From assembly GCA_014382295.1 (NCBI GenBank), contig JACNJZ010000093.1, forward strand, positions 570-64,569: a stretch of DNA of 64,000 nt, given 5' to 3'. The translations under genes and the position numbers were made by a program. Position 1 is the stretch's first letter. Each line of letters starts with the position of its first letter. This document shows positions 1 through 64,000 of the stretch, piece after piece. The stretch is from Candidatus Desulfobia pelagia. GTDB taxonomy: Bacteria > Desulfobacterota > Desulfobulbia > Desulfobulbales > SURF-16. The notes under the pieces were generated by a model. The model did not search any database, had not been told where the DNA came from, and was given only the letters and a program-made list of their open reading frames with translations.

Positions 1-367
1 CGCCGTTTTTCATGGCAAGGTCCATGATTTTGCATACTTTTTCGGCAAAGGTCTCAGACAGGGAACCACCGAGTACTGTGAAATCCTGGGCAAAAACATA
101 AATCAGGCGGCCAGCTACCGTGCCATAACCCGTGACCACGCCGTCGCCGAAAAACTGTTTTTTCTCCATGCCAAAATTATAGCAGCGGTGACTTTTGAAC
201 ATGTCAAATTCTTCAAAACTGCCGGGATCAAGCAGCATTTCAATTCTTTCGCGGGCAGTATACTTTCCCTGGGCATGATGTTTGTCAATACGGTCCTGAC
301 CGCCACCTAAACGTGCTTTGGCGCGCATTTCCAACAGTTTGTTCAGCTTATCCTGCATCATTGTCAT
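1..367 (-). CDS. Methylmalonyl-CoA carboxyltransferase 12S / propionyl-CoA carboxylase beta subunit (N-terminal part, truncated by window edge)
   Basis: The reverse frame is open to the window edge from ATG at 365-367. My translation is [57 protein letters not shown]...[19 protein letters not shown], typical of the carboxyltransferase family N-terminus. It is absent from the ORF track because it is partial. Confidence 0.8.
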
Positions 368-439
368 TTTGATTTTCCCGTGTAGTGGTTGTCTCAGAAT
401 GTAGGTGTATTCTTCATTTAAAATCTTTCTGACAATACA

Positions 440-850
440 TCAAGGTTCTTTGGGTGCACAGCAAAATTCTGTGAGCACCCCAAAGGTTGATTTCGGGTGC
501 AGAAAAGCGACCTGTTTGCCTCCGGCACCGGTGATTGGAGTTTCATGGATGAGCTTGCAGCCCTGCTCTTTGGCCTGATTCAGCTGGGAGTCGATGTTGT
601 CAGTGCAGTAGGCAATATGATGCACCCCTTGGCCCTTGTTTTTTAGGAATTTTGCAATGGGGCTGTCATCGGCAGTCGGTTCAAGGAGTTCAATATGAAC
701 GCCGCCCAGGTTGAAAAATGCAGTTCGCACCTTCTGGGAAACCACCTCTTCCTTCTTTTCGCAGGTGAGACCGAGGACATTTTCATAGAATTGGCAGCTT
801 TCTGTCAGGGAATGAACTGCGATTCCAATGTGATCTATTTTCTGTAACAT
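440..850 (-). CDS. mce: Methylmalonyl-CoA epimerase (glyoxalase/VOC fold)
   Basis: ORF 440..919. The likely start is the internal Met giving MLQKIDHIGIAVHSL..., with VOC-fold motifs HIGIAV and HHIAY. It sits between the mutase and the carboxyltransferase. Confidence 0.85.
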   Translation of the reverse strand: MLQKIDHIGIAVHSLTESCQFYENVLGLTCEKKEEVVSQKVRTAFFNLGGVHIELLEPTADDSPIAKFLKNKGQGVHHIAYCTDNIDSQLNQAKEQGCKLIHETPITGAGGKQVAFLHPKSTFGVLTEFCCAPKEP

Positions 851-851
851 G

Positions 852-2501
852 TTAACATCCCTCCCTGTATTCACCAAAAACACTTCTGAGAACATCGCAT
901 ATCTCGCCAAGAGTCGCATATTCCTTCACTGCGGCAATGATCGGCGGCATCAGGTTGGTGTCTCCAGTTGCCGCAGCTTTCAGGGTGTTCAGGCATTTTT
1001 CAACCTGATCACTATTCCGGTTTGCCTTTACTTCGCGAAGGCGGGCCACCTGGTCATCTTCTACCCTGGGGTCAACTCTCAGAAGGGGTGGCTTGGTCTC
1101 CTCTTCAATTTCAAACTTATTAACACCGACTATGATCCGCTCTCCGCGTTCAATTTCCTGCTGGTATTCATAGGCAGAATTTTCGATCTGGCGCTGGATA
1201 AACCCCTCTTCAATGCAGCGGACAACACCGCCGTTGTCTTCTATTTTACTAATGAGGGCAGAGGCTTCCTGCTCTATTTTGTTGGTGAGCTGTTCAACAT
1301 AATAGGAGCCGGCCAGAGGGTCAACGGTCTCGGCAACACCCGATTCATGGGCGATTACCTGCTGGGTGCGGAGGGCCGTGCGTACAGACTCTTCGGTGGG
1401 TAGAGAAAGGGCCTCGTCCCGGGAATTGGTGTGCAGTGACTGGGTGCCGCCAAGCACTGCTGCCAGGGCCTGGATGGTTACGCGGACAATATTGTTGTCG
1501 ATCTGCTGGGCAGCCAGGCTGCTTCCTGCGGTCTGGGTGTGGAAGCGGAGCATCCAGCTGGTAGGATTCTTTGCTCCGAAGCGTACTTTCATTATCCGGG
1601 CCCACAGCCTGCGGGCTGCCCGATATTTTGCCACTTCTTCAAGGAGATCCGATGATGCATTGAAGAAAAAGGAGAGACGCCGGGCAAAATGGTCAAGTTC
1701 AAGTCCAGCATCCAGAGCGGCCTGAACATAGGTAATGCCGTTGGCCAGGGTGAAAGCCACTTCCTGAACTGCGGTGGAGCCGGCTTCACGGATATGGTAG
1801 CCGGATATTGAAATTGTATTAAAAGACGGCGTCTGTTCTCCGCACCATTGGAAGATGTTGGTAATAAGCCGCAGGCTGGGCTTTGGAGGAAAAATATAGG
1901 TCCCTCTGGCAACATATTCCTTCAGAATGTCGTTTTGTATGGTTCCCTTGATCTTATCTGCGCTCGCACCCTGTTTTTCGGCAACCGCCACGTACATGGC
2001 GAGTAGCATGGCTGCCGGCGAGTTAATCGTCATGGAGGTGGAGACTTTATCCAGAGGGATAGCGTCAAACAGAGTCTCCATGTCGGCAAGAGAATCAATG
2101 GCTACACCGACCTTGCCAACCTCTCCGGTGCTCATGCTGTGATCTGAGTCGTATCCTATCTGGGTTGGCAGGTCAAAGGCGATGGACAGGCCGGTTGTGC
2201 CATGATCAAGAAGGTAGCGAAAACGCTTGTTTGATTCTGCCGCTGTAGAAAAGCCGGCATACTGGCGCATGGTCCAGAGCCGACCGCGATACATGGAAGG
2301 CTGTACACCCCTGGTAAACGGATAGCGCCCCGGGAACCCGATATCGTCAGTATAATGATCGTCAATATGCTCGGGAATATACAGGCGGTTGATTTCGCCG
2401 CCGCCATGATTGGTAAACTTTTCTTTTCGTTCTGGAAAGCGGCTGATGCTCTTGTGCAGTTCGTTTTCCTGCCAGTTGAGGAAATCAGGAGATTTTGTCA
2501 T
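852..2501 (-). CDS. Methylmalonyl-CoA mutase, catalytic (large, N-terminal domain) subunit
   Basis: 549 aa. Family motifs [29 protein letters not shown] and [19 protein letters not shown]. It has no B12-binding domain, which is encoded separately at 3436..3855. Confidence 0.9.
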
Positions 2502-3435
2502 GGTCCACCTTCATTTGTTTTAGAATGTTAGCAGCTTGAAGTTTTGGGTCTCCCCAACGCTCCCCGCTGTCTTTCTGTATTTTTTGCAGGATATGGGGCC
2601 GCATCATTTCCATGGCCCAGTCTAGAACTTCAAGGTCATATGAACGGCTGCGCCTCCGATCATGTTCGCCGCTGGCCCGATGCTGATTTTCGAGTGCGGC
2701 AATTTCGGCCAGAAGCTCTTCTACTCCCTTGCCTTCGCTTGCCACTGTTCGGCAGACAGCAATTGGTCGGTTGCTTTTGTCGGCGCGCTCATGGGCCACG
2801 GCCTCCATATCCATAAAAAGTGTTTCTGCTCCGGCCATATCAGCCTTATTGATTACCAGAAGATCTGCCACTTCAAGCAGTCCGGCTTTCATGGCCTGGA
2901 TGTCATCTCCCAGACCCGGAGCCATGACCAGGGCGGTAATGTCGGCAAGTCTGATGATGTCCATTTCCGACTGGCCGACTCCGACTGTTTCTATAATAAT
3001 TCGCTGGCAGCCGGCCCCGGCCATGATGCGAACAGCAGCGCCGGCAGCTCCGCAGAGTCCGCCCAGGCGACCACGGGTTGCCATGGAACGGACAATGACA
3101 TCCCTGTCCAGACTGTGCCGCATCATTCGTATCCTGTCGCCAAGGATAGCTCCTCCGGACAGAGGGGAGGTGGGATCAATGGCAATGATGCCGACTCGTT
3201 CGCCCCGGGAGCGGCAGGTGGATATGATCTGGCTGGTCAGAGTGGATTTACCGGCCCCGGGAGGGCCCGTGATGCCAAGGACCGTAGTGTTTTTGACAAG
3301 ATCCCTGTCGAGTGATAACAGGATAGCATCGGCCTCGGGGCCGTTGTCCTCGACTATGGATATTGCCCGGCCTATTGCCCGGGGATCCTGTTTTGCGAGA
3401 CCGTCAAGGAGAGATGTTAAAGAGGTATGCGCCAC
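2485..3435 (-). CDS. meaB: Methylmalonyl-CoA mutase-associated GTPase MeaB (ArgK family)
   Basis: 316 aa with P-loop GPPGAGKST and NKAD motifs. It lies between the two mutase subunits, and its 3' end overlaps the mutase start by 17 nt. Confidence 0.9.
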
Positions 3436-3855
3436 TCACGCATTCCTCGTTTCGTGATGTTTGCTGCAGGCTGCTGTAAAAGCGGCGATAATCTGGTCCA
3501 CCGGAGTTCCGGGTGTGAAAATTGCTTCAACTCCTTTTTCTTTGAGAAGGGTGATATCTTCATCAGGTATAACACCACCGCCTATTACAGGAATGTCGCC
3601 GGCCCCTGCTTTGCGCAGGCATTCTACTACAGCAGGAAATAGTCGTATATGCGCCCCTGACAGCGAGGAAAGGCCGACAGCGGCCACATCTTCCTGGACT
3701 GCGGCTGCAGCAATCTCTTCGGGGCTGCGGCGTATTCCTGTATAAATGACTTCGAAACCATTATCTCTTAATGCCCGGGCAATGAATTTCGCGCCGCGAT
3801 CATGACCATCAAGACCTGGTTTGCCAATGAGAACTCGATAGGTGGTGTTTGACAT
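3436..3855 (-). CDS. Methylmalonyl-CoA mutase, cobalamin-binding (small) subunit
   Basis: ORF 3436..3936. The likely start is ATG at 3853-3855 (MSNTTYRVLIGKPGLDGHDRGAKFIARAL). The DxHxxG B12-binding motif is present. Confidence 0.85.
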   Translation of the reverse strand: MSNTTYRVLIGKPGLDGHDRGAKFIARALRDNGFEVIYTGIRRSPEEIAAAAVQEDVAAVGLSSLSGAHIRLFPAVVECLRKAGAGDIPVIGGGVIPDEDITLLKEKGVEAIFTPGTPVDQIIAAFTAACSKHHETRNA

Positions 3856-3944
3856 GATGAGAGCCTCGTCTCTAATGATGCAGTATTCAAAGAATGTAAA
3901 ATTATTTAGGTGGGGCCGCTCAATTGGCATAACCACCGTTCTGT

Positions 3945-3972
3945 AACTATTCAGAAGTGCTCCTGAATAGTT
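3945..3972. repeat. Palindromic intergenic element AACTATTCAG-N8-CTGAATAGTT (family copy 1)
   Basis: Perfect 10-bp inverted repeat with an 8-nt loop (AAGTGCTC), just 3' of the sucD stop. Near-identical copies are at 59262-59289 and 59925/60074, and a degenerate copy is at about 60093-60118. Confidence 0.7.
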
Positions 3973-3981
3973 GTCAAAGAA

Positions 3982-4851
3982 TTAAAAGATGGTGGCGCAG
4001 AATCTGCCGATAGTTCCCAGGTTTTCGCAAACATGGATACCATGCTCACGGAATGCAGCAATTTTTGCCTGGGCAGTGCCGCTGCCGCCGCTGACAATGG
4101 CACCAGCGTGGCCCATCCGTCGTCCGGGAGGGGCGGTCAGTCCGGCTATGAAACCGACAACTGGTTTGGTTACTTTTTCTGCAATATATGCAGCAGCTTC
4201 TTCTTCTGCTGTTCCGCCGATCTCGCCGACCATGACAATACCGCTGGTCTCCGGGTCGGCCTCAAAAGCGGCCAGGCAGTCAATAAAGTTGGTGCCGTTG
4301 ACAGGGTCTCCGCCAATCCCGAGGCAGGTCGTCTGGCCGATGGACTGTTTTGAGAGCTGGTCGACGACCTCATATGTGAGAGTTCCGGAACGTGATACCA
4401 CGCCGATAGGGCCTCCCGGCAGGTGAATTGATCCCGGCATAATGCCGACCTTGCTTTCTCCAGGGGTAATGATTCCCGGGCAGTTCGGCCCGATCAGGCG
4501 GGACGTGCGGGTCGCAAGATAGTTTTTGATCTTGAGCATGTCATGAACCGGTATTCCCTCGGTAATACAGATAATAAGTTCAACCCCCGCAGCTGCGGCT
4601 TCCATGATGGCATCGGCGGCAAAGGCAGGCGGCACAAAGATCATACTGCAGTTAGCCTGGGTGTCGCTGACAGCCTGCTTGACTGTATTAAAAATGGGGA
4701 CGCCGTCCATTTCAAGGCCCCCCTTGCCGGGAGTAACCCCGGCAACGACATGAGTTCCATAGGCAATGCACTGGCGGGAATGGAATTGCCCTTCTCGGCC
4801 AGTTATTCCCTGGACCAGAAGTCGGGTGTTTTTATCTATAAAAATACTCAT
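3982..4851 (-). CDS. sucD: Succinyl-CoA synthetase alpha subunit
   Basis: 289 aa. N-terminus [24 protein letters not shown], with SRSGTLTYE and GHAGAI motifs. Confidence 0.92.
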
Positions 4852-4857
4852 AATTTT

Positions 4858-5084
4858 CAGTTCGTTGAGTTTCTAGAGTTCGTTGGGTTTGTATGAAAGT
4901 TTTAAGTTAAAAGTGTTAAGTTTTAAGTTGGCGGATGTGACTAATTCATTTTTTCTGTTGCAAAATGAGACTTTCTTGCTTCGTTGTGCCCGCTCGCGGG
5001 AATGGGCGTTATTGAGTTGACGGAAGGTGTCATTCCTGAGAGAAACACAACAAACTCAATAACTCAACGAACTCAAGAAACTCG
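4858..5084. repeat. Composite intergenic element with imperfect terminal inverted repeats in the sucD-sucC spacer
   Basis: The left arm GAGTTTCTAGAGTTCGTTGGGTT (4868-4890) matches the reverse complement of the right arm (about 5047-5084, ...AACTCAACGAACTCAAGAAACTC) with two mismatches. Both arms are built from GAGTT(C/T)NTT words. The interior carries the AAGTTTTAAGTT family unit (4895-4954). Confidence 0.6.
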
Positions 5085-5092
5085 TTTTGACC

Positions 5093-6253
5093 TCAGCGGC
5101 CAATCTGGGCGACTCTTTCGGCTGCGTCTGCCAGATCAGTTGCTGAAATAAGACTCAAGCCGGATTCTGATAGTATTCTCCGGCCTTCTTCAGCGTTGGT
5201 TCCTTCCATTCTTACGACAACAGGGACATTGACACCGATGGCATTGGCGGCCTGAATGACGCCCTCAGCAAGGACGTCACAGCGTAGAATGCCGCCAAAA
5301 ATATTAATCAGGATGCCCTTTACGTTGGGGTCGGAAAGCATGATCTTGAACCCGGCCTCGACCATTTCAGCGCTGGCGCCGCCGCCAACATCAAGGAAGT
5401 TGGCGGGTTCGGCTCCAGCCTGTTTGATGATGTCCATGGTGGCCATGGCCAGGCCGGCACCGTTGACCATATTGCCAATACTGCCTTCAAGGCGTATGTA
5501 ATTGAGTCCATGTATCTGGGCGTCAACCTCAAGGGGGTCCATTTCTGATTCATCCTGCATGTCACGGATGTCAGTATGGCGGAAGAGGCTGCTGCTGTCG
5601 ATTTCAACCTTGGCGTCAAGAGCTATGAGCCTATTGTCATCTGTAATGACAAGCGGATTAATTTCTACAAGCATGCAGTCATATGCGCAGAAGAGCGTGA
5701 AAAGGTTGTCCAGTAGCTTCATGAACTGTTTGAGCTCATCCCCTTTGAGGCCAAGACCGAATCCTGCTTCACGGCAGTGATATGGCTGTAATCCGGTAAG
5801 GGGATTGACGTGAACCTTGATGATTTTTTCCGGTCTGGATGCCGCCACCTCCTCGATATCCATACCACCGGCGGTGCTGGCGATGATAACGATTGATGAG
5901 GTGGCTCGATCCGGAAGGATGGAAAGATACAGTTCATGTTTGATGGTCAGCCCTTTTTCAATGAGGACTTTGCCAACAATTTTACCCTCGGGGCCGGTCT
6001 GGTTGTTGATCAGTTTCATCCCAAGAATATCTGCAGCAGCCTGACGCAGTTCTTTAGATGAGGAGGCAACGCGAATACCTCCGGCCTTACCCCGGCCTCC
6101 GGCATGGATCTGGGCTTTGACAACCTGGGGATACTCATCCAGAGCTGCGGCAGCATTTTCAGCCTCGGCCAGGCTGAAGGCAACGTGACCTTCCGGGGTA
6201 GGTATCTGGTATGCGCGGAACAGCTCTTTTGCCTGATATTCGTGAATTTTCAC
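5093..6253 (-). CDS. sucC: Succinyl-CoA synthetase beta subunit (ATP-grasp)
   Basis: 386 aa. N-terminus [22 protein letters not shown] and the [13 protein letters not shown] motif. Confidence 0.92.
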
Positions 6254-6265
6254 TCTGGTCTCTCT

Positions 6266-8161
6266 TTATGTCCTGGGGTAGCCCATGGATTTCAGGGTCT
6301 CAGTGATTTCGGTTAAGCTTGCCGGGTCATCAATGGTTGACGGCATGCGGTAGTCCTTGCCGTCAGCAATGGAGCGCATGGTGCCGCGTAATATTTTTCC
6401 TGAACGGGTTTTCGGAAGTCTTAAAACTCTGGCAGATTCCTTGAAACAGGCGACGGGGCCGATCTTTTCCCGTACCATCTTGACAAGTTCTGTTTTAATG
6501 TCATCTTCTTTGACATCAACTCCGGCTTTCAGGACAAAAAGGCCGAGAGGGGACTGGCCTTTGAGCTGATCTGCAATGCCGAATACAGCACACTCAGCTA
6601 TGGCTGGATGAGTGGCGATAATCTCTTCCATTGCGCCGGTGGAAAGCCTGTGGCCGGCAATATTGATAACATCATCCATGCGGCCCATAACAAAAACATA
6701 TCCGTCTTCATCTATGTAGCCGCCGTCACTTGTTTCATAGTAGCCCTTGAATGCTGTCATGTAGGATTTAATAAAACGTTCCTCATTGCGCCAGAGGTTG
6801 ACAAGGGTACCCGGGGGGAGAGGAAGCTTGATAACAATGTTTCCTTCAACACCCGCTTTTACTTCACGACCCTGGTTGTCCATAATCCTAACATCATAAC
6901 CGACAACAGGTTTGGTCGGGGATCCCGCTTTGACAGGAAATTCTTCAATTCCGCGGCAGTTGGCAACAATGGCCCAGCCGGTTTCTGTCTGCCACCAGTG
7001 GTCTATTACCGGGACTTTCAGGAGGTTGCAGGCCCAGTGATAGGTGTCGGGGTCCAGACGTTCACCCGCAAGATAAAGGGCTTCGAAGCAGGACAGGTTG
7101 TATTTTTTCAGGAAGTCGCCGTTTGGATCTTCTTTTTTGATGGCCCTGAATGCAGTAGGGGCAGTGAACAGGCTTTTAACGCCATGCTGGGAAATGACTC
7201 GCCAGAAGGCTCCTGCATCGGGGGTGCCAATGGGTTTGCCTTCATAAAAGACAGTGGTGCTTCCGTTCAGCAGAGGTCCATAGACGATATAGGAGTGGCC
7301 TACCACCCAGCCAACGTCGGAAGCAGACCAGAAAACATCTCCGGGGTTGATGTCGTAGATGTTTTTCATCGACCAGTGGAGGGCAACGGCATGACCGCCG
7401 TTGTCACGCATAACGCCCTTGGGCATTCCGGTGGTTCCTGAAGTGTAGAGGATGTAAAGGGGGTCTGTGGCGTCCACAGGCACACAGTCGGCGGGAGAAG
7501 CCGCTGCCATGAGTGTCATCCAGTCAAAATCACGGCCAGTCTGGAGATCGGCATCTACGAAGTCACGTTTGAAGACAATACATTTTTCAGGCTTATGGTT
7601 TGACTGTTCAATTGCGGCGTCAACCAGAGGCTTGTAGGCCAGCTTTTTTTTGCCTTCAATGGCGCCGGAGGCACAGACCAGCACTCTGGGCTGGGCGTGG
7701 TCAATGCGAATAGCCAGTTCCTGGGCGGCAAATCCGCCGAAAACAACAGAGTGAATGGCGCCCAGTCTGGCGCAGGCCAGCATCGCAACTGCCGCTTCCG
7801 GGATCATAGGCATATAGATAATGACTGTATCACCCTTTTGCACGCCCTGGCTTTTGAGAACACCAGCGAAAAGAGCCACATCCTTCTGGAGTTCACTGTA
7901 CGTTATTTTCCTGACAGTATCCGTAACAGGACTGTCATAAATAATGGCGGCCTGATCACCACGACCATTTTCAACATGCCTGTCAACAGCATTATAGCAG
8001 GTGTTGAGCTTTCCTCCAGTGTACCAGCGGTAAAAGGGAGGGTTGGAAGAATCGAGGACTTTATCCCATTTTTTCTCCCAGCTAATTCCTTCGGCTGCTT
8101 CTCCCCAGAATCTTTCAGGGTCTTGAATGCTTTTTTCGAAAATTTCGTCGTAGGATGCCAT
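6266..8161 (-). CDS. prpE: Propionate--CoA ligase (AMP-forming acyl-CoA synthetase, PrpE-like)
   Basis: ORF 6266..8251. The likely start is ATG at 8159-8161 (MASYDEIFEKSIQDPERFWGEAA). Motifs YTSGTTGMPKG, SDVGWVVGHSYIVYGPL and a PKTRSGKILR...TIDDPASL C-terminus match what I recall of the PrpE family. It is 12 nt upstream of sucC. Confidence 0.85.
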   Translation of the reverse strand: MASYDEIFEKSIQDPERFWGEAAEGISWEKKWDKVLDSSNPPFYRWYTGGKLNTCYNAVDRHVENGRGDQAAIIYDSPVTDTVRKITYSELQKDVALFAGVLKSQGVQKGDTVIIYMPMIPEAAVAMLACARLGAIHSVVFGGFAAQELAIRIDHAQPRVLVCASGAIEGKKKLAYKPLVDAAIEQSNHKPEKCIVFKRDFVDADLQTGRDFDWMTLMAAASPADCVPVDATDPLYILYTSGTTGMPKGVMRDNGGHAVALHWSMKNIYDINPGDVFWSASDVGWVVGHSYIVYGPLLNGSTTVFYEGKPIGTPDAGAFWRVISQHGVKSLFTAPTAFRAIKKEDPNGDFLKKYNLSCFEALYLAGERLDPDTYHWACNLLKVPVIDHWWQTETGWAIVANCRGIEEFPVKAGSPTKPVVGYDVRIMDNQGREVKAGVEGNIVIKLPLPPGTLVNLWRNEERFIKSYMTAFKGYYETSDGGYIDEDGYVFVMGRMDDVINIAGHRLSTGAMEEIIATHPAIAECAVFGIADQLKGQSPLGLFVLKAGVDVKEDDIKTELVKMVREKIGPVACFKESARVLRLPKTRSGKILRGTMRSIADGKDYRMPSTIDDPASLTEITETLKSMGYPRT

Positions 8162-8423
8162 CTCATTCTCCAGTTTCAGCGTGTTTGAGTGTCTGAAGCA
8201 CAGCTTTTGCAGTAGATTTATGTCTAAGTCCGGCAGGCTCCTAGATATCACTGTTATGGCTGCACTCGTAAAAACAACTTGTCGATATGGAAAAAAAATA
8301 TGCTTAACGAACGGTTATATCATAAAGTGGTTATGTCGGCAAGTGAGATGTAACTACTTAATATTGTGATGAAATTAGCCCATGCTACAGCGAGATTGTG
8401 GGTCGAGGTTGACTCTTCGCGGG

Positions 8424-9269
8424 TCAATCGTGCCACGTGGCTTTTGTCGATCCGAAAGAGTCAAACTGACAGGCTTTCATGTATATGTCATGGTAAAAAG
8501 TGAACCAGTAGTTTTGTGAAGCATAGAAGGGCAGAATTTTTTCTTTCTGTTCGATAATGTCCAGGGGGAAATTGTCATAGGCCATGATCCATAACGGGTT
8601 GAAATGACTATGGAGCGGCAGCAGGTCGCCAAGGTGGACGGCACATTCTTTTTTGCCTGCAATGGTTGCAATCTGGTGGCCGCGGGTGTGTCCTCCGGTC
8701 AGGGAAACCGTTATTCCCGGAACAACTTCATGATCCCCTTTAACTATTTCTAGGAGGCCGCTTGCTTCCAGTCCTGTAAAATTATGGGGCCAGTATGAAT
8801 GGGCAGCGCGACTGTTGGGATGAGTAACGTCCTCCCATTCCTTTTTCTGAACGATATGTCTGGCTTTTGGGAAAGTTAGTTCCGGCTTGCCTTGGTCACT
8901 GTGCATAACAATGCCGCCGGCATGATCAAAGTCACAGTGGGTAAGAATAACGTAATCGATACCTTCTCTGTCAATCCCCATTGCGGCAAGATCTGCAACC
9001 ACACTCCATGGTTTGGTTACCCGGAAGATGTCAATTTCCTTGTCTGACAGTTTGTTGCCGAGTCCCGTGTCGATAAGGACTTTTGAAAGGGGTGTTTCGA
9101 TCAGAAGGGGGGCATTAAGCATTTTGATATTGTTGTCATGGTCTGATGGATATTTCTTGTTCCATAAGAGCTTGGGGACAGGGCCGAACATGGTGCCGCC
9201 GTCCAGTTCGAATTCACCGCCATTCAGCCAGGTTATGCTGATATTGCCAAGATCAAGAGATTTTTTCAT
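8424..9269 (-). CDS. MBL-fold metallo-hydrolase
   Basis: ORF 8424..9299. It has the HxHxDH-like motif LTHCDFDHAGG and downstream His residues. The start is ambiguous (9299 or 9269), and both options overlap the 3' end of the mscS-like gene. Confidence 0.7.
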   Translation of the reverse strand: MKKSLDLGNISITWLNGGEFELDGGTMFGPVPKLLWNKKYPSDHDNNIKMLNAPLLIETPLSKVLIDTGLGNKLSDKEIDIFRVTKPWSVVADLAAMGIDREGIDYVILTHCDFDHAGGIVMHSDQGKPELTFPKARHIVQKKEWEDVTHPNSRAAHSYWPHNFTGLEASGLLEIVKGDHEVVPGITVSLTGGHTRGHQIATIAGKKECAVHLGDLLPLHSHFNPLWIMAYDNFPLDIIEQKEKILPFYASQNYWFTFYHDIYMKACQFDSFGSTKATWHD

Positions 9270-10326
9270 GGTTTTTGTTGAGTCTGTCCATGTGGACATC
9301 CATCTGCGGGAATGGAATGGTGATGTTATTTTCCTGCAGGGTTTTGTGGATTTCTTTCAGAAATAGATGGGTTTGCAGGCCCCTGTTGCGGGGATCCTCG
9401 ACCCAGACAAGTAGCTCGAAGTTGACGGATGAATCGGCAAGCGCCCTCACCCGGACGCGGGGTTCGGGTTCTTTGCAGATACCTGCGCTTTCCATGGCGA
9501 CCTTGAGAAGGACTTCTTCTACAAAGTCGAGGTCGGATCCATAGGCAACCCCCACCGGAATTTTAATTCTGTAATTCGGGGTGGGGGCGCTCTCGTTGAT
9601 TATCTTGGAATTGGCCAGGATTGAATTGGGAATGGTAACCAGGACATCATCGCGGGTAAGCATTCGGGAAGATCGAATCCCTATTTCCACTACTTCACCA
9701 CGTTCCTGATTGTCGATGATTATATAGTCACCTACTTTAAAAACACGGTCCATGAAAAGGCTCATTCCACCGAAAAAATTGGCCAGAGTATCCTTGGCTG
9801 CCATGGCAACGGCAATACCGGCAATACCGGCCGAGGCAAAAAGAGGGGTGAGGTTGACGTTCCATATGCCGAGAAGGCCGTAAGCGCCCGTCAGGAGCAG
9901 GATAAGGAAGACGAGTTTGTGGATGAGCCCGCCTAAGTCGCGACCTATTTTTCCTTGCCAGATATTTTCAGACTGTTTGGCGATAAAACCAATGACCCTG
10001 GTGACGGTAATCAGCCATATGACAAGAATAAGGCTTCGTCCGCCCTGGGAAATAGTTTTGGAAACAATGTCCGAGAGGTTTAAAAGCGAGAAGCAGTGGA
10101 TCAGTCCGACAATAAGAACCGTCCAGTATATTGGAGGATGCAGGTATTTGATAAGCTGATTATCAATAGTTGTTTTCGTCAATCGGGTAATGCGCCTGAG
10201 GACTCGGTTGACGAAAAAATCTATAGTTATTGCCAGGACGGCATAAAAAGTAAGGAGCAGAGTAAATTGAATCCAGACATGTTCCTGGATGTTGGGGATG
10301 CTGTTAAGCAGAGAATCGATATTCAT
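9253..10326 (-). CDS. Mechanosensitive ion channel family protein (MscS-like)
   Basis: 357 aa with multiple N-terminal TM helices. The conserved MscS core is LANFFGGMSLFMDRVFKVGDYI...GEVVEIGIRSSRMLTRDDVLVTIPNS. Confidence 0.85.
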   Translation of the reverse strand: MNIDSLLNSIPNIQEHVWIQFTLLLTFYAVLAITIDFFVNRVLRRITRLTKTTIDNQLIKYLHPPIYWTVLIVGLIHCFSLLNLSDIVSKTISQGGRSLILVIWLITVTRVIGFIAKQSENIWQGKIGRDLGGLIHKLVFLILLLTGAYGLLGIWNVNLTPLFASAGIAGIAVAMAAKDTLANFFGGMSLFMDRVFKVGDYIIIDNQERGEVVEIGIRSSRMLTRDDVLVTIPNSILANSKIINESAPTPNYRIKIPVGVAYGSDLDFVEEVLLKVAMESAGICKEPEPRVRVRALADSSVNFELLVWVEDPRNRGLQTHLFLKEIHKTLQENNITIPFPQMDVHMDRLNKNHEKIS

Positions 10327-10493
10327 GGGGAGCCCTCATTTCTTTTGTATATTCATCTGTTCTCTGGAGGTCGTTCTTGGTAATATGGTAGAAAAGATAA
10401 ACTATAGTAAGATCATATTGTTGTGTCCATTGATTTTTAATGTGGGCTTTGCGGGAAACTATTTGCTCTGCAGTGAAAAGAAGCAGGAGGGGT

Positions 10494-11630
10494 ATGGGTC
10501 TGGATACATTGCGAAATGCCACTACCGGTAGAAAAATACTCTTTGCCGGTTTGATTATTATAACGGTTGTTATAGGCGGTCTGCATCATTTTACCCCATG
10601 GGAGTTTGTATTTTTCCATGATACCTATCGCCGGCTGGCTTATTTCCCTATTGTGCTCGGTGCTCTCTTTTTCGGGGTCACCGGTGGCATGGTTATGGCT
10701 TTTCTCTCTTCCGTGGCCTTTATTCCCCATCTTATGATGTTTTCAGGGCATGGTTTTGAGGCATATTTGAGCGAATTCACCGAAATTTTTCTGTATCTCT
10801 CCGCCGGTCTGCTTGTTGGTATAATAACACGCAAGGAGACATTGCTGCGCTTGAAGTATAAGGCGTTATCTGAAAAGTTGGAGAAATCCTATGATCGCCT
10901 TCATAAAGAGACGGAGCAGCTTATTGAAGCAGAAGAGCAGCTGGCTCTTTCTCAGAAGATGTCAGAGCTTGGCCGGCTGTCAGCCTCTCTGGCCCATGAA
11001 ATAAAAAACCCTCTGAGTTCTATCCGGGGTACGGCTGAAATTCTCATGGATGATTTTCCCCCGGATCATCCAAAACATGAGTTTGCGGAAATTCTGTTGA
11101 AAGAGACAACACGGCTTAATGCCACAGTAGAAGATATTCTGAGTTACTCCCGGGAGCAGAAGGGAGCAGTTGAGGCCACGGAGCCCCTTGCCTCGGTAAT
11201 CCGCAGAACGATTACCCTTCTTGACCAGAGACTGCGAGACAAATCAATACAATGTGTCGAGATTGGAACTGACCAGGGAGATAGTTTTATGGTTGCAGGA
11301 AACCGGCTGGGCCAGGTTTTCCTGAATATCCTGTTGAATGCCATGGATGCCATTGATGTCGGTGGTAAAATCGTTGTCAGGGTCGCCAGGGAAAAAGAAG
11401 GATGCCAAATCGCCATTGAAGACAATGGGCCGGGTCTTTCTGACGGTGAGAAAAAAAAGATTTTCGAGCCTTTTTATTCGAATAAAGAGGAGGGAACCGG
11501 GCTGGGCCTTGTGATAAGCCGTAAAATTGTAGGAAGTTATGGGGGAACCATTGAGGTGACAGATGCTCCGGGAGGAGGAGCTGCCTTCACGGTTTTTATT
11601 CCCAACCAGACAGGAAAAACGTATGAGTGA
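10494..11630 (+). CDS. Membrane sensor histidine kinase (HisKA + HATPase_c)
   Basis: ORF 10440..11630. The preferred ATG at 10494 is preceded by GCAGGAGGGG. Four predicted TM helices, H-box SLAHEIKNPLSSI, and N and G boxes (NAMDA, DNGPGL, GTGLGL). Its stop overlaps the start of the next gene. Confidence 0.85.
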   Translation: MGLDTLRNATTGRKILFAGLIIITVVIGGLHHFTPWEFVFFHDTYRRLAYFPIVLGALFFGVTGGMVMAFLSSVAFIPHLMMFSGHGFEAYLSEFTEIFLYLSAGLLVGIITRKETLLRLKYKALSEKLEKSYDRLHKETEQLIEAEEQLALSQKMSELGRLSASLAHEIKNPLSSIRGTAEILMDDFPPDHPKHEFAEILLKETTRLNATVEDILSYSREQKGAVEATEPLASVIRRTITLLDQRLRDKSIQCVEIGTDQGDSFMVAGNRLGQVFLNILLNAMDAIDVGGKIVVRVAREKEGCQIAIEDNGPGLSDGEKKKIFEPFYSNKEEGTGLGLVISRKIVGSYGGTIEVTDAPGGGAAFTVFIPNQTGKTYE

Positions 11631-12969
11631 CACTATTTTATTGATTGATGATGATGAAAGTCTGCTGCGGGTAACCGAGTATAACCTGGCATCTGCCGGA
11701 TTCCGTGTGGTGACTGCCAGTTCCGGACAGCGTGGACTTGAGATGTTCCGGGAGCATTCGCCGGACATTGTTATTTCAGACGTCAAGCTTGGCGATATGA
11801 GCGGCCTTGACCTGCTCGCCGAGGTGAAAAAGGAATCACCGGTGACGCCTGTTATCATTATTACAGCCTTTGGTTCTATTGATATGGCTGTAAAGGCAAT
11901 GAAGAACGGTGCCTTCCATTTTGTCACCAAACCTTTTGATCGAGAGACCCTTCGCCTTTCCTGCAAGAAGGCCCTGGAGTTGAAGGAGCTTCGTGTTCAG
12001 AATGAGCAGTTGGCCCATGAGGTTAATCGTCTCACTGGTACCGAGGGAATGGAAACGGCAAATTCGGCTATGCGGGAGCTGCTGGATACGGCTTTGAGGG
12101 CTGCCGGAAGCGAGGCCACCATTTTGATTGCCGGGGAGTCCGGAACAGGAAAAGAAGTGTTGGCCCGTCTTATTCATCATCACAGCCCCAGGAAAAACGG
12201 GCCGATGGTGGCAGTGAACTGCGCGGCAATCCCTTCCGGGCTCATTGAAAGTGAATTGTTCGGTCATGTCAAAGGGGCTTTTACCGGCGCTATAAAAAAC
12301 AGAAAAGGCCGCTTTCAGGCTGCAGCCAAAGGGACGCTTTTTCTCGATGAGATAGGTGAACTTCAGATCGATCTGCAGGCAAAGCTTTTGCGCGCCATAC
12401 AGGAGAGGGAAGTGGAGGCTGTAGGAAGTCAGCGCCAGGAAAAGGTGGATGTCCGTCTTATTGCCGCCAGCAATAAAGACCTCAAGGAAGCCATAGGCGC
12501 CGGGGAGTTCAGGGAGGATCTCTATTACCGGCTTGGTGTTATCCCTCTTTATCTGCCGCCTTTAAGAGAGCGCACGGAAGATATTCCTGGCCTGGTTCGC
12601 CACTTTCTCAAGAAAATAGGGGCCCCGCCTGAAGTTACATTTTCCGATGACGCTTTGCAGCAGCTTTCTGTCTACCCATGGCCCGGCAATATCCGGGAAT
12701 TGCAGAATATTGTTGAGCGTTCGGTTATTTTAAGAAGTTCTTCTCTTATTGACGTCAAGGATCTGCATTTGGCAGGATCTGCGCCTGTGGCAGGAAGTTT
12801 CCCAAAGATACCGCCTGAAGGGTTATCCCTGGAGGAAGTGGAAAAAGATTTGATTCGGCAGGCATTGGCAATGGCAAACGGTAATCGTTCCGAGGCTGCC
12901 CGGTTACTTCATGTTCCCCGGCATGTCCTGATTTATCGTCTCGAGAAATATAAAGAGGAGCTGAAGTGA
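11623..12969 (+). CDS. Sigma-54-dependent response regulator (NtrC family: REC + AAA+ + Fis HTH)
   Basis: The start MSDTILLIDDDE at 11623 overlaps the kinase stop. Walker A GESGTGKE, GAFTGA loop and C-terminal HTH AARLLHVPRHVLIYRL. Confidence 0.9.
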   Translation: MSDTILLIDDDESLLRVTEYNLASAGFRVVTASSGQRGLEMFREHSPDIVISDVKLGDMSGLDLLAEVKKESPVTPVIIITAFGSIDMAVKAMKNGAFHFVTKPFDRETLRLSCKKALELKELRVQNEQLAHEVNRLTGTEGMETANSAMRELLDTALRAAGSEATILIAGESGTGKEVLARLIHHHSPRKNGPMVAVNCAAIPSGLIESELFGHVKGAFTGAIKNRKGRFQAAAKGTLFLDEIGELQIDLQAKLLRAIQEREVEAVGSQRQEKVDVRLIAASNKDLKEAIGAGEFREDLYYRLGVIPLYLPPLRERTEDIPGLVRHFLKKIGAPPEVTFSDDALQQLSVYPWPGNIRELQNIVERSVILRSSSLIDVKDLHLAGSAPVAGSFPKIPPEGLSLEEVEKDLIRQALAMANGNRSEAARLLHVPRHVLIYRLEKYKEELK

Positions 12970-13110
12970 TTGGCCGATGTGTCCTGCGGATAGTGTTCTG
13001 CGGTTATTCTCAAAGGGTTCATTGAGGATGTAGTGGTAGGGTTACGTTGGCGGAAGAAGGTGTTGTGGTGGTTAGGCGAGCGGTCTTGGTGTCAGTCAAC
13101 GTATGCAATT

Positions 13111-13497
13111 TTACGATAGGGTAGGCATGTGCAGCTGACAGGAGCGAAGCAGTGTATCCTTGATGTTTTGAGGCTCGCAAGGCTTATGCAGGAATTGATG
13201 CACAATCGTTTCTGTGCGCATGATGGCTTCCGCGGCGGCATAGCCGGAGAGGATGATGCGAATTGTATCCGGGTAAAGTCTGCGCACTTCTGTTAGCAGT
13301 TCAGCTCCGTCCATGCCAGGCATTCTCATATCTGACACAACAACATCAAAAGAGGCCTTCGACATGACCTGTAGTGCTTCTTTGCCGCTTTCGGCAAATT
13401 CCATGTCAATTTCTTTACGTAATGAGCGAAGCATCCTGCGCAACCCAACCAAAATGTTGGGTTCATCATCAACAAAGAGAATTCTTTTTTTAGCCAT
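13111..13497 (-). CDS. Single-domain response regulator (CheY-like receiver)
   Basis: 128 aa. MAKKRILFVDDEPNIL..., the phospho-acceptor context VVSDMRMPGMDG, and no output domain. Confidence 0.85.
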   Translation of the reverse strand: MAKKRILFVDDEPNILVGLRRMLRSLRKEIDMEFAESGKEALQVMSKASFDVVVSDMRMPGMDGAELLTEVRRLYPDTIRIILSGYAAAEAIMRTETIVHQFLHKPCEPQNIKDTLLRSCQLHMPTLS

Positions 13498-14036
13498 TTT
13501 TTAACTCCGTCTATTCTTGCACGCAGAAGAACGCAGTGTTGACAGGAAGAGAACAGGTTGCATAATTATTAAGTTTTTCCGTTAATCGCTTATTGTGTCG
13601 GTGAACTCTCCTTTTTATCGGTATTCTTCGAGGGGGAGGACTGTATGGTAGAGATGGATTCAGTATTAACTTTAATGGCTGAAGGGGTGGCAATAAGGAA
13701 GATAAAACAGAAACGACGATAGTCTTTTTCATAATTCGCGCCTCAAGTTAGGTAATTCCACGACCGTATCTTTTCAAGGTACCTTTCAGACTTAGGTTGG
13801 ATATTTGCGCTCCTCCCTTTCGGAAAGGATTGCCCTTTCTATCTTAAATGCTAAATATATTTTATAGCCTAACGTATTTTTCCTAAAAAGTCAATAACTT
13901 TTTTAATTTAAGGCGTTTTCGGCAAGAGAAGTGTTAAAAAGATTTAACTAAAGGGCTGATGTCTGTGTACTTTTTGATATGTTGTTGGATTAAGGTGTTT
14001 GCGTTTCGCCAAACTGAATAACAAATGCATCCATCT

Positions 14037-14798
14037 TCAACTCATAAATGTTTTTTTTGTTAAAAAGAATATTGCGACAACAACCGCAGCGCCCAGGACT
14101 TTTTGCATGGTTTTGGGGGAGTATTGAGTTGACCCCAAAAAAGATCCCAATGCGCCTCCGATCAAAACAGCTATGATGAGCGGAACATAATTACTTAAAT
14201 CAATTGAATTATATTGAAGTCGAGCTATCAATCCAGATAATGAATTGAGCCAAATAAAAATAGCACCACACGCTGCCGCCTCTTTTTCCGTTCCTAATCC
14301 AAGAATTATGATGAGCGGAACAAGGTAAATACCACCACCTATCCCTACTATACCAGCGACGAGGCCAAGGACGGAGCCAGCGATCAGTGAGATGATTATT
14401 TTTCCAGCCTGAGAAATATTGAGTTGAATGGTGGTCTTTTCCCAAACATATATTCGCATGGCTACAAAAATTAACGACACCAAAAGTACCCAGTAAAATA
14501 GTTCCTTTGGGAGCTTAATAGCACCTCCTAAGTATGCCATGGGAATTGATGACAAAAAGAACGGTGCAATCAGGCTCAATTTAGCATGTTTGTTGCGGAT
14601 AAAATTGTAACTACCAATGGATGTAACAAATAAGTTGAGAGTCAGAGAGATCATGGGGATTGCTAAAGTATGAAATCCCAATATCGCCATCAATGCGGTA
14701 TAAGAAGACCCCCCGCCAAGACCAACCGATGAATATGTGAATGCTACGAGAAAAAATAAGGCAGCAATAAAATAGGGGCTCAGCACAGTTTCTATCAA
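14037..14798 (-). CDS. TauE/SafE family sulfite/anion exporter membrane protein
   Basis: 253 aa polytopic membrane protein with duplicated Gly-rich helices (GLGGGSSY, GIGGGIYLVPL) typical of the family. Confidence 0.8.
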   Translation of the reverse strand: MIETVLSPYFIAALFFLVAFTYSSVGLGGGSSYTALMAILGFHTLAIPMISLTLNLFVTSIGSYNFIRNKHAKLSLIAPFFLSSIPMAYLGGAIKLPKELFYWVLLVSLIFVAMRIYVWEKTTIQLNISQAGKIIISLIAGSVLGLVAGIVGIGGGIYLVPLIIILGLGTEKEAAACGAIFIWLNSLSGLIARLQYNSIDLSNYVPLIIAVLIGGALGSFLGSTQYSPKTMQKVLGAAVVVAIFFLTKKTFMS

Positions 14799-14885
14799 GA
14801 CTTTTCTCCTTGCGGGGTGACCTTGCTGTATTGGTAGAGAAAAACTAATTTGAAGAAGTCGATATATTTTGCTATATACAACGGT

Positions 14886-15290
14886 ATGCCAAGAAAAAGC
14901 AAACAGAAAAAGAATAGAATAAATGGGATATCTTCATGTTGGCGTGGTCGTCTATGGTTAGATGGTCCCGAGGGTACATTTCTCGGCTATGGCAGGATTG
15001 TGCTCCTGGAACGAATTGAAGAATTTGGTTCGATAAGCAAAGCCGCACGCTCTATGGAAATGTCCTATAAACATGCGTGGGATTTGCTGGACTCCATGAA
15101 TCGGCAGTCCAGCGATAAGTTAGTTGAAACCTTTCGTGGAGGTAAGGATGGCGGTGGGGCTCGATTGACAGAGGCAGGCAGGCAGGCGGTGAAACTTTTT
15201 TGGAAAGTCCATGCGAAATTTCAGTGTTTTCTTGATCAGGAAACAGCGGAACTCAAGGAAATTCTTGGAGAAAATGGTCCCGACATCTAG
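14886..15290 (+). CDS. Winged-helix regulator resembling the ModE N-terminal (molybdate-responsive) domain
   Basis: ORF 14850..15290, where the track start is a TTG; I prefer the first ATG at 14886. GRIVLLERIEEFGSISKAARSMEMSYKHAWDLLDSMN...GGKDGGGARLTEAG is the ModE-N/LysR-type HTH signature. No Mop domains are present. Confidence 0.65.
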   Translation: MPRKSKQKKNRINGISSCWRGRLWLDGPEGTFLGYGRIVLLERIEEFGSISKAARSMEMSYKHAWDLLDSMNRQSSDKLVETFRGGKDGGGARLTEAGRQAVKLFWKVHAKFQCFLDQETAELKEILGENGPDI

Positions 15291-15323
15291 CTTTGGGGCA
15301 GGTTGTAATTGATCAATTCTTTG

Positions 15324-15881
15324 CTAAAACGGTTTTTGTCCAAGGAAGTTCCCTGGAGGGTCATAGTTGCAGACAATGATAATGTTATTGTTGCATAATG
15401 CTGTGGCGCAACCGATCTGTCGCGTATTCTGCCAAACAATTTGTGTGTAATGTCCTGTTGCGGCATAATTAGCTGCAGTGATGACATCTCCTTGATAGTC
15501 TTTCTTCTCACTTTCCCACGCTGTTACGGCATCTGAAATGCCATAATACCCTGCGGTCCCCATAAATAAATTTTCGCCATACTCCTGCTTCCATTTTCCC
15601 GAGCGTGGACGATGCTCCATGGAGCATTGTGTGGCCGCGAGATTGTCGGCCCATTCCTGAGCATAAAGAGCGATCTTGTCAGACCAGGCTACGGGGCCAA
15701 CGCCTACATCTGCTCGATACTGATTGTGAAGCATAAGCGCCTGTTGTGCCTCATGCTGTTCAAGGCGAGAGCCTGCAGAAAAACTGCTGCTCTGGGCGCT
15801 GTCTTCGGCGATGACATGAATTGGGGAAATCAGGGCCGCTACCAGGGGAAAAAGGATGATTGTTTTATTTCGAGTCTTCAT
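15324..15881 (-). CDS. Secreted CAP/SCP/PR-1-like domain protein
   Basis: 185 aa. Signal peptide MKTRNKTIILFPLVAALISPIHVIA and CAP signatures GHYTQIVWQNTRQIGCA and IIVCNYDPPGN. Confidence 0.8.
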   Translation of the reverse strand: MKTRNKTIILFPLVAALISPIHVIAEDSAQSSSFSAGSRLEQHEAQQALMLHNQYRADVGVGPVAWSDKIALYAQEWADNLAATQCSMEHRPRSGKWKQEYGENLFMGTAGYYGISDAVTAWESEKKDYQGDVITAANYAATGHYTQIVWQNTRQIGCATALCNNNIIIVCNYDPPGNFLGQKPF

Positions 15882-15927
15882 GTCGTTATTTATACGTCAT
15901 TCATCACTGTTTATCTTCCTTTTCCTC

Positions 15928-15967
15928 TGAAGAATATTCTTTACTCATTTGGAGAATATTCTTTACT
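15928..15967. promoter_or_regulatory. Two direct copies of an 18-nt site containing the palindrome AGAATATTCT (candidate enhancer/operator)
   Basis: TGAAGAATATTCTTTACT (15928-15945) and TGGAGAATATTCTTTACT (15950-15967). They differ at 1 position and are spaced 22 nt start to start. They end about 84 nt upstream of the sigma-54 -24 element and begin about 47 nt upstream of the divergent CAP gene start. Confidence 0.4.
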
Positions 15968-16049
15968 TCAAGGCCTCTGTAGCTTTTGTATGGATATTTT
16001 GTTCTTGAAAATATAGTAATTTCAGTCAGTTATCTTTTGTTCTTTCCTG

Positions 16050-16065
16050 TGGCACACCCTTTGCT
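16050..16065 (+). promoter_or_regulatory. Sigma-54 (-24/-12) promoter
   Basis: TGGCACaccctTTGCT matches TGGCAC-N5-TTGCW exactly. It lies about 85 nt upstream of the GTG start at 16150. Confidence 0.6.
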
Positions 16066-16149
16066 CTTTACTTAAGGCAACCTTGGAAAAGAAAATACAT
16101 AAAATGGTCTTTAGGGGCTGGGAAGAGAGATTCAGACAGGAGGTTTATT

Positions 16150-16620
16150 GTGAAAACGCTTTTCATTGGAATAATTTTGGTCGTGCTGTCATTGTTTGCG
16201 GTTCAGGCTCATTCGTTTAGGTTCAATCCGTGGCAGAACAGTGTGAAAGTCCTCTCTCCTGTTAACGGCAGAATTGAAATCCCTCTTTCTGAAATTAATG
16301 ACGGCAAGGCCCATCATTTCAAAGTCAAAGCTGATGATGGAGTCATGGTGACCTTTTTTACCCTGAAGAGCCGGGATGGGGTCATACGGGCAGCTATTGA
16401 TGCCTGTGATGTCTGTTACAAGGCCGGTAAAGGCTATGCCCAGAGCGGAGATTTCATGGTGTGTCTCAATTGCGGCCAGAAATTTGCCTCCAATAAAATC
16501 AACGTTATCAAGGGTGGCTGTAATCCGGCTCCCCTGGACAGAAAAATTGAAGGCGACAATCTGGTAATCAACATCAAGGATATCAATACCAACAGCTGGT
16601 ACTGTAGTTATAAATCATAG
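16150..16620 (+). CDS. DUF2318-like Cys-rich exported/membrane-anchored protein (putative metal-binding)
   Basis: 156 aa. GTG start preceded by CAGGAGG, N-terminal signal/anchor, and a CDVC...CLNC four-Cys pattern (IDACDVCYKAGKGY...FMVCLNCGQKF). I recall this family next to FtsX/ABC or FTR1 genes. Confidence 0.7.
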   Translation: MKTLFIGIILVVLSLFAVQAHSFRFNPWQNSVKVLSPVNGRIEIPLSEINDGKAHHFKVKADDGVMVTFFTLKSRDGVIRAAIDACDVCYKAGKGYAQSGDFMVCLNCGQKFASNKINVIKGGCNPAPLDRKIEGDNLVINIKDINTNSWYCSYKS

Positions 16621-16647
16621 GCAACCTCAAAGTCGTAGTCTTAATGG

Positions 16648-17097
16648 ATGGTGAACAGAATGGCATATGATATTGAAAAATACAGGGATAAGCGAGAGAA
16701 GGTTCTCGGGATGAAAAGGCGGGGAATAGGGTTCGGGACCTTTGCCCTTTTGATTTCTGCCGGAATCCTGGTGGGACTCAGCATGGTCGTGATCCCGAAA
16801 TCCGTTGCCTACCTCCGGGACAGGGGACTTGATGATGCCATATACAGGATCGGGAAAAATCAGAGCTGGCCGCAGCATTCCATCGATCGCCTTCGCGATC
16901 AGCCCGGGGTGGAAATGGTTATGATGGGTAACGACGACAAGCGAATTGTGGTTACTTTTAATCGGACAAAGATAGATACTGACAGATTATCTTCATTTTT
17001 TTACCAGGAAAAACTGCAGACAATCCTTTTGAATCAAGTAAATCACCGGCAGCGTCTTCATTCAATGCATGAGGAGAAACGTTTTGAAGCTCTATAA
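16648..17097 (+). CDS. Hypothetical single-pass membrane protein
   Basis: 149 aa with one TM helix (FGTFALLISAGILVGLSMVVI). I recognise no motif. It is in operon position between the DUF2318 and FtsX genes, and its 3' end overlaps the next ORF. Confidence 0.4.
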   Translation: MVNRMAYDIEKYRDKREKVLGMKRRGIGFGTFALLISAGILVGLSMVVIPKSVAYLRDRGLDDAIYRIGKNQSWPQHSIDRLRDQPGVEMVMMGNDDKRIVVTFNRTKIDTDRLSSFFYQEKLQTILLNQVNHRQRLHSMHEEKRFEAL

Positions 17098-18241
17098 TAT
17101 ATCCATAAACAACCTGAAGCGCCGCAAGGGCAAGATGATTTTTCTGGTTCTTGGTCTGCTGATCGGTATTGCTGTTATCGTTACCATGCTGTCAATAACG
17201 GAAAGCATGACCCTTGATATTGAAGAGCGGCTGGACCGGTTTGGAGCCAATATTGTCATGGTTCCCAAAAGTGAGAACCTTGCCCTTACTTATGGCGGTG
17301 TTAACGTCGGCGGCATCAGTTATGAGGTTAAGGAGTTTGATGAGGCGGATCTTGCCCGTATCAGAGAAATAAAAGATAATAGAAATCTTGGAGCCGTAGC
17401 CCCGAAAATTATGGGTGCGGTTGAGGTGTCTGGGCGAAAGGTCCTCCTCATGGGGGTGGATCTTGAAATGGAACTTCCGTTGAAAACATGGTGGCATCTT
17501 CAGGGCAGGTCTCCTGAAAATGACAGTGAAGTTATTCTCGGTTCTGAGGCTGCCAGGGCACTGGGTCTTGATGTCGGCGACTCTCTTAATATGAATGGCC
17601 GCGATTTTATGGTGAGTGCCCATCTGGAGCCGACAGGTGGTCCGGAGGATAGTATTATCATCGGCGACCTGCATCGCGTTCAGAATATCCTGGGGAAAGA
17701 AGGCCGGATCTCCATGGTTGAGATTGCCGCATTCTGCAGGGATTGCCCTATTGATGAGATGGTATTGCAGATTGCCGGTCAGTTTCCGGATGCCAAGGTG
17801 ACAGCCCTGAAGCAGGCAGTCATGTCGAAAATGCAGTCTATAGAGCTCGTTAAGACCTTCAGTTATGGTATTGCCGCTCTTGTTATTTTTATCGGTTCAC
17901 TTCTGGTTTTTGTGTCGATGATGGGTTCTGTTAATGAAAGAACACGGGAAATAGGGATTTTCAGGGCAATTGGTTTCAGGCGTGGTCATGTCATGCAGAT
18001 AATTCTGCTGGAAGCCATTGTTGTTGGCTTTATCGGCGGCGTGGGCGGATTTGTGTCAGGAACTGGTCTAGCCAGGATTATCCTGCCCCTGGTGATTCCG
18101 GATTCCTCTTCTTCGGGGATTAATATGTCCATGGGGGCTGTCGCCGTTGCTCTTGCAGTGGCTCTCAGTCTTCTCGCCAGCATTTGGCCTGCCCATAAGG
18201 GAAGCAGGCTTGACCCAAGTGAAGCATTACGGGCATTATAG
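17069..18241 (+). CDS. ABC transporter permease, FtsX/MacB-like
   Basis: 390 aa. The N-terminal TM is followed by a large periplasmic domain and a C-terminal FtsX 3-TM bundle (REIGIFRAIGFRRGHV). The start is uncertain by a few codons. Confidence 0.85.
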   Translation: MRRNVLKLYNISINNLKRRKGKMIFLVLGLLIGIAVIVTMLSITESMTLDIEERLDRFGANIVMVPKSENLALTYGGVNVGGISYEVKEFDEADLARIREIKDNRNLGAVAPKIMGAVEVSGRKVLLMGVDLEMELPLKTWWHLQGRSPENDSEVILGSEAARALGLDVGDSLNMNGRDFMVSAHLEPTGGPEDSIIIGDLHRVQNILGKEGRISMVEIAAFCRDCPIDEMVLQIAGQFPDAKVTALKQAVMSKMQSIELVKTFSYGIAALVIFIGSLLVFVSMMGSVNERTREIGIFRAIGFRRGHVMQIILLEAIVVGFIGGVGGFVSGTGLARIILPLVIPDSSSSGINMSMGAVAVALAVALSLLASIWPAHKGSRLDPSEALRAL

Positions 18242-18250
18242 GAGAACGCA

Positions 18251-18949
18251 ATGGCAGCAGTGAATCATGAAGTAGAGCATTTGATTGAGATACGAAATAT
18301 CGGCAAGGATTACCAGAGCGGGGACGAAATGGTTCCGGCTATACGGCAGATGGATTTTGCCATTGATGATGGAGAGTTCGTTACTATTATGGGGCACTCC
18401 GGGTCAGGGAAGAGTACGCTGCTTTCGGTTCTGGGTGGACTGAACCATCCAAGCCGCGGCAAGGTGTTTATCGACAGTCTTGATCTCTATGATTTGAGCA
18501 GTGAGCAGAGGGCGGATTTCCGAAGTGAGTATATAGGTATTATTTTTCAATCCTTTCAGCTTATCACGTATCTTACGGTGTTGGAAAATGTAATCCTGCC
18601 CATGGCTATAACCGGCTTGAAACGAAAGGAAAAAGAGCAGATGGCCATGGATGTGCTCCTCAAGGTCGGTCTTGCCTCTAAAGCGGACAGGTTGCCGGAC
18701 CAGCTCTCTGGCGGTGAACAGGAACGGGTGGCCATTGCCCGGGCTATTGTTAATCAGCCGCCTATTCTTCTGGCAGATGAACCGACAGGGAACCTGGATT
18801 CAGAGACAGCATCTGAAGTCATGGAACTGTTGACTAGACTCAATCGGGAGGAGGGGCTTACCATTATCATGGTCACTCATAATCCTGAGATAAGCGTGTA
18901 CTCCAATCGGACGATTCGTGTTCAGGACGGAACATGTCTGGAGCACTGA
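18251..18949 (+). CDS. ABC transporter ATP-binding protein (MacB/LolD-type)
   Basis: 232 aa. Walker A GHSGSGKST, signature LSGGEQERVAIARA and Walker B ILLADEPT. Confidence 0.9.
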   Translation: MAAVNHEVEHLIEIRNIGKDYQSGDEMVPAIRQMDFAIDDGEFVTIMGHSGSGKSTLLSVLGGLNHPSRGKVFIDSLDLYDLSSEQRADFRSEYIGIIFQSFQLITYLTVLENVILPMAITGLKRKEKEQMAMDVLLKVGLASKADRLPDQLSGGEQERVAIARAIVNQPPILLADEPTGNLDSETASEVMELLTRLNREEGLTIIMVTHNPEISVYSNRTIRVQDGTCLEH

Positions 18950-18967
18950 GAACGGGGAGGGGGAATG

Positions 18968-19002
18968 AAGAAAGACGGGACCTGTTTTGCCCCGTCTTTC
19001 TT
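18968..19002. terminator. Perfect 12-bp hairpin between convergent genes (possible bidirectional terminator)
   Basis: AAGAAAGACGGG (18968-18979) pairs with CCCGTCTTTCTT (18991-19002) around an 11-nt loop. There is no clean U-tract on either side. Confidence 0.5.
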
Positions 19003-19042
19003 AAGGAAACCATGAATTCAGTTGTTTCTGGGGAAGAGAGGA

Positions 19043-19480
19043 TCAACATCCTTCGATAAGTTTTTTGCCGAGGCTTTTTTTCAGGTCCAGGGCTTTGGTT
19101 TCCACTTCCGGCTGGACTGGTGCTGTGCTTGGAGCCGGGGTTGGGCTGATTGTCTGGGTCAGTCCATTTACTTTTTCAGAGGCCTTGTCCATCATTTCGG
19201 CACCTGTCTCTTTCATGGACTCACCGGCCTCTATTGCTGTTTCAACAGCTTCTGCCGTAATTTTCTTTGCCTCTTCAACCACCTGCTCCGTTTTTTCTTT
19301 TACCTCTTCGACAACATGCGCGGTCTGTTCCTTTACTTTTTCAACGACAGCAGGAACCTGCTCTTGCATAGTCTGTTTTGTCGCAGGTGCCGGGGCCTTT
19401 TCTTCAGGTTTGTCACACCCTGCAGACAGCAGTGATAAACTGATAAAGGTCATTGTCATGAGTACGCTGAGTTTTTTCAT
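19043..19480 (-). CDS. Lipoprotein with Glu/Lys-rich helical repeats
   Basis: 145 aa. Lipobox LLSAGC after a signal peptide, AGGAGA RBS, and repeated E-K-V-K-E-Q/T...VVEE motifs. Confidence 0.6.
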   Translation of the reverse strand: MKKLSVLMTMTFISLSLLSAGCDKPEEKAPAPATKQTMQEQVPAVVEKVKEQTAHVVEEVKEKTEQVVEEAKKITAEAVETAIEAGESMKETGAEMMDKASEKVNGLTQTISPTPAPSTAPVQPEVETKALDLKKSLGKKLIEGC

Positions 19481-19507
19481 TATTTTCTCCTAAGATTTAG
19501 ATGGGTT

Positions 19508-19544
19508 GAAAGTTTCAAGTTAGCGGCTGTTACTTATTCATTTT
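19508..19544. repeat. AAGTTTYAAGTT / GCGGMTGTKACTWATTCATTTT family, short copy
   Basis: GAAAGTTTCAAGTTAGCGGCTGTTACTTATTCATTTT aligns with 4895-4954 and 27037-27087. It lies 28 nt upstream of the lipoprotein gene start (- strand). Confidence 0.55.
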
Positions 19545-19736
19545 CACGGTCAGTTAATGTGTTCGGAAATGTGAAACATAGTGTACTTTGAAGTTTTTTC
19601 CTCCAACTATCTTATGGGTCAGGAATTTTCAAGGGAATAGGGTAATATGTTTTAGTCAAACAATGTGTTGTCAGCTATACACCATGAGAACGTCGGGAAG
19701 CGTATGCGTATACTTGAAAAAGAGATTAGGCAGTAA

Positions 19737-20705
19737 ATGGAATTTTTAGAGACAGTGACAATGCTCTGGCAGGGGTTGGGGTGGCCACTGACCAGGATGA
19801 TATTATTTATTTCTGTTGGTCTTCTTGTCGCAAATATTATTGAGTCCCTGAACTGGACTCATGCGGTGGCCAGGCTCGCTTCTCCTCTCATCCGCATGGG
19901 TCATCTTTCTGATATTACCGGTGCTAGCTTCTCCATGGCATTTTTTTCAGGGGTTTCCGCCAATGCAATGCTTTCAGAGGGATATGAGCAGGGCAAGCTT
20001 GACGGGAAAGAATTGATTCTCGCCAATCTTTTCAACAGTCTTCCCACCTATTTCCTGCATTTGCCGACAATGTTTTTTATCACAGTGCCTTTTATCAAGG
20101 GAGCTGCTTTTGCCTATGTGGGATTGACGTTTTTTGCGGCAATCTGCCGGACTCTGTTTATAGTGGTTGTCGGCAGATTTATTCTGCCTCCGCGAACAAT
20201 TGGTGATCTGCAAAAAAAATTAAGCGGAATTAAGCCCAGTGGCTGGCGTCAGACGATGAAAAAGGCGGGGACTCGATTTGTAGAACGCATCAGGAAAATT
20301 CTCCTTTTTACCGTCCCGCTCTATATCCTCATTTTTTATTTGAACACAATAGGTCATTTTGAGGCTGTCGAAAAGTTTATCAGTCAGTATATCTCCTTTC
20401 TTTCGTGGCTCAACCCGGAAAGTCTCGGTATCATTGTTCTCCATGTGGCGGCGGAATTTACTGCGGGACTGGCACTTGCCGGAGCACTTCTTGAAGGGGG
20501 CAATCTCAGTTACCGTGAGGTTGTTCTGGCGCTTCTTGTGGGCAACATAGTTTCTTCTCCGATGCGGGCTATCCGCCATCAGTTGCCTTATTATGCGGGG
20601 ATCTTTCCGGCCGGGGTTGCAGTGAAGCTTATTTTCTACAACCAGGCCTTCCGGATGGGAAGTATTATCCTGGTTACAATAGGCTATTATTTTTTTACAG
20701 CGTGA
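19737..20705 (+). CDS. Polytopic membrane protein, nucleoside-recognition (FeoB Gate-like) domain family
   Basis: 322 aa with about 8 TM helices. The family call rests on overall resemblance only. Confidence 0.5.
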   Translation: MEFLETVTMLWQGLGWPLTRMILFISVGLLVANIIESLNWTHAVARLASPLIRMGHLSDITGASFSMAFFSGVSANAMLSEGYEQGKLDGKELILANLFNSLPTYFLHLPTMFFITVPFIKGAAFAYVGLTFFAAICRTLFIVVVGRFILPPRTIGDLQKKLSGIKPSGWRQTMKKAGTRFVERIRKILLFTVPLYILIFYLNTIGHFEAVEKFISQYISFLSWLNPESLGIIVLHVAAEFTAGLALAGALLEGGNLSYREVVLALLVGNIVSSPMRAIRHQLPYYAGIFPAGVAVKLIFYNQAFRMGSIILVTIGYYFFTA

Positions 20706-20710
20706 ATTGC

Positions 20711-22675
20711 TTATGCCGAAGGTGATGAGGCTTGCCTGGCTTTTTTTGCCTCATACATCAGGGTGTCAGCCCTGGACATGAATTGCAGTATTTCACAGGG
20801 CTCATTGTCGGGTTGGCAGGAGGTGACCCCTATGCTGATAGATAATATGTAGGGTCTGCCAGAAGTATCGTTGAAGGCCTGAATTTCCTGTTCCAGGCGT
20901 TTGACTATCGCTGTTTCATCGTCAGATCCGGTAAGGAGAACTGCAAACTCGTCACCTCCTATACGGGAAATAATATCGGATTCACGGCAGAATCGTTTCA
21001 GCACCATTGCCCCATCCTGGAGTGCGGTATCTCCTGTCTGATGTCCAAAGTCGTCGTTGATTCCTTTCATGTTGTCGAGGTCGGCATACAGGAGATGGAG
21101 TTCTTTTTTATTTCTGTTGGCAATATGAAGCTGCTGCTGGGCAAGGGTTATAAAACCCCGGCGATTGTAAAGTCCTGTCAGTTCATCGGTGATTGAGAGT
21201 TTTTTCAGGTTCTCTTTGCTCTCGGTCAGTTCATGTTCAATTTTTTTCAGATAACTGATATCAGTAGAAACAAGAACAACTTCCCTGTTGTCTTGGGTCC
21301 CTGATGGTATTGGTGTTGCAGAAATTAAAAGATGTCTCTTTTCTCCGCTGCTATCCTGGAAAACCATTTCCCCCTGGCTTACGCCACTTTTTATCATTGT
21401 TCTGATGTACTGAAGATTTTCTTCCGGGAAGATGTCGGCGAGGCTGATGATTCTTTCGTCGTGGATCGCAGCGGAAAAGAGATGTATTGCCGACCTGTTT
21501 ATTGTGGTGAGTTCTTCATCGCTATTCACAACCAGGACGTTTTCACTCATTGTTGCAATAATATTGTCCAGATAATTGCGGGAAACCGTTGATTGGGCAA
21601 TGGCATACATCATTTTTTGAAAAGATCCGACCAGTTGGGATATTTCATCTTCTGATGTGGTGTCTATATCAAGAGTATTTCCTTTCTGCCCACTGGCTAT
21701 TTCCCTGGAATAGTGGATGAGGCTCATTATCGGCCTGGTCATCCGGTGGGCTATGAAATATGAAAAAATTCCGGTCAGGAAGAGAATGAAGGCAAGGGTA
21801 ATAAGGATGGTGTTGCGTATTTTGCTGAGTTTGGCATGGATGGGTTCATACGGTATAACGGCTTGAATATTCAGGTCTATTCCCGGAACTCGGGTTGAAG
21901 CGACCAGGGAGTCAGTGTCATAAATAAGCCTTCGCTTTACATCAGCATCATTAATTGTCGCGTCTATAGAAAGAGGGAAGGCGTCAGGTGGCTTCCTGTA
22001 TTCAATTTTTATATTACCCCGGGGCGTTTCTGATGGGAAAATGGCGATAGCATTTTTTTTGCTGTCGGAGATGATGAGATAACTGTCCGGATCAAGATTT
22101 TCAGATTGAATCTTCTTGCCAAGAAGGGAATAGGGCACGGAGGCCGAGATGATTCCGGCAAATTTGTTGCCAAAATAATGGGACTTGGCCAGAGCCATTC
22201 GAATGGTTGGTATTTTTAGGTCGGGATCAGTTCCTGAGGCAAAAATAATAACTTCGGCCGGATTGGCAATAAGGCGGTTTATGAGATCTGGGCTGTGGCT
22301 TCTTTTGTTCTGGTCGTCGGAAACACCATTTACAATCTTGAACTCTTCTTCACCTTTTGTATTAATAACAGCAAGTTGGGGAAATGTTTTCTGAAAACGG
22401 GTGAAATGTTCCTGCAGGGCAAGATCACGGTAATTGTTTAGATAATCCATGACAATTCTGTCGTCAGAAATGTGGCGCAGGTCTGTTGTCAGATCATCCA
22501 GTGTATCCTGAATAATTTTTGCGGAATGACGAGAACTGTGCTTGAGATTGTCAGTCTCCAGAGTCAGGAGATACCGGGAAAGGGAACTGTTGCTGATACT
22601 TCCGAGTACCAGGCTGACAAAGAGCACTGCTCCTAAGTGGGAAAAAAGGAGTTTTGTTTTAAGAGATTTAAACAT
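20711..22675 (-). CDS. Membrane sensor diguanylate cyclase (periplasmic Cache-like domain + HAMP + PAS + GGDEF)
   Basis: 654 aa. Two TM helices flank a periplasmic region of about 270 aa, and the C-terminal GGDEF domain carries RIGGDEFAVLL. Confidence 0.85.
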   Translation of the reverse strand: MFKSLKTKLLFSHLGAVLFVSLVLGSISNSSLSRYLLTLETDNLKHSSRHSAKIIQDTLDDLTTDLRHISDDRIVMDYLNNYRDLALQEHFTRFQKTFPQLAVINTKGEEEFKIVNGVSDDQNKRSHSPDLINRLIANPAEVIIFASGTDPDLKIPTIRMALAKSHYFGNKFAGIISASVPYSLLGKKIQSENLDPDSYLIISDSKKNAIAIFPSETPRGNIKIEYRKPPDAFPLSIDATINDADVKRRLIYDTDSLVASTRVPGIDLNIQAVIPYEPIHAKLSKIRNTILITLAFILFLTGIFSYFIAHRMTRPIMSLIHYSREIASGQKGNTLDIDTTSEDEISQLVGSFQKMMYAIAQSTVSRNYLDNIIATMSENVLVVNSDEELTTINRSAIHLFSAAIHDERIISLADIFPEENLQYIRTMIKSGVSQGEMVFQDSSGEKRHLLISATPIPSGTQDNREVVLVSTDISYLKKIEHELTESKENLKKLSITDELTGLYNRRGFITLAQQQLHIANRNKKELHLLYADLDNMKGINDDFGHQTGDTALQDGAMVLKRFCRESDIISRIGGDEFAVLLTGSDDETAIVKRLEQEIQAFNDTSGRPYILSISIGVTSCQPDNEPCEILQFMSRADTLMYEAKKARQASSPSA

Positions 22676-22715
22676 CTTTTATCCGATGCTCTCTGGGACT
22701 TCTTTTCATGGCCGT

Positions 22716-23540
22716 TTATTTGACGGGAACCGGAAAGGAACCAGCTTTGATAATGATATTGACGGCGTCGCTTTTTGAGAGGAAATCAATGAACTGCATG
22801 GCCTGTGCAGAAATATTTTCTTTCCAGACAAGACCAAGCGGGGTTACAAGAGGATAATCTCCATTCGATACGGAAACCTGGTCCGGGTTTATGGCGTTAA
22901 TTTGAAAAATGTGAACATTTTCTCTGCCAACGAGAGCGGAAAGAGGAGAATACCCTATTGTATGGTCATGACCAAGAACGGTTTCAATTGCTTCAGGGGT
23001 TGTATAAAGAACTTCGCCTGTCTTGTTTTTTATTTCCTTAAAACCGGCGAGGGTTTTTTCTATGGCGCTTCTTGAGGAGTCACCGCATTCCCGATCAGCA
23101 ACATAAATATGACCGTTTAGGTCCGCTATATCCTGCCAGAGAATGGTTGTGCCATTATAAATGTTTACTATCTGCTCTGAGGAGAGAGAGGGAATGCTTT
23201 TCAGGGAATTGTTTGCAAAAAAGACTACTGGCGACCTGGCAAAAAAAAGAGATGAAAGACCGTATTTTTTTTCCTTTTCTTTCAGAGGGCGGGCAATCCT
23301 CCCCATGTCGCATTTCCCCCTGGCAGTGGCTTTTATGCCGCCGCTGCTGCCGATGGAGTCCGGGACCTCTATAGTGATATCAGGATTCTGTTTTTCGAAT
23401 TCTGAAGCCAGAAGACGAAGCAGTTCCTGGCTGTCTCCTGTGCCGCAGATGGTTATTTTCTCTGCCGCAGCATAACAGGGCGCATGATACACTATTCCGA
23501 TACTGATAAGCAGCAGAAGGAGTTTTCTGGTCATAGACAT
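22716..23540 (-). CDS. Periplasmic PstS-family (PBP type 2) substrate-binding protein
   Basis: 274 aa. Signal peptide, then CGTGDS...SIGSSGGIKA typical of phosphate-binding-like proteins. It ends 40 nt upstream of the sensor cyclase. Confidence 0.7.
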   Translation of the reverse strand: MSMTRKLLLLLISIGIVYHAPCYAAAEKITICGTGDSQELLRLLASEFEKQNPDITIEVPDSIGSSGGIKATARGKCDMGRIARPLKEKEKKYGLSSLFFARSPVVFFANNSLKSIPSLSSEQIVNIYNGTTILWQDIADLNGHIYVADRECGDSSRSAIEKTLAGFKEIKNKTGEVLYTTPEAIETVLGHDHTIGYSPLSALVGRENVHIFQINAINPDQVSVSNGDYPLVTPLGLVWKENISAQAMQFIDFLSKSDAVNIIIKAGSFPVPVK

Positions 23541-23668
23541 TTTTTTGTTAAAGAAGGAGTTCCCTTCGGGGAAATCAAAGCATTGTCTATTTATTGTAGT
23601 AGAACAGCTTTCCCGATGTCAAAGAATTTACGAAAAAACAGGATAAGGATTTTTGAGATGACGTCCGT

Positions 23669-25342
23669 TTATTGGTCGAGGGAGGGAGAGAAATGGGCGG
23701 ATCTGTTTTTACCGCTGCCTTTTGCTCTGTACATGGCAGTGTCAGCATATCTCATCAGGGTCTGTTCATCTGTGGCATCATCCGGACAGAATGTGACGCC
23801 GATACTTGCTGTGATATGGACTTCATTGTCCCTGCCTACAATAAAAGGGCGGGCAAGGGACTGGAGGAGCTGCCTGATAACAGGCTCGGCATCGGACTGC
23901 TGGGTTATGTTGGTGAGGATAACGGTGAATTCATCTCCTCCAAGCCGGGCAATGGTATCTGTTTGCCGCAGACAGTAGTTGAGGCGCTGGGCAACTTCAA
24001 CCAGAAGATCGTCACCTGCCTGATGACCCAGCGAGTCATTGACGTTTTTAAAGTTGTCAAGGTCAATAAACATCAGGCAGAGGAGTTTGCCGGTACGGGT
24101 GCTCTGGAAGATAGCCTGGGAAAGACGTTCCATGAACAGGGCACGATTGGGAAGACCCGTTAATACGTCAAAATTGGCCAGTTTCCAGATTTGTTTTTCT
24201 GATTCTTTTCGTTCGGTAATATCCCTGGCTGTTGAGTTGACGGCTACAATGCTGTTGTTTTCATCATCATAGTGGTGATTCATGGTCCATAGCATGTCAT
24301 GGGTCTCGCCAATGGCATTGAGTATACGGTTCTCCAGGGTGATCCGTTCTCTTTTACCCTGAACAATGTCATTGAATAGTTCTTCAGTGCTCTGACGGTC
24401 CTCGGGATGAATGAAATCAAAAAGAGAGCGGCCCAGGCATTTTTTCGGTTCAAGGCCAAAGAAGGGGTGGGCCATGTGATTGACAAAGGTGAATTTACCC
24501 CTGGTGTCTACCTGGCAGACAAGGTTGTCTGTGCCCTCAATAAACTGACGATACTGGGCCTCATTCTCTCGCAGTGTTTTTTCTGCAAGCCAGCGTCTGG
24601 ATATATCTTTTATTATGCCGACAGCATGCCATTCACTGTCTATTCGCACGGAAGACAGGGAGAGCTCAATAGGGAACTCTTTTCCCTTTTTGTTCAAGGC
24701 AAAGAGTTCAGTTGTCTTGTCTATAACCGGGCCGGTGCCTGTCAGTGAAAAAGTGTGGAAATGTTCGCTGTAGGCCTTCATATATGTTTCAGGGACAAGG
24801 CGTTTATGGATGTCTTTCCCCAGTATTTCCTGTTCCGTATAGCCAAAGATTCTCTCGGCGGCTTTGTTCCAGAAAGTGGCTTCCCCACTGCTGTTGACCA
24901 TGATGATCGCATCATTTGCAGTTTGGGTGATGGCCCTCAGTTTTGCTTCGTTTTCCTTTATTCTGGCAATGAGATCTTTTTTTTCAAATTCACGCTCCAG
25001 CCGGATAAGAATATCTTCCGTGGAGCAGGGCTTGTTGAGAAAGTCATCAGCTCCGCTGCGCAGCGCCGATATGGCAGAATTTACGTTGGCAAAACCGGTT
25101 AGAATGATAACAACGGTTTCGGGAGCCTCTTCCTTGACTTTTTTAAGGACGTCGATTCCATCCATGCCTGCCATCATCAGATCGGTAAGCACAGCATCAT
25201 GGTGATCGACTTTGAACTTTTTCAGCCCTTCCTTGCCGTTTTCGGCAAGAGAGACTGTAAAACCGACGGCGCTCAGGTCGGTTTTCAGGCTGTGGCGAAT
25301 AAGTTCTTCGTCGTCAATGATGAGGATCTTTTTGTTGCTCAT
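23669..25342 (-). CDS. Response regulator diguanylate cyclase (REC + 2 PAS + GGDEF)
   Basis: 557 aa. MSNKKILIIDDEELI, phospho-acceptor context AVLTDLMMAGMDG, and RLGGDEFTVIL. Its start codon overlaps the ettA stop (ATGA). Confidence 0.9.
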   Translation of the reverse strand: MSNKKILIIDDEELIRHSLKTDLSAVGFTVSLAENGKEGLKKFKVDHHDAVLTDLMMAGMDGIDVLKKVKEEAPETVVIILTGFANVNSAISALRSGADDFLNKPCSTEDILIRLEREFEKKDLIARIKENEAKLRAITQTANDAIIMVNSSGEATFWNKAAERIFGYTEQEILGKDIHKRLVPETYMKAYSEHFHTFSLTGTGPVIDKTTELFALNKKGKEFPIELSLSSVRIDSEWHAVGIIKDISRRWLAEKTLRENEAQYRQFIEGTDNLVCQVDTRGKFTFVNHMAHPFFGLEPKKCLGRSLFDFIHPEDRQSTEELFNDIVQGKRERITLENRILNAIGETHDMLWTMNHHYDDENNSIVAVNSTARDITERKESEKQIWKLANFDVLTGLPNRALFMERLSQAIFQSTRTGKLLCLMFIDLDNFKNVNDSLGHQAGDDLLVEVAQRLNYCLRQTDTIARLGGDEFTVILTNITQQSDAEPVIRQLLQSLARPFIVGRDNEVHITASIGVTFCPDDATDEQTLMRYADTAMYRAKGSGKNRSAHFSPSLDQ

Positions 25343-27024
25343 GCCCGGGTTAACTGCCTGTATTTGATGCGATGGGGCTGATCTGCTTCGCTTCCCAGCC
25401 GTTTTTTGCGGTCGGCTTCGTATTCGGAGTAATTGCCGTCAAAGAAAAGGACCTTGCTGTCTCCCTCAAAGGCAAGAATATGGGTGGCAATGCGATCCAG
25501 AAACCAGCGGTCATGGCTTATAACAACGGCACAGCCGCCAAAATTCTCAAGTGCCTCTTCAAGGGCTCTCAGGGTGTTCACATCCAGGTCGTTTGTCGGC
25601 TCATCAAGCAGGATGACGTTGGCTCCATCCTTCAGCATCCGTGCCAGGTGCACCCTGTTTCTCTGTCCCCCTGACAGCAGCCCGACTTTTTTCTGCTGGT
25701 CCTGTCCTGAGAAATTGAATCGTCCGACATAGGCACGGGAATTGACTTCTTTTGTGCCAAGGGTGATGGTGTCTCTGCCGTCAGAAATAACTTCCCAGAT
25801 CGTTTTGTCCGGATCTAGGGCATCCCGGCTCTGGTCAACATAGGCAAGCTTTACTGTGTCGCCGAGGCGAATGGCGCCGGAATCAGGAGTGTCCTCGCCA
25901 GTTATCATTCGGAACAGTGTTGTCTTTCCTGCACCGTTGGGGCCGATAACTCCGACAATACCACCGGGAGGCAGGCTGAAAGACATGTCTTCAACCAGGA
26001 GTTTGTTCTCGAAAGCTTTATTGACATGTTCAGCCTCTATAACCACCTTGCCAAGTCTGGGTCCTGGTGGAATATAGATTTCCAGCTCGCGGCCTTTATT
26101 TTCATTTTCCTGGCTGAGAAGATCCTCGTAGGATTTGATTCGCGCTTTAGATTTGGCCCTTCTGCCTTTGGGGGCCATATTGATCCATTCAAGCTCACGC
26201 TGCAGAGTTTTCTGGCGTTCACTTTCCTGTTTTTCCTGCTGCTGAAGTCTTTTCTGTTTCTGTTCCAGCCAGGAGGAATAGTTGCCTTTCCAGGGGATTC
26301 CCTTGCCCCGGTCAAGTTCCAGAATCCATCCGGCCACATTGTCGAGGAAATAGCGGTCATGGGTGACAGCGATAATCGTCCCTTCATAGCGCTGGAGGTG
26401 ATGTTCCATCCAGGCAACTGTTTCGGCGTCAAGGTGATTTGTGGGCTCGTCCAGCAGCAGGATGTCCGGTTTTTGAAGCAGGAGGCGACAGAGCGCCACA
26501 CGTCGTTTTTCGCCGCCGGAAAGAATGGTGATCGGAGTATCGCCGGCCGGACAGCGCAAGGCATCCATGGCCATTTCCAGACGTGAATCCAGTTCCCAGG
26601 CATCATTTGCGTCAAGTTTTTCCTGAACCTCTCCCTGTCTGGCAATGAGGGCATCCATTTCATCGTCCGACATGGGTTCGGCAAATTTCATGTTGATCTC
26701 ATTAAATTCGTTTAAAAGATCAACAGTCTCCTGAACCGCTTCTTCGACGATTTCTTTAACAGTTTTGCTGGCATCAAGATCCGGTTCCTGTTCCAGAATA
26801 CCGACTGTCAAGCCTGGAGAAATGGTGGTTTTCCCTTCAAACTCGGTGTCCTTCCCCGCCAGAATGCGGAGCAGGGAGCTTTTTCCGGAACCGTTCAGGC
26901 CCAGTACACCTATTTTGGCGCCATAGAAGTATGACAGGTTGATGTTATTGAGAATGGGCTTTTTGTTATAGTATTTGCTTACTCCGATCATGGAGTAGAT
27001 GATTTTGTTGGCTTCGTCGCTCAT
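25339..27024 (-). CDS. ettA: Energy-dependent translational throttle protein EttA (ABC-F)
   Basis: 561 aa. Two ABC cassettes (GLNGSGKSS and GPNGAGKTT), signature LSGGEKRRVAL, and the C-terminus HRIKYRQLTRA. Confidence 0.92.
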   Translation of the reverse strand: MSDEANKIIYSMIGVSKYYNKKPILNNINLSYFYGAKIGVLGLNGSGKSSLLRILAGKDTEFEGKTTISPGLTVGILEQEPDLDASKTVKEIVEEAVQETVDLLNEFNEINMKFAEPMSDDEMDALIARQGEVQEKLDANDAWELDSRLEMAMDALRCPAGDTPITILSGGEKRRVALCRLLLQKPDILLLDEPTNHLDAETVAWMEHHLQRYEGTIIAVTHDRYFLDNVAGWILELDRGKGIPWKGNYSSWLEQKQKRLQQQEKQESERQKTLQRELEWINMAPKGRRAKSKARIKSYEDLLSQENENKGRELEIYIPPGPRLGKVVIEAEHVNKAFENKLLVEDMSFSLPPGGIVGVIGPNGAGKTTLFRMITGEDTPDSGAIRLGDTVKLAYVDQSRDALDPDKTIWEVISDGRDTITLGTKEVNSRAYVGRFNFSGQDQQKKVGLLSGGQRNRVHLARMLKDGANVILLDEPTNDLDVNTLRALEEALENFGGCAVVISHDRWFLDRIATHILAFEGDSKVLFFDGNYSEYEADRKKRLGSEADQPHRIKYRQLTRA

Positions 27025-27036
27025 GTGTGTGTTTTT

Positions 27037-27087
27037 AAAAGTTTTAAGTTGAAAGTCTTAAGTTTTAAGTTCATGGATGTTACTTAT
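27037..27087. repeat. AAGTTTTAAGTT family, full copy
   Basis: AAAAGTTTTAAGTTGAAAGTCTTAAGTTTTAAGTTCATGGATGTTACTTATG is a close match to 4895-4954. It spans the cyclase stop codon and ends 13 nt upstream of the ettA ATG. Confidence 0.6.
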
Positions 27088-28789
27088 GCAGCTCAGACCA
27101 GGATACGGTTCGATTCCGGCCTGATTCTTTGGCAGAATAGAGGGCCTGGTCGGCTCTGTCAATAAGTTCTGCTTTATTATCAGCATCAACGGGATAGGAT
27201 GCAAGGCCAAAAGACATGGTTATTGTAATTTTTTTTCCTTTTGAACTGAAGCTTAATTCCTCTATGGTAGTACGAACCCTCTCAGCCTGTATGCGGCCGC
27301 CTTCCTCGTCGGAAGCTTCAAGGATCAGGGCAAATTCTTCTCCTCCGTACCGGGCTGCCAGATCAACTTGGCGAATGGAAAGTTTGAGTATCTCGGCCAC
27401 TTTTTTCAGGACCTTGTCTCCAAAGGGGTGACCGTAAGAGTCATTTATCTTTTTGAAGTGGTCTATATCGCATAAAATGAGGCAGAGGGAAGATGACTGG
27501 CGACGGGACCGGATTATCATGTTGTCAAGGCCGAGCTGGAAAGTACGGTGGTTGTTAAGTCCCGTAAGACCGTCGGTAAGGGCCATCTGGTATATTTTTT
27601 CATGGGCCTGGGCAAGTTCGATTTTTGCGGCAATCTGCCCGGCGATAAGTTCCATGATATGGCGCTGGTCTCTGCTGAATATGCCTGTTTTCTGTGAGGC
27701 TATGGTGAGTGCCCCTATTGCCTTGTCTCCCTGTTGGCTCAAGGGGACAATGAGCAGAGATTTAAAGCCGGGTATAAGTTTGTTTCTGGAAAATACAGGT
27801 GCCGGATCAGGGTAGGTTTCGGTTGGCGGCATCCAGTGATTGCAGTGAATTGCCTGTCCCACCAGCCCGTCATTGTGCAGGTATTTGCATCCTTCCAGCT
27901 CTTCAGCCTGGTAGCCATCGGCCCTGACTATAGTATGTTCAGTATCTTGGAGGAGGCTGATAGCAACAAAATCGGCATCAACAAGTTCTTTTACACTGTC
28001 AATGGCAATATCAAAGGTCTCTTTGAGCTCCAGAACACTGTTGAGCCTCTTGATTCCTTTATACAGCCGGCTGACGACGTTTGTGTATCGGGCAGCCTGC
28101 AGGAGTTGATTGCCGATGTATATCTCACGGCTTATTTTGCCTGCGGCAAGTCTTATAAATTCCTGTTCATCTTCTGTCCACTCTTTATCTGAAGAGCGGT
28201 CAATTGATAGAATCCAGAAAGGGGTGTTGCTTGTTTTTGTTTTGGTGTGGTCAGGGATCCTGGTGGCCAGGAGGCTGCCAATGCCTTTGTTGGAGGTATA
28301 GTAGGGGATATTGGCAACCTGTTGAGAGACAGGACACACCTTGACATCTTTGTGCCCCTGGAACAGCACACTGAAAATGCCGATTCCCCGGGAAGCGCAA
28401 TCGTCAAGAATGTCTTTTTTTTCTGTGGAAATGGTGTGCAGGTATACCTTTTTCACAGCGGGATCTGCTTTAAGCAGGGCTGCCGAGGTAAGACTCAGGG
28501 CCTGGCAGATTATCTGCAGCAGGAGGGTACAGGACGAATCTATGTCTTCCTGGAAGGAATTTTTGTTTGATGAATAGGTGTCTATATCAGAAAGGATAGA
28601 ATCAGCTAATGGTTCCCGGATGGTTTTTTGTGTTGTAACGGGCTTGCTTTTCGGGAGCTTTTCTGTCCGGGTGGAAAGAGATCTGTGGCTGACTCTTTTT
28701 TTTGTAAAAGATCGTATAAGAAACCAGGATATGCCGGCCACGAGGGTAACAATTATAATACTCAGAAATGTCAGGTTTACTGATGTCAT
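27080..28789 (-). CDS. Membrane-anchored GAF-domain diguanylate cyclase
   Basis: 569 aa. N-terminal TM, two GAF-like regions, and a GGDEF domain with RYGGEEFALIL. Confidence 0.85.
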   Translation of the reverse strand: MTSVNLTFLSIIIVTLVAGISWFLIRSFTKKRVSHRSLSTRTEKLPKSKPVTTQKTIREPLADSILSDIDTYSSNKNSFQEDIDSSCTLLLQIICQALSLTSAALLKADPAVKKVYLHTISTEKKDILDDCASRGIGIFSVLFQGHKDVKVCPVSQQVANIPYYTSNKGIGSLLATRIPDHTKTKTSNTPFWILSIDRSSDKEWTEDEQEFIRLAAGKISREIYIGNQLLQAARYTNVVSRLYKGIKRLNSVLELKETFDIAIDSVKELVDADFVAISLLQDTEHTIVRADGYQAEELEGCKYLHNDGLVGQAIHCNHWMPPTETYPDPAPVFSRNKLIPGFKSLLIVPLSQQGDKAIGALTIASQKTGIFSRDQRHIMELIAGQIAAKIELAQAHEKIYQMALTDGLTGLNNHRTFQLGLDNMIIRSRRQSSSLCLILCDIDHFKKINDSYGHPFGDKVLKKVAEILKLSIRQVDLAARYGGEEFALILEASDEEGGRIQAERVRTTIEELSFSSKGKKITITMSFGLASYPVDADNKAELIDRADQALYSAKESGRNRTVSWSELHK

Positions 28790-28871
28790 GGCAGTATAAT
28801 AACATGGTTGTCAGGGGTGTGGTATTGTTTTGGGAATTTTGATAATAAGTGAGAGGAATGTGCTATATCTT

Positions 28872-28898
28872 TTGACTTATTGATAGGAACATTATATG
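28872..28898 (+). promoter_or_regulatory. Possible sigma-70 promoter for the selenopeptide gene
   Basis: TTGACT (28872-28877) followed by TATATG (28893-28898) at 15-nt spacing. The spacing and -10 quality are suboptimal. Confidence 0.25.
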
Positions 28899-28982
28899 GA
28901 TAGGAAATGGTTTTTTGTGGTCTGGGGAGGCATCTGCCCGGGAGCGTTTCTCCAGAGATGAAAATGACTAAGGAGGTATTTG

Positions 28983-29318
28983 ATGAATACAAAAGAGCTG
29001 AAAAAAATGCTGGCCAGTGTGGGTATTGCTGGCTTGCTTACAGGGTTGCCGCTCACCAGTGGAACTGCCATAGGCGGCAGTGGCTGAGGAGCTAAAGATG
29101 ACAGCGCCGTGAGCGCTGAAAAAGCAGAAAAACACACCGGCGGCAGTGGTTGAGGCGCCAAGAAAGAAGGTGCCGTGAGCACCGATGAAGAAGAGCACGA
29201 AGAAGAAAAAGAAGCCGGCGGTAGTGGCTGAGGCGCTAAAAAAGAAGGTGCCGTGAGCACCGACGACAAAGATAAAGAGGAAGAGCCTGGCTCAAGCGGC
29301 TGAGGCGGAAACAAGTAA
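28983..29318 (+). CDS. Candidate multi-core selenocysteine RiPP precursor (SbtA-like), 111 codons with four in-frame UGA (Sec) codons
   Basis: AAGGAGG at 28970-28976, ATG at 28983 and TAA at 29316-29318. In-frame TGAs at 29085, 29151, 29229 and 29301 each sit in a G-(G/S)-S-G-[TGA]-G-(A/G) context. Each is followed at +15 nt by a hairpin. The N-terminus is hydrophobic and leader-like. It is on the same strand as a radical SAM/SPASM gene, 51 nt upstream of it. Confidence 0.6.
29103..29117 (+). promoter_or_regulatory. SECIS-like hairpin 1
   Basis: AGCGC-CGTGA-GCGCT starts 15 nt after TGA 29085-29087. The 5-nt loop has G at position 2. Confidence 0.55.
29169..29183 (+). promoter_or_regulatory. 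SECIS-like hairpin 2
   Basis: GGTGC-CGTGA-GCACC starts 15 nt after TGA 29151-29153. The stem differs from hairpin 1 by two compensatory base-pair changes. Confidence 0.55.
29247..29261 (+). promoter_or_regulatory. SECIS-like hairpin 3
   Basis: GGTGC-CGTGA-GCACC starts 15 nt after TGA 29229-29231. Confidence 0.55.
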
Positions 29319-29335
29319 CAGTGCAGTTTGCACTG
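29319..29335 (+). promoter_or_regulatory. SECIS-like hairpin 4 (outside the coding frame; could also act as an attenuator)
   Basis: CAGTGC-AGTTT-GCACTG starts 15 nt after TGA 29301-29303 and immediately after the TAA stop. The sequence is unrelated to hairpins 1-3, but the offset is the same and the loop also contains GU. Confidence 0.5.
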
Positions 29336-29369
29336 AATATTTTACCAGTCCCGGGTAATTGTTAGTATC

Positions 29370-30968
29370 ATGACTTCACACTGGCCCTGTCAACCGGAAG
29401 AAATTTTTGCAGCGACTCATTGCTATATCGATCCCGGCTGCTGGGCCAGAATTTTTTCATCCGCTGAAGACCTTCCCTCTCCGGAGCAGTTTCCGGAAAT
29501 TCTCAGAAGACACTGTGCACAAGTAAACCTTCCTTCATTTCTGCCGGATCTCTCCCGGTTGGAGTTACTCCTCTTTCAGGCATCGCAGAGCACAGAGAAG
29601 ATTCCTGACAGCGTTGAAAAACTCTGTGTTAATCCCTCGTTGCATCTGCTTCGGCTTTCCTGGTCAAATCTCCTGAGGATTGTAAAGGAGCGCCCTGGCA
29701 ACCCGGAAAAGTTTCTCAGGCAGGAGCCTGAATTTATCGTTATCTGGCGTGATAAGGTAAAAAACGTTATCCGGAAAAAAACAGCGTCAGACACAGATAT
29801 CCTTGCTTTGAAAGTTATACTCGAAGAACTGTCAGTCGAGGATGTGGCCGCTGAAGGCGGAGTCGCTGTTGGCGTTATTGACCGTGCGGTTGGCCGGGCA
29901 GTGAGGCAGGGCATATTGCTTCGACCTTCCTCATTGCTACAAAGGGATGCGGATTTCCCCAGGGGTGAAAATATTGATGAGCGTTTTTTCTCATCATCTG
30001 TTTTTACGCTGCAGTGGCATATTACCCAGGCCTGTGATCTTCATTGTCGTCACTGTTATGACCGGAGCAGCAGGACAGCCCTTTCCCTTGAGAAAGGGTT
30101 GGCTCTTCTCGATGATTTCCGGTCATTCTGTCTGGAAAGAAATGTCCGGGGGCAGATTTCCTTTACCGGAGGAAACCCCCTCCTGCATCCTCATTTCTTA
30201 GAATTTTACCAGGCGGCGGCAGATCGCAATCTCATGACGGCGATTCTGGGAAATCCCTGTTCGCGAGAAAAATTAGAGGAAATCTGTGCCATACAGCATC
30301 CTGTTTTTTATCAGGTGAGCTTGGAGGGACTTGCTCCCCACAATGATTATATCAGGGGAGAGGGCCATTTTGAGCGAATCATCTCTTTCCTGGAAGAGCT
30401 CAAGAAGCTTAAAATATACTCCATGGTGATGCTGACCCTGACCCGTGCCAATATGGATCAGGTCTTTGCATTGGCCGACTATCTCCGCGACAAGGTCGAT
30501 CTTTTTACTTATAATCGGCTGGCCATGGTGGGAGAGGGCGCACAGCTTCTTTCTGTCCAGCAGGATGAATATAAGGTTTTTCTGAAAGAATATCTCAAGG
30601 AAGCTTCAGAAAATCCTGTGATCAGTTTGAAAGATAACCTTTTGAACCTGACCCGTTTTGAACAGGGAAAGGCGTTATTCGGAGGATGTGCCGGACATGG
30701 ATGCGGCGCGGCTTTTAATTTTATTGCCGCACTCCCCGATGGTGAAGTACATGCCTGCCGTAAACTTCCTTCCCAGATCGGCAATTTTTTTGAGCATTCA
30801 ATCGCCGCAATATATGACGGCGAGGAGGCGAGGAAATACCGGCATGGCGCCTCATCCTGTCGATCCTGTTCAATCCGCCCTGTCTGTGGAGGATGCCCGG
30901 CAGTCGTCTATGGTTTTGGCCTGGACGTATTCACCGACCGGGATCCATATTGTTACCTGAAGAGTTGA
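29370..30968 (+). CDS. sbtM: Radical SAM/SPASM peptide maturase, selenobiotic (SbtM-like) family candidate, with an N-terminal extension of about 200 aa
   Basis: 532 aa. CDLHCRHC (CX3CX2C) at 30033-30056, FTGGNPLL, and a C-terminal auxiliary-cluster motif CRSCSIRPVCGGC at 30858-30896 plus CAGHGCGAAF...HACRKL. It is immediately downstream of the UGA-containing peptide gene. The radical SAM/SPASM call is firm. The SbtM family assignment rests on context. Confidence 0.8.
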   Translation: MTSHWPCQPEEIFAATHCYIDPGCWARIFSSAEDLPSPEQFPEILRRHCAQVNLPSFLPDLSRLELLLFQASQSTEKIPDSVEKLCVNPSLHLLRLSWSNLLRIVKERPGNPEKFLRQEPEFIVIWRDKVKNVIRKKTASDTDILALKVILEELSVEDVAAEGGVAVGVIDRAVGRAVRQGILLRPSSLLQRDADFPRGENIDERFFSSSVFTLQWHITQACDLHCRHCYDRSSRTALSLEKGLALLDDFRSFCLERNVRGQISFTGGNPLLHPHFLEFYQAAADRNLMTAILGNPCSREKLEEICAIQHPVFYQVSLEGLAPHNDYIRGEGHFERIISFLEELKKLKIYSMVMLTLTRANMDQVFALADYLRDKVDLFTYNRLAMVGEGAQLLSVQQDEYKVFLKEYLKEASENPVISLKDNLLNLTRFEQGKALFGGCAGHGCGAAFNFIAALPDGEVHACRKLPSQIGNFFEHSIAAIYDGEEARKYRHGASSCRSCSIRPVCGGCPAVVYGFGLDVFTDRDPYCYLKS

Positions 30969-31042
30969 TGTGAATATCTACCACTCCAAAGTATAAACAT
31001 CGCGAAAAATACGAGGGTCACTAAGAAAGCCCTGTATTTAAT

Positions 31043-31070
31043 ATCTTCGTGCACTTCGTGTTCTTCGTGG
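31043..31070. repeat. Three tandem CTTCGTG-containing 9-nt words forming the right arm of an imperfect long hairpin
   Basis: atCTTCGTGcaCTTCGTGttCTTCGTGg. The left arm (about 30998-31016, CGCGAAAAATACGAGGG) pairs with it using G-U wobbles on the + strand RNA only. It lies 3' of the maturase gene. Confidence 0.45.
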
Positions 31071-31130
31071 TAAAATCTCTTTTCTCAAAGAGTTATTTCC
31101 TGAAAGTTCATCCCGGGATTTTTTCTTGTC

Positions 31131-32090
31131 ATGAAAATAGGTATCATAGGCGCAGGGAAACATGGTTCCCGGTATGCCCGTCATATTATAGAGGATTTTC
31201 CTGAACTGGAACTGGCTGCTATTTCCAGGAGGTCTCCGCAAGGTATCGAGCAAGCCGGGAAGTGGAATTGCCGTTATTTTTCGGATTGGCGGGATCTGGT
31301 TGCTGCGAAGGCAGTTGATGCGATTATATCTGTTGTGCCGCCTACTCTGAATCTTGATATTGCCAGGGCATGCGCCTTTGCAGAGAAGGCCCTTCTCCTC
31401 GAGAAGCCCCTTGCCGTGGAGAGAGATGCCGGTGAAGAAATTGTCGCACTGTTTCAAGAGTCCCGGGTTCCCCTCACGGTCGCCCAGACATTGCGATATA
31501 ACAGTGTGATAAAGGGGCTGAAGGAAAATATTCATCGCCCGGGGAAATTATACAGCTTTTCCGCCAGTCACAGATTGGAGCCTTCAACCTTGAAATGGCT
31601 CGAAGACCCCGAGAAGGCAGGGGCAGGAGTCATTCTCCATACCGCAGTCCATATGTTTGATGCTCTTCGTTATATTACAGGGTCTGATATTGTACGAGTA
31701 AGAGCAAGCCGTTTTCAAATCCATAATTCTCATCTTGAAGATCTTTTTACAGCCCAGGTCGAGATGGAGAATGGTCTGATTGGAACGGTGGATTCAAGCA
31801 AGGTGGGAAAGGCGCGAACCGGCCGTTATGAATTTGTTGGTGCCCAGGGCGAACTTCATGCCGATCAGATACACGGGCGCCTGGAGTTTATCCACCATGG
31901 AGACATAGAGTCATTGGAACATGAAGGACTTGGTGGTACTATTGTTCCTCTTCTGGAGGATTGGATAGCTTATATTAAGCATGGAAGCCCTAATCCCGTT
32001 CCGGGAGTTGAAGGTCTGGCTGCGCTGCGGGCCTGCTCGGCATGCCTTGAGTCGGCTCGGAAAGATGACTGGGTGGATATTCACCCATAG
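31131..32090 (+). CDS. Gfo/Idh/MocA family NAD(P)-dependent oxidoreductase
   Basis: 319 aa. Rossmann N-terminus MKIGIIGAGKHGSRYARH and the EKPLA motif (LLLEKPLAVE). Confidence 0.8.
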   Translation: MKIGIIGAGKHGSRYARHIIEDFPELELAAISRRSPQGIEQAGKWNCRYFSDWRDLVAAKAVDAIISVVPPTLNLDIARACAFAEKALLLEKPLAVERDAGEEIVALFQESRVPLTVAQTLRYNSVIKGLKENIHRPGKLYSFSASHRLEPSTLKWLEDPEKAGAGVILHTAVHMFDALRYITGSDIVRVRASRFQIHNSHLEDLFTAQVEMENGLIGTVDSSKVGKARTGRYEFVGAQGELHADQIHGRLEFIHHGDIESLEHEGLGGTIVPLLEDWIAYIKHGSPNPVPGVEGLAALRACSACLESARKDDWVDIHP

Positions 32091-32175
32091 TGTTTCTTTC
32101 CTGACAACCTGTCGATATTGTTTTATGGTTTTTCTCTGTTGAGAGAAATAAAAGAGATGGAAAGTAACGGATGGA

Positions 32176-33288
32176 ATGTATATGAATACAACAGAAATGA
32201 ACGAATCAAAAAATCAAGCACGTGTCCCGGTTCTGGCCGAAGAACTCGTTGAACAGGCACAAGCTGCGGCATTGAAGCAGACCGCTGACTATGCTCCGGG
32301 AGAACGTGAAGAACTCATTGCCCGGATAAAGTCACTGCTGTTGAAACAGGATGCAGTGCTTGTCGCCCATTATTATACGTCACCAGAGCTGCAGCAGCTT
32401 GCTGAAGAAACCGGCGGTTTCGTTGCCGATTCTCTGGAAATGGCCCGTTTTGGGAATGAGCATCCTGCCACCACCCTGATTGTTGCCGGTGTACGTTTTA
32501 TGGGCGAGACGGCTAAAATTCTGAACCCTGAAAAACGGGTTCTGATGCCGGACCCTGCGGCAACCTGTTCCCTTGACCTTGAATGTCCTGTGGATGCATT
32601 CTCGCAGTTCTGTGATGAGCATCCTGATCATACCGTTGTTGTGTATGCAAACACCAGCGCCGAGGTTAAGGCTCGGGCTGACTGGGTGGTTACTTCCGGG
32701 ATAGCCCTGCCGATTGTTGAGTATCTTGCCGGGCAGAAACAAAGAGTTCTCTGGGCACCGGACAAACATCTTGGTTCTTACGTACAAAAAAGTACAGGGG
32801 TGGAAATGCTCATCTGGCAGGGGAGCTGTGTTATTCACGAGAGGTTTACTGCAGACGGTATTAAGAATCTCAAATTGAAATATCCTGGAGCGGCAGTATT
32901 GGTCCATCCGGAATCCCCTGCTGAAGTGATTGAGGTTGCAGATGTAGTTGGTTCGACGACAGCCCTTATCAATGCAAGTAAGACCATGGATGTACAAGAA
33001 TTTATTGTCGCAACCGAGCCGGGTATTTTTTACAAAATGAAGCAGGCCTCTCCTGGGAAAATATTCCTTGAGGCACCGACAGGAGGGATAAGCGCGACCT
33101 GTGAGAGCTGTATGCGATGCCCCTGGATGGCTATGAACGGCCTGCGGAACCTGGCCGAAGTTTTGGAAAATGTGAACAACGAAATCTTTGTTGAGGAGGA
33201 TATTCGCCGGAAGGCATTAATTCCCCTGCAAAGAATGATGGATTTTGCCAAGAAGAGACCTTCCCTGAAAGTAAAGGGCAACGCCTGA
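32176..33288 (+). CDS. nadA: Quinolinate synthase
   Basis: 370 aa. [43 protein letters not shown], and Cys ligands including [10 protein letters not shown]. The exact start is uncertain (32176 or 32182). Confidence 0.9.
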
Positions 33289-33311
33289 TATAAAGGAATT
33301 CCTTAATAGTA

Positions 33312-34199
33312 ATGCAGACTCATTATCTTAAATATTTTGTCGGATTATCCCTGGCAGCAGTTCTTGTTCTGCCGTCATACCTTTATGTGTCTGTGTCTCC
33401 TCAATTCAAGGCTCTTATCATTGAGAATATGGAAAGGGAGGCTTCGCGGGTTTCAACGCATCTTGTCTCAATGTATTCGCTGAAGGGGAAAAAGGAAATT
33501 AATCGGGATAGTTGGGAAATGCTGGCAAAATATGACAAGGAAATCAGGGAAGAATTTCAGATTGAGAAAATTAAGCTCTTTCTTGCCAGTGGAGAGATTG
33601 TTTTTTCTTCGAACCAGAAGGATATTGGAATAATTAATCAGAAAAGCTACTTCAGGGATGTTGTCGCCAAAGGACAGAAATATACCAAGGTCGTAAAAAA
33701 AGATCATAAAACTGCGGAAGACAGGATTGTGCAGGTTGATGTCCTTGAAATATATGTACCAATACTTCAGGGTAATGAATTTGTTGGGGCTTTTGAGATT
33801 TATTACGATATTACAGAGGCGAATGTCCGGCTTGATTCCTTGCTGATGCAGGTATATTTTGTTCTCCTCTGTGTCTCCGGAACGTTACTTCTTGCTCTGT
33901 TTATTATTTTTGACAGGGCGAGCAAGAGTCTGGCCAAGCGGAAAAAGGCTGATACCGGAAGAGAAAAACTGATAACCGACCTTCAGGAGGCCTTAAAAGA
34001 AATTAAGGCTCTTCAGGGGATCCTTCCCATTTGTTCATTTTGCAAACAGATCAGGGATGATGAGGGGTATTGGCAGCAGGTCGATCATTATATAGGCGAG
34101 CATTCCGATGCCCAGTTTAGTCATTCCATCTGCCCCCAGTGCATGAAAGAAAATTACCCGGATTTCGCTGATCCAGAAGGGGAATCTGAGAAAGAATAA
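33312..34199 (+). CDS. Membrane sensor-like protein with periplasmic domain and C-terminal four-Cys module (no canonical output domain)
   Basis: 295 aa. TM1 is near the N-terminus, followed by an extracytoplasmic region of about 150 aa and TM2 (VYFVLLCVSGTLLLALFIIF). A coiled coil is followed by ILPICSFCKQIRDDEGYWQQVDHYIGEHSDAQFSHSICPQCMKENYPDF. Confidence 0.6.
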   Translation: MQTHYLKYFVGLSLAAVLVLPSYLYVSVSPQFKALIIENMEREASRVSTHLVSMYSLKGKKEINRDSWEMLAKYDKEIREEFQIEKIKLFLASGEIVFSSNQKDIGIINQKSYFRDVVAKGQKYTKVVKKDHKTAEDRIVQVDVLEIYVPILQGNEFVGAFEIYYDITEANVRLDSLLMQVYFVLLCVSGTLLLALFIIFDRASKSLAKRKKADTGREKLITDLQEALKEIKALQGILPICSFCKQIRDDEGYWQQVDHYIGEHSDAQFSHSICPQCMKENYPDFADPEGESEKE

Positions 34200-34214
34200 C
34201 CTTTTTACTTTTTT

Positions 34215-34275
34215 GCCACGGAACCCACTGAAAACACAGAAATGTTTTTTGGGTTTTTCCGTGGTATTCTGTGGC
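34215..34275. repeat. Imperfect long hairpin whose arms are 9-nt tandem words (CCACNGAA)
   Basis: GCCACGGAA-CCCACTGAA-AACACAGAA ... TTTTCCGTGG-TATTCTGTGGC. The outer 9 bp include a G-U wobble valid only for the + strand RNA. It sits between convergent genes. Confidence 0.55.
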
Positions 34276-34278
34276 CGA

Positions 34279-35097
34279 CTAGATCAGTTCACTGCTTCGT
34301 GCCGGAATCCAGCACTGGCGACCATCCTGAAGTTCAATGTGCAGCCATGATCCACGTTTTTCCAGGAGATGAAATTCTGTTCCGCTATGGAGCGGGGCAA
34401 TAAAGCTCGACTGGTATGAACGGCTATCCCCTTTTCTGGCAATGACTTCCCTGTCTGTGATAACTCCGGCCGCCTCTTCCACTCCATAACGGGAAAGGAA
34501 GAGCGATGAGGCAAAAAGAAATGCAATGGCCGCAAAAGGCGCAAGGGTCCAGGCTGAAACTCTCCATGGGGAAAGAAAGATCATCCCGGCAGCAATCCAG
34601 AAGGAAATATAGCTGCCAATAAAGATGGCTGCCCTGATATCCTGGGCAAGATCATAGTGCCAGAAAAACAGAGTTCGCAGCAGGGTCTCCTCTTGTTGTG
34701 GTGCAATGGCATCCTGACGCTTTCCAAGCACATAGTCCAGGTTGTGCCGGAGGTTCGGGTCTCCGGGAATGTGTTTTTCAGCCCTTCGATAGTTGACAAT
34801 GGCCCGGCCAATATCCCCCATACGAAAGTAGGTGTTGCCGATATTGTAGTAGATGTTTCCGCTGGGGACGTCTCTGCTTATTTTCTGGTAACGAAGCAGG
34901 GCTTTTTCGTAGAGTTTTTCGGCCTCCTCCGGGTTGTCATTTTCATTTGCCTGGTGAAACAGGGCTGCGGCCTCCTGCATCAGATCCTGGATCTCCGGAG
35001 TAATGATCGGATGTTCTGCGTGTGCAACAAGGGAGTGGTTGAAAAGGCAGAGCAGAAACAGGAAAAGAAAAGACCTGGCAAGTGTCAACGCTGTCAT
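34279..35097 (-). CDS. BatE-like TPR / SH3b membrane protein
   Basis: 272 aa. Signal peptide, TPR region (NIYYNIGNTYFRMGDIGRAIVNY), TM helices and a C-terminal SH3-like WLHIELQDGRQCWIP. It is the last gene of the Bat operon, and its start overlaps the batD stop. Confidence 0.65.
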   Translation of the reverse strand: MTALTLARSFLFLFLLCLFNHSLVAHAEHPIITPEIQDLMQEAAALFHQANENDNPEEAEKLYEKALLRYQKISRDVPSGNIYYNIGNTYFRMGDIGRAIVNYRRAEKHIPGDPNLRHNLDYVLGKRQDAIAPQQEETLLRTLFFWHYDLAQDIRAAIFIGSYISFWIAAGMIFLSPWRVSAWTLAPFAAIAFLFASSLFLSRYGVEEAAGVITDREVIARKGDSRSYQSSFIAPLHSGTEFHLLEKRGSWLHIELQDGRQCWIPARSSELI

Positions 35098-36935
35098 ATC
35101 TGTCCCTCCAGTCTTGATGCAAGATCGAAAAGACGCTTGGTTACATGGGCTGAATTGGCCGGAGTATCTACCCCTCCTGCGTAACGCATTGTTTCACACT
35201 CTTCCATAATCTTTTTTAATTCATCCTGAAGTGAAGGGTCTGTACAGCCATTATCTAATGCCGTTATAACGTCGGAGAATGTTATTGTCCCGGCAGTTTT
35301 TCCTGTTTTGGCAGCAAGGTAGTTCTGAAGAGCCCTGTTGATCTGTTCTCCTGAAAGAGAAGCTGAGCTCAGTTCTTTTTTTAATAGCGGATAGGCATTG
35401 CGGATTTTTCGTTCAGCGCCATTGCCCTTTCGTCTGCGAACCATAAAGGAAGCACCATAGACTAGAAAAAAGAGACCAGGGGGCAGTATGAGTGAGAGCC
35501 ATAGCATCACGGGAGACTGCTGCTTGATGTAGAGCGCATTACCCTCTATTTCTTCATAATTGTGATTAATTCCCTCAATCACTGCCTGGATTTTTTTCTT
35601 TCCTGTTGCCGCATCAAGGCCTTCGGCATCCAATGCGGTGACGATACGGGTGGTGCTGACCTGCAATGGTATGGGGGGTGTGCGGGCCGTTGTGTACCTT
35701 TTTTCCTCTATATCGAAGTAGGTCAGGGCAATGGGAGGGATCTCGGTGACCCGGCTGTTTTTTACCCGTATTGTCTGGGTGTAGGTTTTCCCCCCATCTG
35801 CAATTTCTCCGGCGGCCATTTCTTCAGGAATTTTAAAAGATTCAGGGTGGAGAAAACGTGACAGGTCAGGCAGTTGAATATGTTTGAGTGAAGATCCTTC
35901 CACGGTAACAGTTAGGGTAATGGGGTCACCTATATTTACCTGGGTGGGAGATGCTTTTGCCTGTATGGCATATGTACCGACCAGACCCGAAAAGAAAGGC
36001 GGCTTGTTCTCGGCGGGCAGGGGGAGGACGGTCAATGTCGGTTGGTTTGACGGGGTTACAAATGTCTGGTAGACCGCCCGTCTTCCGGAACTGAAAAAAT
36101 CTTCAAAGACGTCGTTTCCCATACCGCCGAATGGGCGGTTTGAACGGGACTGCCTGTACCCCGTGAGAGCCTGGCAGGACACTGTGGTTTGCGGGAGTGT
36201 GAAGGACCCTTCCTGCAATGGAACAAGGTGGTGCTGGAAAGTAACGGTGAGAAACTCTTCACCATCCAGTTTTTCTTTTCCCTTTGTTGCAGGTACCGTG
36301 TGTGTACCCACCGGAACCTCCAGTGTGTCTTGATTGTCTGCGGCAAGGGGCGTTGCGTCAAATCCGGGTTCTGAAAGCACCGGCAGGTTGAACTCGAAGT
36401 TTTTGACATTCTTGCCGACATACCAGGTTGTGGTCAATATGACTGGTTCACCAACATAGCATGTCTCCTTGGAGAGTGACATCCGAACCTTGAATTCAGC
36501 GGTCTCCTGGGGTTTCCTGGCATGAATTGTAACAGGGCGGGTCGAGTAATTTCTGCCGTCAACAGTGACATGAATTGCAGGAATGATCAATTCCCCTGAT
36601 TTCTTTGGAGTCAGACTGTAATTGAAAATATAGCCGTGGTGGGTAATCTGCTGCCATGAACCATTTGTATTGCTTACCATGGTGCTGCTGTTGCTCTGGC
36701 CTCCCATGGGCCGCACTGTGAAATCGGTAAGTTGGCTGGTGTCAGGTTCTGCAGGGGAGTCGGCTCCTTCTACCCTGATTTGCATGGTGAAGGACTCACC
36801 GACAAAGACCTCCTGCCTCTCTACTGCTGTTTCCACCTGTATGTCAGCCGCATTAACGGAATGAGGCAGGAGGCAGAGAGAAAAGAGTACCGTTATGAGA
36901 GTAACAATGTTTGCTGTTTGAAAAATGACGCGCAT
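35094..36935 (-). CDS. BatD-like oxygen-tolerance protein
   Basis: 613 aa. Signal peptide, a large beta-rich extracytoplasmic region and one late TM (VMLWLSLILPPGLFFLVYG). Operon position is conserved after BatC. Confidence 0.7.
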   Translation of the reverse strand: MRVIFQTANIVTLITVLFSLCLLPHSVNAADIQVETAVERQEVFVGESFTMQIRVEGADSPAEPDTSQLTDFTVRPMGGQSNSSTMVSNTNGSWQQITHHGYIFNYSLTPKKSGELIIPAIHVTVDGRNYSTRPVTIHARKPQETAEFKVRMSLSKETCYVGEPVILTTTWYVGKNVKNFEFNLPVLSEPGFDATPLAADNQDTLEVPVGTHTVPATKGKEKLDGEEFLTVTFQHHLVPLQEGSFTLPQTTVSCQALTGYRQSRSNRPFGGMGNDVFEDFFSSGRRAVYQTFVTPSNQPTLTVLPLPAENKPPFFSGLVGTYAIQAKASPTQVNIGDPITLTVTVEGSSLKHIQLPDLSRFLHPESFKIPEEMAAGEIADGGKTYTQTIRVKNSRVTEIPPIALTYFDIEEKRYTTARTPPIPLQVSTTRIVTALDAEGLDAATGKKKIQAVIEGINHNYEEIEGNALYIKQQSPVMLWLSLILPPGLFFLVYGASFMVRRRKGNGAERKIRNAYPLLKKELSSASLSGEQINRALQNYLAAKTGKTAGTITFSDVITALDNGCTDPSLQDELKKIMEECETMRYAGGVDTPANSAHVTKRLFDLASRLEGQI

Positions 36936-36944
36936 ATCCTATCC

Positions 36945-38060
36945 TTACCAGTCCTTATCTACCAGGAGGCGATCCTGGCCACGGCGATTTTTTCGCATTT
37001 CCTGTACTTTTTTTTCAGTATTGAGAAGTTCTTCAAGAGCCTGTTCAGAGGAATCCATGGTCATGTTCTCAGTATCGTCAGCAGATTCCTCACTGCTTTC
37101 TTCCTGGGCCATATCCATCTGCTGTTCATCCTGGTTTTGATCTTTATTTTCTTGTTGCCCCTGTTGCGGGGAAGCCTGTTGCTGCTCCTGTTCGTTGTGT
37201 TCTTTCAGGGAATCCCTGGCCTGCTGCAGGAGGTCCGCAGCATTATCCTGTTGCTTTTGTGCCTGTTCGATATCGTTTTGTTTGAGACTTTCTTCAGCTT
37301 TCTTTTGTTCTTTAATTGCCTGCTGCATCTGATCCATTGCCTGGGAGTCCTGTCTATCCCCGGCTCCCTGACTTGTATTCATCTGATCGGCAAGCTCTTC
37401 AGTTTGACGGCGAAGTTGCTCTTGGCTGGCCGCATCCTCATCCTTATTTTCCGTCTCTCCCTGCAGGCTTTTCTCTTTGTTACTGTCAGCCATCTCCTGC
37501 TGTTTTTCCTGGAGGGATTCAAGTTGTTTCTGCATGTTCTGCTGTTGTTCGGCCGCCTGTTTCATCTGTTCCTGTTCAAGCCGTTGCTGTTCTTCAAGCT
37601 TTTTTATTGTACGCCGGCATATCTCAAGGTTTCGACCAGCTTCTTTTATAGAGCTGTCATGTCCCAGAGCCAGCTGGAAAGCTCTGCTGCTCTCCTTAAG
37701 AAGGTCAAGTTTGGCAGAAAGGTGTTCAGCCTGTTCTGCTTTCTGGAACAGGGTATTGCCGATATTGTACCTGGAGGCGGCACTGGAAGCCGGGTCCTCA
37801 ATAGCCGCCGCCGCTTTCTCATACGCAGAAAGAGCGTCGTCATATCTGCCTAGTCTGTACAGGCCGTTACCCCTGTTAAAAAGGGCATGACGGGAAGACT
37901 CATCAGCCGCCGCTGCTTCATCATATTTTTGCAGCGCTTCTTCGTACTGTTCCTTGTCGTAGGCGGTATTTCCTGCATCGAGCAAGTCTCGAACAGAAGC
38001 GGCAAAGGTCAGAGAAGGGATACAGAGAATCAGTCCCGTAAAAAGAATGAGTAGTCGCAT
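36945..38060 (-). CDS. BatC-like TPR protein with long Gln/Glu-rich coiled-coil tail
   Basis: 371 aa. Signal peptide, TPR repeats (YEEALQKYDEAA, RYDDALSAYEKAA) and a low-complexity Q/E/K region of about 180 aa. Confidence 0.65.
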   Translation of the reverse strand: MRLLILFTGLILCIPSLTFAASVRDLLDAGNTAYDKEQYEEALQKYDEAAAADESSRHALFNRGNGLYRLGRYDDALSAYEKAAAAIEDPASSAASRYNIGNTLFQKAEQAEHLSAKLDLLKESSRAFQLALGHDSSIKEAGRNLEICRRTIKKLEEQQRLEQEQMKQAAEQQQNMQKQLESLQEKQQEMADSNKEKSLQGETENKDEDAASQEQLRRQTEELADQMNTSQGAGDRQDSQAMDQMQQAIKEQKKAEESLKQNDIEQAQKQQDNAADLLQQARDSLKEHNEQEQQQASPQQGQQENKDQNQDEQQMDMAQEESSEESADDTENMTMDSSEQALEELLNTEKKVQEMRKNRRGQDRLLVDKDW

Positions 38061-38063
38061 AAT

Positions 38064-39125
38064 TTAAGAAAGTACGTTTTTTCTTTCAGTATTTTTCTGT
38101 GGATTGCCCGGCCATTTTTTCCGTTCGCTGACCAGCCCTTCGACGATCAGCAGGATAATGGCCAGAGCCAGGAAGATCTGAAATTTGTCTTCATGCCGTT
38201 TTATAATTTCTGTTTCAAAGTCCTTTTTGTCGGCTGTGGCAATAAGATCACGGTATACCTCACCCAGATCTATGGAGCCGGTGGCAACGGGCAGGTATTT
38301 TCCTCCCGGGGTGGCCTTGGCCATCTGCCGGAGGGTTGAGGCGTCAAGCCTGCTCCAGACTTCCTCTCCCTGGTATTTAAGGAAGGATGTCTGTCCGGTG
38401 TGTTCGTTCACAGGGATGCGTTGCCCTTCGTTTTCGTTGCCAAGGCCGACAATGAGAAGCCTGATGCCTTCATCTCCTGCAGTTTCGGCTGCCTGGAGAG
38501 GGAAGCTTTCATGGTCTTCACCGTCGGTGATCAGTATAATGTCCCGAAACTGTTTTTGCTGGGAATCAAAAATTTTGTTGAGAACCGTTCTGATAGCATC
38601 TCCGAGCATGGTGCCGCCCCTGCTGACACTCGTGGTATCTGTTGCGTCCAAGGCCTGGAGAAAAAAGCCATAGTCAACGGTGAGGGGACATTTGACGGCG
38701 GCATCGCCGGCAAAAGCAACAAGAGCGACACGGTCTCCCTGTAATTGACTGATACAGTCGGCAATGGCAAGTTTGGCCCGTTCCAGCCTGTTGGGTTTGA
38801 GGTCATTGGCAAGCATACTCCGCGATACGTCGAGAATGAAGACAACATCCCGGCCTGAACGGCTGATCGTTGTTTCCTTGACATTCCAGGCAGGTCGTGA
38901 AAGTCCGATGATGATGCCTGTGATGGCTACACAGAAGAGCAGCATCTTTATGATACGGCCGGTAGGGGATGATGATACGGGTATCCTGGGGATAAGTTCC
39001 GGAGATAAGAAGGAAGCCAGCGCCTTTCTGCGTTTGCCAAGGTCATATATGAAGAGAAGGACGACAAAAGGAAGTACCCAGAGCAGAAGCAGGCTTTCAA
39101 TGTGATAAAAATAAAAATCACTCAT
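38064..39125 (-). CDS. VWA domain membrane protein (BatB-like)
   Basis: 353 aa. N-terminal TMs and a VWA MIDAS motif (VFILDVSRSM). Its start overlaps the batA stop (ATGA). Confidence 0.8.
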   Translation of the reverse strand: MSDFYFYHIESLLLLWVLPFVVLLFIYDLGKRRKALASFLSPELIPRIPVSSSPTGRIIKMLLFCVAITGIIIGLSRPAWNVKETTISRSGRDVVFILDVSRSMLANDLKPNRLERAKLAIADCISQLQGDRVALVAFAGDAAVKCPLTVDYGFFLQALDATDTTSVSRGGTMLGDAIRTVLNKIFDSQQKQFRDIILITDGEDHESFPLQAAETAGDEGIRLLIVGLGNENEGQRIPVNEHTGQTSFLKYQGEEVWSRLDASTLRQMAKATPGGKYLPVATGSIDLGEVYRDLIATADKKDFETEIIKRHEDKFQIFLALAIILLIVEGLVSERKKWPGNPQKNTERKNVLS

Positions 39126-40183
39126 GGGACTTTCCTGAACAGGGTTGAGCTTAGGAGGAATTCCAGCAGCAGGAGTGCCAGGGCCGCCTGTATAAAGGGA
39201 ACAAAAAATTCCCTGTAGTCTATAAATCGGATAGATTCAATTTCGCTTTTTTCCAGTTGATCAATTTCTCCATAGATTGCCCTCAGGCTGTCGGCATTGG
39301 ATGCCATTCGGAAAACACCGCCTGTTTCTTCGGCAAGCATTGCCAGTGTCTTCTGGTCAACCCCACGTCCCGCTCGCTGAATTCTGCTGAAAAATCCTCC
39401 CAGGCCGCCAGGGCCGTTTTCGGAGCCAATGCCGACAGTATAGATTTTTATCCCTCTTGATTTCGCCAGTTCCGCAGCATCTGAAGGTGTCAGGGTGCCC
39501 CTGTTGTGGGCGCCGTCGGTAAGAAGGATGATAATTTTACTCTTGATCTGGTAGTGGCGGTCCGAAGGGTTTTCCTGCTGCATTCTGGCGAGGGCTTCTT
39601 CCACTTTCTCCAGTCTGGCAACAGCCAGGCCAAGTCCGTCACCGATTGAAGTGCCGTCTTCATCTCTCCGGTCAACGAGGCTGATGTTTTGTACAAGATC
39701 GTCAACTGCTTCGTGGGCAAGGGTAAGAGGGCAGGCCGTTTCTGCAAAACGGGCAAAGCTGACTACGCCGATAAGATCATTTGGCCGCCCTGTGAGATCA
39801 TCATTGTTGCCGCTGATGAATTCTGAGAATATTTTTTTTACAACTTCAAGGCGGTTGGTTTCAGTGCCGTCAAAATTCATTGTTTCTCCCATGCTGCTTG
39901 ACCGGTCAACAACTGCTTCGATGGCAATACCATGGCTGACATCCTGAATTTTTTCAAGACCCTGCTGAGGCCGTGCCAGGCCGACAGTGAGCAGTATAAG
40001 CGCCAGGACCCTGAGGGCAAGGGGGAGATAATGCAGCCTTTGCCGCAAGGATGTGCCGGTATGGGCAAACAGGGCAATGGATGAGTATCTGACAGTGCTC
40101 CGCCGGTTTCTGCGCAACTGCAGAGAGACAAAAGGGATAATGAGGATGAGGGCAAGGAAGGCCCAGGGGAACGCAAACCTCAT
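39122..40183 (-). CDS. VWA domain membrane protein (BatA-like)
   Basis: 353 aa. N-terminal TMs, VWA (AVVDRSSSM, LLTDGAHN) and a C-terminal TM. Confidence 0.8.
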   Translation of the reverse strand: MRFAFPWAFLALILIIPFVSLQLRRNRRSTVRYSSIALFAHTGTSLRQRLHYLPLALRVLALILLTVGLARPQQGLEKIQDVSHGIAIEAVVDRSSSMGETMNFDGTETNRLEVVKKIFSEFISGNNDDLTGRPNDLIGVVSFARFAETACPLTLAHEAVDDLVQNISLVDRRDEDGTSIGDGLGLAVARLEKVEEALARMQQENPSDRHYQIKSKIIILLTDGAHNRGTLTPSDAAELAKSRGIKIYTVGIGSENGPGGLGGFFSRIQRAGRGVDQKTLAMLAEETGGVFRMASNADSLRAIYGEIDQLEKSEIESIRFIDYREFFVPFIQAALALLLLEFLLSSTLFRKVP

Positions 40184-41193
40184 GGCGTCCCTCCATTCCC
40201 TTTGGTGTCATGCTCAGAGGTCTGTTCTATGAAGTCACGGCAGAGATCAAGTGATTGGGATGTTTCACCTTCAGTTGGTTGTGCCTCGGCAAATTTAATA
40301 AGGTCGCTTCTGGAGAGGAAGTGACGTAACCGGTCCTTTTGATCCTGGTTGAAAAGGTCGCTTGCCCGCAGATCCGCAAAGAATTCCTCGGTGGTCTGTT
40401 CGGGGGCTTTAATGGTAAAGCGTGACTCGATATAATGTCGAAGTATAAGGCTCAGGCGGTTGAAGAATTCTTTATGGCGGCCTTTGGCAGGAAGATTTTC
40501 TCCGGCAAGTGCGTTAATGGCTGTGAAGGCTTCAATGTGACAGGGAATTGCCGGTATGTCTTTTTTGCTGGAAGAGCGTTTCCGGAACAACCAGAAAAGT
40601 CCTGCTGCAGTGATGAAAATAAGTAATCCTGCGGCGATATAAATCCATGTGGTGTCGCGGGCAAGAGCCACTGGCGGAATAATGTCTGCCAGGGCCGGTT
40701 CTTCCTCTGTCGAATCGAGAAACGAGGTGACAGGGATGACAATTTCAGAGGTTGTGGTGAGAAATGTTTTTTCAGGATTACTCCTGTCTGTAGCGGTAAT
40801 AGAAAGAACTGGGATTGAGTACTCTCCGGGGAGAAAGGGTTCGACCTCCCAGGTTTTTGAAATGAGCAGGCCCGTGTCCGTCAGCTCTTTTTTGGCATCA
40901 GAGCGCTCCATGATAGTAAAATCACCCAGAGCGGCCTGGAATTCCGGCAGGATAATGTCATATTTTTCAGGTGCATGGGCGGAGACAGTAACGGTCAGTG
41001 ATTCGGCAATCGTCATCTCCTTTCTGGAAATATGAATATCCACGACCAGGGGGTCTGTGGTGAAGCTCCGGGTATAACTGCTTTCTTCTACAGGTTGTGC
41101 CGCTACACATGATGTGCCCCAGGAAAAGAAGAGGGCACAGATGAAAAACAGCAGCCCTGTATGGGTGTATATCCTTTTTCGTATGATGATCAT
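40180..41193 (-). CDS. Membrane protein of the Bat operon (DUF4381-like C-terminal region)
   Basis: ORF 40180..41292. I prefer ATG at 41191-41193 (MIIIRKRIY...), which avoids overlapping the DUF58 gene. It has a signal/anchor, an extracytoplasmic domain, a central TM (WIYIAAGLLIFITAAGLFWLF) and a cytoplasmic tail. Confidence 0.55.
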   Translation of the reverse strand: MIIIRKRIYTHTGLLFFICALFFSWGTSCVAAQPVEESSYTRSFTTDPLVVDIHISRKEMTIAESLTVTVSAHAPEKYDIILPEFQAALGDFTIMERSDAKKELTDTGLLISKTWEVEPFLPGEYSIPVLSITATDRSNPEKTFLTTTSEIVIPVTSFLDSTEEEPALADIIPPVALARDTTWIYIAAGLLIFITAAGLFWLFRKRSSSKKDIPAIPCHIEAFTAINALAGENLPAKGRHKEFFNRLSLILRHYIESRFTIKAPEQTTEEFFADLRASDLFNQDQKDRLRHFLSRSDLIKFAEAQPTEGETSQSLDLCRDFIEQTSEHDTKGNGGTP

Positions 41194-41203
41194 AGTGTGC
41201 TGA

Positions 41204-42085
41204 CTAATACCGTAATCGTTTCTCTCTCGCCTTGAAGAAGAGGACAAGATCATGAACATAGTCATGGGTTGTCTGCAAAGGGATATGGTCAACTCCCATG
41301 GATGAAAACAATGCAGCCAGTGAGGCTTTATGTTTTGTTGCAGTCATGGCGAACTTCTCCCGAACTTTTCTGCTTCCCGTATCCACCAGTATTGTTTTTC
41401 CTGATTCTGCATCCTCAAGTTCGATAAGGCCAATGTTCGGCATGGATTCTTCTCTGGGGTCTGTTATGGAGACTGCGATCAGGTCATGGCGCCTGGAGAG
41501 AATAGACATGGATTTTTTGTAATTCGGTGCAATAAAATCTGAAATAACAAAGACAACGGCTCGTTTATGCATGATTTTTCCGAAATAATCGAGGGCTGCA
41601 TTGATATCAGTGCCGGTCCGTTCCGGTGAGAAGTGAAGTATTTCCCGGATAAGGCGGAGAACGTGGGTGGAGCCTTTTTTAGGGGGGATAAAGAGTTCCA
41701 CCGTGTCGGTGAAGACCAGCAGGCCGACCTTGTCATTGTTTTTGATGGCAGAAAAGGCAAGCAGGCTGCAGAGTTCGGCGGCTACCTCATTTTTCATGTG
41801 GTGCACACTGCCAAACATTCCGGATGCGGACAGGTCGACGAGAAAGAAGACCGTGAGCTCCCGTTCTTCAACGTATTGCTTGACATAGGGATGGCCGTTG
41901 CGTGCCGTTACGTTCCAGTCAATGGTCCGGATGTCGTCACCGGGCTGATATTCACGGACTTCATCGAATTCCATGCCCCGGCCTTTGAAAACACTCTGGT
42001 ATTCTCCAGAGAGGATGTCGTTTACGGCTTTACGGGTATGGATCTGGATGGCACGTATTTTTTTTGTCAGTTCGCTGCTGATCAT
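41204..42085 (-). CDS. DUF58 domain protein (MoxR-associated)
   Basis: 293 aa. GEYQSVFKGRGMEFDEVREYQPGDDIRTIDWNVTAR is the DUF58 signature. Its start overlaps the moxR stop. Confidence 0.85.
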   Translation of the reverse strand: MISSELTKKIRAIQIHTRKAVNDILSGEYQSVFKGRGMEFDEVREYQPGDDIRTIDWNVTARNGHPYVKQYVEERELTVFFLVDLSASGMFGSVHHMKNEVAAELCSLLAFSAIKNNDKVGLLVFTDTVELFIPPKKGSTHVLRLIREILHFSPERTGTDINAALDYFGKIMHKRAVVFVISDFIAPNYKKSMSILSRRHDLIAVSITDPREESMPNIGLIELEDAESGKTILVDTGSRKVREKFAMTATKHKASLAALFSSMGVDHIPLQTTHDYVHDLVLFFKAREKRLRY

Positions 42086-43068
42086 GGAACCGGTATTGTA
42101 TCCAGTATCTGTTGAATGAGGTTTTCTGAGGAGAGTTCTTCGGCTTCGGCCTCATAGGTAATGATAAGTCGGTGTCGGAGAACGTCCATGGCGATATTCT
42201 TTATGTCCTGTGGCGTAACAAAACCCCGTCCGTCGAGGAGGGCACAGGCCCTGGCTCCCATGGCGAGATATATGGTTGCCCTTGGAGATGCCCCGTATTG
42301 AATCAGGTGGGAGATGTTGAGGTTGTATCTCTCCGGGTGGCGGGTTGCTTCAACTAGACTGATAATATATTCCTCAATTTTGGGGTCCATATAGATGGAA
42401 GTGGTTTTTTTTCGCAGTCTCTTCAGGTCGTCAGGGCTTATTATGGGTGTAACGTCAGGTATGGCAGGAGATGTCATAAGCCGCAGTATCTGTCGCTCTT
42501 CTTCCCTTGACGGATAGGTGAGTTTGATTTTCAGCATGAACCTGTCGACTTGTGCCTCAGGAAGGGGATATGTTCCTTCCTGTTCAACAGGATTTTGAGT
42601 AGCAAGAACCATAAAGGGGTCATCAAGTTTATAGCTGGTGTCGCCGATTGTTACCTGTCGTTCCTGCATGGCCTCAAGCAGGGCGCTCTGAACTTTTGCC
42701 GGAGCGCGGTTGATTTCATCGGCGAGAATGATGTTTGCAAAGAGGGGACCTTTTTTTGTCGTGAATTCACCGCTCTTCGGGTTGTAGATAAGGGTGCCGA
42801 TCAGGTCGCCCGGCAAGAGGTCCGGTGTAAACTGCAGGCGATGAAAGGATGCCTGGATAACCCTGGCCAGTGTGGTAACGGATAACGTTTTTGCAAGGCC
42901 GGGAACACCTTCAATCAGCACATGATTATTGCAGACCAGGGCAATGAGAAGTTTTTCCACCATATTTTCCTGGCCGATTATAACTTTGCCTATTTCGCGG
43001 CGGATCTGATGAAGCAGATCCGCTTCACTTTCAATCTCTTTACTGATTTGTTGTACATCGATGGTCAT
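42082..43068 (-). CDS. MoxR-family AAA+ ATPase
   Basis: ORF 42082..43236. I prefer ATG at 43066-43068 (MTIDVQQISKEIE...). Walker A EGVPGLAKT, ILADEINRAPAKVQSALLEAMQE and ATQNPVEQEGTYPLPEAQVDRF. Confidence 0.9.
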   Translation of the reverse strand: MTIDVQQISKEIESEADLLHQIRREIGKVIIGQENMVEKLLIALVCNNHVLIEGVPGLAKTLSVTTLARVIQASFHRLQFTPDLLPGDLIGTLIYNPKSGEFTTKKGPLFANIILADEINRAPAKVQSALLEAMQERQVTIGDTSYKLDDPFMVLATQNPVEQEGTYPLPEAQVDRFMLKIKLTYPSREEERQILRLMTSPAIPDVTPIISPDDLKRLRKKTTSIYMDPKIEEYIISLVEATRHPERYNLNISHLIQYGASPRATIYLAMGARACALLDGRGFVTPQDIKNIAMDVLRHRLIITYEAEAEELSSENLIQQILDTIPVP

Positions 43069-43218
43069 ATTTTCCCCTTGAAACGCCTTTTTTCTGTGTG
43101 AGCCTCTGTTCCCATAGGTTCGTAAGCTTTGTATTAGTAATAATTTGATGCGAAGTCGATATTTTATACTGAACAAAGAAAAAGTATTGTGATATAGTAT
43201 TGGAATAATGACACATAA

Positions 43219-43662
43219 ATGCCATACAGGTTCCAATTTTTCGAGGTCGATAATTTAATGAGTACAGGTGGTGACGCAAATAAATCATATGATTTGAGGG
43301 AAATGGAAGATATCTTTTCCTGCCTTGAAATTATTACCATGGCTCGTGGAATTCTTTACCCTGTTGATGCTGGTCTGGCTGCCCGGTTGGAAAAAGTAAG
43401 TGATGCTCTGAGTGCTTTCTCTCTGGTTGTCGATGAAATGCAATTTGCCTCTGGTCAGGCTGAAAGCGTCATGTCGCAGAAGTCAGCCCCAAGGGAACAA
43501 TTTTCTCTTGATGCCGGAAGAGGTGGGAAAGGTTTAGATCCGCTGGATCTCCTGTCTGATTTTCCACAATCAGGACGCAGCAGTAAAAAATCAGGTGCTA
43601 AAAATATGTCTGATGATGATGACGGTATTGTTGATATTCTTACCGGAGAGAAGATACGGTAG
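43219..43662 (+). CDS. Hypothetical protein
   Basis: 147-aa ORF divergent from the Bat operon. I recognise no motif. The C-terminal half is acidic and low complexity, and the start is uncertain. Confidence 0.3.
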   Translation: MPYRFQFFEVDNLMSTGGDANKSYDLREMEDIFSCLEIITMARGILYPVDAGLAARLEKVSDALSAFSLVVDEMQFASGQAESVMSQKSAPREQFSLDAGRGGKGLDPLDLLSDFPQSGRSSKKSGAKNMSDDDDGIVDILTGEKIR

Positions 43663-43714
43663 TGTCATTCATCGTTGCAATAGCAAATATGTTTGAGAAA
43701 GGAGTAATCGCCTT

Positions 43715-44077
43715 ATGGCTGGAATTCTTGTCATAGATGACGAAGAATCTATCCGGATTTTGCTGAAAAAAATCCTGGAGCGTGAAGGGCATAGTGTTGC
43801 AATGGCTCCAAACGGAAAAGTTGGCCTTGAAATGCAGAGCCAGCAGGCCGCTGATGTTGTCATAACAGATATCTTTATGCCGGAAAAGGAAGGCATGGAG
43901 GTCATAATGGAACTTCGGCGGAATTTCCCGGAAGTAAAGATCGTGGCTATGTCCGGCGGTGACCGGAAAGGAAATATGGATTTCCTTGGCATGACCGAAA
44001 AGCTGGGGGCCCATAAAACCCTGAAAAAGCCGTTTACTCTGAACGACGTTCTAGAGGTTGTTCAGAGTGTGCTGTAG
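43715..44077 (+). CDS. Single-domain response regulator (CheY-like receiver)
   Basis: 120 aa. MAGILVIDDEESIR and the phospho-acceptor context VVITDIFMPEKEG. Confidence 0.85.
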   Translation: MAGILVIDDEESIRILLKKILEREGHSVAMAPNGKVGLEMQSQQAADVVITDIFMPEKEGMEVIMELRRNFPEVKIVAMSGGDRKGNMDFLGMTEKLGAHKTLKKPFTLNDVLEVVQSVL

Positions 44078-44154
44078 TGAGGATACTCTTCACCCGCAGC
44101 CATTAGCTGTTCGCGATAAGCTGTTAGTGTAAGGCCTTGATTGTAATATTTTTA

Positions 44155-44189
44155 CTAAAAGCTAAAAGCTAAAAGCTAAAAGCTAAAAG
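44155..44189. repeat. Perfect 5 x 7-nt tandem repeat (CTAAAAG)
   Basis: CTAAAAG x5 between convergent genes. The upstream segment 44106-44135 carries imperfectly complementary AGCTGTT words. Confidence 0.8.
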
Positions 44190-44221
44190 CGAACATCTTC
44201 TGTTTCCAAAAGAGATACTCT

Positions 44222-45217
44222 TTATTCAACAGTCCGGCACAGGCGGCCAAATCCTCCCGGGATAGTCCCGGAAGCCCAGAAAACAGTTCCCTGTTTATAG
44301 TCACAGAACCAGTAGCCTCCAGGTTCACGTTTTTCATTCAGAAAGATGAAGGGCTGGTGCTCTGAAAAACAGGGGCTGAGGTGTAGGCCTTTGCTGTTTT
44401 CGGCGGGTTCCATCAGGGAAAGAGCCTCTTCGAGAGTGGGGAGACGCCAGTCATTGAAACCTGCAAACATCTCGTCATTGGCCTGTTTGGCATGACCGAT
44501 CATCTTCCTTCTGCTCATGATGTCGTATCCCTCCAGTTGCCACATGAGCCCCGTTACCAGATCTGTGACAGTAAGGCCGTCTTTATTGTCGATAAGATAA
44601 TTGGCAAAAGATCCGTCGGGATTATACTGGCTGTCGTAAAAATTCTTTTCTTTGATCAGGCCGGTAACTTCCGTTTCCTCAAGAGTCTCGGTTGAAGAAG
44701 CAAGATGTATCCTGGTCAATTCCGGCACTGGATCATCTTTGCCGGGAAGATCTATGGGCGGTATATCCTTGTCGAGACCAGTTTTGATGGGGATTACTTT
44801 TGACTGGTCTTCAGAGTCAACGATATTTGTGAGGAGCCATTTTTTGATTTCAGCAGAAATGGCATACGTCTTGTCCAGTCCCATGGTTTTGCCCTGGGAG
44901 GCGACAGCCTTGTCAATCATCTCCTGGGGCGCGTCTATTTTTGCAAGTACCCTGGCGAATTTAATCCCTCTTTCCATGAGGCACAGGGTGGCTGGCTGCT
45001 CCCAGTAATCTATATAGAAATAGTAAAATCTTTCTGAGGCATGGCGCACACGTTCTTTTCCGCCCCAGCTTTCAAAAATGGCAAAAGTTTCGGCGGGGAT
45101 AAGATCCCAGTCTATTGATGGCTGCAGATCCGGACTCACTCCCAGTTTTTTGAATAGACCCATAACTTCCTCCCTGTATTTGCGTTCAATTGGACATCCT
45201 TCGTAGAGACTTAGCAT
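44222..45217 (-). CDS. DUF1566 (Lcl C-terminal-like) domain protein
   Basis: 331 aa. The C-terminal region has GLMWQLEG...FNDWRLPTLEEALSLMEP, typical of DUF1566. The N-terminal half is unassigned and the start is uncertain. Confidence 0.55.
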   Translation of the reverse strand: MLSLYEGCPIERKYREEVMGLFKKLGVSPDLQPSIDWDLIPAETFAIFESWGGKERVRHASERFYYFYIDYWEQPATLCLMERGIKFARVLAKIDAPQEMIDKAVASQGKTMGLDKTYAISAEIKKWLLTNIVDSEDQSKVIPIKTGLDKDIPPIDLPGKDDPVPELTRIHLASSTETLEETEVTGLIKEKNFYDSQYNPDGSFANYLIDNKDGLTVTDLVTGLMWQLEGYDIMSRRKMIGHAKQANDEMFAGFNDWRLPTLEEALSLMEPAENSKGLHLSPCFSEHQPFIFLNEKREPGGYWFCDYKQGTVFWASGTIPGGFGRLCRTVE

Positions 45218-45283
45218 GAAAGATGGTATAAAAGAATATATTACTTAAACAATTAAAAGTAAATAGTAACCATTATTAAATTT

Positions 45284-47407
45284 ATGAAAAAGAAACAGGG
45301 TGTAGAGAAATTCAGGACAGAATCGGGTGTGCCGCTTCCTTTTGGAGCCAGTGTCACTTCTTCCGGAGTTAATTTTTCTGTTTTTTCCAGGCACGCCGAA
45401 CACGTTTCTCTACTGCTGTTTAAGCCGGGAACCGGGCCGAAGTGCTGTGAATTGGTTTTAGACCCATTGGTAAACAGAACAGGAGATGTCTGGCATATAC
45501 TGGTATGCGATATGGATACCAGTATGCGTTATGGCTATAGAATGAAGGGTCCTTTTGCCCCTGAGGAAAGCGGTCATTTTTTCCAGGAGGATATCATTCT
45601 TCTGGATCCCTATGCCAAAGCGCTGACCGGCGGTACAGAGTGGGGAGAATGGTATACCCGTTCCGGCAGGAAGAGTGCAGAGAGCAGATTCCTGAGGCGC
45701 GGCTGTATTGTTGATGATCACTTTGACTGGGAAGGAGACCGCCCCCTCAATATACCCCTGAAAGAATCTATTATTTATGAAATGCATGTCCGCGGTTTTA
45801 CCTGTCACCATAGTTCCGGTGTTCACCATCCTGGAACATATCATGGCATAGTGGAAAAAATACCATATCTGAAGAAGCTGGGAGTCACAGCAGTTGAGTT
45901 GATGCCGGTAACTGAATTCTATGAAAATGAAAATACACGGCATGATCCGGTAACGGGAACACGTCTGAAAAACTTATGGGGATACAGTCCACTGGCGTTT
46001 TTTGCTCCGAAAGCCTCATATGCTGTTGACGGTGTTCACGGCAGTCAGGTCAAAGAATTCAAGGAAATGGTAAAGGCTCTGCATAAGGCCGGAATTGAGG
46101 TGATACTCGATATTGTCTTCAATCACACTGCCGAGGGAGGAATGGATGGGCCTGTATACAGCTTTCGGGGAATTGATAACACCATTTACTATCTCCTTGG
46201 TAAGAACAGGGACTATTTGAATTTTTCAGGCTGTGGTAACACTCTGAACTGTAATCATCCCCTGGTTAGAGCCATGATTATGGAGTGTCTGCGCTACTGG
46301 GTCACTGAAATGCATGTGGACGGATTTCGATTCGACCTGGCATCGATTCTTGGGAGGGATTCCAGCGGCGAGGTCTTGCAGAACCCGCCGGTTGTTGAAC
46401 AGATTGCCGAGGATCCGGTCCTTGCCAGTACTAAAATCATAGCAGAGGCCTGGGATGCGGCCGGTCTCTATCAGGTGGGGAGCTTCTCGGAACATGCCCG
46501 CTGGGCTGAATGGAACGGCAAGTTCCGGGATGATATCCGTGCTTTCATGTGCGGGCATGAAGGTATGGTTCCAGCTCTTGCCACTCGCATTGCAGGAAGC
46601 GCAGATCTTTACCAGAAAGGGGATCTCCGCCCCTACAACAGTATCAATTTCGTTACAAGTCATGATGGATTTACCCTGTATGATCTGGTGAGCTATAACC
46701 AGAAGCATAATTTTCGTAATGGCGAAGAGAATCGTGATGGTGACAATAATAATATCAGCTGGAACAGCGGCGCAGAGGGCGAAACGGCTGATGGAAATGT
46801 AATTCGTCTGCGTTTCCGGCGCATGAAGACCATGGCTGTGCTGCTTTTTCTCTCCCAGGGGACTCCAATGTTTGTTGCCGGTGATGAATTTGGCCGGAGC
46901 CAGGGAGGAAATAACAATGCCTATTGCCAGGATAATGAAATAAGCTGGGTTGATTGGGAATTGTCGGATCGTAATCAAGGCCTCCTGCGATTCTTCCGGC
47001 TGCTGATTGCTTTAAGGAAGGAAAACGGTGTGTTCCGGAGAGAGCACTTTTTCTCAGAGCCTGAAGAAAATGAGATGTCGGATATTCTCTGGCAGGCCAA
47101 TGAACCAGGGGAGCATGACTGGTCATCCGGACGGAAATCACTGGCTTTTTTCCTGAGAGGTCTTAAGGGTGAAAAGGGCAGGCAGGGCGCAGATTTTTTT
47201 GTTGCTGCAAACAGTAATGAACACGCTGAAACATTTACTCTGCCTCCGCTGAGAAAAAATCGGCATTGGTTCCGCGTTATTGATACTGCCCTTGAGCCAC
47301 CCGATGACATTCTTGACAAGTCCCTCCAGGTCAGGGTCTGGGAGACAAAGATCGCAGTAGAACCCATGGCGGCAGTTGTTCTTGTTTCATGGAGTAAGAA
47401 AGTATGA
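45284..47407 (+). CDS. glgX: Glycogen debranching enzyme GlgX (isoamylase, GH13)
   Basis: 707 aa. GH13 motifs EVILDIVFNHTAEG, GFRFDLASIL, IAEAWD and FVTSHDGFTL. Confidence 0.9.
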   Translation: MKKKQGVEKFRTESGVPLPFGASVTSSGVNFSVFSRHAEHVSLLLFKPGTGPKCCELVLDPLVNRTGDVWHILVCDMDTSMRYGYRMKGPFAPEESGHFFQEDIILLDPYAKALTGGTEWGEWYTRSGRKSAESRFLRRGCIVDDHFDWEGDRPLNIPLKESIIYEMHVRGFTCHHSSGVHHPGTYHGIVEKIPYLKKLGVTAVELMPVTEFYENENTRHDPVTGTRLKNLWGYSPLAFFAPKASYAVDGVHGSQVKEFKEMVKALHKAGIEVILDIVFNHTAEGGMDGPVYSFRGIDNTIYYLLGKNRDYLNFSGCGNTLNCNHPLVRAMIMECLRYWVTEMHVDGFRFDLASILGRDSSGEVLQNPPVVEQIAEDPVLASTKIIAEAWDAAGLYQVGSFSEHARWAEWNGKFRDDIRAFMCGHEGMVPALATRIAGSADLYQKGDLRPYNSINFVTSHDGFTLYDLVSYNQKHNFRNGEENRDGDNNNISWNSGAEGETADGNVIRLRFRRMKTMAVLLFLSQGTPMFVAGDEFGRSQGGNNNAYCQDNEISWVDWELSDRNQGLLRFFRLLIALRKENGVFRREHFFSEPEENEMSDILWQANEPGEHDWSSGRKSLAFFLRGLKGEKGRQGADFFVAANSNEHAETFTLPPLRKNRHWFRVIDTALEPPDDILDKSLQVRVWETKIAVEPMAAVVLVSWSKKV

Positions 47408-47928
47408 AGAAGGTTTTTTTTATCGGTGATTCACTTATAGAGTTTTTTGACTGGCAGCGTCGTTTCCCTGAATACGATATTGACAATGAGGGTATTGCCG
47501 GTGAAACGGTTCGGGGGTTGCTGCTTGCGTTTCCCCATATCACATCCCGGCTCGATGTTCCTGATGCCGTTGTCCTGATGATCGGTACAAATAATCTTGC
47601 TATGGATGATTATGCATTTCTGGGCGATTATCAGGAAATTCTGGACAGCTTTCAGTCTCTATATCCTGGTTGCCGTGTTGCTGTTACAAGTCTTCTTCCC
47701 TTGTATCTCCCGTGGCTGGCGCCGGATGCGGTTGAGAGACTGAACGACATTCTCCGCCAGAAAGCCGAGAAGTCCGGTGGTGATTTTCTCGATATTTTTT
47801 CCCGGTTTCGGGATGCCGGCAAAGGTGAAAGGGGGCTCTTTCTTGAAGATGGTGTCCATTTGAGTGACGCTGGATATGCTGTGTGGGCTAAGGCCCTGGA
47901 GGAATATTTTGCAGAGATTTTCGCATGA
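47404..47928 (+). CDS. SGNH/GDSL hydrolase family protein
   Basis: 174 aa. FIGDSLIE (GDS block), GTNN block and DGVHLS (DxxH). Its start overlaps the glgX stop (ATGA). Confidence 0.8.
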   Translation: MKKVFFIGDSLIEFFDWQRRFPEYDIDNEGIAGETVRGLLLAFPHITSRLDVPDAVVLMIGTNNLAMDDYAFLGDYQEILDSFQSLYPGCRVAVTSLLPLYLPWLAPDAVERLNDILRQKAEKSGGDFLDIFSRFRDAGKGERGLFLEDGVHLSDAGYAVWAKALEEYFAEIFA

Positions 47929-48065
47929 GAAGGAATCTACAGATTTCTTGCTATTTGCATGGTGGAATGATAATAGTGGTTCCTCAGCTGAACCTTTTTT
48001 GAATTATTCAGCGAAAGAATTTTTAGTTTCGAAAACCACAGAACTGTAACTGGAGGAGAGCGGTT

Positions 48066-48326
48066 ATGTATGTAAAAATAGATAAAGATGCATTTGAAGC
48101 AGTCATGTTAACGGCAAAACTGAAAATTGTCGGGAAGGTTTATATGCTTCCTCAGGAGAGGTTGACTGATTTTATGTTGTCTTCCAGCGCAACAGCGTAC
48201 CTCCCTGTCACCGAGGCCACTATCTATAATCTAGACAGTGGTGCCCTTATTGCCAAAACATCATTTTTGAGTCTCAGCAAGCATGAAGTGACTGCGATCT
48301 TTCCTGCCGCTGACCTGACGGAATAG
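48066..48326 (+). CDS. Hypothetical small protein
   Basis: 86-aa ORF 22 nt upstream of the GAF/sigma-54 activator gene, preceded by GGAGGAG. I recognise no motif. Confidence 0.35.
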   Translation: MYVKIDKDAFEAVMLTAKLKIVGKVYMLPQERLTDFMLSSSATAYLPVTEATIYNLDSGALIAKTSFLSLSKHEVTAIFPAADLTE

Positions 48327-48348
48327 ATTTGCTGCAGTATTTGCCCGT

Positions 48349-49911
48349 ATGATCATGACAGATAAGCACTATACACAAGAGCAGACATTGGCGGAAATCA
48401 CCTCGTTGTACGAGGTGACGAAGGTGCTTGCTTCTTCGGATGATCTGCAGGACTGTCTGAGCCGGGTCATGGCTATTCTGGCGGACAGCAAGGGGATGAA
48501 TCACGGTACTGTCAGTATTGTCGATCCGACAACAGGCCATCTCGAAATTGAAGTGGCCTATGGAATGACATCCGATGCCAGGAAAAGAGGTAAATATCAG
48601 GTCGGAGAAGGAATTACAGGCCGCGTTGTTTCCAGTGGCTCTCCTATTGTCGTACCGCAAATAAGTGAGGAGCCTCTTTTTCTCAATCGAACACAATCCC
48701 GCGGAGACCTCAAGCAGAAGATGGTCTCCTTTATATGTGTACCTATCAAGCGTGGTCAGCGGTCGATTGGCGCCCTCAGTATTGATCGGGAATATCAAAA
48801 GGGGATCGATTACGATCAGGACATCCAGTTCCTTTCAGTAATAAGCGGTTTGATTTCCCAGGCTGTTACCCGAATAATGGCGGTCAATGAAGAGCGGAAG
48901 AAGCTTGAGCAGGAGAATAGTTTTTTAAAGCGTGAGCTGGGTCAGAAATTTCAGGTCGAAAATATTATCAGCAACAGCAGCAGGATGCAGGAAGTTCTTG
49001 AGATGGTGCATCGTGTGGCAGACAGTAATGCCACGGTACTGCTTCGCGGTGAGTCGGGGACAGGAAAGACCCTTGTCGCCAAGGCCATCCATTACGGAAG
49101 TAAACGCGTCAAAGCCCCTATTGTCACTGTAAATTGTTCCGCTTTGCCTGAAACTCTGCTTGAAAGTGAGCTTTTCGGCTATGAAAAGGGGGCCTTTACC
49201 GGGGCAAATGTTGCCAAAAAGGGGCGTTTTGAACAGGCGGAAGGCGGCACACTGTTTCTCGATGAAATTGGAGAACTGAGTCAGTCTGTACAGGTGAAGC
49301 TGCTCAATGTCATTCAGGAGAGAGAATTTCAGCGTCTTGGCGGTGTCAAACCGGTCAAATGTAATGTCAGGCTGGTTACTGCCACCAATAAGGATCTTGA
49401 GAAAGCCGTTTCTGAAGGAAGTTTCCGGGAAGATTTTTATTACCGGTTGAATGTGTTTCCTGTATATCTTCCGCCGCTTCGCAAAAGACAGACGGATATT
49501 CTGCTTCTTGCCGAGCATTTTCTCAAAGAGTTCTGCCGGGAAAATGATAAAAACATATCACGGATTTCCACTCCGGCCATTGATCTTCTCATGCAGTATC
49601 ATTGGCCTGGGAATGTCAGGGAATTGCAGAATTGCCTGGAGAGGGCAGTGCTTATTTGCGATGAGGACACCATAAAAATCTATCATCTCCCACCATCACT
49701 GCAGAGCGCTGAGAGTATCAGTGACAGGAACCCGCTGTCGTTTGCTTCCGCTGTTGAGAATTTTGAGAAGGAAATGATTATTGACGCCTTGAAGAAGAGC
49801 CGTGGAAATCAGACAAGAGCCGCCGGACTCCTTGATACTAGTCTTCGCATTATCAATTATAAAATTCATAAATTTGGTATAGATTCCAGGATGTACCGAG
49901 TCGATTCATGA
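48349..49911 (+). CDS. Sigma-54-dependent transcriptional activator with N-terminal GAF domain (NifA-like architecture)
   Basis: 520 aa. GAF region, GESGTGKT, GAFTGA and a Fis-type HTH (AAGLLDTSLRIINYKI). Confidence 0.9.
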   Translation: MIMTDKHYTQEQTLAEITSLYEVTKVLASSDDLQDCLSRVMAILADSKGMNHGTVSIVDPTTGHLEIEVAYGMTSDARKRGKYQVGEGITGRVVSSGSPIVVPQISEEPLFLNRTQSRGDLKQKMVSFICVPIKRGQRSIGALSIDREYQKGIDYDQDIQFLSVISGLISQAVTRIMAVNEERKKLEQENSFLKRELGQKFQVENIISNSSRMQEVLEMVHRVADSNATVLLRGESGTGKTLVAKAIHYGSKRVKAPIVTVNCSALPETLLESELFGYEKGAFTGANVAKKGRFEQAEGGTLFLDEIGELSQSVQVKLLNVIQEREFQRLGGVKPVKCNVRLVTATNKDLEKAVSEGSFREDFYYRLNVFPVYLPPLRKRQTDILLLAEHFLKEFCRENDKNISRISTPAIDLLMQYHWPGNVRELQNCLERAVLICDEDTIKIYHLPPSLQSAESISDRNPLSFASAVENFEKEMIIDALKKSRGNQTRAAGLLDTSLRIINYKIHKFGIDSRMYRVDS

Positions 49912-50465
49912 AGATAGTTCTCCATACCTGCTGTGGTCCCTGCGCGGCCTATCCCCTTGAGCAATTGAGACAGAAAGGGATGGATGTGCAGGGATTTTTT
50001 TTTAATCCCAATATTCATCCCTTCCAGGAATTTAAGCGTCGCTTGGCTGCATTGGATGATCTGGCGGCAGAGATGCGGTATGAGGTTGAGGTTATTCGTG
50101 AGTATGGCCTGAAGGAGTATATGCGCCGTGTGGTCTTTCATGAGGAGAACCGTTGCGGTATCTGTTATGAGATGCGTCTCTCCCGCACGGCAGAATATGC
50201 GGCTCAGACCGGAGCAGATGCTTTCACCACCACCCTCCTGTACAGCAAATATCAGAATCACCAACAGATATGTCAGCTGGCTGAGCAGTTGGCTAAACAG
50301 TACAGCGTTTCTTTTTATTACGAAGACTTCCGAGCTGGATGGCAGGAGGGAATCGACAGGTCAATAGAGATGGGCCTGTACCGCCAGCCTTACTGCGGCT
50401 GTATATACAGTGAACAGGAACGATATGATAAAAAGTGGCGGAAAAGGCAACGTAAATTATTGTAG
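49908..50465 (+). CDS. queH: Epoxyqueuosine reductase QueH (DUF208)
   Basis: 185 aa. MKIVLHTCCGPCAAYPLE and a C-terminal YCGC motif. Its start overlaps the activator stop (ATGA). Confidence 0.85.
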   Translation: MKIVLHTCCGPCAAYPLEQLRQKGMDVQGFFFNPNIHPFQEFKRRLAALDDLAAEMRYEVEVIREYGLKEYMRRVVFHEENRCGICYEMRLSRTAEYAAQTGADAFTTTLLYSKYQNHQQICQLAEQLAKQYSVSFYYEDFRAGWQEGIDRSIEMGLYRQPYCGCIYSEQERYDKKWRKRQRKLL

Positions 50466-50499
50466 ATTTCGGATTTCGGATTTCGGATTTCGGATTGCG
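50465..50499. repeat. 5 x 7-nt tandem repeat (GATTTCG, last unit GATTGCG)
   Basis: It starts at the last base of the queH stop codon (TAG 50463-50465). An imperfect complementary arm lies at 50524-50549 (CCAAAATCCCCAATCCCATATCCGAA). It sits between convergent genes. Confidence 0.8.
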
Positions 50500-50561
50500 G
50501 CTAAAGCTTCCAGAATTCATATTCCAAAATCCCCAATCCCATATCCGAACTCACAACGCTT

Positions 50562-51344
50562 TTATTCCGTTGCTGATGACGGGGCGACTCCGAAGGATTC
50601 AAAAACGGACCAGTCAGGAAGACCAATTTCCGGAATCCAGTCACGCCATGTGCTTTTTGGCGGAGTGCCGGCCTGCAGCAGGCCCAGCAGGGTATTCGCC
50701 TCAGGAACTATCGTGGAATCCGGATAGGTGTCCAGGAGGTATTCCAGGCGTGCGGCACTCTGTTTGTATTTTCTCGTTTTAATATAAAACGTTGCTACGT
50801 ACATTTCGTGATTGGCCAGAAAATCCCGGGCAGCTCTGATCCTGGCCCTGGCCTCAGTGGTGTATGGTGAATCAGGGTGTACCCGCAGGAGTCTGGCAAA
50901 AGCGGCTTCTGCATTTATAGCACTGCCTGGATCCCTATCTATAGTATCTATCTTGTTGTAATGGCACATTCCGATCTGGAAAAGGACGTAGGGAATGGCT
51001 TCGTTCGTCGGGTGATTCCTTTCAAAATCTTCGTAGAGCGTAATTGCTTCGGAGTAGTGTTTCAGGTGGTAGTGGCAGTCGGCAGATTTTAATTCTGCCA
51101 TCAGGCTATAACGGCTGAAAGGATAGCGTTCACGGATTTCCGTGAAAATTTCCAGGGCGCTGGTGTATTGGCCGTGATTGAACTTGTCCAGCGCGTCCAT
51201 TGCAATAGTGTCGGGGGTTGATACTGTTTGAGTACTGTCGTCGGTAAACATGTTTTTGATGTCATCAACAACCGCACATCCTGACAGGACTGACAGAGAG
51301 AAGAGGATGGCAGATATCAGGGCCAGCTTTGTTGATTGTATCAT
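50562..51344 (-). CDS. bamD: Outer membrane protein assembly factor BamD (TPR lipoprotein)
   Basis: 260 aa. Lipobox LSGCAV and TPR repeats. It follows trxA-trxB on the - strand. Confidence 0.8.
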   Translation of the reverse strand: MIQSTKLALISAILFSLSVLSGCAVVDDIKNMFTDDSTQTVSTPDTIAMDALDKFNHGQYTSALEIFTEIRERYPFSRYSLMAELKSADCHYHLKHYSEAITLYEDFERNHPTNEAIPYVLFQIGMCHYNKIDTIDRDPGSAINAEAAFARLLRVHPDSPYTTEARARIRAARDFLANHEMYVATFYIKTRKYKQSAARLEYLLDTYPDSTIVPEANTLLGLLQAGTPPKSTWRDWIPEIGLPDWSVFESFGVAPSSATE

Positions 51345-51371
51345 TTTTTCGAGTACCTTTGGTTTTCGCTT

Positions 51372-52301
51372 TTATTCGGCGAGGGGGAGGTCGGCAAGAT
51401 ATTCTTCAACAGACAGGCAGGCAACAGCGCCTTCACCGGCGGCATTAATCACCTGGCGAACCGTTTTGCTGCAGATGTCTCCCGCAGCCATTACTCCCGG
51501 GAGAGATGATCTCATTTGCTGATCTGTTTTTATGAAACCATCTTTCATGTCAAGCTGGTCAGCTGGAAGCATTTCATTATTGGGACGTGTGCCGATCAGC
51601 ACAAAAACACCCTGGACAGCCAGGGTTGTCTTCTCGCCATTTTTGTTTTCAAGTTTGAGCCCTTCCACTTCATTGGTGCCAACAACTTCAATTGCGACAC
51701 TGTTCCAGATGAACTCTATCTTGCTATTTGCGAAAGCTTTTTCCTGGAGAATTTTTGTTGCGCGAAGTTCGTCCCGACGATGTATGACCGAAACCTTGCT
51801 GGCAAATTTCGTAAGATGGATTGCTTCCTGGATGGCCGTATCGCCACCGCCTATTACGGCAATTTCCTGGTCTCGATAAAAGGGGGCGTCACAGGTGGCG
51901 CAATAGGAAACACCTTTTCCTGTCAGCTCTTTTTCTCCGGGAATTCCCACTATGTTGGGGCGGGCTCCGGTTGCAATGATGACCGCTTGGGTGGTAAGTT
52001 CTTCGCCGCCCTCAAGGAAGATTTTTTTTATAGGCCCCGCCAGATCCATTGACGTCACTTCGCCCAGTTTTGTTTCAAGCCCAAATCGGGCCGCATGGGC
52101 AGCCATTTTTTCAGCTAGGTCAAAGCCTGAAAGACCGTCAGTAAAGCCGGGATAATTGTCTATCCAGTCTGTGTTGAGAACCTGTCCTCCCGGAGCGCCT
52201 TTTTCTAGGAGGGTGACATTGAGCCGTGCCCGTGAGGCATATAAACCTGCGGTCAGGCCTGCCGGCCCGCCGCCGATTATGATAAGCTGGAAGGAGGACA
52301 T
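51372..52301 (-). CDS. trxB: Thioredoxin-disulfide reductase
   Basis: 309 aa. GGGPAGLTAG, the redox-active CATCDAPF and GGGDTAIQEA. Confidence 0.92.
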   Translation of the reverse strand: MSSFQLIIIGGGPAGLTAGLYASRARLNVTLLEKGAPGGQVLNTDWIDNYPGFTDGLSGFDLAEKMAAHAARFGLETKLGEVTSMDLAGPIKKIFLEGGEELTTQAVIIATGARPNIVGIPGEKELTGKGVSYCATCDAPFYRDQEIAVIGGGDTAIQEAIHLTKFASKVSVIHRRDELRATKILQEKAFANSKIEFIWNSVAIEVVGTNEVEGLKLENKNGEKTTLAVQGVFVLIGTRPNNEMLPADQLDMKDGFIKTDQQMRSSLPGVMAAGDICSKTVRQVINAAGEGAVACLSVEEYLADLPLAE

Positions 52302-52624
52302 TATTTGTCGAGCATGGCAACTAGCTGGGTTTTACCAACAGCGCCGGTTACCTGATCAGCCACTTCGCCGTTTTTGAAGAAAATCAGGGTAGGAATGGCT
52401 CGGATTCCAAATTTGCCAGGTGTTTCCGGGTTTTCATCTACATTCATTTTGGTGATTTTGATTTTGCCGCTGTATGTGTCGGCCAGCTCATCAATAACCG
52501 GGCCGATTGCCTTGCAGGGTCCGCACCATGGAGCCCAGAAGTCGACAAGGGTTGGCAGGTCAGACTTGATGACCTCCTGGTCAAAGTCACTATCAGTTAC
52601 ATGGGTTACATTATCTCCAGCCAT
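52301..52624 (-). CDS. trxA: Thioredoxin
   Basis: 107 aa with the WAPWCGPCK active site. The TAATG stop/start overlaps trxB. Confidence 0.92.
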   Translation of the reverse strand: MAGDNVTHVTDSDFDQEVIKSDLPTLVDFWAPWCGPCKAIGPVIDELADTYSGKIKITKMNVDENPETPGKFGIRAIPTLIFFKNGEVADQVTGAVGKTQLVAMLDK

Positions 52625-52735
52625 CTGCTCTCTCCTTGTTATTATTTATCTTTAAGATTTGGTATCTGTTGAATAAGTAAGGTAATTATATACCGTGAGT
52701 TGTCTGGGATGACAAGTGAATTTTCCCATGAAATC

Positions 52736-52763
52736 TTGACAAGTGGCAACTTCCTGATATGTT
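52736..52763 (+). promoter_or_regulatory. Possible sigma-70 promoter
   Basis: TTGACA (52736-52741), 16 nt, then TATGTT (52758-52763), about 40 nt upstream of the ATG at 52806. Confidence 0.3.
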
Positions 52764-52805
52764 GCGGAGTGTACTGAACTCAAGCCTTTATAAGGAAAAT
52801 ATATC

Positions 52806-54740
52806 ATGACAAACGTAGTACGTTTTCTGCCGGATGATGCAGAGATTCGAGTTGAAAAAGGAGAGAACCTGCTGGCCGCTGCTGCTAAGGCCGGAGTCTA
52901 TATCCACGCCTATTGCGGGGGTGACGGCGTATGTGGCAAGTGTAAAGTGAAAATCAAGGAAGGAGACGTCTCTTCCGATCATTCTCAGAAATTAAAAGCC
53001 TCTGAGCATGAGCAGGCAATGCGACTTGCCTGCCAGACTTTTGTTACCTCTGATATGGTGGTGGAAATCCCTGAAGAGGTGAACAAGGAAGGAAAAGTTC
53101 TTAAGCGGAAACCGAAGACCACAAGAGCCATTTCAGCCCGTTCTCTTGATGATTTGATTGGGACCTGGGATGTTAATCCCCCTGTGGAAAAACGTTTCCT
53201 TAAGATTGCTCCGCCTACCGCAGAAGATAATATTTCCGATTTGCAGCGTCTCCAGCGGGCCCTGCAGAAGGATTACGGCGGTGAAATGAAAGCCATGACC
53301 TATGATCATCCTGAGATGCTTCGGGAATTGCCTTTTATTCTGCGGGAAGCAGACTGGGAAGTTACAGTGATCATACTTCGTTGCAAACTGCCAGAGGAGC
53401 CAAACCGAATTATTGCTGTGGAACCTGGTGACACCACAGACCGGCTTTATGGCCTGGCTGTGGATATCGGCACGACGACCGTGGGTGGAATTCTTCTGGA
53501 TCTAAATACCGGGGAAGTTCTTGCCGAATCATCTGCCTATAATGCCCAGATCCGCTATGGTGAAGATGTTATTTCCCGTATCATATATTCCCAGCGACCA
53601 GGTGGGCTGGAGAGGCTTCAGGAGCGGGTCGTCTATACCATTAATGAGATTATTCAGGCCATTTGCAGGGAACAGGTGATCAGCCCCAGTGATATCAGCT
53701 ATATCATGGCCGCCGGCAACACTATCATGTCCCATCTCTTTCTGGGTGTCAACCCCAAATGGGTACGGGAGGCTCCATATGTGCCGGTATGCAGTCAGTT
53801 TCCATTAACCCGGGCGGCGACTCTCGGTGTTATGGCGCATCCGTCGGTGCGTCTTTTCCTCTATCCTGCTGTTGCCAGTTATGTCGGCGGCGATATTGTC
53901 TCCGGGATTCATGCCTGCAGGATGTATAGCAGCCCGGAATTGACCCTGTTCATTGATATTGGAACCAACGGTGAGATTGTTGTCGGGAACCAGGACTGGA
54001 TGATGTGTACTGCCTGCTCTGCCGGGCCGGCATTTGAAGGCGGCGGTATTAAGTATGGAATGCGGGCCAGCAGCGGTGCCATAGAGAATTTCCATATTCA
54101 TCCGGAGACCTATGAACCGATGATTATTACTGTTGAGCAGTCAAAGGCGCGAGGCATATGTGGATCCGGTTTGATCAGTATCGTTTCTGAACTGCTCGAG
54201 GCCAGAGTTATTGATCCGCAGGGCAAGTTCAACCGCTCGCTAGAGCATCCCCGGATCAGGCAGGGGGAAGACGGTTACGAGTATGTCCTGGTCTGGGGAA
54301 AAGAGTCGCTGACCAGAGAAGATATTGTGATTACAGAGGTGGATATTGATAATTTTATCAGGGCCAAAGGGGCAATGTACGCAGGATATCAGACGCTGCT
54401 TGATTCTGTGGGGATGTCTTTTTCTGATCTGGACAGGGTTATTCTTGCCGGGAACTTCGGTGCCTATATTGACCTGGAAAGGGCCATCAGTATAGGGATG
54501 CTTCCTGATATTGATCGGGATAAATTTTATTATCTGGGAAATGCCTCGTTGTTGGGTGCCCAGATCAGTCTTACCGATCGTGTTCGTTTTATGGAACGTA
54601 TCAAGGCCCGTGCGCTGATGACGAATATGGAACTCAGTGAAAATTCGGATTTCATGAATCACTATATGGCCGCCCTGTTTCTGCCGCACACGGACATGAG
54701 TCTTTTTCCTTCCGTGCAGAAGAAACTCGCCGGGGATTGA
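52806..54740 (+). CDS. Corrinoid activation/regeneration protein (2Fe-2S ferredoxin + ASKHA ATPase, AcsV/RACo-like, DUF4445)
   Basis: 644 aa. Plant-type ferredoxin N-terminus (CGGDGVCGKCKV), then an ASKHA fold (GLAVDIGTTTV, FIDIGTNGEIV). Confidence 0.8.
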   Translation: MTNVVRFLPDDAEIRVEKGENLLAAAAKAGVYIHAYCGGDGVCGKCKVKIKEGDVSSDHSQKLKASEHEQAMRLACQTFVTSDMVVEIPEEVNKEGKVLKRKPKTTRAISARSLDDLIGTWDVNPPVEKRFLKIAPPTAEDNISDLQRLQRALQKDYGGEMKAMTYDHPEMLRELPFILREADWEVTVIILRCKLPEEPNRIIAVEPGDTTDRLYGLAVDIGTTTVGGILLDLNTGEVLAESSAYNAQIRYGEDVISRIIYSQRPGGLERLQERVVYTINEIIQAICREQVISPSDISYIMAAGNTIMSHLFLGVNPKWVREAPYVPVCSQFPLTRAATLGVMAHPSVRLFLYPAVASYVGGDIVSGIHACRMYSSPELTLFIDIGTNGEIVVGNQDWMMCTACSAGPAFEGGGIKYGMRASSGAIENFHIHPETYEPMIITVEQSKARGICGSGLISIVSELLEARVIDPQGKFNRSLEHPRIRQGEDGYEYVLVWGKESLTREDIVITEVDIDNFIRAKGAMYAGYQTLLDSVGMSFSDLDRVILAGNFGAYIDLERAISIGMLPDIDRDKFYYLGNASLLGAQISLTDRVRFMERIKARALMTNMELSENSDFMNHYMAALFLPHTDMSLFPSVQKKLAGD

Positions 54741-54750
54741 TCTGCGTACT

Positions 54751-55506
54751 ATGAATGTTATTCCGGATCTTTCAGTGTGCGTTGCAACAACAGCGAACAG
54801 GCCGGATATTCTTGAGCGTTTTCTTGATTCTGTCAGGAGGATGGATGATCATCTTTCCATCGAGGTAATTATCGTTGATCGTTACGGGCAGGAAAAGAGT
54901 TCTCTGCCGGCGGTCAAATCCTTCGGTAGTGTAAAGCTGGTTGACGCAGATGCCGGCTGTTCCCTTCCCTTTGTTCTGGATCATGCCATGGGCATCAGCA
55001 CAGGTCGTTATATCTCTCTCTGGAGTGACACCGTTGTCCTGGAACCCGAGTCCCTTGTTCGCCTTGTGGCGTTCCTTGATGAGCATCCTGATACAGGAGT
55101 TGTAGCTCCTGCCATGTGGACTGCTGCGGGGGATTTCCAGTCGGTGGCAAGGGCTTTTCCTTCGCTTCTGGAATTGTCCAGTTCTTCATCTGTTCCCGGG
55201 CCGCCGATGACTATGCCAGGCGAAGGCGGCAATACTGAGCCCGAATGGTTTTCCGGGCCCGGTCTGACTGTGAACCGGTTTCTTCTGGAAGAGACAGGGG
55301 GGCTTTCTGAGAAGTTTCTTTGCTATTGGCCTCTGGAGTATTGTCTGCGGGCAGCAGGAGCAGGATGGCACTTGCAGTATTGTCATGAAGCCAGGATTAT
55401 TGGTGCCGAGAATAGCTGGCCGGTGGAGAGGATGGGCAGGCTTTCATTGTATCAGGCGAAAATGGCAGTTGCCTTAATGATTGTAAGGCACAGGCTGAGA
55501 GCGTGA
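54751..55506 (+). CDS. Glycosyltransferase family 2-like protein
   Basis: 251 aa. The N-terminal LSVCVATTANRPDILERFLDSV...VIIVD pattern is GT2-like. Similarity was judged by eye only. Confidence 0.55.
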   Translation: MNVIPDLSVCVATTANRPDILERFLDSVRRMDDHLSIEVIIVDRYGQEKSSLPAVKSFGSVKLVDADAGCSLPFVLDHAMGISTGRYISLWSDTVVLEPESLVRLVAFLDEHPDTGVVAPAMWTAAGDFQSVARAFPSLLELSSSSSVPGPPMTMPGEGGNTEPEWFSGPGLTVNRFLLEETGGLSEKFLCYWPLEYCLRAAGAGWHLQYCHEARIIGAENSWPVERMGRLSLYQAKMAVALMIVRHRLRA

Positions 55507-55513
55507 TTTGATA

Positions 55514-55542
55514 TTGACAATGAAAGCCATTAACGCTATTTT
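55514..55542 (+). promoter_or_regulatory. Possible sigma-70 promoter
   Basis: TTGACA (55514-55519), 17 nt, then TATTTT (55537-55542), upstream of the methyltransferase gene. Confidence 0.35.
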
Positions 55543-55630
55543 TACATGTTGTTGTTATCCTGCAACCATTGAGCTGAGTAGCTCCTAACCTTAAATATAA
55601 ACTCGATTATTACGTCTAAGGAGAGAGAAT

Positions 55631-56527
55631 ATGTCCCTGAAGGTAAAGGCCATCGCTGAAAGTATTAATATTATGGGAACAAGAAGTGGAACCGGTATGA
55701 AGGAGAGGAATGCTGCTCCTATTAAAGAAATGGCTAAGGAAGAGACCGCTGCCGGCGCCACTTTTCTTGACCTTAATATCGGCCCTGCCAGAAAAGACGG
55801 CACAGAGCTTATGCCCTGGGTAGTCGAAGCTGTTCAAGAGGTCAGTGATCTCCCTCTGGTTCTCGATACAACGAATGTTGATGCCATGGCTGCCGGCTTC
55901 AAAGCAGTTAAAAATAAGCAGGATGCCGTTATGAATTCAATCATGGCACGCCCTGAAAGAATGGAAGCGTTGATTCCTGTGGCTGCTGAGAATGGCTGTA
56001 ATGTTGTAGCGCTGCTTTGGGGCCCGGATGGTTTGCCGAGGGATTCCAATGAGCGTGCCGCGCTTGCCGTTGATCTGATGATGGCTCTCACCGAGGCGGG
56101 GATTCCCAATGAGAAAATGTTCTTTGATCCCATTGCTTCCCCTATAACTCTTGGTGCGGATCAGACTCTGGCCGGTCTTGAATTTATGAGTATGCTGCAG
56201 GATATTGCTCCCGGCGCACAGTCTACTATTGGTCTGTCAAATGTATCCAATGGGGTCGCTGAGCATTTACGAAAATATCTGGATCGTACTTACCTGATGA
56301 TGCTGATGAAATACGGGATGACCAGTGCCATCGTTAATTCCTATGACGCTGAGCTCATGGCTATCTGTAAAGGCGAGCGGCAGGAGTATGTTGACCTGGT
56401 GCATGGAATGATGGATGGTAACGATCCTGATCCTGCAACTCTTCAGGGTGTTGCTCTTGAGCATTATAAAACCTACAAGGTTCTTTCCGGACAGAATATC
56501 TTTTCTGAGTCCTGGCTTGAATTATAA
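55631..56527 (+). CDS. Methyltetrahydrofolate:corrinoid methyltransferase (pterin-binding, AcsE/MeTr-like)
   Basis: 298 aa. Pterin-binding TIM-barrel signatures (ATFLDLNIGP, LVLDTTN, GLSNVSNG). Confidence 0.8.
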   Translation: MSLKVKAIAESINIMGTRSGTGMKERNAAPIKEMAKEETAAGATFLDLNIGPARKDGTELMPWVVEAVQEVSDLPLVLDTTNVDAMAAGFKAVKNKQDAVMNSIMARPERMEALIPVAAENGCNVVALLWGPDGLPRDSNERAALAVDLMMALTEAGIPNEKMFFDPIASPITLGADQTLAGLEFMSMLQDIAPGAQSTIGLSNVSNGVAEHLRKYLDRTYLMMLMKYGMTSAIVNSYDAELMAICKGERQEYVDLVHGMMDGNDPDPATLQGVALEHYKTYKVLSGQNIFSESWLEL

Positions 56528-56615
56528 TTTTCAGGGCTAATATCTTTGAATTATTAGATTTTCCGTTTCGACGGGAAAGAAAATCAATGAGGATTCTCTT
56601 GGAAGAGAGAGCTGT

Positions 56616-56640
56616 AAAGGGGCCATTGGCCCCTTTTTGC
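56616..56640 (+). terminator. Rho-independent terminator
   Basis: AAAGGGGCC-ATT-GGCCCCTTT followed by a T-run, 3' of the methyltransferase gene. A second hairpin lies at about 56561-56581. Confidence 0.6.
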
Positions 56641-56655
56641 GTATGAAAAACTATT

Positions 56656-57246
56656 ATGGCTGATATACCTCTGCATCATATTGTTTATGGCACCTGTAAG
56701 GATTTTGTAACAGGAGAAATAATTGTTGATACGGATGATGAGCGCTACAGGCAAAAGCTGGCCCGGTATCTGGTTGAAGAAAAAGGGTACGAAAAAAAAG
56801 ATATAAAAATCGGCGAGAAAATAGAAACTCTGTACAATGGTCAGTTTGTTTCATCCAAGATGTCCATGGTGCTCAGTAGTAACGGAAAGCGTATTGTGAT
56901 TATCCGGTATGCACCTGGATCTCTTGTGACGCGGGAGCGGTCAGCGATAGCCGCAGCAAGGGTATTGGATGAAAACTATCAGATACCTTTAGCTGTTGTA
57001 ACCAATGGTGAAGATGCTGAACTTCTTGATACATATACCGGTGAAATCCTGAGGCGTGGACTCGATGGGATTCCCGCTTATGGAGAGGCCCTGGCATTGG
57101 CTGACAAACTGGGGTTTGCCCCTTTTCCTGATGAGAAGAAGCGGGAAAGGGAGTTGCGAATATTGAATGCGTACGATATTGAGGTCTGCTGTGCAGGTGG
57201 TCCTTGCGCCCTTCCCGAGGCTTCGGAAGGGAGAGGGAAAGAGTAA
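56656..57246 (+). CDS. HsdR N-terminal-like (restriction endonuclease-like fold) domain protein
   Basis: 196 aa. The pattern DTDDERYRQKLARYLVEEKGYEKKDI...PLAVVTNGEDAELLD resembles the stand-alone HsdR_N family. The call is by resemblance only. Confidence 0.45.
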   Translation: MADIPLHHIVYGTCKDFVTGEIIVDTDDERYRQKLARYLVEEKGYEKKDIKIGEKIETLYNGQFVSSKMSMVLSSNGKRIVIIRYAPGSLVTRERSAIAAARVLDENYQIPLAVVTNGEDAELLDTYTGEILRRGLDGIPAYGEALALADKLGFAPFPDEKKRERELRILNAYDIEVCCAGGPCALPEASEGRGKE

Positions 57247-57309
57247 TCGTTCAGCAGTACTCCTGAGCAATTGCTAAAAAATAAAGAATAAATTTGGAGA
57301 ACGTAAACA

Positions 57310-58647
57310 ATGTCTGAGTGGACAAAATCAAGCTGGCAGAATTATACTGCGCTGCAGCAGCCTAACTGGCCGGATAAGGATGAATATCAAAAGGCTGTTG
57401 ATAGGATTTCCAAGCTTCCGCCTCTGGTGTTTGCCGGTGAAATACGGACTTTGAAAAAACATCTGGCAGATTGCGTCGAAGGACGGGCATTTCTTCTCCA
57501 GGGCGGTGATTGTGCCGAAGATTTCAATAACTGTACAGCGCCAGGGATTAGGGAGACTCTTAAGGTCATATTGCAGATGGCTGTTATTCTCAGTTATGCC
57601 GGTGGTAAACCCGTCATTAAAGTGGGCAGGCTGGCAGGCCAGTATGCCAAACCGCGATCTTCCGATACAGAAAATGTCGATGGCGTCGAGATGGCCAGTT
57701 ACCGCGGTGATATGGTTAACAGTCCGGAGCCCACAGGGGAAGCCAGACGCCCTGATCCCAGCCGTATGGTGGAAGGATATCATCTGGCTGCCGCTACCAT
57801 GAATATTACCCGGGCATTTACCCGGGGCGGCTATGCTGCAATGCATCGGGTTCATGCCTGGAATAACGAATTCGTTAAAACGTCCCCCTTGGGTCGTTCC
57901 TATGAGAAATTGGCCCGTAATATTGATCAGGCCTTGAATTTCATGAAAACAATTGGCCTGGATACCGATATCCCACAGTTGAATCAGGCTGCCTTTTTTA
58001 CGTCTCATGAGGCTCTCCTGCTCGGCTATGAAGAAGCTCTTACCAGGCAGGATTCAATTACCGGTCAATGGTATGATTGTTCCGCTCATATGGTTTGGAT
58101 AGGGGATAGGACGCGTCAGCTTGATGGAGCTCACATTGAATTTTTACGGGGAGTTCGTAACCCGATTGGAATGAAAGTTGGCCCGAAGCACGATCTTGAT
58201 GAACTCCGGGCAATTATTGAAAAACTGAATCCGGAAAACGAGCCGGGCCGTTTGACTCTGATTACCCGTTTTGGAGCCAAAGAGATAGAAAAGCATCTGC
58301 CGCCTCTTGTCCGGGCGATCAAGCAGACTGGCTATAAGGTGTTATGGGTTTGTGATCCCATGCACGGAAACACCTATACTGCCGAAACAGGATATAAGAC
58401 CCGGAGTTTTGATAATATCCTCCAGGAGATTCAAAGCTTTTTTGAAATCCATTGGGCCGAGGGGACTATTCCTGGTGGGGTTCATTTTGAGCTGACTGGT
58501 GACAATGTCACAGAGTGTACGGGAGGAGGACGAAATATCGCCGATCAAAACCTGATTGAGAATTATCAGACAAACTGTGACCCTCGTCTTAATGCTGAGC
58601 AGAGCCTGGAACTTGCTTTTCAGATTGCTGAAATGATCCGGGGGTAA
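57310..58647 (+). CDS. Class II 3-deoxy-7-phosphoheptulonate (DAHP) synthase
   Basis: 445 aa. SWQNYTALQQPNWPD, LLQGGDCAEDF, RLAGQYAKPRS and DPMHGNT. Confidence 0.9.
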   Translation: MSEWTKSSWQNYTALQQPNWPDKDEYQKAVDRISKLPPLVFAGEIRTLKKHLADCVEGRAFLLQGGDCAEDFNNCTAPGIRETLKVILQMAVILSYAGGKPVIKVGRLAGQYAKPRSSDTENVDGVEMASYRGDMVNSPEPTGEARRPDPSRMVEGYHLAAATMNITRAFTRGGYAAMHRVHAWNNEFVKTSPLGRSYEKLARNIDQALNFMKTIGLDTDIPQLNQAAFFTSHEALLLGYEEALTRQDSITGQWYDCSAHMVWIGDRTRQLDGAHIEFLRGVRNPIGMKVGPKHDLDELRAIIEKLNPENEPGRLTLITRFGAKEIEKHLPPLVRAIKQTGYKVLWVCDPMHGNTYTAETGYKTRSFDNILQEIQSFFEIHWAEGTIPGGVHFELTGDNVTECTGGGRNIADQNLIENYQTNCDPRLNAEQSLELAFQIAEMIRG

Positions 58648-58684
58648 GTTGCTTCCATAACCGGGCTTTAATAGAGTATCAGGA

Positions 58685-58729
58685 AAGGCCGATTCTGCAT
58701 CAGTGTGGCAGAATCGGCCTTTTTCTTTT
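58685..58729 (+). terminator. Rho-independent terminator
   Basis: AAGGCCGATTCTGC (58685-58698) pairs perfectly with GCAGAATCGGCCTT (58708-58721), followed by TTTCTTTT. Confidence 0.75.
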
Positions 58730-58882
58730 GAATCAATGGCAATAAAACTCGACACAGGATTTGCATTGTGGTACTTATTGCAAATACCACGATGTGGTGA
58801 GAAGCGATAGCGAAAAGGTTTATTTTGCTCCGGACGGCAAGGAAAAGGCTGCAGGGGCATTCAGAGACAGGATATTAAGATT

Positions 58883-59251
58883 ATGGAAAAAGTAGAATTT
58901 GCCAAGATACGAAAAAAGATAGGTAAAACGCAGAAACAGCTCGCGGCCCTTCTTGGAGTATCATTGAAGGCAATTCACAGCTATGAGCAGGGATGGCGAT
59001 CCATACCCTCTCATATTGAGCGGCAGATATTTTTCCTCCTTACCAACAAAAGAAGGGGTACAGAAAAAACCAAGCCTTGCTGGGAAAGGAAAAACTGCGA
59101 CCGTAAAGAAGAATGCCCAGCCTGGGAGTTTCAGGCCGGACATCTCTGCTGGTTTTTATGCGGAACGTTGTGTGATTGCTGTGCCGAAAGGAATTGCAAA
59201 GACAAGCTGGATGTCTGCCGGGAGTGCGAAGTCCTCAAGTCCTTGATATGA
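58883..59251 (+). CDS. XRE-family HTH protein fused to a Cys-rich (two-CW-like) domain
   Basis: 122 aa. The N-terminal HTH is KTQKQLAALLGVSLKAIHSYEQG. The C-terminus is PCWERKNCDRKEECPAWEFQAGHLCWFLCGTLCDCCAERNCKDKLDVCRECEVL, with 12 Cys and two C-W pairs. Confidence 0.65.
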   Translation: MEKVEFAKIRKKIGKTQKQLAALLGVSLKAIHSYEQGWRSIPSHIERQIFFLLTNKRRGTEKTKPCWERKNCDRKEECPAWEFQAGHLCWFLCGTLCDCCAERNCKDKLDVCRECEVLKSLI

Positions 59252-59261
59252 AAACATTTAT

Positions 59262-59289
59262 AACTATTCAGAAGTACTGCTGAATAGTT
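59262..59289. repeat. Palindromic element AACTATTCAG-N8-CTGAATAGTT (family copy 2)
   Basis: Perfect 10-bp arms with loop AAGTACTG, between convergent genes. Compare 3945-3972. Confidence 0.7.
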
Positions 59290-59294
59290 GCCAT

Positions 59295-59900
59295 TTACAC
59301 TACTGATGCGCTGAAAAGCGGCGGTCCCTGGACAATCATGTCCGCAATTGTTTTCTTCACTTTTGGCAGAACTTTCCGCCTTGACCCAAGCCAGCCGGTT
59401 TCCAGCTGAACCAGTCTCTGAAAGAGTGCGGTTCGCTCCATCCTGGGAATGTCTTCCATTTTCTCGGTAATCTCCTGACAGCGAAAACATCCTGGAAAAG
59501 TAAGCTGTTTCCCGTCCGGGCGCGTCATCATTGCTGGTATTCCATGGAGACGGCATATCATCATCCTGTGGCTGTAGAGGCCGCATAAGCCATCTTCATT
59601 GAGCGGACACATGATGTCGGGACGTTTTTCTGCAGCCAGCATCTTTTCACTTTCCAGAATATATCTCTGGGCTTTTTCACTAAAATATTCCCGCTTTTCC
59701 TCAGAAAGAGCATTCAGCCCCTCCCATAAATAGGCCCATTCTGTATAGGTGTGATGGAGGAAATAACTGTCGCAGCAGTTATCCTGACATCCGTTGCATG
59801 TGAAATCCAGCTGTACGGCAACCTGGTCATACGCATCTTCCATATCTTTGTATAATTCGGCCATCTGCCGGGAGATCATTTTGGGTAAAAGTGATTGCAT
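59295..59900 (-). CDS. YkgJ-family Cys-cluster (zinc/iron-chelating, UPF0153) protein
   Basis: 201 aa. FTCNGCQDNCCDSYF (CxxCxxCC) plus the later CPLNEDGLCGLY and CRLHG. Confidence 0.7.
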   Translation of the reverse strand: MQSLLPKMISRQMAELYKDMEDAYDQVAVQLDFTCNGCQDNCCDSYFLHHTYTEWAYLWEGLNALSEEKREYFSEKAQRYILESEKMLAAEKRPDIMCPLNEDGLCGLYSHRMMICRLHGIPAMMTRPDGKQLTFPGCFRCQEITEKMEDIPRMERTALFQRLVQLETGWLGSRRKVLPKVKKTIADMIVQGPPLFSASVV

Positions 59901-59924
59901 GGAGTATCCTGTTAAAATTTAATC

Positions 59925-60074
59925 GTAACTGTTCAGGAGCACTCCATCCGGAGTCTCGCGAACTCGCTCACCTACACACACGATTAGGCCTTCTCACATA
60001 TGGTTATATAGTTCGGCGGCCTGTTTGTGCGCATCCGGAGTCTGCGCTTACCTAGAACACTTCTGAACAGTTAC
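59925..60074. repeat. Palindromic family copy split by an insert of about 115 bp
   Basis: GTAACTGTTCAG (59925-59936) and CTGAACAGTTAC (60063-60074) are perfect complements. The loop sequence GAGCACT (59937-59943) and CACTT (60058-60062) flank an insert. The insert's two ends are direct repeats: CATCCGGAGTCTCGCG...CTCACCTA and CATCCGGAGTCTGCGCTTACCTA. Confidence 0.55.
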
Positions 60075-60279
60075 AGTTCGGTGATTTTCGAAACTATAAG
60101 CTTTTTTGCTGAATAGTTACAATTAATCTTCAAGATCTTGAGAAGTGTCGCTTTGCGACTTGTTTACTTTAGTGCCTTCTCAGTTTATCTGGGTTAGATT
60201 ATAATGGCAGCATTGTGTTAAGCGACAATAATGATCAATTGTGCCATTGTCAAATGAATGGCCTTAGTAAGGAGAATCT

Positions 60280-61644
60280 ATGACATCATCTCTGAATTGT
60301 TTCAAGGCATATGACATTCGAGGCAAAGTGCCGGAAGAGCTTGATAAGGATCTAGCCTATAAAATAGGTCAGGCGTATGCTGCTATTTTTAAACCAGAGA
60401 AAATAGCCGTAGGCCATGATATCCGGCTCAGCGGCCCATCTCTTACTGCAGCGCTGGCTGATGGTTTGATGGACGCCGGTGTTGACGTAGTGCATCTTGG
60501 ATTGTGTGGTACTGAAGAAATTTATTTTGCCGCTTTTCATCTCGATGTTGATGGTGGGATTATTGTGACTGCCAGTCATAACCCGGCCGAATACAATGGG
60601 ATGAAACTGGTGCGAAAAGGTGCTGTGCCGATCAGTGGTGATACCGGCCTGAAAGATATTGAGCAAAGGGCCATTTCAGGAGAAGTGTTTAAGGCCGAGC
60701 AGAGGGGAAGTATGACTTCCATGGACAATCAGGCTGCATTTGCTGCCCATCTTTTGAGCTATGTGGATTGTGACAACCTCAAGCCTCTTAAGTTAGTTGT
60801 GAATCCCGGAAATGGCGGTGCAGGTGCCGTGATAGATAAGCTTTCACCAATGCTCCCATTCAGCCTTGTGAAGATTCTGTATCAGCCTGACGGCAGTTTT
60901 CCCAATGGTGTCCCCAATCCCCTTCTTCCTGAAAACAGGGAAGCGACGGCGAAAGCGGTTGTGGAGAATGGAGCCGATCTCGGCATTGCCTGGGATGGTG
61001 ATTTTGACCGCTGTTTTTTCTTTGATGAAACAGGGGCTTTTGTCGAAGGATATTATATTGTCGGTTTGTTGGCAGAGGCGATGCTCGCCCGGCATCCAGG
61101 GGGGAAGATAATTCATGACCCCAGGCTGACATGGAATACCGAGGAGGTTGTAAAAGCTTGCGGAGGAATCCCTGTCATGAGCAAGACCGGGCATGCTTTT
61201 ATCAAAGAAAGAATGAGGGCTGAAGACGCGATCTATGGTGGGGAGATGTCCGCCCATCATTATTTCAGGGATTTTTCCTATTGTGATTCCGGAATGATCC
61301 CCTGGCTTATGGTGGCAGAGCTTATCAGCCAGACAGGGCGTTCGCTCTCGGATTTTATCCGTGACCGCATGGAGGCCTATCCGGTGAGCGGTGAAATCAA
61401 TAACAGGGTGGATGACCCGGATGCTGCAATCGCTGCCATAGAATCGGCCTTTGCTGATGAGTGTCTGGAGAAGGATTATACGGATGGGCTCAGTATGGTC
61501 TGCAACGGGTATCGCTTTAATGTTCGAAAATCGAATACTGAACCTGTTTTGAGGCTTAATGTCGAGTCCCGCGGTGACAGGCGGCTGATGGAACAAAAAA
61601 CCACGGAGCTTCTGGCAATCATAAGGCAACCTATAAGTAATTGA
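60280..61644 (+). CDS. Phosphomannomutase/phosphoglucomutase
   Basis: 454 aa. [14 protein letters not shown], the active-site motif [11 protein letters not shown], and [11 protein letters not shown]. Confidence 0.9.
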
Positions 61645-61708
61645 CAATTAGTATGGGATAGGCGATAAAAATAATAAATTCGAAAAATTTCTTTTTTACC
61701 ATCTTAAA

Positions 61709-62017
61709 ATGGCCCTTATAAATATCGATACTGCTATTAAACGTGCGGTCCAGATGTTGAAAAAACTTTCTGCTCCTCAAGGCGTGGAGATCCTGACTTA
61801 CAAGCGTAACCGTGGTGTTTCCATTATTATTGAGGGTGAGGATCTTCTTGCTGTCCGGGAGAGAGGGTATGAGGAGCATGAGTATGCGGTTTCTTTTGGT
61901 GATCTCCCTAAACTTTTGAAGTCTATTGCAAAAAGAGAATTTCCACGCAGTCGTAAAGTCAGGGTGTATCAGTTGGCCTCCTCTGAGGAGGAAGGTCAGG
62001 AGAGGAAGAAACTGTGA
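61709..62017 (+). CDS. Hypothetical small protein
   Basis: 102-aa ORF between the phosphomannomutase and pgi genes. I recognise no motif. Confidence 0.4.
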   Translation: MALINIDTAIKRAVQMLKKLSAPQGVEILTYKRNRGVSIIIEGEDLLAVRERGYEEHEYAVSFGDLPKLLKSIAKREFPRSRKVRVYQLASSEEEGQERKKL

Positions 62018-62060
62018 ACAGTTACGAATAAATGTTCGTTAATGCACTAAGGAGCAGGTT

Positions 62061-63677
62061 ATGGCTTTCAGGAATCTTGATCAACTGCCGGCATATGCAG
62101 CCCTGAAGAATCTGGCAGCGTCAGCAGTCGATCTTACCAGGCCGGATATCATAACGACAGAACGCATCTCAAAGTATGTCTGTTCCAATGGCGAATTTGA
62201 TCTTCTCTACGGGACACAGAGGGTTAATGATGATGTGCTGGAGGCGCTGCAGCAACTGGCGGATGAAAGCCGAGCTGTTGACCAGTTCCTGGATATGAAG
62301 CGGGGGCAGGTGATTAATCGTATCGAGGGTCATGACAGTGAGAACCGCCAGGTGCTGCATACAGCCTGTCGGGATCTGTTTACTGAGTCACCCTGTGAGC
62401 CGAAAGCAACGGCACAGGCCAGGCAGGAACTCGACAAGCTCAGGAAGTTTCTCGGAGATATTGACGCAGGAGTCATTGTTAACAGTGAAGGTGCGGGTTT
62501 TACCGATATGGTCCAAGTGGGCATTGGTGGATCTGATCTGGGTCCTCGAGCTCTTTACCATGCTCTCAGTGCCTATCAGGTTGCCGGCCGCCGTGTTCAT
62601 TTTATCTCCAATGTCGATCCTGATGATGCAGCGTCAGTTCTTAATAAACTTGATCTTTCCCGTACCCTGGTAAATGTTGTTTCAAAAAGTGGTACTACCC
62701 TGGAAACCTTGACCAACGAGGAACTTGTTCGGGCCGCTTATGTGAAAGCCGGTCTTGACCCTGCACTTCATTTTGTTGCCGTGACTGGGGCGGGAAGTCC
62801 CATGGATTCCCCGAAATATCTCCGCTCTTTTTATATGTTTGACTATATAGGCGGCCGTTACAGTGTTACTTCCATGGTCGGCGGAGTCATGCTCGGATTT
62901 GCTCTGGGCTATGCAGCCTTTGAGAAGATTCTTCGCGGAGCTGACATGGTTGATAAGGCCGCTGAAGAAAGAGATATTACCAAGAATATTCCTCTGCTCA
63001 TGGCACTCCTTGGCATATGGAATCATAATCTTCTTGACTGCGAGACCTTGGCGGTACTGCCCTACAGTCAGGGGCTGATACGATTTGCCGCCCACCTGCA
63101 GCAGTGCGATATGGAGAGTAACGGAAAAGCCATAAACCGTCAGGGGGATTTTTTGCCATATCAATCGGGGCCCATTGTCTGGGGAGAACCGGGAACCAAT
63201 GGCCAGCATGCCTTTTATCAACTCATCCATCAGGGAACAACGGTTGTTCCCGTTGAGTTTGTAGGGTTTCGGGAATCCCAGTACGATCAGGATATCCTGA
63301 TTCACGAGACAACCTCCCAGGAGAAACTGGTGGCCAATCTTCTTGCCCAGTCCCTTGCCCTGGCAGTCGGCCACAAAGATGATAACCCGAACAGGACGTT
63401 CCCGGGTAACAGGCCGAACTCCATTCTCATGGCTGACAAGCTTACACCGCAGACAATGGGGGCCCTTCTTGCAATATATGAAGCTAAAATAACTTTTCAG
63501 GGGTTTCTGTGGAATATTAATTCCTTTGATCAAGAAGGCGTGCAGCTTGGGAAAAAACTGGCGAACCAGCTTCTTGATCATCTTTCTTCATGGCGTCTGG
63601 ATGGTGAATACACAGGGATGACTTCTGATCCTGAGGGATGGGCTTTGCTGCAGACCGCCCGTGTTATTCGAAAATAA
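62061..63677 (+). CDS. pgi: Glucose-6-phosphate isomerase
   Basis: 538 aa. VGIGGSDLGP, VSKSGTTLET, GGRYSVTS and ESNGK motifs. Confidence 0.92.
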   Translation: MAFRNLDQLPAYAALKNLAASAVDLTRPDIITTERISKYVCSNGEFDLLYGTQRVNDDVLEALQQLADESRAVDQFLDMKRGQVINRIEGHDSENRQVLHTACRDLFTESPCEPKATAQARQELDKLRKFLGDIDAGVIVNSEGAGFTDMVQVGIGGSDLGPRALYHALSAYQVAGRRVHFISNVDPDDAASVLNKLDLSRTLVNVVSKSGTTLETLTNEELVRAAYVKAGLDPALHFVAVTGAGSPMDSPKYLRSFYMFDYIGGRYSVTSMVGGVMLGFALGYAAFEKILRGADMVDKAAEERDITKNIPLLMALLGIWNHNLLDCETLAVLPYSQGLIRFAAHLQQCDMESNGKAINRQGDFLPYQSGPIVWGEPGTNGQHAFYQLIHQGTTVVPVEFVGFRESQYDQDILIHETTSQEKLVANLLAQSLALAVGHKDDNPNRTFPGNRPNSILMADKLTPQTMGALLAIYEAKITFQGFLWNINSFDQEGVQLGKKLANQLLDHLSSWRLDGEYTGMTSDPEGWALLQTARVIRK

Positions 63678-63694
63678 TGTTACGGGAATAACGT

Positions 63695-64000
63695 ATGGAC
63701 AGTTCCATTATTCTGCTGACTTTTACGGTTTATCTGGCAGTACTTCTTGGGATTGGGATTGCGGCCTGGAAACGTACCCATGATCTGGCTGATTATATCC
63801 TTGGTGGCAGGAAACTCGGCAGTCTCGTAGCAGCTCTGAGCGCCGGAGCTTCAGATATGAGCGGCTGGCTCCTTTTGGGTCTTCCTGGATATGCCTATGT
63901 TGCAGGTCTGGAAGCAATCTGGATAGGGATCGGGCTTCTTGTCGGGATCTGGTTCAATTGGAAACTGGTGGCAGCCAGGCTGAGGACGTATACCGAACTG
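63695..64000 (+). CDS. putP: Sodium:solute (proline) symporter, SSS family, N-terminal part truncated by window edge
   Basis: ATG at 63695. My translation is MDSSIILLTFTVYLAVLLGIGIAAWKRTHDLADYILGGRKLGSLVAALSAGASDMSGWLLLGLPGYAY..., which matches the PutP N-terminus. It is absent from the ORF track because it is partial. Confidence 0.8.
   Translation, partial: MDSSIILLTFTVYLAVLLGIGIAAWKRTHDLADYILGGRKLGSLVAALSAGASDMSGWLLLGLPGYAYVAGLEAIWIGIGLLVGIWFNWKLVAARLRTYTEL

Follow-up and report, generated by a model that had tools for sequence, protein, structure and literature searches.

The segment at 15928-16065 of a 64-kb window (the whole stretch of DNA analysed, taken from a metagenome-assembled Desulfobulbaceae genome) is in our judgement likely to be the control region of the operon at 16150-18949, which would be governed by sigma-54, by the kinase and regulator encoded at 10494-12969 and by two palindromes, most plausibly in response to a Cu/Ag-type signal. 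Sequence comparison indicates that the sigma-54 promoter is very probably real and that the two palindromes are very probably docking sites of the two-component activator encoded 3 kb away. The arrangement is very probably a conserved switch, which in related bacteria would also drive copper/silver export genes.

A candidate sigma-54 control region in front of a DUF2318/ABC operon

Four plus-strand genes follow the control region, and the intergenic distances among them (27 nt, -29 nt and 9 nt) indicate that they form one operon (16150-18949). The first gene (16150-16620) codes for a DUF2318/FtrD-like protein (Pfam PF10080, 103.8 bits) that is 156 aa long, secreted, and has a signal peptide together with the CxxC motifs CDVC and CLNC; the gene starts with the GTG at 16150, preceded by AGGAGG at 16138-16143, and a sequence-based search found no solved structure for its product. 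The second gene (16648-17097) specifies a conserved 149-aa protein that crosses the membrane once and matches no family; this gene sits between the DUF2318 and permease genes in every operon locus with callable downstream genes, and its product is 43-47% identical in other loci (tblastn). A MacB-type ABC permease (17069-18241; MacB_PCD and FtsX in Pfam) and an ABC ATPase of the LolD/MacB type (18251-18949) complete the operon, and the following ORF (19043-19480) is convergent. Upstream and divergent lies a minus-strand gene for a CAP-domain protein (15324-15881; Pfam CAP), whose ATG at 15881 is 47 nt from the first of the repeats described below.

The predicted sigma-54 promoter, TGGCAC-accct-TTGCT (TGGCACaccctTTGCT / TGGCACACCCTTTGCT), occupies 16050-16065 on the plus strand and ends 85 nt before the GTG at 16150. 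It matched TGGCAC-N5-TTGCW exactly, with the GG (16051-52) and GC (16063-64) dinucleotides exactly 10 bp apart, and the coordinates and letters re-read as in the preliminary description, which had reported an exact -24/-12 consensus including the spacing. This was the sole exact match on both strands of the window (0.04 expected), and an exact match arose in 4 of 100 shuffles. One-mismatch -24/-12 matches were not enriched (4 versus 2.98 expected), so the promoter match is modest evidence on its own. Transcription is predicted to start at about 16075-16077. A simple scan for sigma-70 promoters of both genes yielded one weak match, inside the DUF2318 coding start, and none for the CAP gene. The search for an RNA element in the 5' leader was negative: Rfam returned no family over 15800-16300 at E <= 1.

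Two 18-nt repeats, TGAAGAATATTCTTTACT at 15928-15945 and TGGAGAATATTCTTTACT at 15950-15967, end 83 nt before the -24 element. They were the only matches to the 18-mer in the window at up to three mismatches (0.13 expected), and none of 100 shuffles gave two. The near-identity of the repeats and their 22-nt spacing, both noted earlier, thus held on re-reading and proved non-random; the repeat search gave a period of 22 nt, extended the direct repeat to 22 nt and also detected palindromic cores. The 10-bp palindrome first proposed for each repeat stood as far as these cores are concerned, and the relevant unit was refined to a 16-bp palindrome, the consensus site TGAAGAATATTCTTCA. The distal predicted activator site, UAS-1 (TGAAGAATATTCTTTA, 15928-15943), matches this palindrome at 15 of 16 positions and is centred at about -140 from the predicted start; the proximal one, UAS-2 (TGGAGAATATTCTTTA, 15950-15965), matches at 14 of 16 and is centred at about -118. 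The centres are 22 bp from each other and lie 114 bp and 92 bp upstream of the -24 start, which places two dyad-symmetric sites in helical phase.

The element GAATATTC is contained in both candidate activator sites. A third site-like sequence (12701-12716) was set aside: it overlaps the conserved QNIVE codons of the regulator gene and is therefore most likely a coding coincidence. The possible IHF region suggested in the preliminary description was not confirmed, as no sequence in the window came within one mismatch of the IHF consensus WATCAANNNNTTR. The best was a weak and doubtful element with two mismatches (TTTCAGTCAGTTA, 16020-16032, plus strand), about midway between the sites and the promoter. 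One-mismatch counterparts occur in 4 of the 10 loci compared below, and in three of these (L001, L130 and L131) they share a position 56-57 bp after the proximal site.

Conservation of the tandem sites

Relatives were retrieved through DUF2318 protein similarity only, giving nine loci that together with the window comprise 175,759 bp. Of these, seven are independent occurrences of the same operon (L001, L004, L127, L128, L130, L131 and L132; 63-85% protein identity), and the other two have a solo DUF2318 paralogue (L006 and L129). Every 16-mer was scored against TGAAGAATATTCTTCA, a pair being defined as two sites that both match at 12 or more of 16 positions and lie 20-23 bp apart. Exactly one tandem pair was found in each of the 10 sequences and none in 100 shuffles, and the pair always fell within the gap that precedes the DUF2318 gene or, where one heads the operon, an HMA-like gene. 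All 10 sequences also have a -24/-12-type element 79-169 bp past the proximal site; the proximal site centre and the promoter are separated by 92 bp in the window, by 91-96 bp in six other sequences, and by 79, 151 and 169 bp in the last three. Phylogenetic footprinting in nine of nine loci thus supported the original reading of a sigma-54 promoter with a tandem enhancer-binding-protein site.

The gene upstream of the sites differs from locus to locus: the CAP gene in the window, an unrelated small gene followed by a 770-bp gap in L001, and a regulator gene in L004. This variation suggests that it is the sigma-54 promoter, rather than the CAP gene, that the sites serve. A search of 126 other loci gave no CAP homologue near the sites. 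The earlier proposal that the sites may act on the divergent CAP gene fared poorly on both counts, which make such action unlikely as a conserved function; judged by gene order across the loci, the CAP gene is a neighbour only, outside the conserved system.

We further scanned 185,579 species genomes with the pattern AGAATATT-N13-15-AGAATATTCTT, and at least 120 stretches matched. As the pattern fixes the AGAATATT and AGAATATTCTT positions, core conservation in the scan loci is by construction and the protein-anchored loci alone are unbiased in this respect; independent evidence in the scan set comes from flanks, promoter association and gene content only. Good tandem sites, with both 16-mers matching at 12 or more of 16 positions and one at 14 or more, numbered 38 among the matches listed. 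About half of the matches listed were chance occurrences in AT-rich genomes (Bacillota, Bacteroidota and archaea), which were set aside by site score and doubled as an internal control. A TGGYAY-N5-BTGH element facing away within 200 bp accompanied 22 of the 38 good sites among the matches listed, versus 3 of 50 other matches listed, all three of which were real DUF2318 loci with one weaker half-site. For the good sites among the matches listed, site-promoter distances clustered at 70-72, 84-85, 91-96 and 102-107 bp. The 16 good sites of this set that had no promoter by the regular expression included some truncated by the ends of the retrieved sequences and others with an unusual -12 element (TTGA, TTGT or GTGA). 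Taxa with good sites among the matches listed were Desulfobulbales, Desulfobacterales, Desulfurivibrionaceae, Geobacteraceae, Desulfuromonas, Fibrobacteraceae, Krumholzibacteriota, Calditrichota, KSB1 and Zixibacteria.

Assignment of the putative activator

About 3 kb upstream of the sites, the plus strand encodes a sensor histidine kinase (10494-11630; HisKA and HATPase) and an NtrC-type response regulator (11623-12969), the proposed sigma-54 activator. The longest ORF of the kinase begins at 10440, and the ATG at 10494 has the better ribosome-binding site. Its sensor part comprises four membrane helices with the motifs LHHFTP, FHDTYRRLAYFPI and FIPH, which are conserved among homologues as LH(H/F/Y)xTP, H(D/G)xYRRLxYFPI and (F/Y)xPH; distant homologues carry an inserted His-rich loop, HGDHGEHGAHARH. 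The regulator consists of REC, AAA+ and a Fis-type HTH ending in VPRHVLIYRLEKY (Pfam Response_reg, Sigma54_activat at 232 bits, AAA_lid_14 and HTH_8). It looks functional by alignment, in which the GAFTGA motif and the phospho-acceptor region are present, and the nearest solved structures are NtrC1, NtrC4, LuxO and ZraR. Named NCBIfam orthologue groups were rejected for both proteins, as every score fell below its cut-off (regulator: AtoC 453 of 714 bits, NtrC 405 of 558.6, GlrR 398 of 763, ZraR 384 of 760; kinase: ZraS 180 of 479). Autoregulation of the kinase/regulator operon was likewise rejected, its upstream gap (10327-10493) containing neither the palindrome nor a -24/-12 element.

Regulators of this family adjoin the sites in other genomes. 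In L004, a regulator 75% identical to that of the window and a kinase 62% identical lie beside the site, the regulator stop codon being 28 bp before the first palindrome. Regulators of 63-73% identity adjoin sites in ten loci (L027, L034, L039, L077, L117, L122, L128, L130, L131 and L132), and more distant ones (43-50% identity) lie next to sites of Fibrobacteraceae, of Krumholzibacteriota and of further loci (L025, L026, L048, L062 and L076). Site-adjacent regulators of 43-75% identity thus occur in at least 15 loci from several phyla; in two operon loci, L001 and L127, there is no regulator gene within 6 kb. The window regulator and the site-adjacent regulators have the DNA-reading helix IPRHVLIYRLEK in common. 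All site-adjacent regulators keep the helix pattern IPRHVL(I/V/L)YR(L/I), within the C-terminal pattern GGN(R/K)S.(A/T)A..L.IPRHVL(I/V/L)YR(L/I)EK(Y/F).

The second activator of the window (48349-49911) has GAF, AAA+ and HTH_8 domains and a helix that reads TSLRIINYKIHKF; its 45% identity to the L004 regulator is restricted to the AAA+ core. The preliminary description had held that neither activator could be assigned to the sites. This no longer stands, because the protein encoded at 11623-12969 is an orthologue of the site-adjacent regulators and shares their recognition helix, which the GAF activator lacks.

Genes behind the sites and the candidate signal

The genes that follow the sites in other genomes offer clues to the signal. 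HMA-like CxxC proteins head the DUF2318 operon in seven loci (L004, L127, L128, L131, L034, L030 and L047). Elsewhere the sites are followed by genes for YtkA-like, OEP, CusB-like and RND proteins (L037), for OEP and a CusB-like protein with an HMBD domain (L040), for OEP (L039, L077, L025 and L076), for a P-type ATPase with YHS and HMBD domains (L081), for a ZraP/CpxP-like protein and a cytochrome c (L130), and for cytochrome c maturation proteins, namely ResB and CcsA (L029) and a CcmF-like protein (L054). The L037 RND pump has a CusA-type motif, AIGAMVDASIIMVEN, in helix 4, and Met at three positions that, aligned by eye, we take to correspond to the CusA triad. The L081 ATPase has the motifs CPC, YN(x)4P and MSMSS. 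The motifs of both the pump and the ATPase are presumably Cu(I)/Ag(I) signatures, following Nies 2003 and Arguello 2003.

The sites thus precede CusCBA-type pumps, a Cu/Ag P-type ATPase, HMA genes and cytochrome c maturation genes, which suggests that the inducing signal is probably copper or silver, a metal assignment based on genes in other genomes and on published signature motifs.

From the motifs, their conserved arrangement, the link to one regulator family and the kinds of co-regulated genes elsewhere, we infer that the regulator binds the sites and that transcription needs sigma-54, as well as where it starts and what induces it. Sigma-54 RNA polymerase would rest as a closed complex on TGGCAC-N5-TTGCT (16050-16065) until the kinase (10494-11630) senses its signal, for which Cu(I)/Ag(I) or a metal stress closely akin to it is the most likely candidate, and phosphorylates the NtrC-type regulator (11623-12969). 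Regulator dimers would occupy the palindromes (centres at about -140 and -118) from one face of the helix, form an active AAA+ ring and loop the AT-rich intervening DNA, and the ring would then open the promoter at the expense of ATP.

Comparison with known systems

The paradigm of NtrC-type activation of sigma-54 promoters is E. coli glnAp2. The present region resembles it in having a -24/-12 promoter with two palindromic sites about two helical turns apart and more than 100 bp upstream, and in the pairing of a REC-AAA+(GAFTGA)-Fis-type-HTH regulator with a histidine kinase. It differs in the sequence of the sites (TGAAGAATATTCTTCA), in the regulator, which scores 405 against the NtrC cut-off of 558.6 bits, and in its targets, which are transport genes and not nitrogen genes. 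ZraSR (HydHG) of E. coli is a zinc/lead-responsive sigma-54 two-component system driving zraP. Both are metal-linked two-component systems of the NtrC family, the regulator has ZraR among its nearest relatives with a name or a solved structure, and a ZraP/CpxP-like protein is encoded in one related operon (L130). In contrast to ZraSR, the scores here fall far under the cut-offs (ZraR 384 versus 760 bits, ZraS 180 versus 479), the sensor of the kinase consists of four membrane helices with no recognised periplasmic domain, and the targets are Cus-type pumps and the DUF2318/ABC module.

CorSR, which we compared by its published description, is a copper-responsive sigma-54 two-component system of Myxococcus xanthus whose targets, a copper P-type ATPase with its accessory genes, are expressed from predicted -24/-12 promoters (PMC3707914). 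The shared feature is a copper-linked kinase with a sigma-54-dependent response regulator. CorS is described as having a single membrane helix, a sensor in the periplasm and a HAMP domain, whereas the kinase studied here has four helices and no HAMP match; the same paper gives no site bound by CorR (PMC3707914).

With PF10080, MacB_PCD plus FtsX, and ABC_tran found in consecutive genes, the window operon has the gene combination of a FetABCD-type DUF2318/ABC module. FetABCD belongs to the fetMP-fetABCDEF cluster of C. jejuni, where it supports iron uptake by FetMP and its biochemical role is called unclear (PMC10783030). In both cases the DUF2318 gene is accompanied by genes for a permease of the FtsX type and an ABC ATPase. 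There are, however, two permease genes in FetABCD and one here, and the DUF2318 protein is an 8-helix protein with a YHS domain there and a small secreted protein here. FetM/FetP (FTR1/P19), thioredoxins and a polytopic YHS FetA are absent from the window operon and its 12-kb relatives. The C. jejuni cluster is induced by iron limitation, whereas the features here point to predicted sigma-54/two-component control and co-regulation with Cu/Ag export.

Alternative explanations

The evidence also has to be weighed for other readings. It is possible, although we regard it as doubtful, that the mechanism is as described and that the kinase responds to something other than Cu/Ag, such as zinc/cadmium, iron status, or thiol/redox envelope stress. 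The best scores of the regulator and kinase, to AtoC/AtoS and ZraR/ZraS, would fit such a signal, though they are under every family cut-off, and so would the ZraP/CpxP-like protein of the L130 operon, the cytochrome c maturation genes behind the sites in L029 and L054, and the role of the Campylobacter DUF2318/ABC homologues in iron acquisition. On the other hand, the transporters with readable specificity are of the Cu/Ag type (a CusA-type RND pump and a P1B-1-type ATPase with HMBD), and Czc-type or Zn-type signatures were not seen among them.

It is improbable that the palindromes are instead operators of a regulator other than an enhancer-binding protein, for example a metal-sensing repressor, or control the CAP gene, with the proximity to the sigma-54 element being incidental. 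Their size is also typical of repressor sites and they lie 47-86 nt from the CAP start codon; yet the distance that is kept across loci is the one to the -24/-12 element and not the one to the upstream gene, the sites co-occur with one family of NtrC-type regulator genes, no other site has a CAP homologue nearby, and the simple scan gave no sigma-70-like promoter for the CAP gene. Very improbable is binding of the sites by the GAF-domain activator (48349-49911), a complete sigma-54 activator (GAF, AAA+ and HTH_8) in the same window: its recognition helix is TSLRIINYKIHKF versus VPRHVLIYRLEKY, its 45% identity to the site-adjacent regulators covers the AAA+ core only, and Pfam calls no GAF-type activator beside the sites in the protein-anchored loci.

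Implications

The control logic itself is textbook. The regulator and its target sequence appear to be undescribed: within the searchable library that our literature search covered, no relevant paper contained the palindrome, and the sigma-54 regulon papers that we checked (Desulfovibrio; across phyla) neither described the motif nor reported copper or metal efflux under sigma-54 control. A wider proposal, on which we are evenly divided, is that the palindromes are the hallmark of a widespread, hitherto undescribed regulon that answers to Cu(I)/Ag(I) through a sigma-54 two-component system, in which a His-bearing four-helix kinase would act through a regulator that reads TGAAGAATATTCTTCA via PRHVLIYRLEK.

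If true, the DUF2318/MacB-type ABC module would be a copper-defence device that shares its control with CusCBA, CopA and cytochrome c maturation genes. As the function of the DUF2318/ABC module is called unclear in the Campylobacter literature, the link to a Cu/Ag regulon would provide a concrete hypothesis on what the module does. A sensory system of many anaerobes that is unnamed in NCBIfam would also gain a DNA motif of defined sequence, its cognate regulator and an inducer that can be tested, and the motif may help annotators to place operons from uncultured Desulfobacterota in a metal-stress regulon.

Promoter variation at related loci

We compared the predicted sigma-54 promoter of the DUF2318/ABC operon (-24/-12 element at 16050-16065) with its counterparts at related loci of other genomes, which were collected by DUF2318 protein similarity or by a DNA scan for the tandem sites, the paired 16-bp palindromes predicted to bind an activator. 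In many of these promoters the -12 element reads TTGA, TTGT or GTGA rather than TTGC, while the -24 element, TGGCAC/T, is kept; among the flanks of tandem sites, this was seen at L024, L027, L036, L040, L054, L068, L081 and L118, and such loosening of the GC, which is normally conserved, is unusual. A second spacing class (L033, L037, L043, L055, L067, L097 and L126) was also found, in which the -24 element begins approximately 71 bp from the centre of the proximal site, the copy nearer the promoter, and is thus two helical turns closer to it than in the window. Within this class, Desulfurivibrio-type loci stand mostly ahead of YtkA-like/CusCBA-type operons, and the two Geobacteraceae loci (L055 and L067) precede a His/Met-rich cytochrome c'-like protein. 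In the window, two copies of AT(A/C)TTTTGTTCTT (15994-16006 and 16032-16044), 38 bp apart, stand either side of the weak IHF-like element, downstream of the activator sites and upstream of the promoter.

Other candidate elements and ORFs in the window

A third palindrome-like sequence, TGCAGAATATTGTTGA (12701-12716; 13/16 matches), lies within the NtrC-type regulator gene, where the regulator's conserved QNIVE motif is encoded; the resemblance is therefore probably a coincidence of the coding sequence and does not mark a site. Two near-matches to AGAATATTCT (62923-62932 and 62983-62992), 60 bp apart inside ORF 62061-63677, are probably chance matches. On the minus strand, TGGCACTCCTGCTGCT (39165-39180), with one mismatch to the -24/-12 consensus, is located approximately 40 nt upstream of ORF 38064-39125 and inside the final part of the ORF before it. 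This may be a second promoter of the sigma-54 type, or the resemblance may have arisen by chance. We also observed that ORF 14850-15290 (146 aa, TTG start) encodes only a LysR-type HTH, lacking the usual substrate-binding half; it may be a LysR gene that has been truncated, or the ORF may have been called wrongly.

The kinase sensor region and further genes behind tandem sites

The N-terminal four-helix sensor region of the histidine kinase (10494-10900) had no match in Pfam or NCBIfam; its conservation extends from Desulfobulbales to Fibrobacteraceae and includes His, Arg and Pro residues that do not vary. At L006:5789-5925 and L129:5445-5580, tandem sites also accompany a solo DUF2318 paralogue without ABC genes, which adjoins ArsR/ArsP-type genes; here the sites are 20 bp apart, and TGGCA(T/C)-N5-TTGTA follows 91-92 bp downstream. 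In two unrelated genomes, tandem sites and a sigma-54-type promoter are followed by cytochrome c maturation genes, namely ResB and CcsA (L029:430-3259, minus strand) and a CcmF-like gene (L054:4145-6376, minus strand). These cytochrome c maturation genes appear to belong to the same regulon as the other tandem-site genes.

Follow-up and report, generated by a model that had tools for sequence, protein, structure and literature searches.

The SbtA/SbtM system, which Haft and Basu are said to have presented in 2011 as 'selenobiotic', consists of a short precursor peptide and a radical SAM/SPASM maturase whose genes adjoin. Its members have in common a G-U-G core (U, selenocysteine) and a SECIS element straight after the UGA codon. 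In NCBIfam, the precursor is represented by TIGR04081 ('SbtA family thio(seleno)oxazole RiPP natural product precursor'), which models the N-terminus only, and the maturase by TIGR04082 ('thio(seleno)oxazole modification radical SAM maturase SbtM'). According to the accounts of the work of Lewis et al. (2021) that PMC9204691 and PMC11002830 provide, SbtM turns the Gly-Cys or Gly-Sec of synthetic peptides into a thio- or seleno-oxazole in vitro, as indicated by a mass change of -4 Da, a band at 304 nm, a red shift of 9 nm with Sec, and the abstraction of a hydrogen atom from the beta-carbon. The mechanism proposed there comprises two rounds of SAM-dependent oxidation. The literature searched contained no report of the native mature product of any Sbt system.

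The same type of heterocycle is known from the bufferins and oxazolins ('captophorins'), which carry 5-thiooxazoles and of which Sbt is the seleno analogue. Their precursors are modified by MNIOs, which install the 5-thiooxazoles together with NGO1945-type DUF2063-RRE proteins, the 'PME-type 1' partners (PMC12452194). These partners correlate specifically with precursors bearing Sec signal peptides (PMC12452194). The bufferins leave the cytoplasm by Sec-dependent export, and in the periplasm their thiooxazoles serve to bind copper (PMC11626156). Here we describe an sbtA-sbtM pair located in a 64-kb stretch of DNA, the whole of which was analysed and is called the window below.

The sbtA gene and its family

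A preliminary description of the locus had proposed a hidden gene, preceded by a Shine-Dalgarno sequence and read through four in-frame TGA codons. The features of the region are as follows:

28921..28956, + strand: 5'-UTR hairpin, with arms at 28921-28931 and 28946-28956 and a CCCGGG loop motif at 28937-28942, 46 nt upstream of the sbtA start codon
28970..28976, + strand: Shine-Dalgarno sequence AAGGAGG, 6 nt 5' of the sbtA ATG
28983..29318, + strand: sbtA, a 111-codon precursor gene with four UGA (putative Sec) codons, ATG at 28983 and stop codon TAA at 29316-29318
29370..30968, + strand: sbtM, 532 aa, predicted thio(seleno)oxazole-forming radical SAM/SPASM maturase

The Shine-Dalgarno sequence, the start codon, the TGAs at 29085, 29151, 29229 and 29301, their spacing (66, 78 and 72 nt), the final TAA and the translation, MNTKELKKMLASVGIAGLLTGLPLTSGTAIGGSG-U-GAKDDSAVSAEKAEKHTGGSG-U-GAKKEGAVSTDEEEHEEEKEAGGSG-U-GAKKEGAVSTDDKDKEEEPGSSG-U-GGNK, were all reproduced identically. 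So were two further observations: apart from the TGAs the frame contains neither an internal stop nor a Cys, and the U codons stand in a G-(G/S)-S-G-U-G context at all four sites. The nucleotide pattern GGN-WSN-GGN-TGA-GGN-G has four matches in 64 kb where shuffled sequences lead one to expect 0.10, and none of 100 shuffles reaches four. Three of these matches fall inside sbtA; the fourth TGA of the gene, in the context TCA-AGC-GGC-TGA, lies outside the pattern. Furthermore, Tandem Repeats Finder detects a 78-nt tandem unit at 29118-29284 (2.2 copies, 80% matches).

Residues 1-31 of SbtA form a signal-peptide-like leader, in which heuristics delineate an n-region with K4, K7 and K8 and an h-region at about residues 9-24, followed by T-A-I-G and then G-S-G-U. 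The remaining ~77-80 residues are acidic and bear the four G-S-G-U-G sites; the 77-residue portion that begins with the first Sec contains 20 D+E vs 11 K+R. The hydrophobic, leader- or signal-like N-terminus and the acidic spacers noted at the outset are both visible in the charge and hydrophobicity of the peptide.

Four independent ENA metagenome assemblies contain the identical 336-nt sbtA with all four TGAs, so the TGAs are not an assembly error. Gene callers annotate nothing at the locus in these four assemblies, in agreement with its portrayal as a hidden gene. sbtA is a gene missed by standard gene callers and rescued here, and it enlarges a known family by one member; in some databases relatives of SbtA are present but mistranslated, with TGA read as Trp.

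The 42 long ORFs of the window end on TGA in 23 cases, on TAA in 15 and on TAG in 4, and among those ending on TGA are sbtM itself and both genes cited in the preliminary description as examples. Since TGA is the commonest ordinary stop of the window, read-through in sbtA must be local, as had been argued; a reassignment of the genetic code (TGA as Trp or Gly) is ruled out by the same 23 ORFs. A scan of the window for other TGA-interrupted frames yielded only candidates that proved to be frame shadows or gene junctions. One of them, at 442, translates as a methylmalonyl-CoA epimerase with a carboxyltransferase gene behind it.

When U is replaced by C, residues 1-25 of SbtA match TIGR04081 with 39.6 bits (cutoff 30.5), and the 29370-30968 ORF matches TIGR04082 with 718.6 bits (cutoff 350). 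These two accessions had been put forward at the outset; both exist, and both models score above their cutoffs. Our own leader HMM gives 47.1 bits on the SbtA of the window. The start of sbtM lies 51 nt past the sbtA stop on the same strand. Judged by its sequence, sbtA is a genuine SbtA precursor gene adjoining that of its radical SAM maturase SbtM, as first suspected. In species-representative genomes, the closest SbtM is 75% identical and belongs to a Candidatus Desulfobia MAG (Desulfobulbaceae), where the flanking genes are the same; the Desulfobulbaceae-like lineage of the window is typical of the family.

To survey the family, a sample of 80 SbtM loci was searched in six frames, with TGA read through. 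A regex scan for precursors missed many loci, including the closest relative, and the leader HMM was therefore used. An SbtA-type leader peptide adjoins sbtM in 71 of the 80 loci, which together provide 76 precursors; the G-[U/C]-G/S core context of the homologues comprises 184 U sites and 35 C sites. Apart from sbtA, sbtM has no conserved neighbour in the sample of 80 loci, and the pair therefore comes without a dedicated protease, exporter or immunity gene. A lipobox-like motif with a Cys ends the leader segment in 39 of 75 homologues; the subfamily to which the SbtA of the window belongs has no lipobox Cys.

AAGGAGG or GGAGG occurs at the same place in nearly all homologous loci. Further upstream, a CCYGGG-centred hairpin is found 46-54 nt before the start codon in 26 of 68 SbtA loci, with stem sequences that differ from one locus to another. 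The 5'-UTR hairpin of the window could possibly be a regulatory or stabilising RNA element. It has no match in Rfam, and MAFFT followed by RNAalifold gave no usable structure for the 5'-UTR hairpins, whose variable loops were misaligned. A sigma-54 promoter (TGGGGAGGCATCTGC, at 28923-28937) was also considered and ruled out, since just 2 of the 69 homologous upstream regions contain the motif.

Probable selenocysteine decoding in SbtA

Each of the four TGAs of sbtA is followed by a SECIS-like hairpin, consistent with the initial proposal that these codons specify selenocysteine. A covariance model, R1, was built from 125 UGA sites, all taken from loci other than the window and its closest relative. 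On both strands of the 64-kb window it finds exactly four strong matches, all at the UGAs of sbtA, and the next best match reaches 11 bits.

29102..29118, + strand: SECIS-like hairpin 1, CAGCGC-CGUGA-GCGCUG, starting 17 nt after the U of UGA 29085
29169..29183, + strand: SECIS-like hairpin 2, GGUGC-CGUGA-GCACC, starting 18 nt after UGA 29151 and encoding G-A-V-S-T
29247..29261, + strand: SECIS-like hairpin 3, GGUGC-CGUGA-GCACC, starting 18 nt after UGA 29229
29319..29335, + strand: SECIS-like hairpin 4, CAGUGCA-GUU-UGCACUG, starting 18 nt after UGA 29301
29085-29129, + strand: R1 match at site 1, 37.9 bits, E 3.3e-6
29151-29195, + strand: R1 match at site 2, 40.5 bits, E 9.6e-7
29229-29273, + strand: R1 match at site 3, 41.7 bits, E 5.4e-7
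29301-29346, + strand: R1 match at site 4, 36.2 bits, E 7.4e-6

Hairpin 4 is located directly past the TAA, in the sbtA-sbtM spacer, where coding constraint does not apply; it may also act as a partial terminator, since AAUAUUUU comes next. For sites 2 and 3, RNAfold offers an alternative GGCGCC/GGUGCC pairing, which was set aside because the comparative data favour the local hairpin. Searches of Rfam returned no family, SECIS or other, at the gathering threshold or at E values up to 5.

At the family level, ~80% of the 184 UGA sites have a hairpin (stem ≥5 bp) that starts 14-21 nt after the U of UGA; after the 35 Cys codons at equivalent sites the hairpin positions are scattered, as they are in shuffled sequences. 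Under a stricter criterion (hairpin start at position 16-22), the proportions are 61% for UGA, 20% for Cys codons and 8% for shuffles. The region 10-48 nt after the codon start has a mean folding energy of -10.35 kcal/mol behind UGA vs -7.45 kcal/mol behind Cys codons (P = 3e-7). Small apical loops with G and U are the expected form of bacterial SelB-binding SECIS elements, and the loops among the UGA sites are AGGUG, AGGUA, CGUGA, GGUCA, GGU or GUU.

The helix itself covaries. In a MAFFT alignment of 150 UGA sites, 83% of the cells of a 7-pair helix are paired, vs 20-51% when the partners are slid. All seven pairs show double changes (for example GC 67 / AU 64; UA 107 / CG 30; CG 58 / GC 27 / UA 20), and none of 500 shuffles attains the observed covariation scores. 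Part of this covariation couples a non-synonymous first codon position (Ser/Gly) with a synonymous third position of Thr, so that the conserved 'S/G-A-V/G-S/G-T' peptide motif reflects in large part a constraint on the RNA. Moreover, at the terminal UGA sites of the homologues the hairpin lies beyond the stop, at the same spacing, in 36 of 55 cases.

Alignment of the homologous loci showed conservation of the in-frame TGA or Cys position, and the frame of dozens of diverged relatives runs on past the TGAs, free of TAA or TAG. Substitutions 3' of the first UGA fall on codon positions in the order 3 > 1 > 2 (e.g. 30, 18 and 8), and the tails after the last U are conserved (USGSK, UGGKK, UGGNK), being followed by TAA or TAG. 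U and C exchange at the same positions in close relatives (locus L005 vs L006 and L007); one precursor that NCBI names SbtA (P0125) has three Cys and lacks the SAVS motif. Altogether, the four TGAs of sbtA are best read as selenocysteine codons, through local Sec recoding, a reading that these comparisons of sequences support.

Several UGA-encoded Sec residues in a single polypeptide are also a property of the eukaryotic selenoprotein P, which is unrelated to SbtA in sequence and function. However, selenoprotein P uses two SECIS elements in its 3'-UTR for all of its UGAs, whereas SbtA would have one SECIS per UGA, 17-18 nt downstream, as bacterial SelB requires.

The tandem arrangement of several Sec codons had at first been considered unusual, a view that the survey does not bear out. 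The 76 precursors contain no U in 7 cases, one in 4, two in 23, three in 35, four in 6 and five in 1, and up to seven Sec and Cys sites together. With a mode of three, six precursors with four and one with five, the four U of the window belong to the upper tail yet are not new for the family. It has been reported that the SbtA peptide is longer than first thought and contains 'at least two SeCys' (PMC9204691), and a 2026 review tabulates 2 Sec for TIGR04081 (PMC13188914); the SbtA of the window has four. Thus the survey, in which SbtA typically has three Sec and up to five, with one SECIS each within <350 nt, exceeds the tabulated number of two.

The nearest relatives of the SbtA of the window (L001 and P0121-P0124) have three Sec each. 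In several more distant three-Sec relatives, an 'EGAV' remnant stands in place of the complete third module of the window, and modules 2 and 3 of the window are 80% identical at the DNA level. To go by these sequences, SbtA modules have evidently been gained and lost via tandem duplication.

The maturase SbtM and its likeness to MNIO partners

SbtM contains the Pfam domains Radical_SAM (PF04055) and SPASM (PF13186). Its CX3CX2C motif (C222, C226, C229) and its SPASM cysteines (440-509) are all invariant in 23 homologues. The AF2 models were confident, with a pLDDT of 86.5 (full-length SbtM) and 87.9 (residues 1-208). Foldseek matches the catalytic core with CteB, SuiB, SkfB and anSME, which are the closest solved structures to this part of SbtM and share with it the radical SAM barrel and the SPASM auxiliary clusters. 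Their chemistry is that of thioether or formylglycine formation, whereas that of SbtM is heterocycle formation. The preliminary description had held the product chemistry of the family to be undemonstrated; this view is out of date, the SbtM reaction having been shown in vitro in 2021, as related in the accounts cited above.

The N-terminal part of SbtM, residues 1 to ~205 (29370-29984), is predicted to adopt a fold like that of the MNIO partner proteins (DUF2063-RRE). The similarity of the domain model to NGO1945 (3dee) is moderate, with E 1.4e-6, TM 0.57-0.59, 199 aligned columns, an rmsd of 4.7 Å and 16% identity. TglI follows (8hi7_A, 8hci_A; E 4e-4). These two MNIO partners are the sole significant matches of the domain in the PDB, the next one having an E value of 0.14. 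At the sequence level the relationship is weak: NGO1945_C (PF22106) is matched by 3 of 19 members with E 0.006, and DUF2063 (PF09836) by 3 of 19 with E 0.12. The anSME and the sactipeptide/ranthipeptide maturases differ in having a plain RRE instead of such a DUF2063-like recognition domain. In the literature searched, Lewis et al. 2021 excepted, we did not find a link between the N-terminal domain of SbtM and the MNIO partners.

The likeness to bufferins and oxazolins extends to the precursors, which in both groups have repeated sites (of x-G-x-C-G type in bufferins and oxazolins) and, as far as heuristics indicate for SbtA, a Sec-signal-like N-terminus, and to minimal clusters with neither protease nor exporter. 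The MNIO partner NGO1945 has the fold that the N-terminal domain of SbtM resembles. In contrast, the MNIOs are O2-dependent and act on reactive Cys, whereas Sbt employs Sec and an O2-independent radical SAM/SPASM enzyme to which the partner-like domain is fused. MNIO and DoxX genes are not near sbtA-sbtM: MNIO (PF05114, DUF692) is absent within ~5 kb on either side and among the other long ORFs scanned, and no separate DUF2063-RRE partner gene (PME-type 1) adjoins the pair. Sbt is no member of the bufferin/oxazolin family and appears to resemble it in its mode of working only.

Proposed pathway and alternative readings

We consider it quite probable that sbtA-sbtM is a two-gene cassette for a ribosomal peptide bearing four selenooxazoles. 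sbtA would be translated through its four UGAs as selenocysteine, as suggested by the conservation of sequence and structure and by the exchange of Sec and Cys, with the small hairpin 17-18 nt after each UGA, and its G/U-containing apical loop, recruiting SelB and Sec-tRNA(Sec). Read-through of each UGA is inefficient in E. coli, so with four consecutive UGAs little full-length peptide would be made, alongside a truncated ladder of 34, 56 and 82 aa. SbtM would then bind the precursor, probably through contact of its N-terminal DUF2063/RRE-like domain with the conserved leader, as its fold similarity suggests. By analogy with the in vitro activity of another SbtM, the radical SAM/SPASM core would carry out a four-electron oxidation of each Gly-Sec to a 5-selenooxazole.

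Installation of the selenooxazoles would take place in the cytoplasm, before the export of SbtA as one chain. The whole acidic peptide of ~80 residues is most likely exported via the general Sec pathway and kept intact, since neither a protease nor an exporter accompanies the pair. About half of the homologues would instead be lipid-anchored through their lipobox. A likely role, speculative and drawn by analogy with bufferins and oxazolins, would be to bind Cu(I) and other soft metals in the periplasm of an anaerobic cell.

Other readings of the locus must be weighed against this pathway. If the first TGA were a real stop, sbtA would encode a leader product of 34 aa only, and the hairpin repeats downstream would be untranslated RNA, such as attenuators or terminators. 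TGA is indeed the commonest stop in the window, the hairpins of sbtA also fit, on one or the other strand, a simple pattern of terminators, and the Sec machinery was not seen within the 64-kb window, where a tRNA scan found no tRNA of any kind, tRNA-Sec included, and NCBIfam or Pfam scans of 40 ORFs found no selA, selB or selD. However, a stop at this position is hard to reconcile with the open frame of dozens of diverged relatives, the coding-like substitution pattern and the conserved tails after the last U. Moreover, where relatives carry TGC or TGT in place of the TGA, the hairpin is usually missing. We therefore regard termination at the first TGA as very improbable. If instead the precursor is translated in full, it could be a true multi-core precursor, cut between its modules into four small selenooxazole peptides in the manner of cyanobactins. 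The repeated modules with acidic spacers would suit such processing, as would the variation from 1 to 7 modules among relatives, but across the 80 loci neither a protease nor a dedicated exporter is conserved next to sbtM, and the spacers vary widely in length and sequence and lack a conserved cleavage motif. The 'GAVST' peptide motif, which might be taken for a recognition site, is largely accounted for by the SECIS hairpin, and those thiooxazole peptides already known to have repeated motifs (the seven-site fontiphorin and the oxazolins) stay one chain. The release of separate products, which the preliminary description had implied by the term 'multi-core', is thus unlikely.

A related question is the fate of the mature product, which might be a secreted antimicrobial rather than a periplasmic metal binder. 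The label 'Selenobacteriocin' given to TIGR04081 in the review (PMC13188914) points in this direction, and many radical SAM RiPPs are antibiotics; the label nevertheless appears to be a name only, activity data not being found in the literature searched. Across the 80 loci the pair has no conserved neighbour for immunity, ABC export or proteolysis, the SbtA peptide is long, acidic and apparently unstructured, and the lipobox found in about half of the homologues argues for retention by the cell. An antimicrobial role is hence rather unlikely in our view. What is supported of the original interpretation is its core, an SbtA precursor with four Sec codons; its claims of novelty and its 'multi-core' model are not supported.

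Returning to the intact, exported peptide, Sbt could correspond, in anaerobes and with selenium, to the copper-binding peptides of the bufferin/oxazolin type. Its precursors would share their layout, with repeated G-x-C/U-G sites behind a Sec signal peptide or lipobox, and the heterocycle made would be the same. The DUF2063-RRE-type recognition module would also be common to both, but fused to the enzyme, with an O2-independent radical SAM protein in place of the O2-dependent MNIO, and the product would be a periplasmic or lipid-anchored soft-metal binder with up to five selenooxazoles. We propose this analogy tentatively, and consider it somewhat doubtful. If it holds true, a recognition module would have been exchanged between two unrelated families of oxidative enzymes, and SbtA would be among the Sec-richest bacterial selenoproteins, with one SECIS per UGA. 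In any case, sbtA would offer a small natural model in which to study how bacteria insert Sec serially, since it packs four SECIS elements into a single short gene. Finally, the predicted fold of the SbtM N-terminal domain, together with the signal-peptide and lipobox leaders of the precursors, leads to the testable idea that the Sbt product may be an exported selenooxazole metallophore of anaerobes.

Leaders and modules of SbtA homologues

A lipobox-like L-x-[GAS]-C sequence closes the leader in about half of the SbtA precursor homologues (39/75; for instance at L004:3568, L012:3565, L016:1823 and L028:1429), which suggests from sequence that many members of the family may be lipoproteins. 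The subfamily of the window's SbtA has no lipobox Cys, and its first Sec is at position 35.

The SbtA of the window is surpassed by some relatives: that at L009:6384 has five Sec modules, that at L074:3328 combines four Sec and three Cys modules in a single peptide, and that at L021:3475 has four near-identical modules. The close relatives P0121-P0124 are selenopeptides mistranslated in protein databases. These entries are public metagenome gene calls on short contigs, in which TGA was translated as Trp, thus yielding 'GSGWG' motifs.

Flanks of the sbtA-sbtM cassette

A hairpin lies upstream of sbtA in the window as well as in other loci:
28921-28956, + strand, hairpin with CCYGGG-containing loop
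L005:3062-3103, example of this hairpin
L038:3507-3548, example
L063:3443-3484, example

In 26 of 68 loci, of Sec type and Cys type alike, such a hairpin is found 46-54 nt ahead of the start codon of sbtA, with variable stem sequences. It matched no Rfam family, and could be a 5'-UTR element, regulatory or stabilising.

At the other end, the four independent metagenome contigs L081-L084, which are all those returned for the window's SbtM, share an end point at window position ~31155, 187 nt past the sbtM stop. This shared end hints at a strain-variable junction or repeat just 3' of the cassette.

Genomic surroundings

At least three GGDEF proteins and a c-di-GMP riboswitch are encoded in the window, together with two further gene clusters:
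13748-13844, - strand, c-di-GMP-I riboswitch (Rfam RF01051, 42.1 bits; gathering score 35)
20711-22675, GGDEF protein
23669-25342, GGDEF protein
27080-28789, GGDEF protein, divergent from sbtA
35094-43236, - strand, aerotolerance-type operon
40180-41292, 370-aa ORF of this operon
34279-35097, adjoining TPR protein, weak BatC-like match
440-8251, - strand, propionate and methylmalonyl-CoA metabolism cluster

Synteny of the divergent GGDEF gene is kept in 15 loci. A 128-aa ORF (13111-13497) lies downstream of the riboswitch. Besides the unassigned 370-aa ORF, the aerotolerance-type operon encodes BatD, a pair of VWA proteins, of which one carries an N-terminal BatA domain, DUF58 and a MoxR AAA+ ATPase. 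The metabolic cluster comprises an epimerase, the large and B12-binding subunits of methylmalonyl-CoA mutase, MeaB, the alpha and beta subunits of succinyl-CoA ligase, and a propionate/acetate-CoA ligase. A candidate selenoprotein at TGA 442-440 was rejected, the TGA followed by an open frame being a gene junction.

The N-terminal domain of SbtM

The radical SAM/SPASM maturase SbtM begins with a domain for which Pfam gave no hit at gathering level:
29370-29984, + strand, SbtM residues 1-~205, fold match to MNIO partner proteins

In structure comparison, its only significant PDB matches are NGO1945/DUF2063-RRE (3dee) and TglI. The modelled fold resembles partner proteins of MNIO enzymes, the O2-dependent enzymes that make thiooxazoles on bufferin/oxazolin precursors. 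No statement of a radical SAM-MNIO connection through this domain was found in the searchable literature. The predicted likeness would connect the radical SAM route with the MNIO route to thiooxazoles.

Follow-up and report, generated by a model that had tools for sequence, protein, structure and literature searches.

Four predicted SECIS hairpins, one for each UGA codon, in a four-selenocysteine sbtA precursor gene of Candidatus Desulfobia pelagia

The 64-kb stretch of Candidatus Desulfobia pelagia DNA analyzed here (GCA_014382295.1, JACNJZ010000093.1:570-64569; hereafter the window) carries a short gene with four in-frame UGA codons, each followed by a small hairpin. These hairpins (H1–H4) are interpreted, with a probability of about 90%, as bacterial SECIS elements, one per UGA, that would bind SelB and direct the insertion of selenocysteine (Sec) at each of the four codons. 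Judged by its sequence the gene is sbtA, the precursor gene of a thio(seleno)oxazole RiPP, and it adjoins the gene of the SbtM maturase (Table 1). Leader residues 1–25 match TIGR04081 (NCBIfam 'SbtA family thio(seleno)oxazole RiPP natural product precursor') with 39.6 bits at a cut-off of 30.5, sbtM starts 51 nt 3' of sbtA, and the product is organized as a signal-peptide-like leader followed by four G-S-G-U-G core units. When TGA is read through, the translation is MNTKELKKMLASVGIAGLLTGLPLTSGTAIGGSG-U-GAKDDSAVSAEKAEKHTGGSG-U-GAKKEGAVSTDEEEHEEEKEAGGSG-U-GAKKEGAVSTDDKDKEEEPGSSG-U-GGNK. A Pfam search of the SbtA precursor gave no match, and precomputed annotations of the leader list PF27804 (GSU1558_StbA-like).

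Table 1. Positions of the sbtA and sbtM genes, the UGA codons and the predicted SECIS hairpins, counted from the first nucleotide of the window
Feature	Position	Strand	Remarks
Shine-Dalgarno-like AAGGAGG	28970..28976	+	6 nt 5' of the sbtA ATG, from sequence
sbtA precursor gene, 111 codons	28983..29318	+	TIGR04081 leader match; stop codon TAA at 29316-29318
Predicted Sec codon UGA 1	29085..29087	+	in frame; context GGSG-U-GAK
Predicted SECIS hairpin 1 (H1), CAGCGC-CGUGA-GCGCUG	29102..29118	+	encodes (D)SAVSA(E); 5-bp core 29103-29117, 6 bp when extended
Predicted Sec codon UGA 2	29151..29153	+	in frame in sbtA
Predicted SECIS hairpin 2 (H2), GGUGC-CGUGA-GCACC	29169..29183	+	encodes GAVST
Predicted Sec codon UGA 3	29229..29231	+	in frame in sbtA
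Predicted SECIS hairpin 3 (H3), GGUGC-CGUGA-GCACC	29247..29261	+	encodes GAVST; inside the duplicated 78-nt repeat unit
Predicted Sec codon UGA 4	29301..29303	+	in frame in sbtA, four codons before the stop
Predicted SECIS hairpin 4 (H4), CAGUGC-AGUUU-GCACUG	29319..29335	+	3' UTR, directly after TAA
sbtM, radical SAM/SPASM maturase gene	29370..30968	+	TIGR04082, 718.6 bits (cut-off 350)

The sbtA/sbtM system itself is known. Two reviews (PMC9204691, PMC11002830) credit Haft and Basu (2011) with finding the gene pair by way of a UGA with a SECIS immediately downstream, and SbtM is described as forming a thio- or selenooxazole from Gly-Cys or Gly-Sec in vitro, on peptides (PMC9204691). A review table of 2026 lists the family as 'Selenobacteriocin', a selenoprotein with the motif SGUG and two Sec (PMC13188914). 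The window gene resembles the described system (TIGR04081/TIGR04082) in its leader, its G-U-G motif, the adjacent SbtM and a UGA with a downstream SECIS, and it differs from the tabulated entry in having four Sec instead of two; it is a four-Sec member of a selenopeptide family reported, together with its SECIS, in 2011. Within the gene a tandem repeat with a period of 78 nt runs from 29118 to 29284, and its repeats 2 and 3 represent a recent duplication. Orthologues at three other loci (L083, L001 and L084) align with the window sbtA over its full length and have four, three and two Sec, respectively. Elsewhere in the 64-kb window no tRNA gene was found, and a search for further selenoprotein genes, as ORF pairs joined by an in-frame TGA, yielded none that was convincing; the ten neighbouring genes scanned (encoding GGDEF proteins, EttA, a PstS-like protein, a Gfo/Idh/MocA oxidoreductase and NadA) include no Sec genes.

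Re-reading of the sequence bore out the coordinates and sequences of all four hairpins and their UGA codons as given in the preliminary description, along with its claim of an identical offset: exactly 15 nt lie between every UGA and its stem. The loops were likewise correctly placed about 20 nt past the UGA (they start at 20, 20, 20 and 21 nt) with G among the first two positions; all are 5 nt long, CGUGA in three hairpins and AGUUU in one, and have G at position 2 followed by U. H1 differs from H2 and H3 by the two double substitutions that had been noticed at the outset as compensatory (A-U to G-C and C-G to U-A), and its sequence is found unchanged in L001, L083 and L029. The sequence of H4 had been called unrelated to the others, a view that had to be abandoned, as H4 fits the common consensus NGUGC-AGUUU-GCACN.

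Stem lengths of H1–H4 are 6, 5, 5 and 6–7 bp, and the corresponding in-context energies are -9.8, -7.7, -7.7 and -9.2 kcal/mol. When the hairpins were folded, as had been suggested, H1 came out at once as the minimum-energy fold; in free RNA H2 and H3 did not, a competing helix present in repeats 2 and 3 (GGCGCC/GGUGCC) being slightly more stable (-8.2 vs. -7.7 kcal/mol in repeat 3), but blocking of the UGA together with the following 11 nt makes both of them the minimum-energy fold. The 5' arm of the competing helix is formed by the six nucleotides directly following the UGA (+1 to +6); by the geometry of the ribosome footprint, these would sit inside the ribosome while the UGA is being decoded. 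As a functional structure in its own right the GGCGCC/GGUGCC helix was rejected: the consensus fold of the 45 family members with the same spacing does not contain it, and its 5' arm lies at most 6 nt from the UGA.

According to the published bSECIS model (PMC13188914), the upper stem has 4–16 bp and the loop 3–9 nt; one of the first two loop nucleotides is G, as a rule with G or U after it; 16–37 nt separate the UGA from the loop; and the energy does not exceed -7.5 kcal/mol. H1–H4 agree with every sequence and structure feature of this model, as had been anticipated from the bacterial consensus; H2 and H3 are of marginal stability, their -7.7 kcal/mol being borderline against the -7.5 threshold, and the CGUGA loops are without the N1-N2 closing pair that is typical of most bSECIS loops. 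The comparative features of a bSECIS are present as well. Homologues have Cys in place of the UGA, the equivalent repeat positions being TGC or TGT in the Cys-type precursors L015, L020 and L054, which lie next to homologous sbtM genes, and compensatory changes among orthologues affect all six pairs of the stem, each of which is doubly changed.

Comparison with the SECIS of E. coli fdhF, TGA-CACGGCCCATC-GGTTGC-AGGTCT-GCACC (confirmed in 5419 E. coli genomes through the fdhF annotation), reveals both likenesses and differences. The SelB-binding upper hairpin of fdhF, GGUUGC-AGGUCU-GCACC, lies 11 nt 3' of the in-frame UGA, and the window hairpins, also just 3' of theirs, share with it the stem GGUGC/GCACC, the G-C closing pair and a loop G with U or G after it. 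The sequence GGUGC-AGGUA-GCACC is common among sbtA family hairpins, and in a family class with a 12-nt offset the loop falls 17 nt past the UGA, a geometry equal to that of fdhF. The window hairpins, unlike fdhF, start 15 nt past the UGA, one codon further, and contain no bulged U; H1–H3 have the loop CGUGA instead of AGGUCU, and the window sbtA accommodates four elements in a gene of 336 nt, the last of them in the 3' UTR. The possibility of a conserved lower helix encompassing the UGA was considered and rejected, RNAalifold predicting from UGA-anchored alignments the 6-bp upper hairpin only.

Absence of fixed-offset hairpins from orthologues had been named beforehand as grounds for discarding the SECIS proposal. 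SbtM homologues are abundant; a survey restricted to one genome per species gave 80 loci from Desulfobulbia, Desulfobacteria, Nitrospirota and other lineages, in most of which sbtA adjoins sbtM, usually just upstream (the contigs of L081 and L082 begin too near sbtM to contain the sbtA leader). The curated set comprises 138 Sec-UGA sites in 52 precursors from other genomes, with 1–5 Sec each. Of the 138 sites in these 52 sbtA genes, 116 (84%) are followed by a hairpin with 5 bp or more and a loop start 14–25 nt past the UGA, compared with 5/20 Cys-repeat sites and 32% of random positions, so that the hairpins do recur. Their consensus form is NNGC-N-G-(G/U)-N-N-GCNN (for example GGUGC-AGGUA-GCACC, AGUGC-AGUUA-GCACU and GACGC-CGGUG-GCGUC), and their loops start 16–24 nt past the UGA, with one mode at 20 nt, the class to which the window belongs, and another at 17 nt.

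Other arrangements were encountered in the survey. Some precursors are mixed, with both Sec and Cys (L056, L058 and L024). In L005, L029, L057 and L079 pairs of UGAs lie 12 nt apart, with apparently one hairpin for the two. Nitrospirota-type genes contain internal UGAs that have no local fdhF-like hairpin; these may depend on another long-range helix spanning the next UGA, or on a distal hairpin in the 3' UTR. At other loci hairpins are kept although the codon before them, UGA in relatives, is TCA, CGA or GGA. The window sbtA has neither a hairpin-sharing UGA doublet nor the Nitrospirota-type arrangement, and the more unusual features (Nitrospirota-type UGAs, shared-hairpin doublets and retained hairpins) sit in other loci, outside the window.

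The specificity of the hairpin signal was evaluated with two covariance models. Model R2 was built from 75 hairpins of other genomes; neither the window nor L001, its nearest relative among the scanned genomes, contributed to it, and every hairpin belonging to the AGCGC/GGUGC/AGUGC-CGUGA type seen in the window was omitted as well. Applied to both strands of the 64-kb window (128 kb), R2 nevertheless ranks H1–H4 first, with scores from 18.8 to 27.3 bits (23.7 for H1, 18.8 for H2, 19.5 for H3 and 27.3 for H4, the best of the window), and the next match has 11.6; the pattern goes beyond what chance would produce. Model R1 matches the window at the four sites only, and neither model gives any other match there above 11.6 bits. 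Across 522 kb of related loci R1 produced 123 matches, of which all but four have the strand of sbtA and lie within an sbtM-adjacent sbtA or shortly past it; in loci absent from training there were 32 matches, 28 of which have a TGA 8–15 nt upstream, and the Cys-only precursors L015, L020 and L054 gave none. A search of positions 28800–29500 with Rfam 15 (E <= 10), which had been suggested as a check, returned no bacterial SECIS family and nothing else of relevance, merely spurious snoRNA and lncRNA matches, a null result that is uninformative since the hairpins are too short; over the whole window the sole Rfam match at gathering level is a c-di-GMP-I riboswitch at another position. The short model of the hairpin is specific, and could help to find sbtA genes and to extend them correctly.

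The location of H4 in the 3' UTR, directly past the stop codon, follows from the fact that the last Sec is only four codons from the stop. H4 is conserved among L083, L001 and L084, and in L001 and L083 it is identical though the flanks differ. Terminal non-coding hairpins obey the consensus of the coding hairpins, and at 44 terminal Sec sites the distance from hairpin to last UGA is less variable (SD 2.0 nt) than that from hairpin to stop (SD 3.5 nt). Across the family the terminal hairpin lies between 4 and 16 nt from the stop, the stop codon forms part of the stem in some genes, and the length of the C-terminal tail is inversely related to the stop-to-loop distance (r = -0.91). Engineered 3'-UTR SECIS elements, placed after the stop, have been used in E. 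coli to introduce C-terminal Sec, as in recombinant thioredoxin reductase. The predicted arrangement in sbtA is similar in that a hairpin just past the stop would serve a UGA few codons upstream, and different in being natural and in its conservation over the 44 terminal Sec sites compared.

H4 also matches a lax terminator pattern, with a 7-bp stem, 4 pairs of which are G-C, followed by the tail AAUAUUUUAC (5 T in 8, the U tract being interrupted and offset), and a secondary attenuator role is conceivable on this account. Located in the 51-nt gap before sbtM, H4 might act, solely or additionally, as an intrinsic terminator or attenuator that sets the sbtA:sbtM precursor-to-enzyme ratio, as is common in RiPP operons. 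Such a function is nonetheless rather unlikely: the tail contains no contiguous U run; H4 conforms to the SECIS consensus, including the invariant loop G; the terminal hairpin tracks the last UGA across the family while its distance from the stop drifts, even to the point of taking the stop into the stem; and UGA 4 would otherwise have no SECIS at all.

That selection acts on the RNA structure rather than on the peptide had been argued in the preliminary description from the compensatory stem changes, and this argument gains considerably from codon choice. The test set consisted of 55 distinct instances of x-A-[GV]-[SG]-x, the codons of which were resampled synonymously from sbtM codon usage in 2000 runs. 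The five core pairs of the hairpin occur in constant codon phase (c1p1-c5p3, c1p2-c5p2, c1p3-c5p1, c2p1-c4p3 and c2p2-c4p2), and all five are formed in 51 of the 55 instances, whereas resampling leads to an expectation of 2.9 +/- 1.6 with a maximum of 9; the excess is greater than 30 SD. Ser at c4 is encoded by AGC in 35 of 36 cases, by AGU once and by UCN never, against a background of 21% for AGC and 70% for UCN, and Gly at c4 is always GGC (19/19; background 41%). The outer codons covary in pairs, GGU/ACC, AGU/ACU, AGC/GCU, GGC/GCC, GAC/GUC and GGA/UCC; with the pairing kept, the encoded residue pair itself varies (G...T, S...A, D...V, G...S).

Covariation across orthologous loci, another check that had been asked for, gave a positive result. 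When 84 distinct hairpins are aligned without gaps, the loop G does not vary, and the covariation score of 0.433 compares with 0.191 for shuffled alignments (0/500 of which reach 0.433) and with at most 0.172 for slid partners. Double changes occur at 6/6 core pairs, for example G-C in 38 vs. A-U in 37 hairpins, or U-A in 58 vs. C-G in 23. The percentage of paired positions in this alignment is partly circular, since its hairpins were pre-selected for at least four contiguous pairs, but the codon resampling, the leave-out tests and the outer pairs are free of such circularity. The data support selection of the hairpin at the RNA level, beyond what the peptide requires.

The peptide encoded by the hairpins can be viewed in the same light. 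The motif A-(G/V)-(S/G)-(T/A/V/S) occurs after 65/96 internal Sec sites vs. 0/20 Cys sites (a small control, from 5 genes), and the spacing of repeats has a median of 11 residues (minimum 5) in Cys-type precursors vs. 21 in those with Sec. Because Cys-type precursors are without both hairpin and motif, the motif appears to be a by-product of the SECIS, an idea put forward early for AVS(A/T) and upheld here within the small Cys sample; the comparison supports the view that the A-V-S-(A/T) motif and the Sec spacing of ~20 residues would both be consequences of encoding a SECIS after each UGA. The reverse relationship, in which the hairpins have no function in RNA and arise passively from a duplicated motif x-A-V/G-S/G-x that is selected in the protein, e.g. 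for recognition by SbtM, could appeal to the recent 78-nt duplication that produced repeats 2 and 3 and to the wide distribution of the motif among Sec-type precursors. It is very improbable, however, being largely refuted by the codon resampling (51 fully paired instances against 2.9, with Ser as AGC in 35/36 and never as UCN); moreover, residue pairs covary in ways that preserve base pairs, as for D...V encoded by GAC/GUC, the non-coding hairpins of the 3' UTR follow the same consensus, and the motif is entirely absent from Cys-type precursors that are paired with a homologous SbtM.

It is harder still to credit that the UGAs are real stops, with a 34-residue leader peptide as the product and the downstream repeats as non-coding regulatory hairpins: gene callers do end sbtA at the first UGA in related public contigs, giving products of 33–34 aa, but in 52 genes conservation of the frame and of the G-S-G-U-G contexts extends across all of the UGAs, Cys codons occupy the repeat positions in Cys-type relatives, the hairpins hold a fixed codon phase, and SbtM modifies Gly-Cys/Sec peptides in vitro (PMC9204691).

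With H1–H4 as SECIS elements, decoding of sbtA may be envisaged in the following way. Upon entry of a UGA into the ribosomal A site, the first ~10 nt past it would lie in the mRNA channel, and a hairpin that begins at +15 nt would sit at the channel entrance. Its apical loop (N-G-U/G-N-N on a stem closed by G-C) would be bound by the C-terminal domain of SelB, in complex with GTP and Sec-tRNA(Sec), and SelB would deliver selenocysteine, thereby pre-empting termination by release factor 2. The ribosome would then melt the hairpin and translate it as x-Ala-(Val/Gly)-(Ser/Gly)-x, and the same cycle would take place at the next UGA. In the completed precursor each Gly-Sec would be converted by SbtM to a selenooxazole.

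A more far-reaching proposal would have the need for one SECIS per UGA dictate the whole architecture of the precursor, with the ~20-residue spacers and the A-(G/V)-(S/G)-(T/A) motif being translated RNA structure only, devoid of any peptide function, and with a family that possibly includes non-canonical Sec decoding; in this combined form the proposal is speculative and somewhat doubtful. Outside the two original reports (Haft and Basu 2011; Lewis et al. 2021), the SbtA literature consulted contains no codon-level covariation and nothing on a by-product motif, on a 3'-UTR position of the last SECIS or on relic hairpins; a full-text literature search for SECIS, radical SAM and precursor peptide in combination gave no match. 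Novelty is limited because the selenopeptide family and its SECIS had already been described; codon-level proof, by-product motif and 3'-UTR placement refine the picture without being surprising. The existing understanding of Sec decoding is unchanged by the finding.

What recognition of the SECIS elements does change is the annotation, which becomes that of a full four-Sec precursor instead of one that ends at the first UGA. For selenopeptide engineering, the hairpins represent a compact natural SECIS cassette of 15–17 nt, one that tolerates several encoded peptides and may be placed just past a stop codon. For the family itself, the finding means that an RNA signal would determine which codons are used, which peptide motif arises and how far apart the reactive residues lie in the precursor of a natural product, while its Cys-type relatives are free of all three.

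In seven Nitrospirota-type genes for the SbtA selenopeptide precursor (L032, L034, L040, L047, L052, L058 and L070; L-numbers denote related sbtA/sbtM loci of other genomes), a hairpin resembling the SelB-binding upper hairpin of the E. coli fdhF SECIS is found at the last UGA only, as UAGUGC-GGUC-GCACUA with a stem that includes the stop codon, and none follows the internal Sec-UGAs preceding 'KKGDAQQxPAKS(G/S)U'. Predicted there instead by RNAalifold (n=7) is a 10-12 bp helix between the GDAQ codons and a stretch across the next UGA, in which covariation is nearly nil. Other loci carry Sec-UGA doublets with a spacing of 6-15 nt (12 nt in both L029 and L057), whose single downstream hairpin has its loop ~30-35 nt from the first UGA, within the 16-37 nt range of the published bacterial SECIS model (PMC13188914); one SECIS may serve both UGAs. 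At five loci SECIS-type hairpins are kept at the usual spacing after sense codons one mutation from TGA, and these look like relic elements following Sec loss, or else assembly consensus errors.

Features of the window and of related sbtA/sbtM loci
Feature	Location	Strand	Detail
Nitrospirota-type sbtA, example	L034:2754-2868		
Sec-UGA pairs with one common downstream hairpin	L005:934; L029:1796; L057:2369; L079:222		
Sense codon before kept hairpin	L013:2744; L044:2838; L078:2823; L012:2750; L002:283		CGA; TCA; TCA; GGA; TCA
TCCCGGGT box	window 29349-29356; also L083, L001, L084		between hairpin 4 (SECIS after sbtA stop) and sbtM start codon
ORF overlapping sbtA	window 28892-29314	-	140 aa
c-di-GMP-I riboswitch aptamer (RF01051)	window 13748-13844	-	42.1 bits vs gathering score 35
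GGDEF diguanylate cyclases	window 20711-22675; 23669-25342; 27080-28789	-	
Leaders with lipobox-like Cys	examples L005, L021, L034		...LTLSGC..., ...LMAGGC...
Public sbtA gene calls	L083:1104-1208; L084:963-1064		

Ahead of the ATG of sbtM, the adjacent maturase gene, no obvious Shine-Dalgarno sequence was found; the box in this intergenic region is identical in the window and three close relatives, while the remaining intergenic sequence has diverged. The ORF opposite sbtA is probably a shadow ORF. The sbtA hairpins score terminator-like on the minus strand too, but this is due solely to their palindromic sequence and to the A-rich Lys/Glu codons on either side. Besides the riboswitch aptamer, the window encodes at least three diguanylate cyclases.

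Many SbtA leaders resemble the signal peptide of a lipoprotein, in which a lipobox Cys (L-x-G/A-C) comes right before the Sec repeats; this Cys is absent from the window's leader (…GLPLTSGTAIGGSGU). In public gene sets (L083, L084) automatic calling ends sbtA at the first UGA, yielding products of 33-34 aa labelled PF27804 GSU1558_StbA-like, so that public protein sets lack the core with its Sec residues.

Follow-up and report, generated by a model that had tools for sequence, protein, structure and literature searches.

The SbtA/SbtM system is known: SbtM is a radical SAM/SPASM maturase that forms thio(seleno)oxazoles in the precursor peptide SbtA. The characterised SbtM of Lewis et al. 2021 is reportedly the enzyme of Geobacter lovleyi. 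SbtM has been reconstituted in vitro (PMC9204691; PMC11002830), and the term 'in-silico-defined', applied to the family in an earlier, sequence-only reading of the DNA studied here, is outdated. The enzyme accepts a minimal peptide, from which a loss of 4 amu (4 H) yields the thio(seleno)oxazole; hydrogen is abstracted at C-beta, two SAM-dependent oxidations take place and about three [4Fe-4S] clusters are present (PMC9204691; PMC11002830). SbtM alone carries out the whole four-electron oxidation in vitro, and those who characterised it call its biological function unknown (PMC9204691).

A second group of systems to be compared is that of the MNIO-PME1 5-thiooxazole metallophores, which include the bufferins (BufABC), oxazolin (HvfABC), fontiphorin (FonABC) and gonophorin (NgoABC). 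Their substrates (NgoA, HvfA, FonA and the bufferins) carry Sec signal peptides and repeats of EGKCG or EGSCGASK, end in ...CGSK and become copper-binding 5-thiooxazoles. NGO1945 and TglI are partner proteins of MNIO enzymes, and NGO1945 is now seen as a RiPP partner protein, not as a transcription factor (PMC12452194).

The locus described here is one further SbtA/SbtM pair, with four selenocysteines (Sec) in its precursor. It lies in a 64-kb window from Candidatus Desulfobia pelagia, the window being the whole stretch of 64,000 nucleotides that was analysed. Its features are:

28970..28976, + strand: Shine-Dalgarno sequence AAGGAGG, 6 nt before the sbtA ATG (read from the sequence)
28983..29318, + strand: sbtA, 111 codons, with a signal-peptide-like N-terminus, four G-S-G-U-G cores and charged linkers (translation, TIGR04081)
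29102..29118, + strand: SECIS-like hairpin 1, CAGCGC-CGUGA-GCGCUG, 17 nt after UGA-1
29169..29183, + strand: SECIS-like hairpin 2, GGUGC-CGUGA-GCACC, 18 nt after UGA-2
29247..29261, + strand: SECIS-like hairpin 3, GGUGC-CGUGA-GCACC, 18 nt after UGA-3
29319..29335, + strand: SECIS-like hairpin 4, CAGUGCA-GUU-UGCACUG, in the sbtA-sbtM spacer
29370..30968, + strand: sbtM, thio(seleno)oxazole-forming radical SAM/SPASM maturase, 532 aa (TIGR04082, homologues, AF2 model)
29394..29588, + strand: predicted helical subdomain of SbtM like DUF2063, aa 9-73, with a LARLE motif (AF2, Foldseek match to 3DEE, hhalign, weak PF09836 match)
29643..29909, + strand: predicted winged-helix subdomain of SbtM, RRE-type, like NGO1945_C, aa 92-180 (AF2, Foldseek, hhalign, weak profile matches)
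30000..30629, + strand: radical SAM core, aa 211-420, with CX3CX2C and the GGNPLL SAM-binding motif (PF04055, invariant motifs, fold matches)
30687..30953, + strand: SPASM domain, aa 440-528, with eight invariant Cys (PF13186, invariant columns)
about 30999..31071, + strand: imperfect hairpin in the sbtM-oxidoreductase spacer (z = -2.3), not part of the core system
31131..32090, + strand: Gfo/Idh/MocA NAD(P)-dependent oxidoreductase, 319 aa (Pfam PF01408 and PF02894, the N- and C-terminal domains)

The ORF, the motifs and the spacers all sit where the sequence-only reading had placed them, and its assignment of the pair to SbtA/SbtM is borne out by both NCBIfam equivalog models. The profile search that it had proposed for the 532-aa protein returned a full-length match to TIGR04082 (718.6 bits, cutoff 350), profile positions 1-516 of 516 aligning to SbtM aa 12-529, and TIGR04081 matches the SbtA leader at 39.6 bits (cutoff 30.5). 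The sbtA stop codon (29316-29318) and the sbtM ATG are separated by 51 nt. More than 3000 SbtM homologues were found, and the arrangement with an SbtA-type precursor gene directly upstream of sbtM on the same strand occurs also in 59 distinct related loci. Further traits shared with the family are the SbtM domain order (radical SAM after a module of ~200 aa, and SPASM last), the G-U-G surroundings of Sec and the SECIS hairpins. By its sequence, the region 28983-30968 is almost certainly an SbtA/SbtM pair and as such a canonical two-gene RiPP module.

Around the pair, the window contains GGDEF, ABC-F and NadA genes and a Bat/MoxR operon. No MNIO/DUF692 protein (PF05114) was matched among 20 ORFs scanned (17069-28789 and 32176-47407), and no metal-related genes were present among the neighbouring genes scanned. 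The closest genome match was to Desulfobia sp., with 75% identity. Across 84 loci no other protein family co-occurred with sbtM, in agreement with the earlier remark that no protease, transporter or immunity gene lies beside the pair.

The sbtA frame contains TGA (Sec) codons at 29085, 29151, 29229 and 29301, with a hairpin starting 17-18 nt downstream of each. Hairpin 1 differs from hairpins 2 and 3 by two compensatory base-pair changes, the loop being identical. Hairpin 4, whose T-rich tail also gives it a terminator-like score, is kept in the close relatives L001-L003, and so is the layout of four in-frame UGA codons. Across 53 sbtA genes with 150 UGA codons in all, 74% of these codons have a perfect hairpin (6 bp or more) that starts 14-18 nt downstream, as opposed to 11% in shuffled sequence, and the loops of the real hairpins are GU-rich. 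Two to four Sec per precursor are the family norm: 53 of 59 precursors have at least two, three is the most frequent number, and four, as in this copy, is the top of the range (6/59). The cores of the 59 precursors follow the motif S-[GSA]-U-[GS]-[GA]-x-K. Selenium-incorporation (sel) genes and tRNA-Sec are absent from the 64-kb window, and it is from the SECIS hairpins alone that we infer Sec decoding in Candidatus Desulfobia pelagia. SbtA would then be translated with four selenocysteines, each UGA being recoded by the SECIS hairpin that follows it.

In SbtM, the radical SAM motif CDLHCRHC (30033-30056) provides C222, C226 and C229, and reading the protein sequence confirmed FTGGNPLL, CAGHGCGAAF...HACRKL and CRSCSIRPVCGGC (30858-30896), each at the position first given for it. 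Pfam places Radical_SAM at aa 218-370 and SPASM at aa 445-500. The cysteines of CX3CX2C, together with C440, C445, C463, C497, C500, C506, C509 and C528 of the SPASM region, are invariant in 59 homologues, and the eight SPASM cysteines would suffice for two auxiliary [4Fe-4S] clusters. Among solved structures, those whose fold comes nearest to the AF2 model of the full-length protein (pLDDT 89.6, pTM 0.88) are the RiPP maturases CteB, SuiB and SkfB, then anSME (E 1e-15 to 5e-11 for these four) and PqqE. SbtM is laid out as CteB, SuiB and SkfB are, with the recognition domain at the N-terminus, then a radical SAM barrel, then SPASM with its two auxiliary clusters; as in CteB and SuiB, a winged-helix domain precedes the radical SAM and SPASM parts, peptide binding being a prediction for SbtM. 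However, the RRE of CteB and SuiB is a single PqqD-type domain of ~100 aa and their products are thioether or C-C crosslinks, whereas SbtM has a two-subdomain module nearer to PME1 than to PqqD and makes a heterocycle. With anSME it has in common oxidation at the Cys beta-carbon (PMC9204691). In sequence, SbtM scores far under the NCBIfam cutoffs for the CteB, SuiB, SkfB and anSME families. The second-best NCBIfam match, to the radical SAM/SPASM protein of the ACGX system (TIGR04340; 173.6 bits, SbtM aa 211-529), is below its cutoff of 400, and this model lacks a counterpart of the N-terminal 200 aa. The chemistry is established for the SbtM family, and conversion of Sec/Cys to seleno/thiooxazole by this particular SbtM is carried over from its equivalog membership. 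Under this scheme, two SAM-dependent oxidations would occur at each Sec, with 5'-deoxyadenosyl radicals taking hydrogen from its beta-carbon, and the Sec would cyclise onto the preceding Gly carbonyl to give a selenooxazole, with a loss of 4 H per site.

The N-terminal ~200 aa of SbtM had been described as an extension of this gene, possibly for substrate recognition. As TIGR04082 covers aa 12-529, the 'extension' belongs to the SbtM family, and every homologue of about 530 aa has the region. The suggested recognition role, in turn, fits a remote homology to the partner proteins of MNIO enzymes. The AF2 model of residues 1-200 is confident (pLDDT 89.4, pTM 0.82), aa 92-180 being ordered strand-strand-strand, helix-helix-helix. 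When the PDB was searched with this model by Foldseek, the only significant matches were 3DEE, which is NGO1945 (E 3.3e-7, 200 aligned columns, TM 0.57/0.60), and 8HI7 and 8HCI, which are TglI (E about 3e-4). An hhalign comparison of 30 SbtM N-termini with 20 HvfC/DUF2063 proteins gave a probability of 94.8% (E 5e-8) over 177 columns that span both subdomains, and the score of 59.6 compares with at most 22.3 for 60 column-shuffled control alignments. The likeness is a remote one, with 13% identity in hhalign, a TM of about 0.6 and an rmsd of 4.7 A, and on the SbtM side the structure compared is a predicted one. In agreement with it, individual N-termini out of the 30 gave weak but repeated matches to PF09836 (five), PF22106 (two) and the NF050145 'HvfC family RiPP maturation protein' model (eight, best E 4.8e-4). 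The window's own N-terminal sequence, searched directly against Pfam and the PDB, gave no match. The modelled fold and the profile alignment make it very likely that the module is PME1-like, a remote homologue of PME1/HvfC/TglI with DUF2063-like and RRE-type winged-helix subdomains. It presumably holds the SbtA precursor; since SbtM works in vitro on a minimal peptide that has no leader (PMC9204691), the module may not be essential for catalysis.

The N-terminus of SbtA has a basic n-region (net charge +2), a hydrophobic h-region (Kyte-Doolittle mean 2.18) and small residues at AIG|G. A lipobox-like ..G-C follows the hydrophobic stretch in 35 of the 59 precursors, and in most relatives the N-terminus may thus be a lipoprotein signal peptide, whereas the clade of the window lacks the lipobox Cys and has strongly acidic linkers. 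The SbtA leader is much more conserved than usual signal peptides, and because of this it could be purely a recognition sequence. Alternatively, the basic-then-hydrophobic segment would be recognition sequence and Sec-type signal peptide at once, with the four-selenooxazole polypeptide leaving through the general Sec pathway and being cleaved by signal peptidase. From its sequence, such signal-peptide-dependent export of SbtA is the somewhat better supported of the two, and it would account for the absent dedicated transporter and protease. Two points left open by the sequence-only reading, what becomes of the four cores and the lack of a protease or transporter gene, are thereby largely answered: multi-Sec precursors are the norm and the leader resembles a signal peptide.

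Downstream of sbtM, the 162-nt spacer with its long imperfect hairpin and the Gfo/Idh/MocA gene are present as originally described. The hairpin is modestly better than chance (z = -2.3, with 2 of 200 shuffles folding equally well); it has no second copy within the window, and the spacer of locus L006 carries a related one. No NCBIfam model, specific equivalogs included, reaches its cutoff on the oxidoreductase.

Could this oxidoreductase belong to the pathway, performing an oxidation step (e.g. oxazoline to oxazole) or tailoring the product of a three-gene system? In L001 and L004 the gene lies 3' of sbtM on the same strand with short spacers of 11 and 45 nt, an operon-like arrangement, and seven further loci of that clade have a homologue (58-79% identity) next to sbtM or within about 4 kb of it. 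Against this, all 4 H are removed by SbtM alone in vitro (PMC9204691), and among 71 loci with at least 1.5 kb of downstream sequence a homologue is found near sbtM in only eight, all of one clade. L002 and L003, whose SbtM is 75% identical and whose four-Sec precursor and flanking genes are as in the window, show a clean absence of the gene: what follows their sbtM stop matches what follows the L001 oxidoreductase. In the window the two genes are 162 nt apart with the hairpin in between, and the clade also keeps GGDEF and nadA beside sbtM, which points to simple synteny. A part in the pathway is therefore quite improbable, and the earlier suggestion of an accessory oxidation enzyme is supported neither by the biochemistry nor by the co-occurrence; the gene is probably, from its distribution, a lineage-restricted syntenic neighbour and not a system component. 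Still less credible, to the point that we practically discount it, is that the TGA codons are true stops, the product being a 34-aa N-terminal peptide followed by non-coding repeats. Gene callers do annotate only the 34-aa ORF, and the window is devoid of tRNA-Sec and sel genes. Yet the reading frame, G-S-G-U-G and the final TAA stop are conserved among loci with SbtM 50-77% identical, Cys replaces Sec in the relatives L018, L025 and L066, SECIS-like hairpins follow 74% of the UGA codons at a fixed distance, and the short product would have no Cys or Sec for SbtM to modify.

The N-terminal module of SbtM might also be a generic winged-helix or regulatory DNA-binding domain that resembles MNIO partners by coincidence, with recognition residing in the radical SAM/SPASM core. 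DUF2063 was first annotated as a putative DNA-binding domain, sigma-70 region 4 is weakly matched by 7 of the 30 N-termini, and a leaderless minimal peptide is an SbtM substrate (PMC9204691). However, the match spans both subdomains in order over 177-200 positions, beyond a helix-turn-helix, shuffled controls score far lower, and MNIO partner proteins account for all three significant PDB matches, NGO1945 itself being regarded as a RiPP partner (PMC12452194); N-terminal RRE domains occur in CteB and SuiB too, the closest radical SAM folds. Taken together, these observations render a DNA-binding domain very improbable. Less remote, though unlikely, is that the product is a secreted antimicrobial peptide rather than a periplasmic or lipid-anchored metal binder, as the historical naming of the family ('selenobiotic', and 'Selenobacteriocin' in a table of PMC13188914) and the frequency of bacteriocins among radical SAM/SPASM RiPPs would have it. 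Immunity, ABC-exporter and peptidase genes show no co-occurrence with sbtM in the 84 loci, and the lipobox-like motif of 35 of the 59 precursors suggests membrane anchoring over release. The Gly/Ser/Lys-rich cores and the clade's acidic linkers resemble MNIO metallophore precursors, and the function is given as unknown by those who characterised SbtM (PMC9204691). By analogy, mature SbtA could, as a tentative proposal, bind soft metals such as copper in the periplasm. As a whole, the locus is probably best explained as a two-gene sbtA-sbtM module with the architecture, chemistry, export and role proposed here.

With this in mind, the comparison with MNIO-PME1 systems may be taken further. In both, Cys or Sec is converted to a 5-thio/selenooxazole with loss of 4 H; both have a recognition module of the DUF2063 plus RRE type, in SbtM at the level of remote homology; and neither encodes a dedicated exporter. 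Precursors of both have signal-peptide-like N-termini, Gly-flanked Cys/Sec repeats followed by Lys, and C-terminal ...(C/U)G(S/G/N)K. The catalysts differ, an O2-independent radical SAM/SPASM enzyme in SbtM and an O2-dependent DUF692 iron enzyme in MNIO-PME1, and the recognition module is fused to the catalyst in SbtM whereas it is a separate protein in MNIO-PME1. SbtAM also uses Sec instead of Cys and lacks the DoxX gene, and its hosts are, we assume, mostly anaerobes (Thermodesulfobacteriota, Nitrospirota). One may therefore speculate, with rather less than even confidence, that SbtA/SbtM is an anaerobic radical SAM counterpart of MNIO-PME1 in which an ancestral DUF2063 plus RRE module became fused to the enzyme, and that its exported product is a multi-selenooxazole, periplasmic or lipid-anchored chelator of soft metals. 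No link between SbtM and DUF2063, PME or HvfC proteins was found in the literature searched, Lewis et al. 2021 lying outside that search.

The unannotated N-terminal third of every SbtM appears to be the recognition module that partners MNIO enzymes, and SbtAM and MNIO-PME1 precursors have a common architecture of signal-peptide-like N-terminus plus repeats and a common final heterocycle. If this model is true, two unrelated catalysts, one requiring O2 and the other inactivated by it, would have been recruited to make one metal-binding group on similar exported peptides. The missing transporter, protease and immunity genes beside sbtA-sbtM would be explained, and periplasmic soft-metal binding by selenooxazoles would give the SbtAM family a concrete, testable function.

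The locus is a further member of the known, biochemically characterised SbtA/SbtM kind, in which a precursor peptide gene (sbtA) lies 5' of a gene for a radical SAM/SPASM maturase (sbtM), since every testable mark of membership was found. SbtM scores 718.6 bits (cutoff 350) against TIGR04082, the NCBIfam equivalog model "thio(seleno)oxazole modification radical SAM maturase SbtM", with profile positions 1-516 of 516 aligned to residues 12-529, and the first 25 residues of SbtA score 39.6 bits (cutoff 30.5) against the precursor model TIGR04081, bearing out the pair identity proposed in the sequence-only reading. The runner-up NCBIfam family for SbtM, the ACGX-system radical SAM proteins, reaches 173.6 bits, which is under its cutoff, and its alignment begins only at residue 211. 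The 532-aa frame (29370-30968, plus strand) carries CDLHCRHC (30033-30056), FTGGNPLL, CAGHGCGAAF...HACRKL and CRSCSIRPVCGGC (30858-30896) just where that reading had placed them, and Pfam assigns Radical_SAM to aa 218-370 and SPASM to aa 445-500. According to two reports (PMC9204691; PMC11002830), SbtM turns the Cys or Sec of a minimal Gly-Cys/Sec peptide into a thio(seleno)oxazole (-4 amu), abstracting hydrogen from the beta-carbon in a reaction with two SAM-dependent oxidations; the enzyme holds about three [4Fe-4S] clusters. The same reports state that the mature product and biological role are unknown.

The N-terminal 200 or so residues of SbtM had been taken for a large extension, possibly for substrate recognition. 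The first part of this claim did not hold: the region lies inside TIGR04082 and is common to more than 3000 homologues of ~530 aa. As the model spans residues 12-529, the region is a defining part of SbtM rather than a gene-specific extension. An AlphaFold2 model of residues 1-212, for which 59 aligned sequences were used, has high confidence (pLDDT 89.4, pTM 0.82) and predicts that a helical subdomain (aa 9-73) precedes a unit of three strands and three helices (aa 92-180). Foldseek against the PDB returned three significant matches only, namely NGO1945 of Neisseria gonorrhoeae (3DEE; E 3.3e-7, 200 aligned columns, TM 0.57/0.60) and two entries of TglI from the TglHI complex (8HI7, 8HCI; E ~3e-4). 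[quoted passage not shown]

Homology, as against mere fold likeness, was tested starting from the NgoC, HvfC and FonC sequences (PMC12668002 supplement) and database homologues of these, all annotated with PF09836 and PF22106. With hhalign, 30 SbtM N-termini aligned to 20 HvfC/DUF2063-type sequences at 94.8% probability (E 5e-8), with 177 columns that take in both subdomains; the score was 59.6, against at most 22.3 for 60 column-shuffled controls, and a reversed control gave 0.1% probability. The match was convincing only with the 20 homologues, and weak (21% probability) against a three-sequence HvfC/NgoC/FonC alignment taken from the OCR'd supplement. The N-terminal 213 aa of this SbtM had no Pfam match even at E 10, and the 30-sequence N-terminal profile gave only chance-level TPR and sigma matches among PDB sequences. 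Among the 30 SbtM members, single sequences weakly matched DUF2063 (5/30), NGO1945_C (2/30) and NF050145, "HvfC family RiPP maturation protein" (8/30, best E 4.8e-4). The model of full-length SbtM (pLDDT 89.6, pTM 0.88) has a predicted fold nearest to CteB and SuiB, two radical SAM/SPASM maturases that bear an RRE, followed by SkfB, anSME and PqqE. We therefore think it very probable that SbtM is a recognition module like that of the MNIO partner PME1, fused to a radical SAM/SPASM catalyst. Remote homology thus favours the recognition role that had been suggested, and binding of SbtA itself by the module is what we infer from it. The literature searched, with the original SbtM report and Haft 2011 outside its reach, held no paper linking SbtM to DUF2063, PME or HvfC.

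The precursor region comprises the following features.
28983-29318, plus strand: sbtA, preceded by AAGGAGG, with four in-frame UGA codons predicted to be read as Sec
29319-29335, plus strand: SECIS-like hairpin 4, CAGTGCAGTTTGCACTG followed by a T-rich tail, in the sbtA-sbtM spacer, with an intrinsic-terminator-like score
28892-29314, minus strand: 140-aa antisense ORF spanning the sbtA repeats

SbtA reads MNTKELKKMLASVGIAGLLTGLPLTSGTAIGGSG-U-GAK...GGSG-U-GAK...GGSG-U-GAK...GSSG-U-GGNK, where U is Sec. Precursors 5' of sbtM were recovered from 59 distinct loci in genome and metagenome collections, and contain no Sec (3 precursors), one (3), two (15), three (32) or four (6), so that four Sec represents the upper end of the ordinary family range. 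Their consensus core is S-[GSA]-U-[GS]-[GA]-x-K, and the four-core layout recurs in the closest relatives, whose SbtM is 75-77% identical. Several precursors deviate from this scheme. One has Arg (SSRSG) where the core motif has Sec (SSUSG; L016, 4564-4791), one keeps a single Sec (L015, 2999-3298), and three have Cys throughout at the Sec positions (L018, L025 and L066, the last with ~13 Cys cores). In three Desulfobulbus-type loci (L043, L053, L073) two N-proximal Sec cores precede a long Lys/Asp/Ala-rich tail, probably helical, that ends in ...IEGC; L074 has a similar tail but a third Sec core at its end (...SSUGGHKK). In all likelihood the antisense ORF is spurious, a by-product of how repetitive and GC-rich the sbtA coding sequence is. 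Such ORFs are liable to be picked up by gene callers, and a 98-aa antisense call exists.

All four UGA codons have a hairpin 17-18 nt past them: CAGCGC-CGUGA-GCGCUG after the first, GGUGC-CGUGA-GCACC after both the second and the third, and CAGUGCA-GUU-UGCACUG, within the 3' spacer, after the fourth. Hairpins 1 to 3 have the same loop, and two compensatory base-pair changes set the stem of hairpin 1 apart from that of hairpins 2 and 3. Among 150 UGA codons in 53 sbtA genes of related loci, 74% have a fully paired stem of 6 bp or more that starts 14-18 nt past the UGA, as compared with 11% in shuffled sequence, and the loops are GU-rich (AGGUA, CGUGA, AGGUG, GUU, GGUC), matching the expectation for bacterial SECIS elements. 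Because the 64-kb window contains no tRNA, and so no tRNA-Sec, and no sel gene, we only infer that the host uses Sec. By attenuating readthrough into sbtM, hairpin 4 could determine the ratio of precursor to enzyme.

The spacings reported earlier, 51 nt from the precursor stop to the sbtM start and 162 nt from sbtM to the 319-aa ORF at 31131-32090, were reproduced. This ORF encodes a protein with GFO_IDH_MocA N- and C-terminal domains (Pfam) that matched no specific NCBIfam equivalog. It had been suggested to supply an accessory oxidation step, and its co-occurrence with sbtM bears on this. By tblastn of the 319-aa protein against all loci, a homologue adjoins sbtM in L001, L004, L006, L023 and L038, and stands ~4 kb from it in L010 and L024; counting the window, this amounts to 8 of the 71 loci with at least 1.5 kb downstream, all in a Desulfobulbia-like clade. 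Two close relatives, L002 and L003, share the precursor and flanking genes (SbtM 75% identical), yet sbtM there directly precedes nadA and no oxidoreductase is present. The sequence past their sbtM stop matches that past the L001 oxidoreductase, so the gene is a clean presence/absence difference. Moreover, SbtM alone achieves the four-electron oxidation in vitro (PMC9204691). Given this sufficiency, the patchy occurrence and the missing equivalog, we abandon the accessory role and regard the oxidoreductase as a syntenic neighbour. A tailoring role specific to the clade would fit the gap of merely 11 nt between the two genes in L001 (45 nt in L004), and we consider it highly improbable. The L023 homologue (6518-7469) is split into two overlapping tblastn segments, suggesting a frameshift, either in a pseudogene or by assembly error.

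The long imperfect hairpin noted in the 162-nt spacer was confirmed at ~30999-31071 (plus strand), with repeated CTTCGTG/CACGAAG motifs and a stability only modestly above that of shuffled sequence (z = -2.3). The corresponding spacer of L006 (SbtM 57% identical) holds a related hairpin at ~6640-6720 (..CACGAAG..CTTCGTGCGCTTCGTG..). As a repeated or mobile element the spacer (30969-31130) was rejected, with no second copy in the window or related loci save short chance matches.

The neighbours in the window include GGDEF proteins, an ABC-F protein, NadA and a Bat/MoxR operon.
13748-13844, minus strand: c-di-GMP-I riboswitch (Rfam 42.1 bits, gathering threshold 35), ~15 kb upstream
19737-20705, plus strand: ~300-aa ORF with no Pfam match at E 1e-5
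20711-22675, minus strand: GGDEF diguanylate cyclase gene, one of three directly upstream of sbtA
23669-25342, minus strand: second of these GGDEF genes
27080-28789, minus strand: third of these GGDEF genes
33312-34199, plus strand: ~300-aa ORF with no Pfam match at E 1e-5
34279-43236, minus strand: Bat/MoxR-type ("aerotolerance") operon (TPR, BatD, TPR, VWA, BatA-VWA, unannotated ORF, DUF58, MoxR AAA ATPase)

The riboswitch was the only Rfam match in the whole window. The GAF-GGDEF gene divergent from sbtA keeps its synteny in 21 related loci, and part of the Bat operon (TPR, BatD) is syntenic with sbtM in five (L002, L003, L006, L023, L038). The product of the ORF at 33312-34199 has a hydrophobic segment in its N-terminal part and a CxxC...CPQC region in its C-terminal part, and the ORF is syntenic 3' of nadA in L002 and L003. 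In search of an accompanying gene, every ORF of 100 aa or more in 84 sbtM loci was entered into a clustering (protease, exporter, DoxX, metal gene). No further family tracks sbtM in these loci, where synteny is at clade level only (GAF-GGDEF, ABC-F, TPR, oxidoreductase), in agreement with the earlier observation that no protease, transporter or immunity gene stands beside the pair.

The same absence of a dedicated transporter or protease is described for the MNIO-made bufferins and Lys-Cys family thiooxazole peptides. Their precursors have Sec signal peptides, EGKCG or EGSCGASK repeats and ...CGSK ends, and their products are copper-binding 5-thiooxazoles. SbtA/SbtM appears to work like these MNIO-PME1 systems, with which it probably shares a homologous recognition module, the heterocycle and the precursor architecture. 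It differs in its catalyst, which is O2-independent; SbtM-bearing lineages are mostly anaerobic. No DUF692 catalyst was found in 20 flanking ORFs, and the locus is therefore not itself an MNIO-PME1 member.

The SbtA N-terminus has an n-region of net charge +2, a hydrophobic stretch (MLASVGIAGLL, Kyte-Doolittle mean 2.18) and small residues at AIG|G, and 35/59 relatives have a lipobox-like ...G-C right behind the hydrophobic stretch. By these features, the leader resembles a signal peptide of the Sec or lipoprotein type. Its sequence, M-D-x-K-x-L-K-K-x-L-A-G..., is conserved across phyla far above usual signal peptides, which argues that it may double as a recognition sequence. If SbtA left the cell by the general Sec pathway and were cut by signal peptidase, this would account for the lack of a dedicated transporter or protease gene. 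The locus as found is ordinary; its interest lies in the family-level link to the MNIO partner proteins and in the testable functional hypothesis that follows from this link. By analogy with the MNIO products, modification probably takes place at all four Sec of a single exported chain, and one may speculate that this selenooxazole chain would bind soft metals.
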